Positions 1 to 64,000 of a DNA stretch of 64,000 nucleotides are shown piece by piece. Every line of letters starts with the position of its first letter. The stretch's first letter is position 1. The stretch is from Azolla caroliniana (taxonomy: Eukaryota; Plantae; Polypodiophyta), in NCBI GenBank assembly GCA_043228905.1, contig JBHGNT010000020.1:12710001-12774000 (forward strand), given 5' to 3'. Under the pieces are notes generated by a model. That model did not search any database. It had not been told where the DNA came from and worked only from the letters and a program-made list of their open reading frames with translations. The translations under genes and the position numbers were made by a program.

Positions 1-167
1 GTTTCCGGCCCGTAGTACAAAACGGTGCCTCTCGCACCCATTCGGGATCCGTCCGGATCTGGAACGGCATACCGTTTCCAGTCCGTCCGTCCACACTATG
101 CTTATTTACAACCATACTTAATTAATTCCTTCACTCCGTATTTTGGACTCCCTGCCGACCGGTAACA
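1..167 (-). repeat. 3' LTR of the gypsy element (partial)
   Basis: Matches 9437-9603 except at positions 38, 39, 152, 157 and 158. Begins TGTTACC on the minus strand at 167. Confidence 0.93.
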
Positions 168-219
168 CATGGCACGCCCGTGGGACAGTACCTTGTACGT
201 CGAACCCTTCTCGGCCCCT

Positions 220-2874
220 TCATTGTTCACCCAAATTGTCCAAAATACTTTGTTCCAGATTTTCCAATTGTTCTTCCGGTTGTGGTTGTTGCGGCTGTGC
301 TTGCTGCTGCTGCTGTGGTTGCGGTTGGGACTGTGGCTGCTCCGGCTGCTCCGTTTGTTTCTCTGACTCCGGCATCTCCGTTTGACTGCTACCGGTCCGG
401 TCTCCTTCCAGTAACGGTTCCTCATCACTGAGGTTGACCGTAACCGGTTCTCGTGCTTTCTCTTCCCGGATCCGGGACCTCTCGTAGCTTTCAAACTGGA
501 TCTGCGCCTCCAGCCTGTCGTCGTCCAGCTGAGCTACAAGTTGCCGGACTTGCCCTAGTTGGTCCTCTGCCAAGGCTTGAAAGTCTTCGGCCAGCTCATC
601 TCTTATGCCGGTGAAGTCTTCGGAAGTCAGCATATAGCAATCATCTCCCTCCTTCCGCCGGTTCTCTACGTTGGCCCGGAGCAATTGGAGTTCCGCCGCG
701 TTCGTGGCCCACTTGGTCCACCATTTGACGGAGCCGTTGTCAATCAAGCTCTTGGTCTGGTTCAACCAGGCCCGCATGATATCCTGGATGCGACTTGCTC
801 CAATTTGCGCTCTACTTTCCACCACTTGTCGCTCCTCCTTCAACTGCTTGATGAGATTCGCCGTATCCTCCGCATGCTCTCTGTAGCGCGTCAGCTGCCC
901 TTGATATGTTGTCTACAGCCTCTGCAGTACCTCCGCCGCTCTTTCTTTTTCCGCCTGCTGTTGCCTGAGGAGCTCTGTCCGAACCTTCTCCGCCTCTTCC
1001 AACCGTCTTCTGGTTTCCGCTTGTTCATTAGCGTATGCCGTTGCGGTCCGATCAACTGCTTGCCGGAGCTCATCCGTCCGTTCCTTATGCTCCGTTTGCA
1101 ACCGTTTATACTCCCGGTGCAAGTGCTCAAATTCCTCCGTTTTTTGTTTGAGCTTGCCGTTGATCTGGCGATGGTTCCGATCCTCCCGGTCCTTTACCTG
1201 CCGGAGTTCCTCTTTCAGGCGCTCTACTTCTGTTTCGGCGTTTCTCCGGAGTCTGTCCTTCTCTTGCAGCATTTTCTCCTTTTCCTCCTTGAGCCGGTCG
1301 TACGCTTGGTGGCCTTTCCGTAAGCTCTCCTCAGCCCGGCGTAGATTCTCAGCAGTCTTTTTGAGTTCTGCCTCCGCTGCCGTCTTCAACTCTCTTTCGC
1401 GGCTCCTCAGCGCTTCTTGGGCAGCTAGCTCATCCTTTAAGTCCGCCAGCTCTTGGGCTTGTGCCGCATTTCTCTCTGGAACGGTTTCCGTTGCCGGGGT
1501 CTGATTGCTATGTACGGGTTGATCTGACGCTTTATTCTGTACATTGCCCGGAGTCACCGGTGCTTGGACTTGTGTTGTCAAAGCCAATTGAGCCATTTCC
1601 CTTGTGACCCTGTCCAAGTCTTGTTCAAGGCTCCGGATTCTGGACCGGGCCGTCTCTAGATCTACGGTTGTGACGAGCAACCGTTCGTGGTGCGCTCTCT
1701 CCTCCGCCTCTATGTACTCGACCGCTCTGGCGATCTGCTCGCCTACCCACCGTAGCCACATGCTACTGGTGCCTTGCTGCTGTACTGGTCGGGTCGGCTC
1801 GTTCACTATGGAATTGTCTGGCCTGAGTGCCTGTATCTGCCGTTCTGGTTCTACTTCTTGGCCGCCGTGTGTGCTGGCTGGGCTCGCCGGCTGTTGAGTT
1901 CCGGTTCTCGCCGTCTCCGGAGCCGTTGGAATGCCTTCTTCTATAGAAGTCGTCAAGCCCGGTTCTATACACACCGGTTCCGGTTCCTCCCTTGTGGTTT
2001 GCCCAGGTTGAGTTGGGGGCGTTTCCTCCTTTTGCGGGTCCGAACGCTCCCCCGCTGTCCCGGCGGTCCTACTTCTTGACCGTCGTTGGAGGTGCTCTTC
2101 TGGCTCCTCCGTTTCCTCTTCCTGGGTAACGGCATGTTTCTGTGCCGTCAAGGGTTCCGGTTCCTTCTGTCCCGGTCGCCGTATGGTTATCTTAACGGGT
2201 CCCACCGGTGACACCTCCTCCGGTTCTGGGAGCCGTTTCTTTCCTTTCGTCGCCTTCGACGCCAGCAGCTGCTGTCGTTTGGACGCGGGCTTGGAAGTGC
2301 TTCCTTCCGATACTCTTGGCCGCTTCTTTGGCTGAACGGTCTCGACCGGCGGCACGAGCAATGTTATCCACTGAGCTACAGCATGCCACAGCTTCCGGCC
2401 CTCCTTGCCGTCCTTTCCTCGTACCATGTCGATTGTCGCGCACAAACCGTCTGCAATCAACACCGGCCAGTCCACCTTGATCCCTTCATAGGTGGCTATG
2501 ATCATCCCTGCCCGATTTTTTGGCATGACAGGGGGTCGGGGGTACACGTGGTCGTACTCATGGAGCACTCGAGCTATCTCCCTGAATAGCGGATCTTCAC
2601 CGCCCTACGTTCGATAGCCTTTGCCGGCTACAGAGTACTCACCGAAATATCGGATGAGTTGCTCCGAGGTTGGGTTATCAATCTGAAAAATACCTCCCTC
2701 CGGAAGGCCTGTTAGCGCACGGATCGCTTCTTCGGTGATGACTTCTGTGTCGAGCTCCTTGATGACCCGGTCGGCTTCTCTGTGCGGTGGTGCCTCCATG
2801 ATGGTCAAGAACCCATCCAGTCCGTGTTGCCTGAACCATTTCCTGGCCGCTTCCGACAGCGTTTGTGGTTCCAT
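220..2874 (-). pseudogene. Gypsy 3' extra ORF (~884 aa): PMD/plant-transposon-like N-terminus, basic patches, long coiled coil, Q-rich C-terminus; two in-frame TAG codons
   Basis: ORFs 2605-3186, 913-2568 and 220-843 share one frame. The gaps read through without further stops (KGYRT*GGEDPLFREIARVLHEY; LQRL*TTYQGQLTRYREHAEDTANLIKQLKEE). First plausible ATG is at 2874 (MEPQTLSEAA). Confidence 0.8.
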
Positions 2875-3262
2875 GTCTGCTTTGAGGTCGGGGAAAGATG
2901 GCGAGGTAGAGTGGTGATGAGAGTGAGAGCGAGAGAGAGAGCGAGAGAGAGAACGTTCCGAACGTGGGGTTTCTCTAAGTGCAGGTTCGCGTTTGCTAAG
3001 CTTCCACTGCCTTGGTGCTTCTGTGCTTCTTGGCTCGCGAAAAAAGAAGGTCTCCATGCGTTCTTCTTTTTCTCTGTGCGTCTTGGCGCCTTTTTCGAGC
3101 ATGCGCACGTCGTGTACCAAATTAGTATTAAGCAATGTGGCGGCTCTTAAATGCCCACTACGTACCTTTTCGCTCCTTGCTTTCACGTCCGTTCATACCT
3201 CGATTTTTAATGTTTTTTTTTTTTTTTTTTTTTTTTATTATTTTAAATGACGGTGTGTGATC

Positions 3263-6200
3263 TTACACATCCGTAGGTCCCTTCGGACCCTTACCGTTTT
3301 CCTTACGGGTTGCCGTGTCTTCCTTCGTCTCTGCTACGGGTTCCCCGTCGTCTTTTTCTTCCATCCGTACCGCTCCCGGACAGGTTCCCGGTATAGTGCC
3401 GGTGAGCTGCATAAACGGGTTCTTTGGCATCGGTCCTTTATAGGGCTTTAGTCTAAATCCGTTCACCCACTTGCCTAGTACTTCACCGGCAAGTGTCCCT
3501 ATCTGATAGGACCCGTTGTATTCCCGTGTCAGCCAATACGGGCCTGTCCATCTAAACCGGAGTTTACCCGGCATCTTGCCCATCCTCGTTTGGAATACTA
3601 GCACCGGCTTTCCGATTTCGAACATCTTTTCGTTACCTTTCCGGTGACGGTCAACGAACGCTTTCCGTCGTCGTTGCTCCAGTTCCATGTGTAGGATGCT
3701 GGCCAGCCGTTGCTCCTCCAGTTCGCATAGTGCTGCTAGCCGCATTTCCTCCGACTTCTTTTCATTCAGCCGTTCCCGTAGTTGGATCCGTAAGCTTGGT
3801 ACCTGAAACTCCACCGGCATGACCGCCTCTAAGCCGAATGCTAACCGGAACGGTGTGGTCCGGATACTTGTTTTGTATGCCGTTCGGTACGCCCATAGCG
3901 CGCTATGGAGCTTTGTATCCCAGTCCGTCCGGTTTTCATTGACGGTTTTGCGGAGAATGTTCTGCAGCGTTTTGTTGGTGGACTCTGCTAACCCGTTCGC
4001 TTGTGGGTAGTACGGTGTGCTCCGTTTATGGACCACGGCATAGAACGTTGTTAAGCTTTCAACTACCTGGCCGAGGAAGTGCCCTCCTTGGTCGCTAATT
4101 AATTCAATCGGACATCCATATCGGCACCAAATGTTCTCGTACAGGAATTTTGCTGTGGATGACGCGGTATTGTCTCTCAAGGCCTTACCCTACACCCATT
4201 TAGTGCAATAATCCGTTGCCACGATGACATAACGATTACCCGTTCTCATTGCCGGTGGCTTGAACGGTCCGACAAAATCCAACCCCCACTTCTGGAATGG
4301 CTCTAGTGGAAGTACCGGTTGGTGTGGCATCCGTGCTTGCTCCGTAGGCTGGCCCATTCGTTGGCATAGGTCACATTCCTTAGCATACTTGACGGCGTCT
4401 TTTAACGTCGTGGGCCACCATAAGCCGCTCTGCCATACTTTCCTTGCCGTCGCTTCCCCGGCATAGTGTCCTCCGGCAACCCCACAGTGTGCTTCCCGTA
4501 AGATTACGTGTTTCTCGTCACTACGGACTGCCCGTCTCCATATTCCATCTGCTCCCTTGTGGTAGAGAGTGTCCCGTAACAGACAGAAATTGCGGCTTTG
4601 CACCGCCAGTCGTTTCCTCTCGTCCCGGTTCATTTCCTCTGGTGGCAGGCCCGTGCTTAGGAACTGGTGCATGTTTGTCAGCCACCTATCTTCTGATGCC
4701 ACCGTGTCGTCCGCTGCCGTTTCCGGGGTGATACGGAATAACTCTGCGTCCGGGAATTCATCCGCTACTCCGTCGCCTGATTCTCCGGACTCTAACCGGC
4801 TCAGGTAGTCTGCTACGGCATGCTGGATACCGGGCCGGTGAAAGATCTCGAATTCGAACTCCTGCAACAGCAAGGTCCAACGGGCCAACTTACCGGTCAG
4901 GGACGCCTTGGACACTAAGTACAGGAGCGCCGAGTGATCCACATGAAAGGAGAACTTCCTTCCCAATAGGTAATGACGAAACTTTGTGACACTGTAGATC
5001 ATGCCCAGGGCCTCCCGTTCTGTCGTCGAATAGTTCTTCTCCGCTTGGGATAGCTTCCGGCTGGCGTAATATACCGGCCGGTACCATTTAGGCTCCGTAA
5101 GTTGCATTAAGGCGCTACCGATAGCGATGTCGGAAGCGTCAACGAACACATGAAATTCCTTGCTCCAATCCGGAGGCTGCACGACGGGTGCTTGCGACAA
5201 AAGTACCTTCAGGGCATTGTATGCCTTATCCTCCGTATCCGTCCATTGGAACGGTGTCCGATGTACCGCGGTGTGTAATGGTGTAGCCAAGTCAGCCAAG
5301 TGACGGAGCATCCGGCTGTGCCACCGTATCTGTCCTAAGAATTGGCTTAGTGCTTTGGCCGTTTTCGGCGCTGGTGCCCCGAGTATCGCGTTTACTTTGT
5401 CCGGGTCGACCGCAATGCCCTCCTTACTTACAATGTGTCCCAGTAAGATTCCACTTGAAACTCCAAAGATGCATTTTGCTGGGTTTAAGCTTAGCCGGTA
5501 TAACCTACACTTTTCAAGGCATAACCGTAGGTGCTGCAAATGGTCTTTTCCCCGGCTATAGACTGCAAAATCATCCAGGAAAACCTGCATGAAGGCAAGG
5601 ATGTATTCGCCGAAGATCTCCATGATGATTCGCTGGAAAGTTGTTGGTGCCGTTTTTAGGCCGAACATCATTACTTCGGCCACAAACACCCCCCATTCGG
5701 TGACGAACGCTGTCTTCTCCTGGTCGTCGGGGTGCATCCGGATTTGATTGTATCCGCTGAACCCGTCTAAAAAACTATAAACTTCATGGCCGGCGACGGC
5801 ATCCAGTACTCCATCCGTGAACGGAAGAGGGAATGCATCCGTAATTGTGGCTGCATTTAGTTTGCTGTAATCTACACACACGCGGATTTTACCGTTCTTC
5901 TTTGGGACGACGACGATGGGGCTCAGCCACGTCACTTTCTTTACCGGCCGGATGAAGCCCACTCTTAGGAGTTTGTCAATTTCCTCCTTCACTTTGGCGG
6001 CGTAGTTGGGGTTCATTCGGTAACGTCTTTGCGCCACTGGTTTCGCGTCCTTGCCTAAGTGGATCTGATGCTGATATAATTGAGGGTCCAGCCCTCGCAT
6101 GTCTTCGTATGACCAGGCGAATACGTCGCGAAACTCCGTGAGAAGTTTGATCATCGCCGCTTTATCTTCCGGCTTCATTTCTTTGGCGATGTGTACCGGC

Positions 6201-9133
6201 TTTGATTCGTCCTTGCTTCCTAGGTTCACTTCGTCGAGCTGGGATGTTTTTACCCGTTGGGAAATGGCCATTTCCTGTTCCAACGCTTCCTGTGCTTGCC
6301 GTAATTCCCGAATCGAATCTTTGTCTGGTTCGGCTTCGGTTTCGTCCCGCTGCGGCAAGTATGGCGCTACGGCCTCAGCTACGTCAATCTCGAAGAGTGG
6401 TACGATCTTCGGGTGTTCCTCCAAGTACTGGGCTTCTTCATCATCTGCCAACCCTTCAAGCATGTTCACGCATTCCGCATACAGCGGTGTGCATTCCTTA
6501 CCGTTGCTCGTCCGTGGTTGTGTCGGTACCCGGACCTTGGCTTTTCCGCGCCGGAAGGTAATCATATTTTTCCGCCAATTTTGCTTGATGTGTGCTGTTT
6601 TCAACCATGGTCTGCCCAGCAACAGTGGGTACGCGCCTTGCGCCTGTAGCTGCAGCACTACAGCCGAGATGTGAAATGTGTGACCTCCTATGGTGACTTC
6701 CAATTTCCGTATTAAGCTCGTCGGCCGTACAGAGCTCGTATCCGCCATCCGTAGCCAGAACGGACATGGCTCCCATTCATGTATACCCAAGGCATCACAC
6801 GTGCGGAGGCTTATTACGTTCACCCCGGAACCTCCATCGATTACTATGCCGGGAAGTTCGTGCCCTTTGACAATAGCTGTAATCGCCGGACTACTAGTGT
6901 CCACCACCGTCGGTCCCTCCTCCGGATTCGAGAAGAGGACTGGTGCCGGTGGGGCTATACCGTCTGTCATGCCCGTTTTTAGTCCTTCCGTAAATCGCGG
7001 CACGAGCTGCAAGAGTCTTCCTAACGGCAACGTGATCTGACATTCTTGCAGTGCTTGCCATGTCTCGTTTTCTGGGTGGCTACCGCCGGCACTCCCTATG
7101 GTATTCGCCTTTTGCCGTTCCGCGTCCGCGACGTTCCTTTCATTGGCTTCCTTCACCCATTCCGTCGCCTGTTTTCGTATGGCCTCTTGTGTTTCCCACT
7201 CTTTGGCCATGCCTTTCGACCGTGTGGTTACTTGCTGTATATCCGCCACTTCCGAAACCACCATATTAACTGTTGGTCGTTTCTCGTAGCTCTTTACCGG
7301 GCACTGGTTACTGTAGTGGCCTTCCTGCCTGCAGTAGTAGCAGTACTCTTTACGGGTATTGCTGGATTCAGCATTGCTGGTAGCCGGAGTCGGTCCCGTA
7401 GTGAGTGGTGCGTTCTGTGTCGGTTGGCTCCTTGGGGTTCCATGTTCCGGGTCCCTAGGGTGACCACCTTTCTTGAAATTACGTTTCTTATTATTCTTAT
7501 TTTTATTTCGGTAGTCCGGTCGTGGTGGATCGTAAAATCGGTCGTAGTCCTCCTGGTGCCTTCGGTAACCAGGGGAATGGTCTCTGTCGTATTGCTCGTG
7601 TCGTCTGTTGGGCTCCCGGTAACGGTCCGATCGCTCATACCGGTCGTAGTTATCATGCCGATTCCCGTACCGGCCATCATTCTCTTGTCTGTCTCCGTAC
7701 CGGAAATCCTGTGCCGGTCGGTACCGGTTCATTTTTTGCCAACGATCGTCCTCTTCGTCTCGGCTGCTTCTTGGCTCGATCCGTCGAACGGGTGGTGCTT
7801 GTCGGTTTAACAGGTTATACTCGCACCGGTCCGTTGTATGACTCTTGGATTGACAAATCACACACTGAGTTCGCATGGTGCACTCCACTGCCGAGTGTCC
7901 GGCATTCAAGCAGATTGTGCATTGAATTGCCTGCCGGAACCGGAGATCTTCCTCGGTGGGTAACGCCCGTTGCAGTGTTCCCAGTGTAAGCCATGAGCTT
8001 GACTTTTCCATTTCTCTGACCCGGTCAATGACCTGGTCAATGGTGCTTCCTCGAAAGTCGATTACCGTACACACCGTGCGTAACGGTTCCCGGAGTGCGT
8101 TTAAAAATATCGTCCGTAATTCCTCCTCCGGGGGTGCACGGGCAAGCTGGCTATGCATTCGTTGGAAACGGATGACGAATTGGGGAATGCTTTCCCCTGC
8201 CTCCTGTCGGATCGTATAAAACAGGCCCACCATTGTCGTCTGGTCGACCTCCTTGTGGAAAAAATGCAAGAATTTCGCTTTTAATTCTGCAAAGGTTGTG
8301 ATGGTCGCCGGGTCCTGCGTCCGCCGCCATCGTGTCGCTGGTCCTTCCAACGTGACCCCGAATTCCGCTATCTTCGAGCGTTCTTCTTCCTCCGGTGTCA
8401 TTCGCTGGGACGTGTGATTTGCTTCCCATGTCTGCTCGAAGGCATAAACATGCGCTTCCGCGTCCGGGTCATCGCGATACTTTGAGTATTGGAACGGCAT
8501 GTCGTCGTCCAGTATTAGGCCGCGGTTTAGTAGCGTTTGTTGATATCTTTCCGGTTTTCTCTCCGGTTCTTTTGCCGGTGCTTTTTCCGGTTCCTCTTCC
8601 GGTTCTTTTTCCGGTTCCTTCACCGGCTCTTCTTCCGGTACCTTTGCCGGCTCTTTCATTGGTGTCGGTGGCTTTGCTTCTTCCACTTCCGGTGTTGGTG
8701 GGTTGACTGCTTCCGTTTGCGGTTCCGGATAGCCCTGGTTGAGCGGTTCCGGTTCTGGAGTCGGCACGGTATCCGACCCGTCGTCCTCCGGGCCGCCGGG
8801 GGTATCGTTGCTGCTCCGGTAGTTCGTGTGCACGCTGTATCCCCCTTCGGAATCCGATTCGTAGGCTAAAAAGGCTTCTGCCTCGTTTTCTCCGCTTGCC
8901 AGCGCCTCCAGGAGGCGTTCGGTTTCCCGGAGACTACTTAGACTGCTTCCGTCGTCCTGGTCGCGAGTTTGCTGTAACCGAAGATATTCCTCCGCGACTC
9001 TCCGGATCTCGTTGGAGAACGAACGATCCGAGCGAATTTCGTGCGCTGCTTGCTGGAAAGTCTCACGCCGTCTTTGCCGTTTGGCGAGGCGTCGAGCTCG
9101 GTCTGTAACCAAGTCGTGCGTTGGTCTAGTCAT
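3263..9133 (-). CDS. Gypsy gag-pol polyprotein (~1956 codons) with one premature TAG at 4190-4192
   Basis: Retrotransposon gag, CCHC knuckles, protease VIDGGSGVN, RT (LDGFSGYNQI...FLDDF), RNase H (VFVDASDIAIG), integrase HHCC plus WGLDFVGP...SDQG...NGLAE, and GPY/F. KWV*GKALRDN is the usual KWVE motif with GAG>TAG. Confidence 0.93.
8548..8660 (-). repeat. Degenerate 12-nt tandem repeat encoding (K/E)EPE units in the gag N-terminal region
   Basis: Repeated ccggttc-type units on +. Translates as EPAKVPEEEPVKEPEKEPEEEPEKAPAKEPERKPE. Confidence 0.75.
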
Positions 9134-9162
9134 CCATTACCGTCGTTCGCTGCGAGAAAGCA

Positions 9163-9178
9163 GGAATCGTGGTCGCCA
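9163..9178 (-). promoter_or_regulatory. Primer-binding site (TGGCGACCAC...), probably tRNA-Arg
   Basis: A few nt inside the 5' LTR. Complementary to a tRNA ending ...GTGGTCG-CCA, as recalled for tRNA-Arg(UCG); the isotype is inferred. Confidence 0.7.
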
Positions 9179-9184
9179 AAACTG

Positions 9185-9603
9185 TGTTATTCGCTGGCCG
9201 GACAAGGCCTAACACAAGGTGTCACGGAGACACTTCACCAAAGGGTGATTACGGCATAGGATTAAGATTCAACGATTACACCGACTTACGTAGGTTACAC
9301 GATTAGAATGCTTTGGTTAATTACACGCGTAAGATATAACAGTAATTACATAACGGAAATCAACACAGAAGTATAAACACCATATGCTCTATTAATTATC
9401 CGCTGTGATTACAATGGGGTCCGGGCCTTTAAATAGGTTTCCGGCCCGTAGTACAAAACGGTGCCTCTCGCACTGATTCGGGATCCGTCCGGATCTGGAA
9501 CGGCATACCGTTTCCAGTCCGTCCGTCCACACTATGCTTATTTACAACCATACTTAATTAATTCCTTCACTCCGTATTTTGGACTCCTTGCCAGCCGGTA
9601 ACA
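9185..9603 (-). repeat. 5' LTR of the gypsy element (~419 bp, TGTTA...TAACA)
   Basis: Inverted TGTTA/TAACA ends. Duplicated at 1-167. TATTTAAA-like box on minus at ~9428-9435. The left boundary could be 9183. Confidence 0.9.
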
Positions 9604-9693
9604 ATTTCGCCTCTCATTTCTATGAGGTGTCTACTCCAAAAATTTGGCATTTTAGTGAATCTGTGTTCATCAAATAATCTGCAAATTGATGGC
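9604..9693 (+). pseudogene. Fragment of old chromovirus integrase (host of both young insertions)
   Basis: Reads FASHF..(fs)..RCLLQKFGILVNLCSSNNLQIDG. After removing the copia element it continues QTKRVNHILEQY at 15513, matching the HPQTDGQTERVN motif. Confidence 0.75.
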
Positions 9694-10149
9694 TGTAAAG
9701 AGTAACGTGCGGAAGCAAGTATGAAGACCGAACAGAAGGAAGAAAACTCAGGTTTAATGGAGAGCTTGAGCTTACGCAGTATACGCGGGAGAGACAGAGA
9801 GACAGAGAGAGTGATAGAGAGAAAATACAAGAACTATATTCAAAAAAACTCTATTCACCATTCTCTGTACATATGTGTGTTCAATGAACACTTTTATACA
9901 AGTCCTAGAAGGACTGACCGAAGTACTGACAGTACTTCAATGCTCACTAAGAGCTCCTACACTAACTCCCAAATATATTCCTCAAGGAATATCTTTCCTA
10001 ACGGCCTCCCGGTTTACGCACCGATCCGGCCCTACCTACGCACCGGTCTGCATACCGGTTTACGCATTCGACCTAACCGATCGGTCCCAACCGATCCGGT
10101 CCTCGGCTTCTTCAGCCGATCCGGCCGATGTTGAGCTTGTCTCTCAACA
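9694..10149 (-). repeat. Copia 3' LTR
   Basis: Same length as 15052-15507. Five substitutions spotted by eye. Confidence 0.95.
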
Positions 10150-10161
10150 CTCCCCCTCAAG
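10150..10161 (-). promoter_or_regulatory. Copia polypurine tract (CTTGAGGGGGAG)
   Basis: Purine run directly abutting the 3' LTR TG on the minus strand. Confidence 0.85.
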
Positions 10162-10644
10162 CTCAAGTTGAGGCTCTTCGGGATCTTCGGGCTCACAGCT
10201 CCAGTTCCTCCTGGCTTCACGCCTCGCTCGCGCTCCACGACTTGTTCGACTCCGCGCGCTTCGACCCTTCCGGTCAGCTTGTCTGCTCATGTGGCCCTCA
10301 TCAGCCCTTCTGCTATTGCGGTGTTGACGCTTCTTCTACTGCCTTTTCTTCCGCTTGGGCCTCGGTTGATTCAACGTGTCTGAATCAAACATCCGAACCG
10401 ACTCGGCTACCTCCGATCGGTTTTCGCTCTCGTCCGAGTTGGCTGTCTCCAACTCGTCTTCGGTCTTCTCGCCCTCGGTGGCTTCATCTTCCCCATGCGT
10501 GGTTGGCTTCGGCTCTCGGTTGCTCCCCTTCTGTCCGCTTCCGGACTTTTCCGCGGGTCCGCCCTCGGCTTCTTCAGCCGATCTGACGTCGAACTCGACA
10601 ACCGAGTCAACCGACTCGGTGGTGTCGCGGTCTCCGCTCCTTTC

Positions 10645-13600
10645 CTACTTCCTTGCTTGGTCGTTCGGGACTGTTCTCCCCCTCAAGTTTGGCACGTCGA
10701 GGTGACGCAATCTGAGCGCACCTGAGAATTGCCGCAACTTGTCCAGACCAAGAGGCTTGGTGAAGATGTCGGCAATCTGCCGATCCGTCGGAACGTATTG
10801 AAGTTCGACTTCACCGGAAAGGACACGCTCACGAACGAAATGGTAGCGCACCTCAATGTGCTTGGTCCGTGCGTGGAAGACGAGGTTCTTCGTGAGTTGG
10901 ATGCTGCTGAGGTTGTCGCAGTAGATCGTCGTTGGATCGGACACCTCCTCTTGCAGGTCCTTAAGTAGCCGCTTCAACCATATGGCTTCGCATGTCGCGA
11001 CAGCCGCTCCTCGATACTCAGCTTCGGTGCTCGACAGTGCAACTATCGGCTGCTTCTTACTAATCCACGCGATCGCGGCACTCCCGAGGGAGAACGCGTA
11101 TCCAGACGTGGATCGGCGATCGGCAGCGTTGCCAGCCCAATCAGCATCGATGTAGCCGACTAACTGCACGGTTGCACCGGTCCGATATAGCAATCCCCGG
11201 TCCTTAGTGTCGTTGACATACCAAAGTATGTGTTGCGCACACTAAAGGTGCTCCTCGGTAGGTCACGCCATGAACTGACTGATCACTCCGACCGGATAAT
11301 TGAGGTCGGGTCGGGTGATGGTCAAGTATATGAGGCTTCCGACAATTTGTTGGAACCTCGTCGGGTCGCATACCTTTCCCGTATCGGGACAAAGCTTGAC
11401 GGTTCTGTCCAGAGGAGTCGAGACGGACTTACAGTCGGCCATCCCGAATTTGAAGAGCATACTCAGCACGTAATGATGTTGGCTGATCAATATGCCTTCG
11501 GGGGTACGGATCACTTCGATCCCGAGGAAGTAATGAAGGTCCCCCAGATCCCTCATGTCAAATGATGCCGCAAGCTGGAGCTTCACGCGGTCGATTTCAC
11601 CAAGGTCGGCGCCGGTGATGACCAAGTCATCAACATATAGTAAAATACTAACGAAGCCGACCTTTCCGGATGAACAGGGAAGAGTCCGATTTTGACGTGA
11701 CGAAGCCCATCCGACACACTTGTTGCATGATCTTCGCGTTCTAGGCACGCGGGGCTTGCTTCAGTCCGTAAAGGACTTCTTCAGACGGCATACTGCCGAG
11801 GAGTTCGTTCCTGAGTGAAATCCGGGGGGTTGTACCATGTACACCTGTTCCTCAAGGTCACCTTGCAGGAGCGCATTCTTTACATCCATCTGATGTAAGT
11901 GCCACCCCTTCGCCGCAGCTACTGCAAGCAAAACACGGACGGTCGTCATTTTCGCGACCGGCGCAAATGTCTCATCGTAGTTGATGTCGTGTTTCTGCGC
12001 GTAGCCCTTTGCCACTAGCCGAGCCTTGTACCGGTTGACCGAGCCATCGATGTTGTACTTGACCTTGTACACCCGCCTACACCCGATCGGTTTTACCCCT
12101 GTTGGTGCGCCAACCAGGTCCCAGGTCTCATTCTCCACCAATGCGTGCATCTCTTCCTCCATCGCGGCACACCAATTCGTGTCTTTAGCCGCTTCTGCGT
12201 AGCTCTCCGGCTCACGCACTTCCGCTACACGGGTCATGTACGCATAATGATGCGCCATGTACTCGTTGTATCCGAACCGCAAAACAAGGTTCTTCTGGCG
12301 GGTAGATCGGCGTAATCTAGCATTAGCCGATGTCGAGGCCTTCTCGGTCGACGCGGACTTCACCTTTAAAGACCCGTCACCGGTTCCCTCGGAGTCGGAC
12401 TCGCGTCGGTCTGACTCGTTCCTATCCGTGCCGGAATCTGACACCTTCTTCTTCCCTTTCTCTTTGCGCGTAAGCCGTCTCCTCAACTTCCTGCGCGGGG
12501 AATGCATGGCCGAGTCTCCACTACTCGCCGGCTCTTCATCGAACTGGTCGTACCGACTCAGTCGTCCAATCGGTCGACTTGGTCCACTTAAACAGAGCGA
12601 AATCGGACTCTCTTCGCGGGTCTCGATTTCGGGCTCATCTGGAGGCATCTCGGCCTCTCTGACCTCATCGTCAGAGCTCGGATTGGAGTCGAGGTTCGGA
12701 GTCGGGGGCTGGTACCAGGACGCGGACTCGTCAAACACAACGTCGCGGCTGACACGCGCTTGTTTGGTGCGAGGGTTATAGCACTTATAACCCTTCTGCT
12801 CGTCCGAGTAACCGACCAAGATGCATTTCTCGGCCTTTGCGTCCAGCTTCCTCCTTTTCTCCTTCGGTACATGCACATACGCAATGCTACCGAACACCCT
12901 CAAGTGTCGCAAGTTCGGCTTCGTTCCGAACTATAGCTCGTGCGCCGACACTTTGTCTCCGATCCGGTTCTGGATGTATACCGCAGTCCTTACTGCCTCG
13001 GCCCAGTAGAACTTGGGCAAGCTCTTCTCCTCCAGCATTGCCCGTGTCGCTTCCACAATCGACCGATTCTTCCTCTCGGCCATGCCGTTCTGCTCCGGCG
13101 TGTATCTACAACTGAATTCGCGCTGAATTCCCATTTGTTGTAGATAACCGTTGAATTGACCAGAAAAGTACTCTTTCCCGCCATCCGACCGCAGGCACTT
13201 GATTTTTCATCCCGTTTCCGTTTCCACAAACCCTTTGAGGTCCCGGAAACAGTCGAAGACTTCGCTCTTCCTCTCAATGAGGTAGATCCACGTGTGCCGC
13301 GTGTGGTCGTCGATGAAGGAGACGAAATATCGGCTCCCGCCAAGACTAACGTTTTGTGTCGGCCCCCATACATCGGAGTGTATAAGGTCGAGCTTGTTCC
13401 GGCTCCGGTTTCGCTCGTTTGGGAAAGGAAGTCGGTGTTGCTTCCCGAGCTGGAAGGCTTCACAAATTTGTGCCTTTCGGCCACTAAATTTGGGCAATCC
13501 TAACACTACCTGTTTCGATTGCAGATCTTGAAGCCGTTGGTAGTTGACGTGGCCTATCCGCTTGTGCCACAAGTCGATGTCCGACTCGGATTTTTGTCCC

Positions 13601-14979
13601 TTCGCGAACATTGCGATGCCGCCGTCAGTGGAATCGAGGATGAACATCCTCCCGTCTCTGCGCCCTTGCGCAATCACACGGCCTTCTTCCTCAATGAAGC
13701 ACCCGAGGTGTGTAAACCGAACCTCCATCCCTTGGTCGACGATCTATCCGACCAAGACCAAGTTCTTCGTGATTGTCGGAACGTGCAGCACGTTCATGAG
13801 TTTCCCTTTCTGCCCGACATGGCTAAGGGGAACTTCTCCGACATTCACGATCAGATGTGGAGTGTCGTCTCCAGTTGCGACTACTCCAGGTTGTATCGGT
13901 TTTTCAAGGTACGAGAACCACTCCTTATGACTCGTCATGTGGTTTGACGCGTCGGAGTCTACGTACCACACCTCGTCTGATCTCGGGGTGGTCCGTTTCA
14001 TTGAGTTTTCTTCGTGTCTCGTCACGAAGACAGACCCTTCTCCGGCTCTCCCGGAGTCTTTGGCGTAGTGTGATCGCTGCCGATTTCCCTTGTCGGTATG
14101 TCCGAAGCCGTTTCCGGAACCGGTTCTCTCCGAATCGGCGCGCTTCTTCCAGCACTCACTTTCCCTGTGGCCTTTCTTGCCACAGTACCAGCACTCCGCG
14201 ATGGCCTTCCCTTGCCGGTTCTCATCGCTTCGACTCCCCCTGTTTCCGGAGGGTCCGGAGTTGCTGTCGGCATCACTTCGGTGCCTTCTTCCTTGATCTC
14301 GTCGGCCGCCTCCATTGCACGCCGACTCGCCTCGTCCTCCACGTCCACGGGGCCTATCTCCCTCCGTGTATAGCATTCTGCTGTCGGTGTGCGTGCTTGT
14401 AGACGCACCCGCGTGGTTCTCCTCTACCAGGAACATTGACTGTAAGTCGAAAAAGGACGGCGTATTCTCCCGGGTACACACAGCCGTTCGGAACGCTCCG
14501 AACTTCGACGCCAAACCTCCGAGACAGATCTGGACCATCTCGCTCTCCTCGATGTTCCCCTCTATGGAGGCGAGGGAGTCGCAAATATCCTTGATCTTCG
14601 AGGTATAGTCCGCCACCGACAAGTCGCGTTGTCGTAGGTTGTTCAACTCCTATCGGAGCTGAAGCTTCCTAGCTGTGGTGCTCGCAGCGAAAATCTTCTT
14701 CAGATTTTCCCACGCACCCTTCGGCGTCTTTGCATCCCGAACATAGCTCAATAGTTGTTCGCCCACACACGACGCGAAGCAGTATAATACCCTGCTCGCC
14801 GATTGCTCCCACGACGGGAAGTCTCTATGTGTCGATTCGGGTGCCGCGTCATTAGCTCCTTCGACATAACTCCAGTAGCCATGTCCAAGCAGGTACTGGT
14901 GCATCTTGTAGGACCAAGACGCGTAGTTGGTTCTGTCGAGCTTCTCTGTTGGAAGCGAGCTCGCCATGCCTCTATCCAT
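10645..14979 (-). pseudogene. Copia gag-pol with several nonsense codons and frameshifts
   Basis: Gag LDRTNYASW, CWYCGKKGHRESEC, protease WYVDSDAS, LWHKRIGH, integrase [37 protein letters not shown], RNase H DADWAG...HIEVRYHF. Stops at 14650, 13744 and 13207, plus frame changes. Confidence 0.93.
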
Positions 14980-15039
14980 CGTTCTTCTTGTTCTTCTTCG
15001 TCAAGCTATGTCGGCTGCAGAGAGGTTCTCAACCCTCGC

Positions 15040-15051
15040 GCTCTGATACCA
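15040..15051 (-). promoter_or_regulatory. Copia primer-binding site, initiator tRNA-Met (TGGTATCAGAGC)
   Basis: gctctgatacca on + immediately before the LTR start at 15052. Confidence 0.92.
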
Positions 15052-15507
15052 TGTAAAGAGTAACGTGCGGAAGCAAGTATGAAGACCGAACAGAAGGAAG
15101 AAAACTCAGGTTTAATGGAGAGCTTGAGCTTACGCAGTATACGCGGGAGAGACAGAGAGACAGAGAGAGTGATAGAGAGAAAATACAAGAACTATATTCA
15201 AAAAAACTCTATTCACCATTCTCTGTACATATGTGTGTTCAATGAACACTTTTATACAAGTCCTAGAAGGACTGACCGAAGTACTGACAGTACTTCAATG
15301 CTCACTAAGAGCTCCTACACTAACTCCCAAATATATTCCTCACGGAATATCTTTCCTAACGGCCTCCCGGTTTACGCACCGATCCGGCCCTACCTACGCA
15401 CCGGTCTGCGTACCGGTTTACGCATTCGGCCTAACCGATCGGTCCCAACCGATCCAGTCCTCAGCTTCTTCAGCCGATCCGGCCGATGTTGAGCTTGTCT
15501 CTCAACA
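15052..15507 (-). repeat. Copia 5' LTR
   Basis: Duplicate of 9694-10149. TATAAAA on minus at 15250-15256. Confidence 0.95.
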
Positions 15508-16435
15508 ATGGCCAAACAAAGCGGGTTAACCATATTCTAGAACAATACCCTGTGTGTTTTGGCCACCATCAACAAACATGTTTGGGCTGTTATAGGTTTT
15601 AGGGTTAGGGTGGCCAATTTCCTCTCAATCACAAAGTTTGCCTACAACAACTCGCTACATAGGTGGACTGGAATTACATCGTTTTTTGCAAACTAAAACT
15701 TACACCCTCACTTCAACATTTCCATCCCCTCCAACTTTGTAAGCTCTTCGGCAAAAGAACAAGCCTATAACCTAGAGGACATACATAGAAACCTATCCTT
15801 GGAGTTCATCCTTGTTGGCGAGTGACACAAGAAATTGTGACCTTTCCGAATCATCATGAAAATCAACCCAGTTGTTATCCACTTAGTATTCCATTTACAC
15901 TTCAAGATTCATAATCTCTTCAATGTATCCTTTCTTGAACCTCTCCATCCATCTCATATACTCCTAGGTTTGAAGTCCCTAATTTGGTTTGGCTCCTACG
16001 CCGAAATATTGCCCCCACTCACCCTTGCACGAAGTTGGACTATAAGAAGTTAGGACCTTTCAGAATCATCGAGAAAGTCAACTTGGTCGTTGTCCACTTA
16101 GAAGTTCCTTTACGTTTCAGGATTCATAATAGCTTCCATATATCCCTTCTTGAACCTCATCATCCATCTAAGATATCGGATCCCATTCTTCTCCTCGTCA
16201 CCAATGGAATTGTCGATAGGGAGGAGTATGAGGTCAACAAAATACTCAACTCTCGTTTCCTTCGTGGACAACTTCAATACATTGCTCTATGAAAAGGACC
16301 CCCCATCTTAGAAGCTACATGGGATCCGGCCAAGAATTTAAAGAATGTCATTGATGTAGTCCATTATTTTTCATGAATGATATCCACACAAGCCGAGATA
16401 AAGTTTTCGAGGTCAGCCTAAGTGGGAGAGGATAA
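15508..16435 (+). mobile_element. Degenerate chromovirus (gypsy) remnant: integrase C-terminus, GPF region, chromodomain, PPT
   Basis: GQTKRVNHILEQY...KFAYNNS, KLDYKKLGPFRII...IHNSFHISLLEP, and chromodomain EYEVNKILNSR...LQY...KG...EATWDPAKNL. The purine tract gtgggagagga precedes TGTCC at 16436. A diverged duplicate of the IHNxFxxSxLEP segment lies at ~15856-15960. Confidence 0.8.
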
Positions 16436-16789
16436 TGTCCCAAACACGAATTAAACCTCTAATATTCCATATCATAACCAAGTCTCAACATATCATGTGG
16501 TTGTGACAAATACTTATACATTATGGATATGTAGACTAGAATATTATTTGCTTACATGATTGCTTTGCCTAGTACATGTAGTTCTCAAGAACATGTATAA
16601 ATATAGTGGTTTATCTTGATCCCAATAAAGGTGAACAACACCATTTACATAATCATATGTACAACTCATTCTTTCTGTCTTAATATTATTTCTCTTGTCT
16701 CGCATTCCTTATCTCCTTTCTGTTATTCATATGTGCTATAAAAAGTCCACTTTTGGGTATGTTTTGACCTTCATAAGAGGAGTAAAGGC

Positions 16790-17050
16790 TAAAAAAGTGT
16801 GTTGCATTGTCTACTAGAGAGGCAAGGTATGTGGCTACCATTGAGGCATGCAAGGAGGCTAAATGGATTTCAAGTCTAGTGGGAGATCGACACATTACAG
16901 AGTTACCTCTTCTTTGTGACAATCAAAGTGCGATCATGTTATCACAGAAGCCTATCTTTCATGCTAAGGTAAAGCACATACATGTGAAACATCACTTTAT
17001 GTGCATACAAATGATAATCCAACATATCTTCTCACGAAGAGTCTTCTAGC
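16790..17050 (+). pseudogene. Old copia RNase H fragment
   Basis: LSTREARYVA...EAKW...CDNQSAI...FHAKVKHIHVKHHF is the copia RNase H signature. Confidence 0.8.
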
Positions 17051-20000
17051 TTTGTACTTAGTTAAACTATTGATCCTTTCTACTCTCAAGGCACGTTGCC
17101 TTTAGGTAGGACATTGTTGGGAATAAAGGGTCATAACATATTCTATACTTTTATAAGAGCACATAGGCAAACAAAGGATTAAGCTAGAATTACACAAAAC
17201 CCATCCCCAACAGCCCTACAAATTGCAAGAGCAAAAAATACCAAGTGCACAACCATGTGCCCCTCAACTCCCACAAACCTTATTAGGCAATGCCAACAAA
17301 TTCATCTTTCGTGGTTCATGACCCTGGTGGTGTCATTCACAACTTCCACACACTTCTAATGCATTGTTCTTCTTACATCATCATCGCCATACATCGATGT
17401 TTTTTCTATATTTATTTTTTGTCATCATATCACTATCTCAATTTGTTCTGACGTTTTTGTTTTTTACGTTTGGCACGTAGACTAAAATGGATTCAGTTAT
17501 AAACATTGATAATGTCTCTCAATCCATGTCTCTATTCTTTAATAGAAAAAACTTTGCATCTACTTTTGTGGTACTTCACCTCCAAGTCATAGTTTGAGCA
17601 CTGTACAAAGGGAGATAGTAAACTTTGCATGGCACTCTAATAAAACAAATAGTGCACTTTACAGGGTACCCTAATAAGACAAATAGTACACTTTACATAG
17701 CTCCCTAATAGGATAACTTTGAACATGTCTCCAACTTTATTCGAGATCCTAATCATTTATGAACAAGTTGTAGCTACATTTGAGGTAAGCAATTAGATGT
17801 TGTGGTGGAAAAGTATATGATTTAATTTGTGTAAGGTTGTTGGCTCATGTCTAAAGTTATGGGTTTACTAGTGCATTCATTGCAATAAAAAGGGTTTATG
17901 TTTCAATACATATGCATTAACACTTGCACTAAAACATGGTTTCACATATTCACATTCCACAACCTGATGACAACCTCAAGGGTAAGACAATCTAAATGAA
18001 TTTTATATATTGTATTATTATATGGAGTACTAATAATATGTGGATAGGTTAAACAAATATTCGTTGTATAGTGATAATTACATTTCATAATGAGCATTGT
18101 ACTTTGGTATGGTATTTTAAACTTCAAAAATCATAGCATTGAAACATGTTAATAAGATATGAATGTGATGCACTTTAGTCCCTAAGTTTAGCCCCAAATG
18201 TACAAGCTAACACATGTATTATGAACTATTAAACATGGGGCATTCAATATTGAACTTATGCATTGAGGTTACATATCCCCTCCAAAATATGAAGAATTTG
18301 GAATTTGATGTGATCATTCTAGTCAATTGTTTGTTATCGAATAGCAATTGTAAAAGAAAAGGCTTCAAATTACTCTAGGCTAAACTTTGGTGTTGTCATC
18401 ATTAAGTTGTGGTAAATTGTCCGTAGTTTCACATTCTTTATTCTAACACTTTTGTTTGTCCTCAAGCTAAATGTGGTAAAATGTTGCCAAGTTGAAATAC
18501 TATTGCTGCCATTTGACATAGATGAAATAATGTTTCTTTGTCAATGTTCAAATTATTGGGAGTGAATGTCAACAGAACACATTAAAGGTGGTTACAAAAC
18601 AAGTTGTGTTTGCATAAGAGATATTGGAAGATTGAATCCCAAGTCTCAATATTATTGACTAGGTAAATAGAAAATATCATAAATGTAGATGAATTGTGAA
18701 GAAGATAAAGCCATCGTATGTGTGGATACCTGAAAAAGAACGCATAGATATGTCCATGCACATACCATATTAATGATGTCTCAGTTTAGTGAAGGACAAG
18801 TCATAATGTGTGAGATCATTGGCTAGTAAAGGGGAAACGAACATTCAATTGCAATTCTTTAGGGAATATGATATACATTCTTTTACCATACCTATTACCA
18901 AATGACATTTCATGTGTGAATAAAACGAATGTTACATAGTCAACTCACATCAACATCCAACTATGCGTGCAAGTATTCATTCACCATGCTAAATTCAAAA
19001 TGTGGTTGTCATGTGATAGGTCACTCCAACCTTCTACGAAATTATCCATGTAATAAGAATGAGGTAGTAGAACACTAACAACTATTTGTTCAAATTTCTT
19101 GGAAACAATGCATGAAATGATATCCTCTAACATGCATATTCAAAAGGAAATTAGACTTGTGATTGGAGGACATTGAATCATTATAATGTTGAGGAGTTTC
19201 TAATACACACTATGAAGGTAAAGCCATGGTATGACATGTGTAGCCTTTGAGAAGGAAGAGAAAATGTTTTGAGAGAAAGTCACTCAAAGGGGTCATAAGA
19301 ACAATGGTAGAAAATGTACACCTCAATGCCTATCTCTTAAGGTTGCAATGTTTTACCACTCTACAAAAGGTTAATTCTTTTTAGAATATGCAAGTGAAGT
19401 TTTACCTTTGAATCTTGAACTTGCCCCTTCCACACACAACATGAAGTAATGTAATGTCTAACTGAGTTGGGCTTGTAGTCACATTGTGTGGTTTTCCAAG
19501 TATCAAAGCATCACAACATGCAACACATTACTACTTGCTAAGTTTTGAGGCTAAATTAAACTTTTAATCGGGGAAGTATCTCATGTAGTAGTGGAGGTCG
19601 TGGCTCTCACAAATGAACACGGGAATGATATCTCTCTCCAAGTTAAGAAAGTGTACATGTATGGTTCGATTGCCAATCTTGCTTGGGCTCCATGTGATGG
19701 TAACCTTTCATTTTCCGATATAAGATTGTTGCTCATGTTCAATCTGAACTAGATGAATCAACCGTTAAAAAAGAAAAACAAATCGACAACCTTGTAAGAT
19801 GATCATCAATACACCGTATTATACACCTTTCTATTTGTGCTTGTATTTGAGTAACGTGTTTGTGTGTGTGTACATAAGCTTAATTATGCTTTCTTATTGG
19901 ACAACATCATTCATTATAGCATCTTTTCTTTAATGCTTTCTTCACCTTTTTTTTTCATGGCACTCATTTTCTTGACTTTTCTACTTATTTACTTTTCTGC

Positions 20001-22741
20001 TCCCCTTTTCCTTGCTTTTTGGGAAATTGTTGTGTTTTGTGCTGTTTTTAGCTCCAACATAGTTATTAAATGAAACCGTTTGCTGTCTTTAATAATAATG
20101 ATGATGATTTCAATTTCACTCTCTAGACCCAATCTCTCTCCATTGAAAAAACAAAACCCCATGGCTTTGCTCTCTTTGAGAGACGCACACACACATACAC
20201 ACACTCTTGCGTCTCCTAAGGTTATCGTGCCTTATCAATCATTGATGTAGCATTTTGTAATTAGCCTTGACAAAAGCATTGTTGGCTTAGACATTCGAAA
20301 CACTTGTAAATTCCTGTCCAGCCTTATACCTATTAGATTGACCAATTTACCCCGCCACATGTGTGTTGCCTTTTATTGAAGGCCTTACTCAACGAAATCA
20401 TCACTCTATTGGCATCAGAATTGAAGTTCTTGATAAACTATTAATCCCCCCAAGCCCCCCTCCCAGAGTCCCATATACCCTATTGACCTCTTCACCATCA
20501 TTCTTGAGAGTGTTGATGCATCGATTGGCAACACACTGGTGACTAACATTTTTCACCATTACCAAATTTGACATGCATAATTGCTCAAGGGGTAATGTAA
20601 CTCAATGGTGTTCCATAGACTTTTTGCCATCGAAAGATTTGTTCATTTAGATGGCATGCAATAAATTGTACCAAATATGTTTTGGGTTAATTGGTAAAAT
20701 ACGAGAATAATATAAGGAAAGAGATGTCGATGACTTTTGATATAACAAGATGATTTGGGGTAATTGCACACCATGGATAAGCATGTTGGAATGTTGGATG
20801 GGCTAATTGCATATGTGGTCTCTTTGCAACGTGGTTTTTTTAAAAACTTGAAATAGTCCCAATTATGCAATTTCCATTCTCTAGCACACTAAAGAATTGT
20901 GTAGTTTTATAGAGTATGGTGTCAATGTGTTGAGCTATAATGAAGACACCTAATTCTTAGGGTGGACTTCATGACTCATTATTTCACCATTTACTCAAAT
21001 ACGTTAAAATGGGGAAATCATTAAACCCTAGACCGTTTCATTGTAGCCCCAAAGACCCCTTCTCGGCCTAGGCCCTGTACATGGTAGAAATCTCTTTACT
21101 TTATGATTAAATTTGACATCTTTAACATTATTTCTAGTTTTGCATTGAGGATTATTAAAGCGAAAAGGTAAAAAATTTTAAATTTTGCTTTTAAACGCTA
21201 AATTGAGAATAAACAAACTTGTCATGTTTATATATTGTTGGTAAGGGTATAGACCTAATCAACTAACTAGCCGCAATATTAAAACTCCTTTATATTATGA
21301 AACCAATGTATTAATACTTTACATCCATACACCTAGACCTAGCTATGGAATATATGTGAAGAACCGCCACATTGGTGAGTGTAAACAACATTGATAACTA
21401 TAAAATGAAGTTCTTTTATAAACGGTGGCCCCAAGTCAACAATGTCAAGCCGAGTCTTGCTCTTACCATATAACTCATGGAGTTAACATAATATTATGAA
21501 ATGTGGTCATGTCATTGTTATTTACCAAATGTAGTATATAATCATGCTCTTGAGTCTACTTCATGCTAACAAAGTTAAAATCATGTTCTATATCTCGAGG
21601 CTTAGTCGTCATCATAGTTCCCTAGTATTATGATGATATTTATACTTCACAGATAAAACTCTACAATCCTTAAATCCATTTCCTCAACTTAACTCTTGGA
21701 TCATCATTGGGCCAATATATACATCTTAATACTTCGAAATATCAAAACCAACCTCATGCCAACGGAACCTAGATTTTGGGGTTTCTTGAATTAGAACTGT
21801 TTGAACAATATTGCATAAGAAACTTGATTTCTTGGTACATAGAGGACATCAAAAGAAGATCTATGTGAGAAAGAGACCATCTATTATCTTAGCAATTTAG
21901 TTACATTCCATAAAGGATCTAGTGAAGTAGTGCAACTAGTGAAATTTGAACCCAAATATTGGTTGTATGGATCGTAAACAAAATTCAATCCAAAGTGTAG
22001 AATATCTAATGAGGGCATGTTTAGGATTCAAACAAAAATGTCGATTTCTTTCTTATCCTCATCCTATCTCTTTCCTAAGAATTCCCAAAATCCCAATTTT
22101 GATTTTTTAGAAATGTCTAAAGGTACATTCTATATTCGAGAACATTAAAGGTTGGATACTTTTTATGTTTTCATATAATCTATAATCCATTGGAAAATTT
22201 GATTGCATGTCCTTTTGGTTTTCTCAATTCTATTAGAACATTGTAATTTAGTTTGAACTCCATTGTGAAAAAGGTTGCATATGATTAACCGTTGGATGTG
22301 AGCTTGTTTTAGTGTGCACGATTCTAGTATAGCATCTATGTAAGCCCCATGCATAACCTTGTCCATCTCATAACTTTACATCCCCCGAATCACTCTCTCA
22401 AATGTCAACGCCACCTTTTTCAAATATGTTCATCCATCTACTCCAAATATTGTTTCAATTATTGTCTTTGCATTACACTTCTGCCAAATTGCACTCTATG
22501 CTTTAGTCTCTAGATAACTTATGCATCTTATTATGTGTACATTTAGGATGTTGAAGGTGAATATTGTTGAATAAACTCAAATTTAACTTTAGTTTATTAA
22601 TTTTTGAAGTGTGCATGCGTCTTTGACATCTGTTATTTGCCTATCATGGCTACAACCTTTACAATGTTTTCAGATTAATCATTTCGTCATGTATGTAGAA
22701 ATTCTACTAATGAAGAATATTTTTTTGGAAAAATAAAATAA

Positions 22742-23649
22742 AATCCTTGAAGTGTGCCTCGTACATTCCTAGAAATCTAGGATGTTTCATATACACTTTT
22801 TATTATCATGTTTGTATTCTCGTTGTCATATTTTAGACTTTATAAACATTGAACCTCTATATTTTGGTCAAAGACTAAAGGCCTTTATCATATGCACACA
22901 CATACCTAAAAACCCGATGATGTTATTTAGTTTTATGTATAAATATGATCGATGAATACAAATTGTGGGCTCTTTGTCTAGAAGCTATCATTTCATCCAA
23001 CAAAACGAATCTATCAAGTTAAACTATATTTGATAAGTCAAACATATACGATGTCATTATGTAGGCGATGCGAGTGTTCAATGCACACACTTCACGTCGT
23101 AAATGATAGGGCCTACAACTGTCATTGTATTATGCTCTCTGAGGGAGCAACAATTTCCTAATCTAGAGGCGTCAAATAGAAGTATCAAGGGTTCTTGCGG
23201 CTAGATAATCTTGATCTACGGTAGAACTAGAAAGGACCACCACTCCTCCCAAACTTAGCATTAGTTTATTAATCCTTGAAGTGTGCCTCGTACATTCCTA
23301 GAAATCTAGGATGTTTCATATGTACACTTTTTATTATCATGTTTGTATTCTCGTTGCCATATTTTAGACTTTATAAACATTGAACCTTTATATGTTGGTC
23401 AAAGACTAAAGGCCTTTATCATATGCACACACATACGGTCATACCTAAAAACTAGAGGATGTTTTTTAGTTTTATGTATAAATATGATCAATGAATACAA
23501 ATTGTGGGCTCTTTGTCTAGAAACTATCATTTCATCCAACAAAACGAATCTATCATGGGAAACTATATTCGATAAGTCAAACATATACAAGGTCATTACG
23601 TAGGCAATGTGAGTGTCCAATGCACACACTTCACGTCGTAAATGATAGG
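22742..23649. repeat. Direct duplication of ~370 bp (22742-23110 and 23271-23649)
   Basis: Both copies run aatccttgaagtgtgcctcgtacattcc...ttcacgtcgtaaatgatagg, with scattered substitutions and a small indel. Confidence 0.85.
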
Positions 23650-25123
23650 AGTAGACGATAGCACATAGTGTGAAGATAACTATAATAAAATACATGAAAT
23701 TACGTAAGAGTTTATTACCCGAGAATCCTTTCTAGAGTGTGATAAAGGTATAGAGCTACGAGGACCACCTGAAAGTGATGTTTTTCTCCATCATCCAAAG
23801 GACTACTTGCATTATGTTATTAAAGACATCTCCTTCTAGTGATGTTTTTTCCGAAAAATGCGAATAGTTGTTACAAGATTGAGAGGGAAAATTTTGACGT
23901 ACTTGCATTAAATTGATGATTACCTAAACACATTAAATTATTATAGTAGCGCTTGTGTCTTAATGTGTGTGCATGAGTTTAAGTAACAAGACTTGAAACA
24001 TTGATAACATCAAAAGCATTGGATGTGCATTGTGTACTTACGACAATCGAGTTGTTCAATGTCAGTCCTTGTTGAAAGGGAATCCTAAGTTAGGTTAAAT
24101 AAATCAATTCTATGGTTTATACGTTAAACTATTGAAAACCCCATGCTTATGAAACATGGAATACTCTTTATGGATACTGATGCATGTGCAAGTATATGCT
24201 TGGATAATAACGAAGTTTAGAATCCAAGAAGTCAGATAGAATCATAAGCGAGTTCATAAACGTAGTTGAATAAGTCTTAGGGACATTGTATAGACTATTT
24301 GTGATTCCATTGTCACCAAATATATTATTTAGTAGGCAAACTTTAGACACCACAATGGTTTCTTCCCGAAGGCAATCAACTTCGTAGCTATGGAATTTTA
24401 ACATTGAATCTTGATTGGCTACAATAAGCATGCCACAACATGGTCACAAATTCTTGGAGCTATTTAGTTGCCTCTTGTATTAGTTAATATTTCCATTTTA
24501 TTCAAGGACATCCTCTCTTTGCACCATATATTAATGTTGGTTTCTGAATCTCCAATAGTACATTGAATATGTTACTTGGCTAGTAAAAGAAAAATAAACT
24601 TGAGGTTGTGGTGTAACGATAGTGAGCCTTGACAGAGAATATATGTTGCTCACGCCTAAACAAGAACTTTTCAGTAAATTGTAAGTAATAGTAGAACTAA
24701 GATTGAAATTTGACATCCATAAAAAAGTTGATAAGACAGTTTTCAGAGGATGCAGTCGAGTTGCATTGTTGTAGTGAGGAGTAGCGTTAACATTTACAAT
24801 TGTCATTGTTTCATATACCAGCCCCTAGACATTGAAGGACACAATTCTCATATTATGTGTACTCATAGAATTATATGTTATTGCATATCCAAATCTTTAA
24901 ACATCTTCTAGACAAACCATTTGATAGGAATTGAACTTTATGTTTTAGCATGTATCTAAAATACGTCATTCAAAAATTGAAATATTTTAAAGGTTTATAT
25001 AATTTGTTAAGGTTTTTTGATTATGCAGTAAACTTACATACCAAAGCTCAACAATCAAATGTTTACAAAAGAAATCTTACTCTTTAATTGTTCATAAGCT
25101 TACAACTTAATATTTCATACAAC

Positions 25124-25565
25124 TAACAATCGGCGATGGTTCGGTTCGGTTTGAGAGTGTCAAAACTGAACCGTTTTAAAATTTTGAAACTTGAACTGAG
25201 CTGAACCGAACCACGAAAACTGTTAAACTGAACCGTTAAAATTTTTTCAAACCATTAAAACCGTGGTTTCGTGGTTCGGTTTCGGTTTTCAACTTAGGTC
25301 AAAATTCAAATTTTAAGTTTAAAAATTTGTAAAATTTAAAATATTTCATTATTTTAAATTTTAAATTTTCGAAATTTTAAAGATTTTCCTAAAATGTGAG
25401 AATAAGGCTTGAAAATGAAAAGATTGTTTAAAAACAATTTTAAAAAAATTTAATTAAACCCCCCCCCCCCCCTGCTAAACCGCGGTTTCTAACGGTTGAA
25501 ACTAAACCGTTAAGCCACAATTTTGTGGTTCGGTTTGGTTCAAACTGAACCATTGCCGACTGTTA
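25124..25565. mobile_element. hAT-like MITE rich in AACCG/CGGTT motifs
   Basis: TIRs taacaatcggcgatggttc / gaaccattgccgactgtta. Flanks catacaac and cctacaac form an 8-bp TSD with one mismatch. Confidence 0.75.
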
Positions 25566-26033
25566 CCTACAACTCACAAAATGTGCTACTTAAACTTAAT
25601 GAACAAATTGTGGTTTCAAGTAACTTAAGGCTTGGCAATGGTATCTTATGTCTATAACCTTGCCATGCTAAACCATGCATGTAGGCACTGTTACTCGAGA
25701 GACAAAAGTTTATAGTAGTTCATACCTTTCCTTTAAGGTGTTTTGAGGATGTCCTTCCAGGGGTTTACATTATTCAGTTGAAGTATAATTTAGGGGAAGG
25801 GGAAAGCAAAACACATGGAAATTTCAAATAGATTGAAAAATGTCAAGGGTTGTGGTTTGAGAAGTCTTTCGATATCTACCATAAGATTAAAGTGGGGTGC
25901 TTGTAATATATATGAGGTCAAAGTTAGGATAAAGTCGTCTATCTTAAGAGGTACTTTCATATTGAGTAGAAATAATTTATTTGTTTGTGCACACTTGCAT
26001 GGAAAAGCTGACTTTGAAAGATGGTTTAGAAAA

Positions 26034-26322
26034 GGGCGGAAATTTACCAAAATACCACAACTATAGGAATTTACTGAAAAAAACATTCAACATATGAGAA
26101 ACACCAAAATCCCCCAATGATACAAAACTATACCTAATTATACAAAATATGATATGATGATAGTAGTTGTACTAGCTATAAGACGTTAATGGTGGCTTGC
26201 TAATAATTTTACATCAGTTCACCTTGTGAAAAAGGTATATTTATTTGGTAGTTTTAAAAACACTAGATGGTAATTTTTGTTGGTAACTTGTGCAAGTATC
26301 TTGGTATGTTGGTAAATTTCCC
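26034..26322. mobile_element. Putative Mutator-like MITE
   Basis: Inverted ends ggaaatttaccaaaatacca / tggtatgttggtaaatttcc. 9-bp flanks tttagaaaa and ttgagaaca match at 7/9. Confidence 0.5.
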
Positions 26323-29300
26323 TTGAGAACAAAGGAGGGGTGGGGGTGTTACTTGAGTTGTCGTGGTATCTACCATAAGGTTTTAGGAGGTTCTAGTGGA
26401 ATTCAAAGTGTCAACCTTGGGAATTGATAGTCTATTTGGTACAACAAATTTCGGAGGTAGTGACGTGTGATGTGTGTGTGTGGGTCCAATGCGCATCGAC
26501 GACGTATCATTAAAGTTTGGGCCAACATTCTGTTTACAGGAAGGTGGTGATGTGTGTCTGTGCGCCAAGTCTAGAATGCGCAACAAAGAAGTTTCAAAGT
26601 CAAGACATAAAAAAAGGGGGGGGGGGGGGTGAGGGGGGATTCTAAGTGAGGTTTTACTGAGACGTTAATATAGGAGATGATAACGAAGAACAAAGAAAGA
26701 GCTTGTATATGAAGAATATGTGTGCATGTGGGGGGGAGGATACATGGATTGGATGGACAAGCATGAACACGTTTTTCGCACGTGTGGATTATTACATCTT
26801 CTTCTCATGTGCCATTACTCCTCGGATTATCTTTCTAGATGCCTCCTTCTTCTCCTTCTTCTTCATTAGATTTGTGTACTTCTTTAAATAGAGTGTTGAG
26901 TTCCTTAATCTCGAAAAAAAACAAAAAGCAAAATAAAAAACAAAAAACTTCTTGAAGAGTTTTTTTTACTTCCAAATTTGTTAGATGAATGTCATAACAA
27001 ATGCACCATTTTTCATGCCCACACACGCAACATGCATGTCCACGTTCCCCATATTCATACATACATACACATACGTACTTACATTCATATATGCATGCAT
27101 TCATACATACATATGTAGTTACATTTCGTACTTACATATTTGTCCGCCTCTTCATCACAATCTACATGCATGTGGAATGAGAAATACACATGCTCGGCCA
27201 CTCATAGTTGTGTTAAACCCACAAATGTGCCTCATCACACCCACATTCATATCCACACATATAATATAGTGGTCTCTATGCCTCCACTCTTCACTCCCAT
27301 GCGCATGCTTAATTTCATGGATGTGTCTTGTCCACATCTATCTCAAATGTCATCATGTCAAGCTCGTCACTTTCATGGGCTTTCAATCAAAGTATTTGCC
27401 CCCCTATATTTCATATATACATGATAGATATCAATGTAGCAATTTGTAGATAGCATTATGACTCACATATGAAATTTGTTTTGTATTATTTTCTACATTT
27501 GTATTATATACATGCATGTGCACACACATGCACAATTACCCTTTGCCTGGGGTTTATCCAATTTACCTTCATGTGTAGAGAAAAGGCATGCACTTAAAAC
27601 TTACATGGAGCAACACCCCATTAGAAAATACTTGTCAAATGATAAAAAAGAAATAATTATATGAAGGATCAGGGTAATTCACAAGCGAAACCAAGTTCAT
27701 CGATCGATTATGATGAAACGGGCCACACAAACTTTTGGAGGATGAAATCACATCCAATGGTTGTTAGTTTCTTTTGTCTATTTGTGTTTTTCTTTTTTTT
27801 TTGGGGGGGGGGGGGGGGGAGGGGGGGCAAGATGCTTCCAGAACTATATGAACTACGTACGTGGCTTTCTAAACATGTGTCCCTCCCATCTGGTTTGTTT
27901 TTATACTTATGTTTACGTAACATCCTTCATGGCATTAATTACTTGTGTATTGGAGTTCTCAAAGATGCTACATTGACATTATTGTTATTATTGAACATTA
28001 GTGCTCATATCTCCATTCAAGAAACATGAAATATGTAATTGACACTAACGTGAAACTCAATTATACATTCAAACTTTATAAAGTTTGTGTTCTAACAAGA
28101 CCTAAAAGTGGAATTGACCTCTTGCACTCCAATATTAAAGTGATAAGGCTACGTTGACGAGGAATTCGGATTATTGCCGATCTATACAAAGTACTAAAGA
28201 TATATTAACACTAGAGAGCAAGTTATTGTGAGGAGATGTTTTTATTAAGAGACACACTCACTTACTCTTACAATGTTATTATTACCATTTGGATGCATAA
28301 GAGACACATATTTATGGTGATTATGATTGTCTTCTTCTACAAATAGAAATCTCTCCTCTCTTTAGATGTAGATGCTATCATTAGAGAGAGGAAGCTCAAG
28401 AACTGCCATCATTTATTACATTATTAGAGAGAGTGACATTGATAATAAAAAAACATGGACATTGTTATTATTGTCGTACTTCAATGAGAGAAATCTAGAC
28501 TAGTTTATCACCTCATGAACAAATCCTCTTGGTTTGAAAATTTTATACCAAATTAAGGTTGAAATTAGTACGATGTAATATACAAATAATGTCAATAAAA
28601 TTGTATTCAAATAACAAAAGTGGATCATTGAAATTCAATCAAAGGTATGTAAACAACCTTAATGCCTCTTGGAAAGTTCTCCGACGTGAAATGGTGAGCT
28701 TTTTTTGTTTGCATTTGACGGTGAAGTTTCTCCCGTGGCTTATTAACATATGATAGGGTGACAAGTCTACAAAATTAGTGATAAACCTAGAAGCACATTC
28801 TTAATGTTTGCATACTCAATGTTTTGTAGAAGTGACAAATATGCTCAAATTGTTTATGTGGGATTGTAAATTTACCCAGCCCACTAAAGAAGAGGAGGAA
28901 CTTGGAAGGAGAAAACCCATGCTAACCTTGACCTTGAGCATTCATGACTTTGATGGAATTTTCAAATACATTAGGTCCAATTTGAGACTTTAGAATAGAA
29001 GGTAAGTTTCACTACTAATGAATATGTGATCTCCAAACTAACATATAGTAAAACTACTCATTGAGGCTAACTTAGATTATATCTTATGTTTTATATGAAT
29101 AACCTAGCAAGTATGTACCCATTTAAAGTTTTTCTAGGGCTTTACATAACTAAAGAGGTGTATAGGAGGCCCAAAAGATAGATAACAAAAACCATCTCGG
29201 ATGATGTACACATTGCACCACGAAGTGATCATGCAACTTTGTCTTCCAATGAGGGGTGAGCTTGAACACAAGTTCACCAAGTTAGTGAAAACATGACTTT

Positions 29301-29612
29301 ATGAATAAGATACAAGTCTTGAGATAGAGACCACTTGCCAATTTAATTGGATAGTTCATATAGTCGTGTCAATAATTTGGAGATTCGATGCACTGATGTT
29401 TGTAATTAAGTGGTATATGGTGTAACAAATGTGTCTGAAAGTAGGGAGACTCGAATACACAACCTTATGATGAGAGAGCACTCCTAGACGCTTGGCAGCC
29501 ACACATAATCTACATTGGCAATCTTTGCCATTATGTGAAATGGAGAGAGAGAGGGATTGAACCACGGAGGGAGACCAATTGGTAAAGGTTCTAGTTAGAG
29601 ACTAGCTAGAAA

Positions 29613-29630
29613 GTGTGTGTGTGTGTGTGT

Positions 29631-29663
<33 letters not shown>
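29613..29663. repeat. (GT)n(GA)n microsatellite upstream of the bHLH gene
   Basis: Read directly from the sequence. Confidence 0.85.
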
Positions 29664-29666
<3 letters not shown>

Positions 29667-29984
29667 TAAGGTTGCTCGTCGGAGACTAGAAACTCATGTA
29701 CTAAGTCTTGTAATAGTGTTGTAAGCAAAAGTTGGGCCAAGGTGCAAGGGGTACAGTAAAAACATGGGTTGCAAGGGAGTTAGCGAGAAGTTCCAGGCCG
29801 AGGTGCATGTGTTACCAAACAAAGTATGGCTTACAACAAAAGAAGACACTCCTAACAATAAGAAGTAAATTGTGTGTGTGGCCATTGTTATGATGAGGAG
29901 AGAGAATGTGTATGTCTTTTACTCATCACTAAACTCACAATCTCTCTCTATATGTATGTATGTATGATATGTATGCATGCATGT

Positions 29985-30048
29985 ATATATATACATATAT
30001 ACATACATACATATATATATATATATATGTATATCTTTCTCAATCATA

Positions 30049-30109
<61 letters not shown>
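29985..30109. repeat. (TA)n/(TG)n/(CATA)n microsatellite cluster
   Basis: Read directly. Explains the YIYIYI artefact in ORF 29874. Confidence 0.9.
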
Positions 30110-30111
<2 letters not shown>

Positions 30112-30203
30112 CCTTTGTCTTTATTATAACTTCTTTGTATCCAAGGTATTTTTTGTTCACTAACATTGTCTCATTAGTTTTTTTACATAAAATTCTCCTA
30201 GCC

Positions 30204-32855
30204 ATGTTTCTTGAGCTCCTTCATAATAACAAGGGCAATTTCTATAATGCTATTACTAATACTAACAATGATGATGGATATGGCTATACCCATGATTATG
30301 ATCCTCAAGCCCTAATGTATGTTGTTGATCAATTGGATCTCTCTAATTATAGTAGTAATATCCATTCCTCATCCCTAGATTCAGCTAATTCAAGTAGCTA
30401 TATCAATTCCTCCTCCTTCAATCCTACTAATCTCATCCTTAATTCTAATAATCCTATCCTTAATCCCAACCCTAATCCTCCTCCTCTTAATAACTATGTC
30501 ACAAGCCAGGAGGCATCCACCATGAGCCATTTGCCGCGCTCAGTACAAGGAGAGCCTCATGGAATATTAATCAAGCGAGAGGCCATTAACAATGATGAGG
30601 ATTCCTTATTATTATCCCCTGAAAAATCTGGAAGGAATTACAATGGGGAGGCTTGTATGATGATGACTCATGGAGGAAAGATTCATGAGGCTCCATTGAT
30701 CCTTCATGTGCATGAGGACGATGAGGAGCAAATCAGAGTAGTAATCAGCAGAGATTCATGTAAGGATGATAATGATAGTAGTGATGAAGGATTAATTAGC
30801 TACAGAAGTAGTGATTGGGAGCAATTGGGCGATCAAAATAACTCCTCCTCTGTTTCTAATTCTGAGCTAAACCCACACTCAAGCACAACTACTACCACAT
30901 CATCAATGGAGCATAGCAACAATGACACTACTAATTATGGCAGTAATTGTGGGCCTCATGGTTCCAATTTGGGGGGTGAGCCAAATAGAGCCAATTTGCC
31001 CATTATCAAATGTGGTGCCTATCATTCTAGTCATAGAGACAATATTAGGGCCAAATCATCACGTCCGGACATTAAGTGTGAAACGGAGCCCTTCCTCGGG
31101 GACATAGACACGCGCGACTTAAGGGAGTCCATGGGCTCGACTCAACATGTGCCCATGCCAAGTATACCAATGCCAATGGCTATGCCTAAGACCCGAACCC
31201 GCAAGAGAGGCCGTACGAGCTCGACTAGAAATAGTGAGGACTTGGAGAACCAACGAATGACCCACATTGCAGTCGAGCGCAACCGACGGAAACAAATGAA
31301 TGATCATCTCAACATCCTCCGCTCGCTCATGCCCTCGTCTTACATCCAAAGGGTAATCAATCTAGTCTCTCCATGATTGTATTTTTTTTTTTGTTTTGAT
31401 TTTGGTCGGGGGGGGGTGTCCTCGTGGTATATATTAAGGCCACATTCTTGTTTCATTTTATCATTTTAAAACCAAACTTAGACTTAGCTATAGGCTCGAC
31501 ATTAAACCTTCGGAATCATCCAAAACCTTTGGGCCTTAGGCCCCAAAGGCTCTAACAATGATGCCTCCGTTATTAATGCCATTCTTACAAGGCTTGCACT
31601 TCTTGTCCTGACATTTTCACTTTGGTCCCGAAGTATTATATTACTTAAAGTTATCTATCTAATATGTATTTGTTTCTAGGTTCCTAACCTACTTTCAAAC
31701 CCGTGCTTTTTTCTACTTCACTAGATGGCCCAAGGTGTGTCTCATTCCCTCACGAAGTTACACACCCCCCCTCTCTAACTAAGTTAAGCTCCAATAGTTA
31801 GTTGTGCCACCTTTCTATTTCAATGGCAACCATTCTAATTGGAACAACATGCTCCTCATCTTTGTTTCTTAAACTCACCTATTTCTTTTGAAGGTTAGAG
31901 CTTAGCTAACCACCCTTTACCTATCCCATTATTAGTGTGTCCAATTGATCCCATTCATTTCGCGAAAGGTTGGTTGGGGAACATTCTAATTTGATTCAAG
32001 GATACATAGGCTTCGGCACAATTCTCTCTCTCTCTCTCTCACCCACAAACAAATATGCCACATGCATTCCACAATTTCATTAACTACAGTATATAATGCC
32101 TTATGATATCACCATCTCCACATTTATTATTACCCAAGTCCATCACTCTCTTGCAAATGTACTTATCCACAAGCCCAAAAGTTGAATTCCTTATGTGGCC
32201 AAAAGGTGCATGTATGTTTGACTTAGTTTCTTGACACTCTTCTCACGATTCTAATCTCTAAGGGAATTTCTAAGTTATCAATGTGTGATGTTGTTAGGGT
32301 GATCAAGCGTCCATCATTGGAGGTGCCATTGAATTTGTTAAAGAACTCGAGCAAATATTGAGCTCATTGAAACTCCAAAAAGAGAGAAACGAATTTCGAG
32401 ATTCTATATCTTTGCATCAAGGAGACGTGTTGGTGGGAGACTTCAAAATGTCCAAAGAATTGGCATGTGAATCAAACAATATGGAGTGTACTGTGACAAG
32501 CGATTCTTGTGAAATGGATTCTAATGTAGAAGTAAATTTGGTTGGGAGAGTGGCTATAATAAAGGTTTTGGCTCAAAGGAAGCCACATCAACTTTTGAAT
32601 GTGCTTTCTATGATCGAAAGCCTTCACCTGAAGATCATGCAAGTTAATATAACCACCATCGAAAATAGTATATTGTATTATCTCAATGTCGAGGTGAGTT
32701 ACCATTCTTAACATGGATTTATATAACTATACCAAGTTTAAGAGAATGTTACTAATCACCAATGTTTATATTTGTAGGTGGAGGAGTCGTCTCAATTGAC
32801 CCTTAGTGCCATCAACATAGCCAAATCCATTGAAAGTCTATTTAGGCTATTTTAG
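30204..32855 (+). CDS. Group Ia bHLH transcription factor (SPCH/MUTE/FAMA-like) with C-terminal ACT-like domain, ~540 aa, 3 exons
   Basis: Exons 30204-31352, 32298-32693 and 32778-32855, with GT-AG introns. Spliced bHLH reads [34 protein letters not shown]|[24 protein letters not shown]-like NVEVNLVG...[13 protein letters not shown]...IMQVNITT. Start codon inferred. Confidence 0.9.
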
Positions 32856-33639
32856 CTACTTGACTTATATATAGTTCTCAAAGTTGACTCAACTCTAAGA
32901 GTTACTAAATAGTTCTTATAGTTGAGTGAACAATGATGAACTTGTTCTATTTCTCTATTCGTTATCCTATGGCTAGTAATTTGTTGACGATTGTTTGTTG
33001 TGCATATATTAATCTAAAACAATTTGTTCAATGAATATACAAGGTATAGTGTGAGGATAAGAAGCTATACCATTAGCAATACTCACATAATATAGAATTT
33101 TTGACTTCATAAAATGTGCTCCTTGCCCATGAAATTGCAACCTTTATGCTTTTATTAATAACTAAGAGTAAATTTCATAACTAGTTAAGCATTGAATTGC
33201 ACAATATATGAATGAAGCATTCATAGATTGAGTCGAACAATACTCATTCTACCAATCGTTAATTTAATTTTGTTGATAAACTTCTATTGATAGTATACTT
33301 TAACCAAGAAAGTTATGGGCCACAATGCGAATGAAAATGATGGGGACGCTTGACTTCTTTCAAGTAGCACACAAAGTAGCAAACGAACTTTCTTTAGAAA
33401 GCAAACCTAGAAAGTTGCCTTCGCTACTTCGACGTTCCTTCGTATATCTCCGGATTTTTATCCCAAACCGTTTTATAAATCCATCAATTCCAGAAAAGAT
33501 TATTCTGTATATCAGTTCCCACCTATCTAACTACGAGTGGTGCTACAAGTTTATTTACTTGCCATACTTTAAATACTTCTTAAAATATTAAGTTGTTTTT
33601 TATAAAATAAAATTTAAACTTTTTTGAAATGTTAAATAC

Positions 33640-33792
33640 TTGTTAAATACGTAGAATACGTCGACCACATCAAATTCATAGAGTACGTAGAATCCGTGAA
33701 GATTTGGAAAATGGCAGTTCTAAAACGTAGAATACTTTAGAGTATTCTAGAATGTATTCTAAATGTAGAATATGCGTTTTTCAACAACTATG
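33640..33792. mobile_element. Possible hAT-MITE end fragment with repeated CGTAGAAT motifs
   Basis: Repeated acgtagaat units, ending caacaactatg (CATAGTTG on minus). Other end not found. Confidence 0.35.
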
Positions 33793-34068
33793 TGAATCTT
33801 GTATGAGGTCTCTCTCAAAAAATGAATAAATTAGCACGGGGCATGACGGAAGGGTGGGTGGTATTCACCCCACGCATGACACGATAGTACCTCAGGGATT
33901 GGTTCTCTTTCTCGAACTTTTCCCTACCAAAAGACAAACAAATATTTTTGGAAAAAAAGGACAAGCAAACAATATAAAACAAGCTAGTTATTTGGGATTC
34001 GAGGGAGTTCGACCCGACTCAACGTGTCATGATATCACAGCCTAATAAAACTGTTGGATGGTTGCAAC

Positions 34069-34441
34069 TAGGAATCAACATCGGTTTAGATTAAGCTTAA
34101 TTGTTTTGGTCTTGTCCAAACCAAATCGGTTTAGCCTTAACAGATTTGAGAGTTTCCAAACTTGAATTGAATCGATTTCTAAACCAGTTAAAGGTAACCA
34201 GTTTAGCCATAATTGATTAAACCTAAATCGATTCCTACATCGGTTTAGCCAAGCCGATTAAGCCTTAATTGGTTTGAACCAAATCGGTTCGGTTCAGGTT
34301 GAGCCAGGCCAAACCGAGCTCAAACAGGTTAAAGAAGCTCAAGACCAAACTGAACCGAACAAAACCATCCAACCATTTCAAACCATTTAAAATGGTTTGA
34401 CGGTTCGGTTCTAGCTTGAGCGGAGCCATTGTCGATTCCTA
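34069..34441. mobile_element. hAT-like MITE (AACCG-rich family)
   Basis: Ends taggaatcaacatcgg / ccattgtcgattccta. Dense aaccg/cggtt motifs. No clean TSD. Confidence 0.65.
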
Positions 34442-34477
34442 CACCCCGAGGGACAAGGTATGAATAACCGTCTATAC

Positions 34478-34782
34478 CAGGTATCGGCAATTGTTCAGTT
34501 TTAGCTCACCGGTTTGGCCATGTCCAAACCAAACCGGTTAAGCCTTAACCGGTTTGGTAGTTTTCAAAATTGAACCAAATCCGTCCCTAAATCGAGGAAC
34601 TGGTTTGGACAAATCGTTTTGCCTTAACCGGTTTTGGCCCAATCTGGTTTGGTTCGGCTTCAGCCTTGCCAAACCGAGCTCAAACCGGTTTATGAAGCTC
34701 ACGCCTGAACTGAACCGCCAAACCGTTTAAAACAGTTTGATTGATCGGTTTAGGCTTGAACCGAGCCATTGCCGACTCCTTG
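34478..34782. mobile_element. hAT-like MITE (same family, adjacent copy)
   Basis: Ends caggtatcggcaatt / ccattgccgactccttg. Internal sequence parallels 34069-34441. Possible TSD gtctatac (34470-34477) / gtctgtac (34786-34793). Confidence 0.65.
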
Positions 34783-35699
34783 AGAGTCTGTACTATGTAG
34801 GAAGCTGGTTTTGAATAGCTCCCAAAGGCGTGCTGAAAAGAGTAGTAGTAAGTTCATTTCTAGACTACTCGCATGGGTTCGGTTCGAGCCGAACAGAGTG
34901 TGTCTGTCATATGGGACTGGAGTTCAGAACGGGGAAAAAAATGGACAGGCATCTCTCTCTTTGGCCGTTTAGAGCTCGACATCGAGATAAAGATTACTAC
35001 AATTCCATTCATCAGAACATCCCTAACAGGTTCTTCATGCCGGGAAAGGAAAGAATGAGGCTTGTGGCAGCAGCCCCTTTCCTTTCTTGATTTTGTTTTT
35101 TATTTCTTACATTTAGATATAAATTTGGATTTTGATTTGGTTATGGTTGGATTCTTTTGTATTTTTCTGATGTGGTAATCTCGATATATTGAATTCGATC
35201 GTGGTTTAGCAATGTGTCTGACCAAAAAGAGCTAGAATCTAATGTCAATGATTCCTAAGATATTATTGGCATGCAGGCCTAACAAACATAGGCTAAAATT
35301 GTTCAGGACTGTCTGTCAAGAGACACTTGAATTGGTACCTAATCATATCTTGTATGTATTGGAAGCGATAGCACATGGAATTGGCCAAGTAGACAGACCT
35401 ATAGACCAGAAATCAGAAAGATGAACAACAAACACGATGAGAAACTCATAAGGATTTATACAAGTCTTGATAGGAAGAAGAGGATTTGCATATACTCTAC
35501 ATCAACTTTCAGGGAAGTGAAAATGTTCTCTTTGCCCATCCAATATGTTCTCATTCGATCGAATCAACAAAGAATAGAACCCATTCGTGTCTCTCAATCC
35601 TCGTCAAATGTTATTTTTGACCAAGGATGAGAAGAGCTCTTTGTGCAGAACCCCCCATAACCAGCGAAAAAGAATGATCACTGCAATCTTTGCTGTACT

Positions 35700-37838
35700 A
35701 TGAGTCTTCATGAAGGCCCCATTTCTATTCACTCGGCTCACATCCTTCTAAAGAAGTATATAATCACCAAAGACATAATATCAGGTAGAAATCTTTACTC
35801 TCTCATCACAAAATCAGGGTTGCAAACCAATACATTTTTGGGTAGCCATTTCATCAGATTGTTTTCATTTTCTGAGAGTTCGTATGAATCAGAGCTCGTA
35901 TTCAGTAGGCTTATAGAGCCAAATGTGTTCAGTTATACAGCTATAATAGCAGCTTTCAATGAGCATGGCGAAGGAGAGAAATCTATTCCAATGTTTCATA
36001 GAATGCAAGAAGCAAATGTTGGACAGGATGAATATGTGTATGTCCTTGCCCTCAACTCATGTGCTATGATGTCCTCTTTATCTTTGGGAAAACAAATTCA
36101 TGCCCAAATTCTTGGAAACGATGCTAAATCAGATGTATTTGTATGCAATGCTCTTATTGATATGTACGCCAAATGTGGTGACTTTAAAGGTGCACTTACT
36201 ATGTTTGGGAAAATGCCAAGACGTGATTTGATAAGCTGGAATGCCATCATTGGTGCTTGTACACGAAATGATCTTAACGAGAAAGCTCTTTGCTTTTTCT
36301 ACAACATGCAAAAAGAGGCATTTGAGCCGAGCCCTGTGACTCTTGTCAATGTTTTAAAAGCTTGCTCTGCTTTAGAGTTCTTGGATAATGGAAGGGTGAT
36401 CCATGCTTTGGTTGTGGAAGAAGGGTTTGAGTTTGGCACTATCATTGGGAGTGCTCTTACCAACATGTATGCGAAATGTGGAGAACTCACCGATGCTTCT
36501 TGTGTGTTAGAAAGGCAACCAAATCGACATATAGGAATATGGAATGCATTAATAACTGGCTATACTCAACATGGAAGTGGTGAGAAAGCACTCAAGCTTT
36601 TTCAAAAGATGAGTAACAATGGATTTATGCCTAATGAGGTCACGTTCGTTTGCATTTTGAAGGCTTGCACTGGCATGGCATCATTTGATGATGGAAAGCT
36701 AGTCCACATCCTCATTATTGAAAATGGTCTTGAACAAGATTGTTTTATCACGAGCTCACTTATCGATATGTATACCGCAATTGGGAGCTTAAATGATGCA
36801 AGGAGGGTTTTTGATATGGTTTTAGAGCGTAATGAACTTTCCTGGAGTGCAATGGTGATAGGGTATGCTCAGCATGGTTGCAGTGAGGAGGCACTTCACC
36901 TGTTTCAAAAAATGCAGCTTGAGGATGCAAGGGGCGATCTCTTTACATTTGTTTACATTTTGAAATCCTGCACTGACATTATAGCCTTGGAACAAGGCCT
37001 GTTAATCCATTTTATTATAATTGAAATGGGAATCAAGCTAGATTCTTGCCTTGGAAGTACCTTGATTGATTTCTATGCCAAATGTAGTAGTGTCAAAGAT
37101 GCAGCGAATGTGTTTGTCCACTTGCCAAAGCAAAATGTTGTAACATGGAGTGCTATGATTGGTGGATACACATTACAAGGGAATCACGAAGCCGCTCTAC
37201 AGTCTTTTAAAGACATGAAGCATCAAGGCTTGGAGCCAGATGATGTAATGTTTATATCCCTTCTATCTACATGTGCTCAGATGGGATTAGTCAATGAAGG
37301 GAAAGATCTCTTTGATGTAATGACAAATGAATTTGGTCTCGTGCCCTCGGGTGAGCATTACAACTGCTTGGTTGACTTACTTGGTCGTGTAGGGAGGTTG
37401 GAGGAAGCTGAAGCTTTAATGAAGCTTGCACCAGCTGAATCCTCTTTTGTAGGATGGATGACATTGCTTTCACACTGTAGAGCACATGGCAGAGTTGCTT
37501 TGGCAAATAGATGTTTTCAACACATTATAGCATTGGATTGTGGTCATGGTTCAGCCTATGTGCTTATGTCAGATATTTACACTGGTGCAGGAATGTGGGA
37601 TGATGCAGCTAGGGTATGTAAAATGAAAAACTTCATTCAAGCATGGAAGAAACCAGGGAAAGCTACTATAGAGATAAACAAGACAGTACATACATTTGTT
37701 GTTGGAGATAGAAGTCATCCACAACAAGAAGACATTTATTCAAAGCTTAGCAACTTGAACTTTCAACTACTGATGGGAGGGTATGTACCACATGCAACAA
37801 CAGTAACCTCAGATGCTCACAATACATTTATGCAGTAA
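35700..37838 (+). CDS. PLS-class pentatricopeptide repeat protein with E/E+ domain, no DYW (organellar RNA-editing factor type), 712 aa, intronless
   Basis: Repeated ALIDMYAKCG / SWNAII / TFVCILKAC triplets. E domain HYNCLVDLLGRVGRLEEA...WMTLLSHCRAHG. PG box KKPGKATIEI and HTFVVGDRSHP...GYVP, then stop. Confidence 0.92.
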   Translation: MSLHEGPISIHSAHILLKKYIITKDIISGRNLYSLITKSGLQTNTFLGSHFIRLFSFSESSYESELVFSRLIEPNVFSYTAIIAAFNEHGEGEKSIPMFHRMQEANVGQDEYVYVLALNSCAMMSSLSLGKQIHAQILGNDAKSDVFVCNALIDMYAKCGDFKGALTMFGKMPRRDLISWNAIIGACTRNDLNEKALCFFYNMQKEAFEPSPVTLVNVLKACSALEFLDNGRVIHALVVEEGFEFGTIIGSALTNMYAKCGELTDASCVLERQPNRHIGIWNALITGYTQHGSGEKALKLFQKMSNNGFMPNEVTFVCILKACTGMASFDDGKLVHILIIENGLEQDCFITSSLIDMYTAIGSLNDARRVFDMVLERNELSWSAMVIGYAQHGCSEEALHLFQKMQLEDARGDLFTFVYILKSCTDIIALEQGLLIHFIIIEMGIKLDSCLGSTLIDFYAKCSSVKDAANVFVHLPKQNVVTWSAMIGGYTLQGNHEAALQSFKDMKHQGLEPDDVMFISLLSTCAQMGLVNEGKDLFDVMTNEFGLVPSGEHYNCLVDLLGRVGRLEEAEALMKLAPAESSFVGWMTLLSHCRAHGRVALANRCFQHIIALDCGHGSAYVLMSDIYTGAGMWDDAARVCKMKNFIQAWKKPGKATIEINKTVHTFVVGDRSHPQQEDIYSKLSNLNFQLLMGGYVPHATTVTSDAHNTFMQ

Positions 37839-38170
37839 GCATTGAACTCATGGGGGAAATGCTAAATAGCAAAAACTGCGTTTGAAAGGTTCATTGAAGG
37901 TAGTGTCTCAAAGAGTGGGGTTGATGACAACCCCTACGAATCCCCATATATACGCAAATAAAGAACCTCTAAAATGACAAAACAATAAGCCATAGCTCAA
38001 ATGATAAGATCTTGTCACCGGAACAATAAGGTTAAGAGTTCAAAGCCCCGTAAAGATAACGGAGAGAAAAATCAGCCATAATGCATAAGCAACAACAATG
38101 AAGATCAAAATATTGTGAACAAACATTGTAAAAGTATGCCTCATGGGTGATGAAGAATCTATTTTACATG

Positions 38171-38348
38171 TGTGGTCTCCTATTTGTGCCTCTAATGCTT
38201 AATCCCATTTTCGTATTCTATATACTCCAACCACGTGCTAGAATAATCGACACCTCAATGGTCTCTTATATGTGCCTCTAATGCTTAATCCTATGTTGGT
38301 CTTGTATATACTCTTGCCGCGTGTTAAGAGTAACCGACACCTCAATGT
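38171..38348. repeat. Two-copy ~87-bp tandem duplication
   Basis: tgtgcctctaatgcttaatcc...cgacacctcaatg occurs twice. Confidence 0.7.
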
Positions 38349-40245
38349 TCATACATGTCAATGACATTTTCTCTACACTTGCCTGCAATGCTTTAAAGCA
38401 TTCCTAGTTTACTGCCATGACTATTTCTCATTTTTATTATACCAAGGATGCCTAATATGGTAATGTACCACAATCTTTCCTTGGACATGGGTACCAAGTT
38501 GAAAAAGGGAAATCTAGTTTGATTTCACAACAAATTTTCATTGGTACTTAGTAGAGGTGTCTAATAATTGTTACTCTATCACAAGATGTCTAAAATAACG
38601 ATCTCCTATTCAATATGCAACTTGTTTGTCAATTGTCATGTTCATCATCTTTAACAACCCTTTGCTTTCTTTATTTTTACCATCCTTGTCTAACAAACTT
38701 AGGGACAGACACATGCAAATCATTAGCCACTCGTGGTTTGGAATTCTAGTGGAAATAGCTAAGTGAGACCTTTATCCATACCATCAACATGTTATTTTCA
38801 TACATTGAGTAGAATCTGAATACACCCAAACAATAAGAGATGCCATCTCGTAACCAATAGGGATGGCTCGTTTATGGGAATGTGTTGTGCATTGCATGCA
38901 ATTAAGTGAAGGGGCAACTTGAACAAGGGCTCATTACTAAGGACAAATGGACGGACGGACAAGCTACTACTAATAACAAGTGACAAAATAAAACAAGGAG
39001 AATAAAAAATGAAATCTTTGTTTTTGATATTTTGCTTATTTATTTGTTCCTTGGATGTAATTCTGTGTTATTTATTTATTTTGTTTGTAAATTAACTTCA
39101 ATTTGAATGTTTTGTTTTTAGTTGTTCCTTGATGTTGTATAATTCTTTTATTTTTATCATGAGTTCGTTAACTAATATAATTTTCTCTTTGCTCCTTTAT
39201 TTTATGTATAATTCTTGGGGTTTTTTCATTTTCTTTGTTTTTGTATGAACGACTAATTGTACAACATAAAGTGAATGTATGTATGTATCGGATGGAGTTC
39301 CTTTTTTGGTATTTTACATAAAATCGAAATTTAATAAATTATAGACACAAGTACCTCGGACAATGGACACGTGTCCAATGTTATTTTCTTTTAATTCCTT
39401 AATTTTCATTAGTCCAACGACGGAGAGAACTATTTACTCAAGTATTGGAGTCTCCTTTGCTCACATGAAACAATAGGGACTGGTAGAAAGAACATAAGAA
39501 CTTCGAAGAAACTCCACATGTTTCAATCAAATTTCAATTCCCTATTACAAATGTGTTTCCGTTTGTATGGTTGAAATAGTCGAATCAACAACATGAGTGA
39601 ACAAAGATGTCCTTACGATCCCGAACTCTTAAAAAGGTCGCGGATGAGGCGAAAGGCACAATCTCTGAGAGCCGGAAGCAAGCAAGGATGGGTCGGAGTT
39701 TGAGGCCATAATGGCATATGTCGCATGTTACTTATACGGGAGAACCAGGCTAAAAAGGAGGTGCAGAGCGACTACGAATTGGGTTGATCTGCACACGTCA
39801 ATGACACCAACATGACTCATGAGACAAAAACCAAGAGACAAGTTTTTTATGAGATAATAAGTCGAGAGGGCATGATACGTCGACATGAAGTGCGTGCGTG
39901 CGTGCGTGTGTGCGTGCGTGTGTGAACAGGAACCGAGAGAGGGGGTGCATGGTCATGGATGTAGAGCCGGACAGGTGTGAAACCAAACGAAATATCAAAG
40001 GATGCCAGAAGAAACCAAAAAGAACAAAAATGTCATGGGCACCATGAAAAAAAACACAAAAAAATGAACGGTTTAGTTAGTTGGAATGAAAACCTTTTGC
40101 TTTCTCTCTTGTTATCCTATCTCTGTCTCTGTCTCTCTCTTTGTGGACCATCTCTGTACATAGAGACAATCTCTGTGGTCCATATCTCTGTGGACCATCT
40201 CCATCTCAGATCCATTTTTGTGAGAACCTTGAATTTTGCTCCACC

Positions 40246-42188
40246 ATGCAGATGCATCACAAGTTCAAGCCCCCATCCAACCAAGACCGGCTCCTGAAGC
40301 AGCGGGTATACGAGGACGAGATCCGGGACCGGCTCGCCAACATCCACAACTATGACCACCTCATGCGGTGCGCGGAGTTCGAGATCTCCAACGAGCCCAA
40401 GATGTCGTACCGCACGCTCTCCGAGAAGCTCAGGGCCATCCGCGAGAGGCGGGACACGGACGTCCTTGGGAGGCGGGCCAAGCTCTCAGAGCTCCTTGGC
40501 CACGAGGAGGCGCGATTCGAGGAGGAGATGAAACGGGGCAGCCGCGTGAGCTTGTCCGGGCGCCGGGATTGGCTCGAGTCCGAGGCCCGTAGGATGAAGG
40601 CTGAGAGGCTGGGCCGCGAGCGGGAGGTCGCGGACACGCAGCTCGAGAGGGCCTTCCGGGACAGTTCCGATGATGTCAGGGTCCACTGCTCAAAGCAGGC
40701 CGTGCTCCGGGCTGAGGCCGAGAGGCAACGGCAGCGCGCGAGCAACCTCCAGAGGAAGGCCCGGCACGAGGAAGAGGAGAAGGGCCTCTACAAGAAGATG
40801 GAGATGGAATGGGAGAGGCAAGATGAGGTGGCCCGAGAGGAGTTGGGGCGGCAAAATGCCCGGAAACAAGAGGCAATCGACATCCTTTGTGATCAAGTTT
40901 TCATGGTCCGGAAGCTCCGGGAAGAGGAGCGAGCCGCGGTCGAAGACGACATGATCAAGCTGAACAAGAGGTGGAAACAAGAGGAAGAGGATCTGAAGAA
41001 GAAGCAATACGAGAAGAGGTGCCTCGAGGGCAGAAAGGCGCGGGAGATGCTGCTCTACAACGAGCACAACCGGGCGAAGAAGGCAGCCGTGGTCCAAGAA
41101 GAGAAGAGATACGATGCCCACATGATTGCAATGGTGTCGGAGAGAGAGGCTGAAGAAGAAAGGCAAGAGAGCATGCTCCGGGAGGCCCAGCGGAGAGAGG
41201 CGAAAGCTTATGCAGATCAGCTCAGGGCTGTGGTAGAGCAGCAGAAATGCGAGGATGATGAGCTCGAGGCGATCATCAAAGCCGAAGTTGAGGACTCGTG
41301 GCGGAAGCAAGACGAACAAACCAAGAAACAAGATGACTCTAGGAAAGCACTCCTTGATCAAGTTCATCAAGGACGCCAAGATCAAATCCAATTCAAGGGT
41401 ACACTTGCTTGTTAAGAAGCATAATATTTCATTCATGGGTGTTAATCTTAATTAGTTTATTAGTCGGGTCTTAAGGTCAGATGCATACAAAATAAAAAAA
41501 GACACCCTTCTTGCTTTGTCTCTTGATAGAGTTCTTGCTGAAGGACCAAGAAGAGCAGAAAAGGGCTGAATTTGAAAAGGATCAAGCTGATGCCATATTG
41601 GCAAAGCTAGAGGATGAGAGAAAAGTCGAACAAGCGAGACTGGTAAGCACTTTGCGTACACGGATCTTCCTTGTCGTATTAATTGTGACGGTTGAAGAGA
41701 TGTTTTTTTTAGCGATGAAAAAAGCATCGCTTCGATTGCTAGGATTTGATGTTTCATTGGCCGATTCTTGACACATTTAGCTTATCTTCTGCATTCCCCC
41801 ATTGATCAGTCTAAACAAGAAGTTAAGGATTATTTACAAGCACAAGTGAGGCACAAAAAGGCAGAAGAGCATGTCATCCAGCAGAACAAAAGAGCCGACT
41901 TTGAAGGTTCGATACTTAAAATCTTTCATTATCAATTTTGAATTTTGAGTGTTAAGCTTATTTAAGCATCAGGAGCTGGTGGGTTTCAAACAATTAGGAG
42001 CTCTCATTATGTTGGTTTATAACATACTAAGTGTTGCTTCTTGGTTTCATTTGTTTCCCCCTTGAATGCCTACCTTAGATGCAAAAGTGGCAGAAAGTAA
42101 ATATGAAGCTAGAGTGAATAAAACATTAACAGATTTGCCTCATCGGGAGCCCTACTATGGAAGAAAAGCAGTAAGATGGTATGAATAA
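40246..42188 (+). CDS. CFAP53: Cilia- and flagella-associated protein 53-like (TPH-family coiled-coil axonemal protein), ~490 aa, 4 exons
   Basis: ccaccATG start. Exons 40246-41398, 41530-41642, 41810-41906 and 42079-42188 join in phase via GT-AG. Long E/R/K/Q coiled coil including QLERAFRDSSDDVR. The C-terminal YYGRKAVRWYE* resembles the green-lineage FAP53 tail (from memory). Confidence 0.8.
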
Positions 42189-44576
42189 AGTCTATTCAGC
42201 ACAAAATTTTGAGACTCGAGAGATGTCACATAGTTTTGCTCGTGAGAAATATGACCTAACAAGGTTGTTTCCATTATGACAATCAAATTATTGAAATTGT
42301 AGATAACTTTGTCTTCAATATGATTGATTCACTTCTTAGCACTATGTCCAGTGAATCCAAATTTTGTTTAGCCATATACACATGAAAAAGGTTTTATAGA
42401 AGTAATATTGATAGAGGCCTGTTGCATACCCCATTGTCACTCTAAATCATAAATGCTACAAGTGAAATTCTCAAATATATAACAATTCTTTCATGCATTA
42501 AAAATGATGGTGCATGAGAGAGGTTGCCATTAAATTTAGCTTCAGAAAACAAGCTAGCAAGGATATCTCACACCATATCATTTTAATTTAATCATACAAT
42601 TTTTTCAGAGCACAAACAATCTGTAATCGGAAGTAACACAATGCCTGATTGTAGAAAAACAAACAAATACAATTAATTGATCATTCTCAATGAAACACAG
42701 ACAATAACCCTGTTCCACTAGAGAAACGCAAGCAAGTATCACTAATTGATCATGTAGTCTAAAAAATCATGACATTGTAGTTGTAAGCCACAAATCAAAT
42801 GACTCACAATTGTAATTGAAATCATGCATAAATCAAATAAGACAAGATTGATTATGGATACAACATACAATTCTCATTTATTATTATGATACAGCTCAAA
42901 ACCAAGAACCCCAAAGGCAAATAATGTAAAAAAAAAAGCAAAATCCAATTTTAAATTTATATACATTCTTTACAATTGTGTATTGTAGTAATTTTTTCAT
43001 GGGTTCCCAGCATTGCTTGAAGGACCACCAATGTCGGCAACAACAACTATCACTGAAACCCTTTTTTGGAAAAAATATAAAAAAATTCACTAAAAACCCC
43101 AAAAGACAGAAATTTCCTCCAAGTAGAATTCACACTTATTCATAATGTCCATGTGCAATGTTAATATCATTCTACAAAACCATGTCTCGAGTTCAAGGGC
43201 CAATATACACATTATTTTGCTTCATCGAGTAAATCAAATTTGTCTGCATTAGGCTTCGCAACCTCAGTACCGAGGACTTGAACCTTGATTATGCTTCCAA
43301 GATCTCCTAGATTTCAAGTAAATGTGGTGGCATCATCCTCCCTTTCATCCTTATACGATTCCCTTATTCATGTTTTTCAATTTTCCCCTCAAGTTCCAAA
43401 TCGTTTTTACAAACCAAGGCATGTAACAATCTGTTATGCATCATGTACCCATCCATAGTACCTCTCCATGCCTTCAAGGCACAAAACAATGTCTTTTCTC
43501 CAAAGAAATACCTTCATCAGTTTATATGCTCAACATAATGTAAGTATTTCTCCCCATGAAAATGCAAGTTTAGACTATAAAAGTTTGAGAATCCTTTGGA
43601 TTCTTAATTTGAATATGGACAAAAAACAGCTAAGTTCTCAAGAAAAACTAATGAAACTTAAAACTTCGATCAATGTCACCTTCAAGAAAAGTTTTAAACC
43701 TATATTTTACATGATTTCAAGATTGAAATTCGATTCAGAATATCTAGATCATATGCTTATAAGGGCAACTCCATTAACGAGATCCTTTTCTAGGATGAGT
43801 TATATGTTTGAGAATCAATGAAACCGAAGTGATACTCAAAGAAGGGAAATGTCATTGATTTTATTCAATGTTTTGGTGGTCTGAGTGTTGCTATATGGTG
43901 CAGGTGTGTTGGGTGGCACTATCTCACTTAGTGCATTGAATGGAATAAAGATTATTCAAAAGTTGTTCCCATGTAGAATATATTATACTATTAGAAATGA
44001 GTGCACAGCCCATAGAGGCGCAAGCAATGCAAAGATTATATCACAATGGACAAGAATATGCGCAGTCACAAATGGCCAAAACAGGTGTGGAACCTAGGAT
44101 GCAAGGTACAAAAGCTAATAAGAGCAAAATCCTCTCATTTGGCTGGGTGCTTGACATTATGAAATGGTCTAAAAGTTGGGGTGTAACAGATATATTAGAG
44201 CTCTCATAAGATGCTATGAAGTATTTGATGATAATAGGTGCACCAAGGATGAGGTGGCAAGAAACATTATAAATGTTAACCCTCAATGTTGGAATGTTGG
44301 GCCCAATACAAGGTAAAAATGCCAAAACTTACTTCTTGCATGCTCAGCAAATAAGCTAATTCGTGAGAAGTGTGATGATTTGTTAGACGTGCATAATAAT
44401 TTAAGCATCATACTCAAAACGGCACCACGAAGGGTGAGCACATATGTGTGTGCATTATTTTTCACATAGAGGGTTTTTACTACAAAGTAGTAACCCCCAT
44501 TCTTAAGGAGTCACATACAAGATGATATGTTGATTTGGCAATGATCTTACACACATTCGCATTGACTCATCAAAAA

Positions 44577-44740
44577 GTTGTCTTCACCCTATCAGGAGGG
44601 CAGGTTGAAGTAGTAGATTCCTATGTATATCTAGGAGTCACATTTACAAGCATGAGTGGGTGCTTCTCAGTGTCTAAAGCCACTAAAAATTGACTAACTC
44701 AAGGATATGCAGTTTTAGCATGCTAGAATGGCAAGTAGAA
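44577..44740 (+). pseudogene. Old non-LTR retrotransposon RT-thumb fragment
   Basis: VVFTLSGGQVEVVDSYVYLGVTFTS contains the YxYLG motif. Confidence 0.5.
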
Positions 44741-46118
44741 GCAGTATTCCAAAAATCAACCTCATCAACTAGTTTGAACCATGCTATTTTAAAGAATCAC
44801 ATGTAAGGCGTTTGAAGCATCAGAGCAAATGGAAACAACAAAACACACAGAAGGATCATGGTACTCACAGGTGATGGAGTCTACATGGACTCCACACCAT
44901 TCTAAAAACAATGGAGAAGGCTGGCCCACGACAATTTGGCCAAGTCCCGTTCGAGCTTCAAAAGCATCGGGAAGCAAACCCTTAGATGCACGCAGGATGC
45001 AATGACAATCGCAACTTGTTTAGCTTCATGATAACCTCGTTTCCATGCACCAATCAACATCAGGTACAAAATCCGGTCACCACTATTCGCATACATATTA
45101 GTTATGCACTTCATGCTTGTAAATTATCTCAAACAAACCGTTCCACCACATGCATTGAGATCATGAGCATGGAGATTCAAGAAAAATTGAGAGTTTATTT
45201 TTATTTCAGTATGGATGACATGAATTCACCCATATTTGACTTGTCTCATACATCAATCATGGCGTCTAATTAATAATTAAACTAAAGAGACTAATTTTTG
45301 GAAATCTAGGAGAAATTTATTTTGATAAGGAATTATATATAAAGAAAATAGTGGATTAAGGGTAGTTCATAGTCGGCGATAGTCCATCTACCTTGTGCAT
45401 TGCTCAACCCCTCTTTCATGAACAAATGGAAAAAGTGATGGCAGACATGACACTTACGGGATAATAAAATGGAGAGAAACATTTCCACGTAGTATTTGGT
45501 AAGTATCACTCGATCTTCATGAATTTCATTAATGATCATTGAGAGTGCACAGAACTGTAGTACATTGGGTTTCACAGACATGTGGATGGTCAACACTCGA
45601 CATATCGAATCAACGGTAGCTTAATTTCTTAACTGATGAGAAAAACTTTCAGCTTCAAGCGTGAATAAAAAGCAAAGTAAAGATGTAACCATGATTCATC
45701 ACCCAAAGCCCTCAATATAGAAACAGCGTATTGACAATCTTTTACATATAATTAACTTATACATTACATATATTCATTGATACATAAATACATGCATACA
45801 TTCATTCATTCATACATTGAATATATGCTGTCATACACATATACACACAACACATTACATACATTCATTCATTTATATATACAATCCTAAATTACATACA
45901 TACGTTCATTTAACCCTCTAACCTGCATATATACATACATCCACACATACATTCATTTTACCCTAACATGCATACATACATTCATTCATTCATTATATAC
46001 ATAATACATTCATGCATTAAGTATACAGTCATCCAATCCTACATTATCTACATACATTCATCGATCACATGTACAAATGTCGTTCTCCACATATGCATTC
46101 ATTCATACGTTATATGTA

Positions 46119-46155
<37 letters not shown>

Positions 46156-46414
46156 TTGGTGGAAGAAAAAAATGTGTCCTTTGTGAGTAGTTCAGAATTG
46201 ATACAGTACCTTCTTAGAGAGACCGTGGAAGAGGAAACAGGAAACGGTGGCAGCACAAGAACCTGTGGAGAAGAAGAATAAAACGAAGTGGCTTCGCCTA
46301 AACAAAAAGGATGCCGAGAAACAGAAGGTTGTTGGAAGACCAGGGAAGGCGAGTGAAGACAGAAGCTCGCCATTGAAGCAGGAACACAAAAAGAAATGAA
46401 GGAAGAAGGGAGCG

Positions 46415-46447
<33 letters not shown>

Positions 46448-46463
46448 AATGTATGCATAGTAC

Positions 46464-46810
46464 GTAAAATTCGTGTTCGTCTAGCATAACATTTTGCGAA
46501 TGCGAATGTTATTCAAACATTCTTGTGTTTTTTTTTCCCCCATTTTTTTAAAGATTTGTTTTTTGTTTTTTTTCTTTTGTTTTAGGTTTTTATTTACCTC
46601 AATAATAAATAGTAAATTCAAAAGTATGATATTTATCATTCGTTGAGGGCGTTTATCATACACGAATGGTTGAAACATGCTCGAATGCGAATGCACGTGT
46701 GGTACGTATGGTTAATACTATGTATGTATATATATACATTATCATATGTATGTACTATGAATCCGAGTCTTTTTTGTGAGATTTGTTGTTTGTGGGCCAT
46801 ATGTATGTAT
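46464..46810. repeat. Dispersed repeat, also present at ~53970-54275
   Basis: gtaaaattcg(g)tgttcgtctagcata...tgcgaat.ttattcaaacattctt...ttgaaacat..cgaatgcgaatgca occurs in both places. Confidence 0.7.
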
Positions 46811-47596
46811 GTATGTATGTACGTATAGATCGACACATTCGTGATATTCGCATTCGAGAATATGAAAATGGCCCTAACAATATTATAAAACCATTCGTTT
46901 TATAAAATAAATACTAATTTGGACATAGGGGTAGTTTGGTAAATTTAGAACTTCCAAGGGCATTCTGATAAATAGGCGAACTTCCAGGGGTATCATGGTA
47001 CTTTTCCCTTAATTTAAATAAATAAATAAATTTAATTCACTAAAAAAAGAACAATCACTCATTAATAGATTATAAAAATATGATTACTATTAACTTTCTT
47101 TTATAGTGTCAAATAAAAAAAGGGAGAGTTTAACTAGCATTATTATTTACGGAGCAGCGATGGCGGGAGCAAACGTAGCGGAACAGGGCGCGCAGACATG
47201 GCGTGCAGGCGCAGGAGCAGGTGCACGCTGAGGAACGCGCGCGCTGCCCAACAGAGCAAGAGGCGCCTCTTGCTGTCCAGGCCGTCACACTGGAGAACTG
47301 CAGGTAATAAGCAGTAGAGCGTTGGCGGGAGCAAATGCAGCAGAGCGCGGAGTGGGAGCAGCAGAAAAAGGCGAGCAGGAGCAGGAGTAGGTGCACGCTG
47401 AGGAACACGCGCGTTGTCCAACAGAGCAAGAGGAGGAGCACAACGCCAACTGCTGTCCAGGTACTCTCACACACAGTCCTCCCTCCCTCCCCCAACCAGA
47501 AAACGCAAAGTAACACATTAACAAAAACACAAAAGAAAGGGGGAAAGGTAGAACAACACATACAACCTAGGCTCGCAAGACACATATCTCGTTAGG

Positions 47597-49063
47597 ATGG
47601 GAGGAATCGAGCTTCCACCAGCGCCCAGTTTGCTTGATGAAGAAGGTGGATCAGATCTCGCCATTACCCTGTCCCTAGAGGCTAACCGTGTCTTAGCGGA
47701 AGAAATCGAACGCCTACGGCGTACCTGCTTCGTATGTAGGTTTCTGGCAGGTAGACCAAGTCGGGGCATGGTTCGGGACATGTTTCAGGTGGCTGTGTTG
47801 GAGAACATGCCGGTAATCAAGAGTGTCAGGGGTTTAGGGAAAAACTTCTTCCACATTGAATTAGGTAATGACTCGCTGGCGCAACCATTGGTCGAGCTCA
47901 AGGTACTCGAACTGAAGTACGGCAAGGTGTTGCTCCAACCATGGTCACCAGGGTTCAATCCGATCGAAGAGTTACAGAAACTCAACAACCCTAGGGTGAT
48001 CACCGCAACATTTCCTGGCCTCCCTCCACATTTGTACCATCTGCTCCCTCTTTTTGGCGAACAAGTAGGGATGATATGCCCTCAAAAAGTGTCAATGGCA
48101 GACACAGTCGCGGAGGTGCCCAAGTTGCGTATCTTGGTGCCTTCCCTCCATGGACTTCCATCAAGGATTAGACTCTACTCTGAGGAGTTAGGCCTCACAG
48201 TGGTAAAAGTGGTTTATGAGGGACTCCCGGGGCAATGTTTCATTTGCAAACAGACAGGACACCTAGCTAAGGAGTGTCCTCGTAAGATTGGAAAAGGAAG
48301 CTCGGGACCACGACCCTCGGACAAAGTCGGGACAACCAAGGGTGAAGAGGCTCCTTGGCTACCCGTTAAGAAGAAGGGGAAACTTGGAGGGCTAGGTGCC
48401 TCCTCTCCCGCCCTTTTTCATGACCACCCCTTTGAAAGAAGTCCCGCCACCTTGTCACCAGCAAGCGTGGATGAGCAACCCTTGAAGCGAGTAAAGATCC
48501 TCTCCGGGAGTGCCAAGGCACCCGACCTACAGGTGAGAGCTACCAACAGATTTACACTTCTTCAAGGGTTAGGGGATGGCGACCCAGCAGTGTTGGCAGC
48601 AATGTTGTCCCCGTGCGACTCCTCACGCCTTCCCCCGCGGGAGCCCGAACTCGTGTTCTCCACCCCGATGGAGATGCAACCCCAACTTGTACCGTCCACC
48701 CCGGAAGAGAAGTTGGCACAACCCCCCCTCCTGTTGGAACGTGAATGTGGTAGTGGCCTCAGATTAGTGAAATCGTGGATCCGGACGGGCAAGCTCAAGG
48801 ACAAAGAAAAGGGTAAGATAGGAAGACCAACACCTGGTTTGGCGACGACTCTGTTAGATAGAGGGATGCAAGTTGTGCCACCGCTTCGGAGCACAAATGT
48901 ATCGCGGGATCTATTCGAAGCGGGTCGGGAACGACCGGCTGAGAATCTTGTAGGGGATTTGCAGCTTGCAGTGGAGACCATACCCCCCGAAACAGGTGTT
49001 AGTTTGCCCCATGACATGGGGATCGGCCCGAACATGAGCGCCAACGTCACCGTTTTCGGATGA
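47597..49063 (+). CDS. L1 ORF1 (DUF4283/RRM-like region plus CCHC knuckle), 488 aa, intact
   Basis: LGKNFFHIEL...LQPWSPGFNP...FPGLPPHL and VVYEGLPGQCFICKQTGHLAKEC. Confidence 0.88.
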   Translation: MGGIELPPAPSLLDEEGGSDLAITLSLEANRVLAEEIERLRRTCFVCRFLAGRPSRGMVRDMFQVAVLENMPVIKSVRGLGKNFFHIELGNDSLAQPLVELKVLELKYGKVLLQPWSPGFNPIEELQKLNNPRVITATFPGLPPHLYHLLPLFGEQVGMICPQKVSMADTVAEVPKLRILVPSLHGLPSRIRLYSEELGLTVVKVVYEGLPGQCFICKQTGHLAKECPRKIGKGSSGPRPSDKVGTTKGEEAPWLPVKKKGKLGGLGASSPALFHDHPFERSPATLSPASVDEQPLKRVKILSGSAKAPDLQVRATNRFTLLQGLGDGDPAVLAAMLSPCDSSRLPPREPELVFSTPMEMQPQLVPSTPEEKLAQPPLLLERECGSGLRLVKSWIRTGKLKDKEKGKIGRPTPGLATTLLDRGMQVVPPLRSTNVSRDLFEAGRERPAENLVGDLQLAVETIPPETGVSLPHDMGIGPNMSANVTVFG

Positions 49064-52000
49064 GGATCCTAACGTGGAATGTACAGGGCCTTGGTGGAGG
49101 CCGACAACACCAAGAGTGTAGAAGACTTCAGGAGGAGCTGAATCCCCTTAATATAGGGGGCCATATTGACATATTGCTTTTGCAGGAACACCACCTCTCG
49201 CAAGAGTGAACTCAGAGCTTAGTAAACCCCTTGTCGGGTGGGTGGACCACATGGTGGTCGGCTGCGCAGGGTGACCTCCACCGAAGAGGAGGGGTCTGCA
49301 TCTCGATCAGCGATAAGGCCCGATACGAAGTAACATCATATGGCACGCTGGTGGAGGGTCGGGCCTTATACGTGCTTCTGAAATGGAATCGCCTACAGAT
49401 TGGGGTGCTAAACATTTATGCCCCTAACTCAGCCCCCGAGAGAGCAATCTTTTGGAGGATGCTAGCGACAACATTACCTAATGTCGAGGCTTGGGTAATG
49501 GCAGGTGATTTCAACATGACTAAACACCTGGGAGATAGGAAAGGAGGGACCCAGAGGCCTATTTATGGTGCGGAGCTGGATTCATGGGCTTTCCTAATTG
49601 GCAAAATCGGGGTGAAGGATACATAGGGCTCTTCCCTTAGGCGAAGCTCACATTCGCTGCACTTTTCTAGAGCCGCCGGGAATGCTAGGGGCGGTAGTCT
49701 TGCACGGCTAGACCGCATATACATCAGCTCATCCCTCGAAGAGCTCGGGGGCTCCTTTGCTATCTTGGCAGGTCTTACCTTTTCAGATCATCAGCCGGTG
49801 AGACTAGACCTTAACCCACCCAACGATAGCAAGGGCAGTCTCAATGTAGAGATCCCCATAAAGATCATGAAGAGTGAAGCGGTGAAGGCCGGTTTACAGA
49901 GTATATGGCAGGACACCATGGGCAATAAATCAGCCAGTGAAGATCTGCAGAAAAAATTGGCCCTCTCCTCCTCCTTTTTACAACAAGAGACCAAGCGCGC
50001 CCTCCAACAGGTTAGAGCCATCGAAACAAAATTAAGGAAGGCCGTTGCGGCAGCGCAACGGCTGTTACAGGTAGACCCTGGTTGCAAATGTTCTAGAGCT
50101 AAGCTAGAGGAAGCAAAGATGAAGGTACAGGAAAGGACTTTGGAGAAGAACCGAATGCTGTTTCGAAGAAACGCAACATGGTGGGCTAGAAAAGACGACA
50201 AGGTCAACCGACATTTCTTTCACTACAAGGCACCCAAGGGTGGTGGTGGACGTATACACGGGCTGCGCAAACCAGACGGCTCAATAACGGAGGACAAGAC
50301 TGAGGTTCTGGAAATGGCAACACAATACTATCGTGACCTCCTCGCACCTATGCATGTGAGGCAAAACTTGGAGCTGGCTGATCGAATGATGTCTTGCATT
50401 CACCCCAAGGTAACCCAAGAGATGGAAGTTGTGCTCGATAGTCCCATCTCTCGTTTAGAGCTCTCGGAGGCACTTAGGGGATTGCGAAGGGGTGCATGCC
50501 CCGGCCCTGATGGTCTCTCACGAGATTTCTTCGAGATTCACTAGGAATGTGTTATCCCGTCCTTGGAAGCCGGGTTCCAAGAGATTTGGTCCTCAGGAAA
50601 GATGCCGATTGGTCTGGCTGAGGGGATGATATATCTCATCCCCAAATCCCAAGAGCGAAGCCTAGAGTTGCGCCAATGGCGTCCAATCACGATCCTTAAC
50701 ACGGCATACAAGATACTCGCTAAAGTCCTAGCTCAGCGATTAGCAAGCTTCTTACCGGACATCATACACGACAATCAAACTGGGTTTGTCAAGAACGGGT
50801 GTATCTTTGATAATGTGTTGCTTCTTTGGGAAGCTATGGCATTGGCCAGTCGCTCCGTATCGAGCTCGGCTATTCTGATGCTAGACTTCGAGAAGGCCTA
50901 CGATAGGGTGTTATGGCCCTTTTTGGAAAATGTGATGAGAGCTTTGGGCCTACCTCAAAAATGGAGGAATTGTACTTCTGCACTCTATCGGACAGCTACG
51001 AGTAGCGTGCTGATGGCTGGATCTAGGGGACCCGCCTTCCAACTACAACGCTCAGTGAGGCAAGGTTGTCCCCTAGCCCCATATCTCTATCTCTTTGTAA
51101 CCGAGGCTTTCTCCGCCTACTTACAAGCACCAACTAGCGGGCTGCGGGGATTGCCCATCCCCAATGCGACTGAAGATTTGTTGTTATCTGAATATGCCGA
51201 CGATACGGTTCTTTTCTTGCAAGGTGATGAGGAGAATTTACAGCGGGCTGAACATCTTGTTGAGGACTTTTGTCAGGCGGCTAGTGCCAAGATCAATTGG
51301 AATAAAACCCAAGGTCTATGGTTCAGCGAACAGGAGACACCAAAATGGCAACCCCATGCTGATTTTACGTGGGTCCCTAGTGGGACGACTTTCAAGTACC
51401 TTGGATTTACGATGGGGAGGTCAATCCCCAAGGGAGCGCAATTGGCCCACGTACAAGCCAAAATAAGTAAGAAGCTGAACCAGTGGAGTAGATCTAAATT
51501 GTCCTTCGCTGGTAGGGTCCTTGTGGCAAACCAAGTGCTGCTCGCTACCATGTGGCACTCAGTCTCATGCTGGATTATGGACCCTGCAGGTTTGCACGCG
51601 ATTAAGGCTGCCACTAGGGGGTTTATATGGCCAGGTAAGGACAACCCAAGGGCTGCCGCCAGAGTCTCATGGTGTTGGTTAACGCAACCACGGGCCAAAG
51701 GGGGGCTTGGCCTCATAGACCCCTTAATGCAGAGTCGTGCATTGCTGGCTAAAATGGTGGTTCGTTGCCTCCTGCCAGGTAAGGGGTGCTGGAAGGTACT
51801 TCTTCGCAACAGGCTGCAAGTAGGGACTCCCAAGTATGGTAGGCCTTGGCCCGACTCCTTGAATTGGTGCTGCATGAGCGGAGTCCCACCCAGGCTGGCT
51901 TGCCATTCGGAGGACAGGGTCACGAACTCCATCTTGCGGGCATGGTGCCATATACGACAGCATTTGGTCAAGCACACCCAGGAGACATTGACCGAATGGA

Positions 52001-53374
52001 CTAGACAGCCACTATTCTGGAATCCTCATGTGCGAACGAATGACAACGCGATGCTAGGGCAACTTAAGGGCCTAGCATGGGGAAAGTTGGCACAAACAGG
52101 CCTCCTATCTATAGACGATTGGAGACGCATGGCTGATTCAGGAAGAGCCCAAGAGGACCTTTTCCCTCCCCTCAAGGGAGCTACGAAAATCCGGAGACTG
52201 ATAGTTGAGGCAGTTGACAAGGTTCCGATGGGGGAGGCGAGAGAACATGCATGGTTCGGTCTCTTTGACGAGGCTGGAATGGTCAAGTCGCTAAAGGGCA
52301 TGAGCGGATCGGGGAGTGATACAGTTTTTGGGGACAGCCAGAGCAGCGGCTCTTGGCACCCAATCCGAGTGGTGGCACAGATTGATAACATTTGGAAGAC
52401 AGACCCGGATGTTGCTAAGGTGGAACCCCATTGGAGGCTAAGGGTATACGGTTGTCGCCCCCTTGTCGATCTGGATTGGGACCCCGGGGATTTCAGATGG
52501 AAACATGATGATAGACTCCACCACTTCTTCGATTACACCACTAAATTGGGTCGGACTTTGCAGCTGCAGCCAGGGCGGCCCCCTTCGCAACGGCTGGCAA
52601 ACATTGGGCATCCCCGATGAGGCGCTCACTGCCTTCTGGAAGGGTCTTTGACGTCTCCACATGCCTGAAAAGATTAAGCTCTTTTGGTGGCAGATCGGTC
52701 ATAATGTGGTGCCCGTTGGCGAATGGTTAGATAAACGTGGCGGCCCGTTAGGCTGCCCACTGTGCTCTCTACCTATTGAGTCTCTGAGACATTGTTTGTG
52801 GGATTGCCCTCAAGCTCAAAAGGTATGGGATAGAGTGACTCGCCTCCTTGTGGCATGTGAAGTTGAAGGAACAGCCTCGTGGAGCGCTGCGGCATGGATT
52901 GATCACTCGGTCGAAGGGTGGACGGACGCCGTCAATGCGGATAGTTGGTGCTATGTATGCACGAGAGGCAAAATCGTCAAGATCCGTTTTGAAAGAGGCT
53001 TGCAACCCGCATCCCCTAGGTTTCCGGAAATCTGGATGTTGATCGCAGGTTTCACCTTGTGGTATATATGGAAAGCGCGTTGCCTCAAGGTCTTCCAAGG
53101 TACGGTACGACCCCCAGAGGAAATGATCATGGACATATGGTTCGCGCTTATCAGCTGCCTACGAGGGCAACTGGAAGAGGTTTGCAGCCACTCCAACGAC
53201 ATGACCACTGCCCGTTTGCGCTTTTGGCAGAAATGGCGGAACACACCTATGGTGATGCAAGGCGGGAATGGCCCGAGGTGGAACTACCAGCCCCCACGTT
53301 GGTTGTTTCCTACTCACCTGCCACCCTCTCTTCGGTGTAGGCCCCAAGAGCCGACTCGTACTAGGCAACATTGA
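49060..53374 (+). pseudogene. L1 ORF2 (AP endonuclease, reverse transcriptase, zf-RVT) with nonsense codons and one frameshift
   Basis: MRILTWNVQGL, LQEHH, GDFN, RLDRIY, SDHQPV; RT WRPITILN, LDFEKAYDRV, VRQGCPLAP, YADDT, KYLG; CPLC...ESLRHCLWDC. Stops at 49207, 49624, 50542 and 52649. Frameshift near 52.58-52.62 kb. Confidence 0.92.
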
Positions 53375-55875
53375 AGGGAATCGCCTTGGATACAGGTAGC
53401 TTCTTACATTAAGTTAGGCCGCAAGGCAATGTAAGTGGCTCATCTTCTTTGGCTTGATCGGAGGAAGTCTCCCCGATGTGTGTATAAGTCTCCTTATAGA
53501 CTCTATGTAATAATCCTTCCTAACTAATGGGAAAGTAGCTTTACTTTGGAAAAAAAAAAAAAAAAAAGGGAGAGTTTATCGACCTTTATTTTATTTTATT
53601 TATTTATTTATGTATTTATTAAAAACGAATATTTTTATATTTATTATAGAAATATGATTAGTGTGAATTCTCATTTTTAATGACAGATAAAAATATCCAT
53701 AAATTTTGGGAGAGAAGAGAAAATGAGGAATTACAATGAACCTTTATTTTATTTTATTTATTTATTAAAAACAAAACGAATACTTTTACACTTATTATAA
53801 AAATTTATTAATGTCAAGTCCCTCTTTTATTGTCCCCTTTTTATTGTCAAGTCCTTTTTTTATATCCTAGGAAACGGAAAAGGAGGATACTTGACCATGC
53901 ATTCGAATACATATTGGTTTGCATTCTAATGAGAAACCCCACGAATGCGAATATGTCAATCCATAGAATGTAAAATTCGGTGTTCGTCTAGCATAGCATT
54001 TGTTTTCCTACGTTGGAAAATAAATGCGAATATTATTCAAACATTCTTATGTGTTTTTTTTGTTTTTTCCCCCTTTTTTAAGGTTTTTCTTTTTGCTTTT
54101 TTCCTTTTTTTAGGTTAATTTACCTCATAATAAATAGTTGATCCAAAAATATGGTATTTACCATTCTTCGAGGGTGGTTACCATAATCAAATGATTGAAA
54201 CATTCGCGAATGCGAATGCATGTATGGTTCATACTATGTGTCAATCTATGTATGTATGCATGCATGTATGTAGTATGTCATCATGGCATGGTGGCCATAT
54301 GAATATATTCTCTTCATATGACCTTTGGCTGCCTGCCCGCCCATTTGCCCATCCGAGAAATGGAAATCAAAGATCATCCAGTCATAGAATTGAGAGGAGC
54401 AGAGCTTGACTGGGTGTTTTATTCTTCAACCTGGAATTATACACGTGATGCTTCTCCCATCGATAACTCTTCAAATGAAGAAATGAAATATGTAAATGCT
54501 CGATGCGTAACGATTATATCCTATGTTTAATATGTCTAGCATTGACAATTCTCTTCCGTATTCGCTAATCTTGTATACATTTGGCACACGACCAATATTG
54601 AAAATTGGAGATATTACACCTCATAGGGATATTAAAACCAAATATTATGACATTATTTACGTTAGCATACCATGATAGATACTTGCTTTACGATGATTGG
54701 TACCAATTTTTTCCACAAAATTGGTGAGATTATTGAAGGTTTGTATGATACAATCGTCACATGTGGAAGTCTAAGAGGAACTATCCATGTGGTAGAATAT
54801 TAACTATGGGTTTAGTGTATAACCTAACTTGAGTGATGAGTTAGTGTTAATAATAACAAAGGGAGCTAGTAAAAAGCAAGCCAAAAGTTATATATATGAG
54901 TGTTGGGATGTAGTTATTAGTCACGACACTCTCTTACCAATGGGTTCTTATGTATGGAAATTTCATTGACCACATGCATTGGCACTACACGAGGCTACAT
55001 TTTATTTACCCCATTGCAATCAAATCATAATGTCTTTATATTCAACCCTCTTCATATAGTATAAAAAAGAACAGAACCTCGTATTACTATTTTCAGCAAA
55101 CACATGAAAGAAAGAGTTTGAAGAGAAATAGATAGAGTAGCATGCAATGTGAAAGGACTCTTTCCATTTATTACTTATTTCATAATTCATTTACCCATGT
55201 AGAATTCGTAAAGTCATTCTTTTAGAGAAAGGTGTTAGTTAGTTGTTTGTGTCACAGTCTTAGATTTTGAAATATTATTGCAAAGATTTCGAATCAAAGC
55301 ACAAATATTTTTTACAATGAGCATAATAGTAGGCTATTGATTTATACTTAAATTCATAAACTTTAATGCACATTCCTTTTCTTGGCTTTACCACTGTATC
55401 TGCACATCTAATCCTTTTTTTGTGATTATTATTTCCCATGAACATAGAGGCGCTTCCAAATTATGTCGTAGCATGGAATGTCTTGTTGTACATATAATGA
55501 CACAATGGCACTAAAAAGACATCAATTTGGTGGCAATAAAGCACTAGAGATCATTGATTCATTATCTATGATAGCTAGGGATATATATTTGAATCACAAT
55601 GTCTAGAAATAGCCAAGCTTTAATGCTAGGCTAGTTCCTTTCCCCTTGGCACAAGCGTTACATCAATAACATTTTTTGAAGATGCATTAGCAACTACAAA
55701 ACAAACGAAATATCCCAACTTTCTTATGATATTGTCACCCAATAACAACCACCATTAAAATTTCCATAACATGGCTATGTGTGGTGCAAAGGGAGAAAAT
55801 GATGATTCCATTCATGAAGTTGTCATGCATAGTGGTTTAATTCATTGTTGACACATATTAGTATGCCTAGAATTG

Positions 55876-56014
55876 GCTACACATGTACCCATAAAGCACC
55901 ATTTGTCTTGGCATACTAGTGTGTTTACAGTTAGCTACACTTGTACCCATAAAGCATCATTTGTCCGAACATACTAGTATGTTTATAGTTGCCTACTTAT
56001 GTACCCAAAAAGCA
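55876..56014. repeat. ~58-bp tandem repeat, ~2.4 copies
   Basis: gctacac.tgtacccataaagca.catttgtc...catactagt.tgttta.agtt is repeated. Confidence 0.7.
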
Positions 56015-58095
56015 AGTTTAAATCTATGAACGTGAGTATGCCTTGTAAGTTGTTACTATTTGTTCATTGATATTTTGTTATTTTAGTAATTACTTTACCT
56101 AGTCCTTCGACATGTTCTCCCCATGATAGGCAATTGGGGAGATAAATGTAGACAGGCTGTCAATTGAATGAGAATCATGGGTAAATGGTGATGAAATTGT
56201 ACCATTCTGATTGGGAGTTCATACATGTATTAATAATGACTCGACATTTATACTCATACGTGGATATATAGTTAATAAAGGGTTCAAACCATAGGATTCT
56301 AGAGTGCGATTGAATCTATTTATGTTCATCATTGTACCATTGCAACTAAAACAAAATGTGATAGATTGGAACGTAGTGTAGACTCTAGAGTATGGGTTTC
56401 ATACTTTTTAAAAGGATATAAATTGAGGAGCATGATTGACCTACACAAAACTAATATATGCATTAAAAAATACACTACACTACACAAACCATGATTGATA
56501 CCTAGAGGTCATGTTTCCATGTTGAACCCATCGCGACATGTTTCCTATTAATCTACAAAATGATAACAAGTTAAACAAACATTGAAACATTAACCAAGAG
56601 TTTATGTACTACATGTAGACATAAATGATTGCTGTGTTCATCATTGCAAACATGCATTAAGCTTGTTTTTTATAATGAAGTCGAGTGATTTCCAACATAG
56701 TGTTGTCCAAGACAAATATATCTCTAGTGTGACAAAAGTGCATTCAATAACAACAACATTAGAGGCTTACTAAAATGTACGTTTGCCTACACTGTTTAAA
56801 TTATATTCTTTGAAATGTTTTGTATTAGATGATATTAACTTTCTTACCTATGATAGGTTCACATTTGCTTGTTAGCAATGGGTTGGAAAAAGGTTCTCTA
56901 ATGGGTCATGACTTTCACATTCATCAATAACAAAGTAAACAAAGCATAACTTATATTTAATGACGATAAAAAATCTCCTTGATTGGTTGAACTCCGTACA
57001 TATTTTTGACACGAAGTTGTGGGAGTGGGGGTTGATAGTTTTTATTTGGAGCCAAAATGAAAAAACTCTTAGAGAAGGTGTTTATTTCTTCAATTACATA
57101 ACACCCTGACATTTGTCCCTTGTGATGATACATTGTTGTTAATTGAACCTCGTCACAAATGCTCTTTCCCAAAGGAATAGTATCCATGTACAAGAAGCCA
57201 ACATTCTTGCATATATATCTACGCAGTGTTAGAGAAGTTCCTTGAAAGTTTGTTCTACAAAAAGTTTGCTTTGTAGGCTTTTCTTAGAGAATGTAGAATT
57301 TTCTTTTAAAAGATGATAAAATATAAAAAGTTCCTATCAAACTACCATCCAAAACTACTTGTCGTTGTTTAATATATAATTGTGATATTTTTTGTTGTGG
57401 TAAACCACATGCATCTAGACTTGTGTTACATCAACATACTCTCATAGATATACCCCATTGGCAAGCATATACACCTAAAGCAAGTCCTAAGAGAAACCAT
57501 AACTTCACATATGTATGCATAATAAAAGTTTGAATATATGAATGAAAGAAGGTGAAATGTTGAACCTTGTTTATTGTATTTATATGACTTCACAAAACAA
57601 GCGTTAAGATAATTTATGATTATATACATTTGCGCACTAGAAGCCAGTGTGCAAGGGCATAATCCAAGGTCCCATAACAATAATATTGACCCTCTAGATT
57701 GATAGTCAAATAGGAAGTTAAGGTAGCAAACATGTTTTCCATGCTTCCCAACACATTAAAGTAACTAAAGATATATACTATTTGGTACTAACATGTACAT
57801 AATACAAGCTTTTCAACCAATTGTGTTAAGTACATTGGCTAGATCTTCAAAAGGAGTAAAGAAATATGAAGAGTAAGTGATAAAGATTTTACTTAGGATT
57901 GACTAATTGTTAGGAGAATGATGTTAGGAGTGGTGCTACCTTAGTTATTTTATCCAAGCTACACAAAGTCAACAACTTAGTAGGCATTTAGAGAACACTG
58001 GTATGGATAATTACTCCGTTGAAAGGCTTTGCATGATGATGATAAACATGTATCTAATACTTGTCCCATATTCACCGTGAAATACCTTATTGACT

Positions 58096-59508
58096 TTAAC
58101 TTGCTCCTCTATCTACCATTTGCATGCAATTGAGTAAGGTTTGCTCTCTCTGCATATGCTCTTCAAATCGGAAGATGAATAAGTCTGCTCGACATCGTAG
58201 TTCATCTAGGGGAATAGCGCGGTCTGATTTTGTAACACTTATCTTTGCATCTTTATGAGTATTGTTGTCATCACGTGAAGTGTTGTTGTCATGCTCGTGA
58301 GACAGAGGAAATTTGTCATTCATGACCTCCATATTATATGCTTGAAATTGTTGATGAAATGGGCTACAAGATTGTCTTGACTTCTTTTCACAAATCTCCT
58401 TCCATATAGCATCTAAGGTATCACCTTTCTTAGCACATGGTTTAGAGACAATACCACTAGGACTAATGGACCTTGATTGATATTCATTATCTTGCCTCAA
58501 TACTTCGAGAGGAGATGACAACCTTGATTGTTCGATGCTTAGCGTTGAGATTGCAAGAGGAGTCGAACTAGACATTGACATCATGTGATCATGATCATGA
58601 ACCTTGTTGGATGCCTTCTTTCTCTTCACTTTTTTGGTACGATCCTTTTTGAAGCACAATGATGGCATTTGTTCTTGAGGCTTTTCTTCGAATATCACCA
58701 CCCCCTCATTCTCTACCACCATGGAACCAAGATTGCTATGATGATAAACCTGATTAGCTACTAATGGTACAATTGTATTGATATTGTTCAGATTAGGATA
58801 ATGATTAACATTGTCGTTAGCCGCTAATAGCGAGAAAGCTTCCATACTCCCTTGAATTGGGACGTGATTAACATGACCATTAGCTACCAATGCTGAGATT
58901 GAACCAATATTGGCATGATTAGCATCGTCATTACTCGTTAATGATGGGGTGACAACAAGTGGGGCACAATTAACATGATCATTACCCGTGAATGGCAAGA
59001 TGGGACCAAGAGAGGTATTATCGGGGGAGTGTTGAGCATGGCTATCAACAACTGATGGTAGGACAATGTCAATCGCGTCATGATAATCATGGGAGCATAG
59101 CTCATCAACATCATTGTCGGGGTGAACACGATGAGGTCCGTGAATAGTGGTGTAAAGAGAATCATCGGATGATTCATCATTATTGAGAAACTCGTGAAGG
59201 ACAAGAGGGTTTCCATGGTCAATGGAGTTGGTTATCAGAATGAAGAGGTCTAGGACACTACCTCCCTCCTTGGTCGTGCGGTCATGATGAGTTTTCTCTT
59301 GTTTGTGGAAATGTGAGGAAGCAAAGAGGAGGAGGATGAGGGAATTCAAGATGAGAAAAAGGTCTAGTCTTTTGTTACTACCATTTTCATTGTGGGTCAA
59401 GAAGAAGAAAAAGAAGAAAAAGAAGAAGAATAAGACACTAGACATGGTGAAGATGATGGCCATAGCCATGCCCATTACCTTCACATCTTCATCACCTCTC
59501 ATCTTCAT
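58096..59508 (-). CDS. DUF4408 / DUF761 (cotton-fibre-expressed / PAMP-induced A70-like) protein, ~470 aa, intronless
   Basis: N-terminal hydrophobic segments and LFLILNSLILLLFASS (DUF4408-like). DTLDAIWKEI motif. C-terminal LDELRCRADLFIFRFEEHMQ...QMVDRG (DUF761-like). The ATG at 59508 is inferred. Confidence 0.8.
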   Translation of the reverse strand: MKMRGDEDVKVMGMAMAIIFTMSSVLFFFFFFFFFFLTHNENGSNKRLDLFLILNSLILLLFASSHFHKQEKTHHDRTTKEGGSVLDLFILITNSIDHGNPLVLHEFLNNDESSDDSLYTTIHGPHRVHPDNDVDELCSHDYHDAIDIVLPSVVDSHAQHSPDNTSLGPILPFTGNDHVNCAPLVVTPSLTSNDDANHANIGSISALVANGHVNHVPIQGSMEAFSLLAANDNVNHYPNLNNINTIVPLVANQVYHHSNLGSMVVENEGVVIFEEKPQEQMPSLCFKKDRTKKVKRKKASNKVHDHDHMMSMSSSTPLAISTLSIEQSRLSSPLEVLRQDNEYQSRSISPSGIVSKPCAKKGDTLDAIWKEICEKKSRQSCSPFHQQFQAYNMEVMNDKFPLSHEHDNNTSRDDNNTHKDAKISVTKSDRAIPLDELRCRADLFIFRFEEHMQREQTLLNCMQMVDRGAS

Positions 59509-59510
59509 CA

Positions 59511-59960
59511 AAACCCTAATCCCTACCCTAACCCCCAACCCTAAATATGACGAAAAAACACCCAATATCTGACGAAATCCCTATGAATCCCTACCCCTAA
59601 ACCAACCACCTAACCCTAACCACATCATAAGAAACCAACATCTGGCCAAAGCCCTTAGTTTGCTGCTATTGGCGAAACCCTAACCCTAGTATTGCTTATG
59701 AAAGAAAGCCCCAGTGTAATCCTAATCCAATTCTAAACCCTAATTCAACCCAAAAGCCCCGTAAAAACCCTGATCCAAGCCTAAACTCTAATTCTGATTA
59801 TCAAACCACTCAACCTTAACCATAATTATAAACAAACCTGAGCCAAAAAGGTGCCTAGATTTTATCCAAATACAATGAATATAGTGAAAGAAATGCACAC
59901 CCAAGCCATCATCATTAACGAAAAAACAAAAACAAGAAACCCTAATCCTAAACCCTAAGA
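59511..59960. promoter_or_regulatory. Cluster of telo-box-like AAACCCTAA motifs upstream of the DUF761 gene
   Basis: aaaccctaa/aaccctaa at ~59511, 59537, 59612, 59675, 59735 and 59937-59958. Confidence 0.5.
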
Positions 59961-62190
59961 TAACTAAAACATGTTAGGAATCATTAGAAAATGTGTTGAA
60001 AACTCTAGAAAAAAGAAGTGCAAATTTTGATACACAAAGATACCACGGCTAACAATAGTGATGGAAAAAGAAGAAGAAAATCTTTAGGCCATGAAAATGA
60101 ACTCTAAAACTCCATAACCAAGTTTAGACACTCTCCATGCATCATGATCCTAATGACCCACTTAAATCTACTTGTGCATTGCAAGACTCTTGGGAATTCT
60201 CTTGTGTGAACACAAACCTTGGGCTCATCATTTGAACACAATTGTGTTGGCTCATGTTCCGTGGAGCCTTCTGGTGGATAGATACCGTTATCGGAAACAC
60301 ACAAATACTTGATTGCGTAATGCGCATCAAGAGAAACTATGCCATAAACATATAGAGAGATATATATATGTAGATAGATAGCTAGACAAGCACACAAGTT
60401 GTGACCTTGTTTTCTTGATAAAACATGGGGGGGAAATATCTCTATTTGTAGGCACAAGATGACACATGGTTTCAGTGAAGCTTGTGGCACACACACACAC
60501 ACACACACCCTTTTGGGTGGATTGCTAGAACCTAGAAAAGACACAACTTTAATTTCATGACAAATGGACAATAGAATCCAACATTAAGCTCATTCGCCTA
60601 ACTCGGTAAAACCTTTGAAGTGTACACCTCTTGTGTTGTTCTTTGGGGGGGGGACTAGGCTGATGATATTTCCATTTTATTGAATTTCCTCTCTTTTTCC
60701 ATTTTACACTTTTATCTTGATACATGTCGTGTATTCTGTCTTTCTTTATTATTCTCGGCACATCAAAGGATGAGTGGCTACTCCCCTGCTCAAGCAATTG
60801 GTGTCTTTTATGTAAGGCTACACTTCGCGACATTATCAAACACGCAATACAGTCTTTATCTAGGCTTTAAGTATAGTTACGTGTATGGTTCAGCTCGTCT
60901 TTTTGTCCATCACAACTTAAAGTAAGTCGATGCTCCACATCCAATGAGATCGACAACACCAAATGATTTGTGTATAGATCATTAGGGCCCTATACTAAGC
61001 ATAAACTCAAATAGCTTCATTGGAGCTAGTCACCATCACTAAGGGGACATACTTTAATCTTAATCACTATAGCAAGCAAGTGGCCATACTTGGATGTTTT
61101 TTGTGACGATGTAAAGGATGACATGTATCTACCCAATTTTGGTATTATAATTTGAAAATAACCCTTATCCATTTAAGTGGTCTTCAACGACTCTCTAAAA
61201 AAGCTGCACACTATAAACTATTGTTCCCTATCTCCCTCGATGATCAAATGATTGGACACCATTGTTGAAGTATCATAGTTTATTGTACAAATCGATCTTT
61301 TGTTGATGCTTCTCTTTCATGACACCGAACAAACTCATTTCGACGATTTGGCACAATTCGCTTAAATGTTAAGATATATGATATTCTTCTAGGTTGCAAG
61401 TTGAATGTTTTGTTTTATGTTTCATAGTCTTTTGATGTGCAAAGGTCCAAACCAAATAATAATCAGAAGTTGCGCTTGCTCTTGTATATTGTCCGCCTCT
61501 TTGCTGACTTCTCACCTAATCCGGCTCCTTTCAATTCATTGCACTATTACTTAGTTGTAGATGCATACATAGGGCTCTTTTTTAACAATTTTAACAAGCA
61601 CACATTGGATGCCACAAAGGATGACTTGATAATTTAATTATGTTTTGTATTGTATGAATGGAATGAATATTCAAGTTTAGGTTACATACTTGAAAACCAT
61701 CATGTACAAAAATATTGTTATATTTAAAGGTTTAGAAGACGAGATAGATGATGTGATAAGTTAAAGTGACCAAAACACATTTGCCAAATATATAATGCAT
61801 TTCATATGGCACTTGTGCTTAAACCTAATCGCATAGAATCCATGCTAATCGATCACAGTGTTTGGTCTAAATGTTCGTGTATTTTATAAGGCAATAGTTT
61901 TAAAAATGAATCTATGGAATCCATGCTACATAGTCAGCAATTATCAAATCAATTGTTACACATTCATTACAAATGAAAATGCCAAACATGAAAAACTTGA
62001 AGGGTCCTATGGTGTTTAATGGCCCAATAAACAAAATAATTCTAAGCAATTAGCTCTTTAAGTGAAAAAATGGAAAAGTGAACATATTCTAAAGACCATT
62101 CATACCTTTGTTTCAACAAAGTTCATACGACATGATGTATAACACAAGAAGACTTTGTAATAAAGTTTTACCTCAATATTGACATCAAAC

Positions 62191-62193
<3 letters not shown>

Positions 62194-62232
<39 letters not shown>

Positions 62233-62253
62233 CGTGGGGGGGGGGGGGGGGGG
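62194..62253. repeat. (TA)n followed by a long G homopolymer
   Basis: Read directly from the sequence. Confidence 0.85.
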
Positions 62254-64000
62254 TATGTAGTGGCGCAACCATAGTTAATGGTATTAGTTTCACATAAATT
62301 TTTATTTTTATTTTTCCCTCTAAAGAGACACACCTTCGTATTTATTTATTTATTTTTTCACATAAAAATTTATTAATCACATGAACATTTTTATACAAAC
62401 AATGTAACGACATTCATTACCACAATTACATGGCTCACTATGCATTTTTGCTAGCTTACAATAAAACATTCAAATAATATGGATGTATGCTTGCTTGCCA
62501 ACCTGCATGTGGGTGTTTAATAGTACCTAATCTAATATTGTGATTGTTAACGACAAGTTTTGCATTTTTTAATATTTAGGAAGCCAATATAGGTGTATTG
62601 GCATAGCCTTGCTAAAAGGCATGTTATGTATTGTTTGAGAAGCCTAGTCTGAAAAGTTTGTGTTAGAGGTTGACTTTTAGAGAATAGTTTTACCTTTTTT
62701 ATCGATACAAATGACATGTGTGTTAACCAAATCCAAACTTGAACATTATAGTCTTGCAAATCATTTGGCAGAGTTACCATTACAAAACGACCATCGTATA
62801 AGAACACATATGCATGTAAAGTTTTAGGCAATGGTTTCAAATTGTGTTTCAATAATACGACAATATATTTGACCTCACTTGATATTATGACATAAATAAT
62901 TGAGAACAATAATGAAATCGCAAGAAAGGATAATTCCAATTAACATGGTAATCATGATTAAGAGAGAACTAGGGGTCAATGAAATTGAATGTCCAAATTG
63001 AGAAGAAACAATTTAATATAAATTGTCATAATCTCCATAAGTTGTTATACAATGACATTATTAATCAAAGATACGGAAAGACATATCTTCATATCATGCT
63101 CGTTCTTGTTTACGCCAAGATCGTGATATGTTGATGTGTTATTCTATCCATTGCATTTGTGAAGCCTTTGTTGCCTTCTTAGTGTTACCTTTTAAACCTT
63201 CTTAGCGTTGCCTTTTAAAGGCTTGGGCTACCACATACTTAATTCTGCACGTGCACAAGTTTTTATCCATGCCCTATCATCTGTTTATATATTTGAAATA
63301 TGGAATTCTTGTAGGGTAATCTTAGGAATCTATAAGCAACAATGTGTGCAGATGCATAACGTATCTTATATGGCATATAAAGGCAATGATTTCACATTGA
63401 AAATTCTTGTCATAATCTTTATAATTGATATTCTACTCGTTTCTTCAACCACATTTTTGTAAAGAGTTACATGAGCTGAAATTATGTTTATCATGCATGA
63501 AAGCACACTTTCTTGCATGCACGTGCTATTCTGTGCCAAGTTCTACTTAAGAGGATATAGATACCTTGTATGGAGAAAAAATATGTGGCGGAATAAGGAA
63601 TTTGGTGCAAAAGGTTTCCATGAAGTTCTATTAATGGATAAAGAATATAAAACCACTTTGGGTTATCATTCATCTTGCTTGATTATCCCGTGAATTGGTA
63701 ATAAAAGAGGTGGTTCCGTTGAAAGTGTTGACGTAGATCCTCACACCTAATAATCCAACAAGCATTAAGCAAGAAAGAGGCGATTCCATCTAGCATGTTC
63801 CCAAAATTCCTCTTGCCTAATAACCTCACATGCATTAGCCAATAGCAAGAATGATGTTGTTTCCATGTTATATAAGGGGAGCCTTCAGGCACCAATATAA
63901 GATTCTCTCTAGGTAAATGTTGATTGCACATCTATGTTGTGATTTTCTCCCATTATGTTGCTCTATTAATGCCATTGTACACATAATGCTTTCCATATGA

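What the first reader, a model, noticed from the sequence alone, without database searches (positions are those of the whole stretch)
220..2874. Hidden ~884-aa accessory gene carried 3' of pol by the gypsy element
Seen: three separately called ORFs are one reading frame interrupted by only two TAG codons (2605-2607, 913-915), and the linkers are stop-free. It lies in sense orientation between pol and the 3' LTR, the env position. The N-terminal ~150 aa (WFRQHGLDGFL...ITEEAIRALTGLP...GIKVDWPVLIADGL) is followed by basic patches (KKRPR, KGKKR), a P/E/T-rich linker, a long coiled coil and a Q-rich tail. No transmembrane stretch is obvious. Established: some plant gypsy lineages carry extra ORFs, including plant-mobile-domain (PMD) proteins whose host relatives MAIN/MAIL1 act in silencing. 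Inference: this is a non-env, probably nuclear accessory protein, for example an anti-silencing, targeting or scaffold factor, and may define an undescribed fern/lycophyte lineage.
Basis: partly seen in the sequence, partly recalled or inferred. Interest (0 to 1): 0.8.

Follow-up and report, generated by a model that had tools for sequence, protein, structure and literature searches.

The report
Retrotransposon accessory gene with VANC-like fold
A plant jumping gene, likely from a fern, carries a large extra gene that is broken in this copy but under purifying selection in its relatives, and its front domain is predicted to fold like VANC21, a transposon protein that lifts host silencing, so it likely helps the element stay active (untested).

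Summary
Confirmed. One 884-codon frame (2874-220, minus strand) lies between pol and the 3' LTR of a Ty3/gypsy element, with two TAGs. Both stops are private to this copy: sister contigs and loci have sense codons there. Intact relatives exist (972 aa at 90% identity; ~1000-aa frames after pol). dN/dS is 0.08-0.27 overall and about 0.07-0.11 in the N-terminal domain. The real start is probably 61-76 codons further upstream.

Verdict: a new variant of a known kind, likely a nuclear DNA-binding anti-silencing or activating factor; function untested, and no VANDAL-type motif arrays were found. The scan noted VANC-fold genes in likely liverwort retrotransposons before (unreviewed).

The parts
220..2874 (-). 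Extra ORF 3' of pol (884 codons from ATG 2874), broken in this copy by TAG at 2605-2607 and 913-915
   Evidence: intact relatives
2875..3102 (-). In-frame N-terminal extension (ATGs at 3102 and 3057), basic, kept in frame in relatives; likely the real start
   Evidence: dN/dS 0.26-0.87 in this part, so constraint is weak
2341..2874 (-). Conserved globular domain (aa 1-178), mainly helical, predicted VANC21/PMD-like fold; conserved basic residues (K85 in 95% of aligned members, R/K121, K/R160)
2233..2325 (-). Basic patches after the domain matching simple nuclear-localisation patterns (aa 184-214)
   Evidence: pattern match only; a basic patch after the domain in all 7 long members checked
1771..2340 (-). 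Pro/Glu/Thr-rich variable linker (aa 179-368)
   Evidence: about 50% identity to L001, dN/dS about 0.25
430..1770 (-). Helical and coiled-coil-like region plus conserved C-terminal helical block (aa 369-815)
   Evidence: simple heptad score; 64-68% identity to L001/L002; not folded here
223..429 (-). Gln/Glu/Pro-rich tail ending in a short conserved acidic-hydrophobic motif just before the stop
3103..3262 (-). pol-ORF spacer with an A-rich tract and a TATA-like stretch at about 3146-3153; possible internal promoter
   Evidence: seen by eye; not tested
3263..9133 (-). Single gag-PR-RT-RH-INT frame with one TAG at 4190-4192; no second (archaeal-type) RNase H and no chromodomain hit
9169..9178 (-). 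Primer-binding-site-like stretch starting with TGG just inside the 5' LTR, conserved in relatives
   Evidence: tRNA partner not tested
9185..9603 (-). 5' LTR (about 420 nt)
164..204 (-). 41-nt block invariant in the window and 5 loci, at the place of the polypurine tract and running 4 nt into the LTR; not purine-rich
1..167 (-). Start of the 3' LTR (runs off the window)

Best explanation
This is a conserved accessory gene of a plant Ty3/gypsy retrotransposon family, disabled in this copy by two stop codons, whose product is predicted to carry a VANC21/plant-mobile-domain-like fold and likely acts as a nuclear, DNA-binding factor that keeps the family's own copies expressed against host silencing. 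Shown: the frame, its position, intact relatives, purifying selection, and the absence of a transmembrane stretch. Predicted: the fold of the N-terminal domain. Inferred: the domain binds a short motif in the LTR or pol-ORF spacer; the basic patch imports it into the nucleus; the long coiled coil oligomerises it or recruits host chromatin factors; it is made from its own internal promoter and works in trans, so broken copies such as this one can be served by intact ones.
Confidence: 0.5

Rival explanations
1. The same fold and nuclear location, but the protein tethers the integration complex or the element's DNA to chromatin (targeting or scaffold role) rather than countering silencing.
For: The integrase has no chromodomain hit, so targeting could be supplied by another protein. 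A long coiled coil suits a tether. No VANDAL-type motif arrays. Strong conservation of the domain fits a fixed partner.
Against: The only solved structure it resembles is an anti-silencing factor bound to DNA. No interaction or insertion-site data.
Confidence: 0.2
2. A cytoplasmic RNA-binding or scaffolding protein that chaperones the element's RNA or particles, or suppresses small-RNA silencing.
For: Basic conserved residues, a long low-complexity linker and a coiled coil fit an RNA or condensate scaffold. Chaperone roles have been proposed for plant env-like proteins (PMC7264820). The element lacks a normal polypurine tract, so unusual priming might need a helper (speculation).
Against: NLS-like patterns in 7 of 7 long members. 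The structural match is to a DNA-bound protein.
Confidence: 0.15
3. The VANC21 match is a chance helical resemblance; the domain is an unrelated new fold and the function is something else.
Against: The match covers the whole domain (169 of about 178 residues), stands above all other rows in two searches and appears in a second program. Language-model neighbours are ATHILA and Transposase_32 clusters (0.84-0.85, lead only).
Confidence: 0.1
4. An env-like membrane protein, or a neutrally carried host-gene fragment.
For: It occupies the env position, and coiled coils occur in Env proteins.
Against: Highest 19-residue hydropathy is 0.89-1.31 in 7 long members, with 1-3 cysteines. No match in the viral structure library at E up to 0.001. 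dN/dS is far below 1 and the ORF follows this family's pol or pol end in the loci that reach that far. No relative carried an informative host-gene name.
Confidence: 0.05

Closest known systems
VANC21 of Arabidopsis VANDAL21 (PDB 9LNK/9LNJ; PMC5735166 passages; structure paper doi 10.1266/ggs.25-00096 not held, not read)
   Same: Predicted domain aligns over 169 residues with VANC21 residues 305/306-533/558; accessory gene of a transposon; conserved domain plus variable region plus coiled coil.
   Different: VANC is carried by Mu-like DNA transposons and described as dicot-specific; here it is an LTR retrotransposon. Identity 8-10%, no DUF1985 hit, no tandem motif arrays found, function untested.
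PMD-plus-coiled-coil extra ORFs of Tat/Ogre elements, PMD-A (PMC4408406 sections 6 and 11; PMC5418596 passages; PMC6317226 passages and two supplements)
   Same: Gypsy extra ORF built of a conserved N-terminal domain and a coiled coil; PMD is reported to share the VANC fold.
   Different: Those lie 3' antisense or 5' sense in elements with an added RNase H, in gymnosperms and angiosperms. This one is 3' sense, the element has no second RNase H hit, and no member matches PF10536.
Athila 3' sense extra ORFs (ATHILA ORF-1 PF03078; Transposase_32 PF20167; PMC6317226, PMC11728184 passages, PMC7264820 first third)
   Same: Same position and orientation; single gag-pol frame without chromodomain or added RNase H; sunflower Athila ORF has a predicted NLS; nearest named clusters in the ESM Atlas are these two families.
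   Different: No HMM match to either family; Atlas scores 0.84-0.85 are leads only; no transmembrane stretch; longer (about 950-1100 aa); the element lacks a polypurine tract; lineage not placed by phylogeny.
Host MAIN/MAIL1/MAIL2 PMD-C proteins (PMC5418596; bioRxiv 2024.09.27.615353 passages)
   Same: Probably the same fold superfamily, by way of VANC21 (two-step inference).
   Different: Host genes of angiosperms, not mobile; not compared directly here because no PMD sequence or model was available to the tools.

Membership tests
Functional extra ORF of an LTR retrotransposon | Kept in many copies at a fixed place, intact in some, under purifying selection | tested here: met
VANC | DUF1985 domain by Pfam | tested here: not met
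   no hit in 102 domain members or in long members
VANC | VANC21-like fold | tested here: inconclusive
VANC | Encoded by a Mu-like (VANDAL) DNA transposon | tested here: not met
   carrier is a Ty3/gypsy LTR element
VANC | [quoted passage not shown] | tested here: not met
   only a post hoc 8-nt motif with 3 non-coding copies
VANC | Sequence-specific DNA binding and loss of methylation | not testable with these tools
   needs EMSA, ChIP or methylome data
Plant mobile domain (PF10536) | Match to the Pfam model | tested here: not met
Plant mobile domain (PF10536) | Structural identity with PMD models | not testable with these tools
ATHILA ORF-1 (PF03078) / Transposase_32 (PF20167) | Match to the Pfam models | tested here: not met
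ATHILA ORF-1 (PF03078) / Transposase_32 (PF20167) | Remote similarity by language-model features | tested here: inconclusive
   scores 0.84-0.85, 113-124 of 256 features shared; under 0.9 is a lead only
Athila lineage (REXdb) | Single GAG-PROT-RT-RH-INT frame, no added RNase H, no chromodomain, 3' extra ORF | tested here: met
   against the lineage table
Athila lineage (REXdb) | PBS mostly for tRNA-Asp (72%) | tested here: inconclusive
   PBS-like site located; no tRNA in the window to pair it with; from recall it looks like an Arg-type site
Athila lineage (REXdb) | RT/RH/INT phylogenetic placement | not testable with these tools
   REXdb sequence supplement too large to read; no labelled references available
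Phygy / Selgy | No extra ORFs; polyprotein spans nearly the whole internal region | tested here: not met
   2.9-kb extra ORF present; lineage description
env-like ORF | Transmembrane helix | tested here: not met
   maximum 19-residue hydropathy 0.89-1.31 in 7 of 7 long members; the usual cut-off near 1.6 is recalled

The most novel reading that the evidence does not exclude
LTR retrotransposons of seed-free plants encode a VANC-type, sequence-specific anti-silencing protein. The VANC, PMD, ATHILA and Transposase_32 domains would then be one ancient superfamily that spread in gypsy elements before seed plants. Most 'env-like' ORFs of Athila-type elements would be chromatin counter-defence factors, and the host MAIN/MAIL genes would descend from them.
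Probability: 0.3. Interest if true: 0.85.

Novelty: new variant of a known kind. Interest (0 to 1): 0.55.

Why it matters
The function of extra ORFs in plant gypsy elements is a long-open question, and the papers read here describe sequence-specific anti-silencing proteins only for DNA transposons. Ikeda 2017 (PMC5418596) calls the ancestry of gypsy versus host PMD 'fully open' and describes PMDs from angiosperms. PMC4408406 places the first Tat extra ORF in gymnosperms. A VANC/PMD-like domain in a large family from a likely fern would push the fold back among retrotransposons. It also gives a compact, intact, testable protein (a 178-aa domain with invariant basic residues) with which to ask whether retrotransposons run VANC-style counter-silencing.

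Tried and rejected
No whole genome is held for this window, so no copy count in the same assembly.

Sequence searches: Pfam found nothing for the ORF, its long relatives or 102 domain members beyond scattered weak hits. PDB sequence search gave only ribosomal uS19 at E 0.03-0.1, rejected as chance since the structure searches did not list it. A search for longer proteins bearing the domain returned 6, all unnamed and none with a Pfam domain; only the 7987 best candidates were scored.

Structure searches: Foldseek against PDB and BFVD gave nothing at E up to 0.001. The coiled-coil and C-terminal regions were not folded, so their fold is untested. The Atlas held no model for a structure search.

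Expression: no RNA holder listed. Run X16 (RNA is a guess) has short contigs over the ORF, pol and LTR; X24 gave none. Run X15 (kind unknown) has uneven contig depth: high over the ORF's 3' part, low over pol, middling over gag, while DNA run X7 is fairly even. The tool states that contigs cannot rank parts, so I do not count this as evidence. One joint from 8390 to 3172 (depth 2, 21-nt side) was not taken as a splice.

Other rejected readings: programmed read-through of the TAGs, because sister copies have sense codons there; a swap of the ORF onto another pol lineage in L005, because it reads as a nested insertion.

Literature: ten searches listed no paper describing this family or a VANC-fold ORF in a fern retrotransposon. 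The VANC21 structure paper and Sasaki 2022 were not held, Steinbauerova 2011 was not read, and the REXdb element table and sequence file could not be opened, so a match to one of its 314 extra-ORF groups is not excluded.

Full report
Observation. The minus strand from 2874 to 220 is one frame of 884 codons with stops only at codons 90 and 654, both TAG. The other five frames have 14-39 stops, and none of 2000 resampled sequences had two or fewer. It follows a single gag-PR-RT-RH-INT frame (9133..3263, one TAG at 4190-4192) and precedes a 3' LTR starting at 167 that differs from the 5' LTR at 5 of 167 positions. The frame is open upstream to 3192 with ATGs at 3102 and 3057. Relatives keep a similar in-frame extension, under weak constraint (dN/dS 0.26-0.87), so the protein probably has 945-960 aa.

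The stops are private damage. P0002 (972 aa, 90% identity, whole length) and P0219 (990 aa) are uninterrupted. Of 24 loci from metagenome contigs, L001 and L002 have ~1000-aa stop-free frames directly after pol; the others are partial or broken. Eleven loci had a long frame over the first stop (10 Gln codons, 1 His) and eight over the second (8 Gln). That count could not see copies with a stop there, because it used stop-free frames. The laid contigs have no such bias: every contig covering 913 and 915 differed from the window in 4 of 4 runs, and every contig covering 2607 differed in the 3 of 4 runs that had any cover.

Selection. NG86 dN/dS between the window and relatives was 0.08-0.27 in 19 of 24 loci; one was saturated and four gave no qualifying frame. 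Most dS values exceed 1, so I also used closer pairs. L001 against L004, L005, L007 and L015 gave 0.07-0.11 for the N-terminal domain and 0.26-0.50 for the rest; these pairs share a branch. The closest pairs (dS 0.02-0.05) gave 0.46-0.62, as expected if copies decay after insertion. The domain is 80% identical between the window and L001, similar to gag capsid (78%) and below RT and integrase (89-92%).

Anatomy. The protein has a globular domain (aa 1-178), basic patches that match simple NLS patterns, a variable Pro/Glu/Thr linker, a long coiled-coil-like region, a conserved helical C-terminal block and a Gln-rich tail. Members at 50% identity in the domain keep this whole layout, and a 540-aa member at 37% keeps domain, basic patch and linker. 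No member has a transmembrane-like stretch. A profile of the domain finds 303 clusters at E up to 0.001 among 1.84 billion representatives, down to about 22% identity. None of those checked has a Pfam match or an informative name. Several Lys/Arg positions are conserved, K85 in 95% of the members that cover it.

Mechanism. VANC21 binds a 9-base motif and removes methylation from its own transposons (PMC5735166, passages). Its domain is reported to resemble host PMD proteins (bioRxiv 2024.09.27.615353, passages; PMC13547354, passages and section 10), and VANC and Athila proteins are predicted to oligomerise through coiled coils. I infer a nuclear, oligomeric DNA-binding factor that sustains expression of its own family in trans (0.5). 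Against this: no tandem motif arrays in the non-coding parts, strong conservation of the domain, and no functional data. An 8-nt motif occurs twice in the LTR and once in the pol-ORF spacer in the window, L001 and L005 (3 observed, about 0.09 expected), but I chose it after seeing these sequences and L014 lacks it, so it is only a candidate. A TATA-like stretch in the spacer suggests an internal promoter (by eye). Rivals are a chromatin tether for integration (0.2), an RNA or particle scaffold (0.15), an unrelated fold (0.1), and env or a passenger gene (0.05).

Comparison with what is known. Extra ORFs are common in non-chromovirus gypsy elements: 47% of Athila elements in the REXdb table have a 3' one (the table's columns are shifted; the CDD table lists Athila hits as 3' forward), and only 21.4% of extra ORFs match a known domain (PMC6317226, passages and two supplements). 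PMD-plus-coiled-coil ORFs are known in Tat/Ogre elements of seed plants (PMC4408406, sections 6 and 11). The element's layout fits Athila, and Athila-classed elements dominate gypsy in Tmesipteris ferns (PMC9916801, passages), but I could not place it by phylogeny. The REXdb paper does not mention ferns. The host is inferred, not shown: a trichohyalin-plectin-homology gene (a family I recall as flagellar), a PPR E+ gene and a bHLH gene lie in the window, and earlier scan notes also say 'likely fern'. Other papers seen: PMC11963269 (first of five parts), PMC11728184, PMC12859917, PMC12844716, PMC5418596 and bioRxiv 2026.08.24.746577 (passages), PMC7264820 (first of three parts). Ten searches listed no description of this family. 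Unreadable supplements (REXdb tables and sequences, bioRxiv supplements) and the unheld VANC21 structure paper may bear on novelty.

Earlier scan notes. Two unreviewed notes report VANC21-like genes in retrotransposon LTRs of a likely liverwort. I read them after my own VANC21 hit and did not test them. Eight notes on this genome describe the missing polypurine tract as a tRNA-Arg 3' copy; I confirmed only the invariant 41-nt block.

Verdict. A real, selected accessory gene of a large, Pfam-negative family with a probable VANC/PMD-like fold; this copy is dead. New variant of a known kind; interest 0.55.

Noticed in passing
window 164-204 (minus): No polypurine tract before the 3' LTR. A 41-nt block is invariant in the window and 5 loci that are about 70% identical elsewhere, and it folds into a hairpin. 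Earlier scan notes read it as a tRNA-Arg 3' copy for second-strand priming.
   Followed up: partly
window 9524, 9528, 88, 92, 3194 (minus): An 8-nt motif G[AG]ACGG[AG]C occurs twice in each LTR and once in the pol-ORF spacer, also in L001, L002, L003 and L005; chosen post hoc; candidate cis element.
   Followed up: partly
window 1-9603: CCGG is 2.5-4.8 times over-represented in the ORF, pol, gag and LTR, against 0.1-0.6 in host DNA and the LINE and 1.3 in the copia element. Unexplained.
   Followed up: no
window 9694-15506 (minus): Young but broken Ty1/copia element about 90 nt upstream of the gypsy 5' LTR; its LTRs are identical over their first 300 nt.
   Followed up: no
L005:1-3830: A different gypsy element (pol 27% identical to the window's) sits at the 3' end of this family's pol, upstream of the extra ORF; read as a nested insertion.
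   Followed up: partly
window 170-9690, run X15: Contig depth in a run of unknown kind is high over the ORF's 3' part, low over pol and middling over gag, unlike a DNA run. It could reflect separate transcripts, but contigs cannot show this.
   Followed up: no
window 207: Many contigs (69 in X1) share the block before the LTR but diverge behind 207, with ends resembling the ORF's last codons; suggests further subfamilies with related ORFs.
   Followed up: no
window 29862-32711, 35661-37838, 40090-41415 (plus): Host genes: a bHLH gene, a PPR gene with E and E+ motifs, and a trichohyalin-plectin-homology gene.
   Followed up: no
window 47552-53374 (plus): A LINE-like element with a zinc-knuckle ORF1 and a reverse transcriptase ORF broken by stops.
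   Followed up: no
window 58096-59580 (minus): A 494-codon frame without a Pfam hit at E up to 0.01.
   Followed up: no
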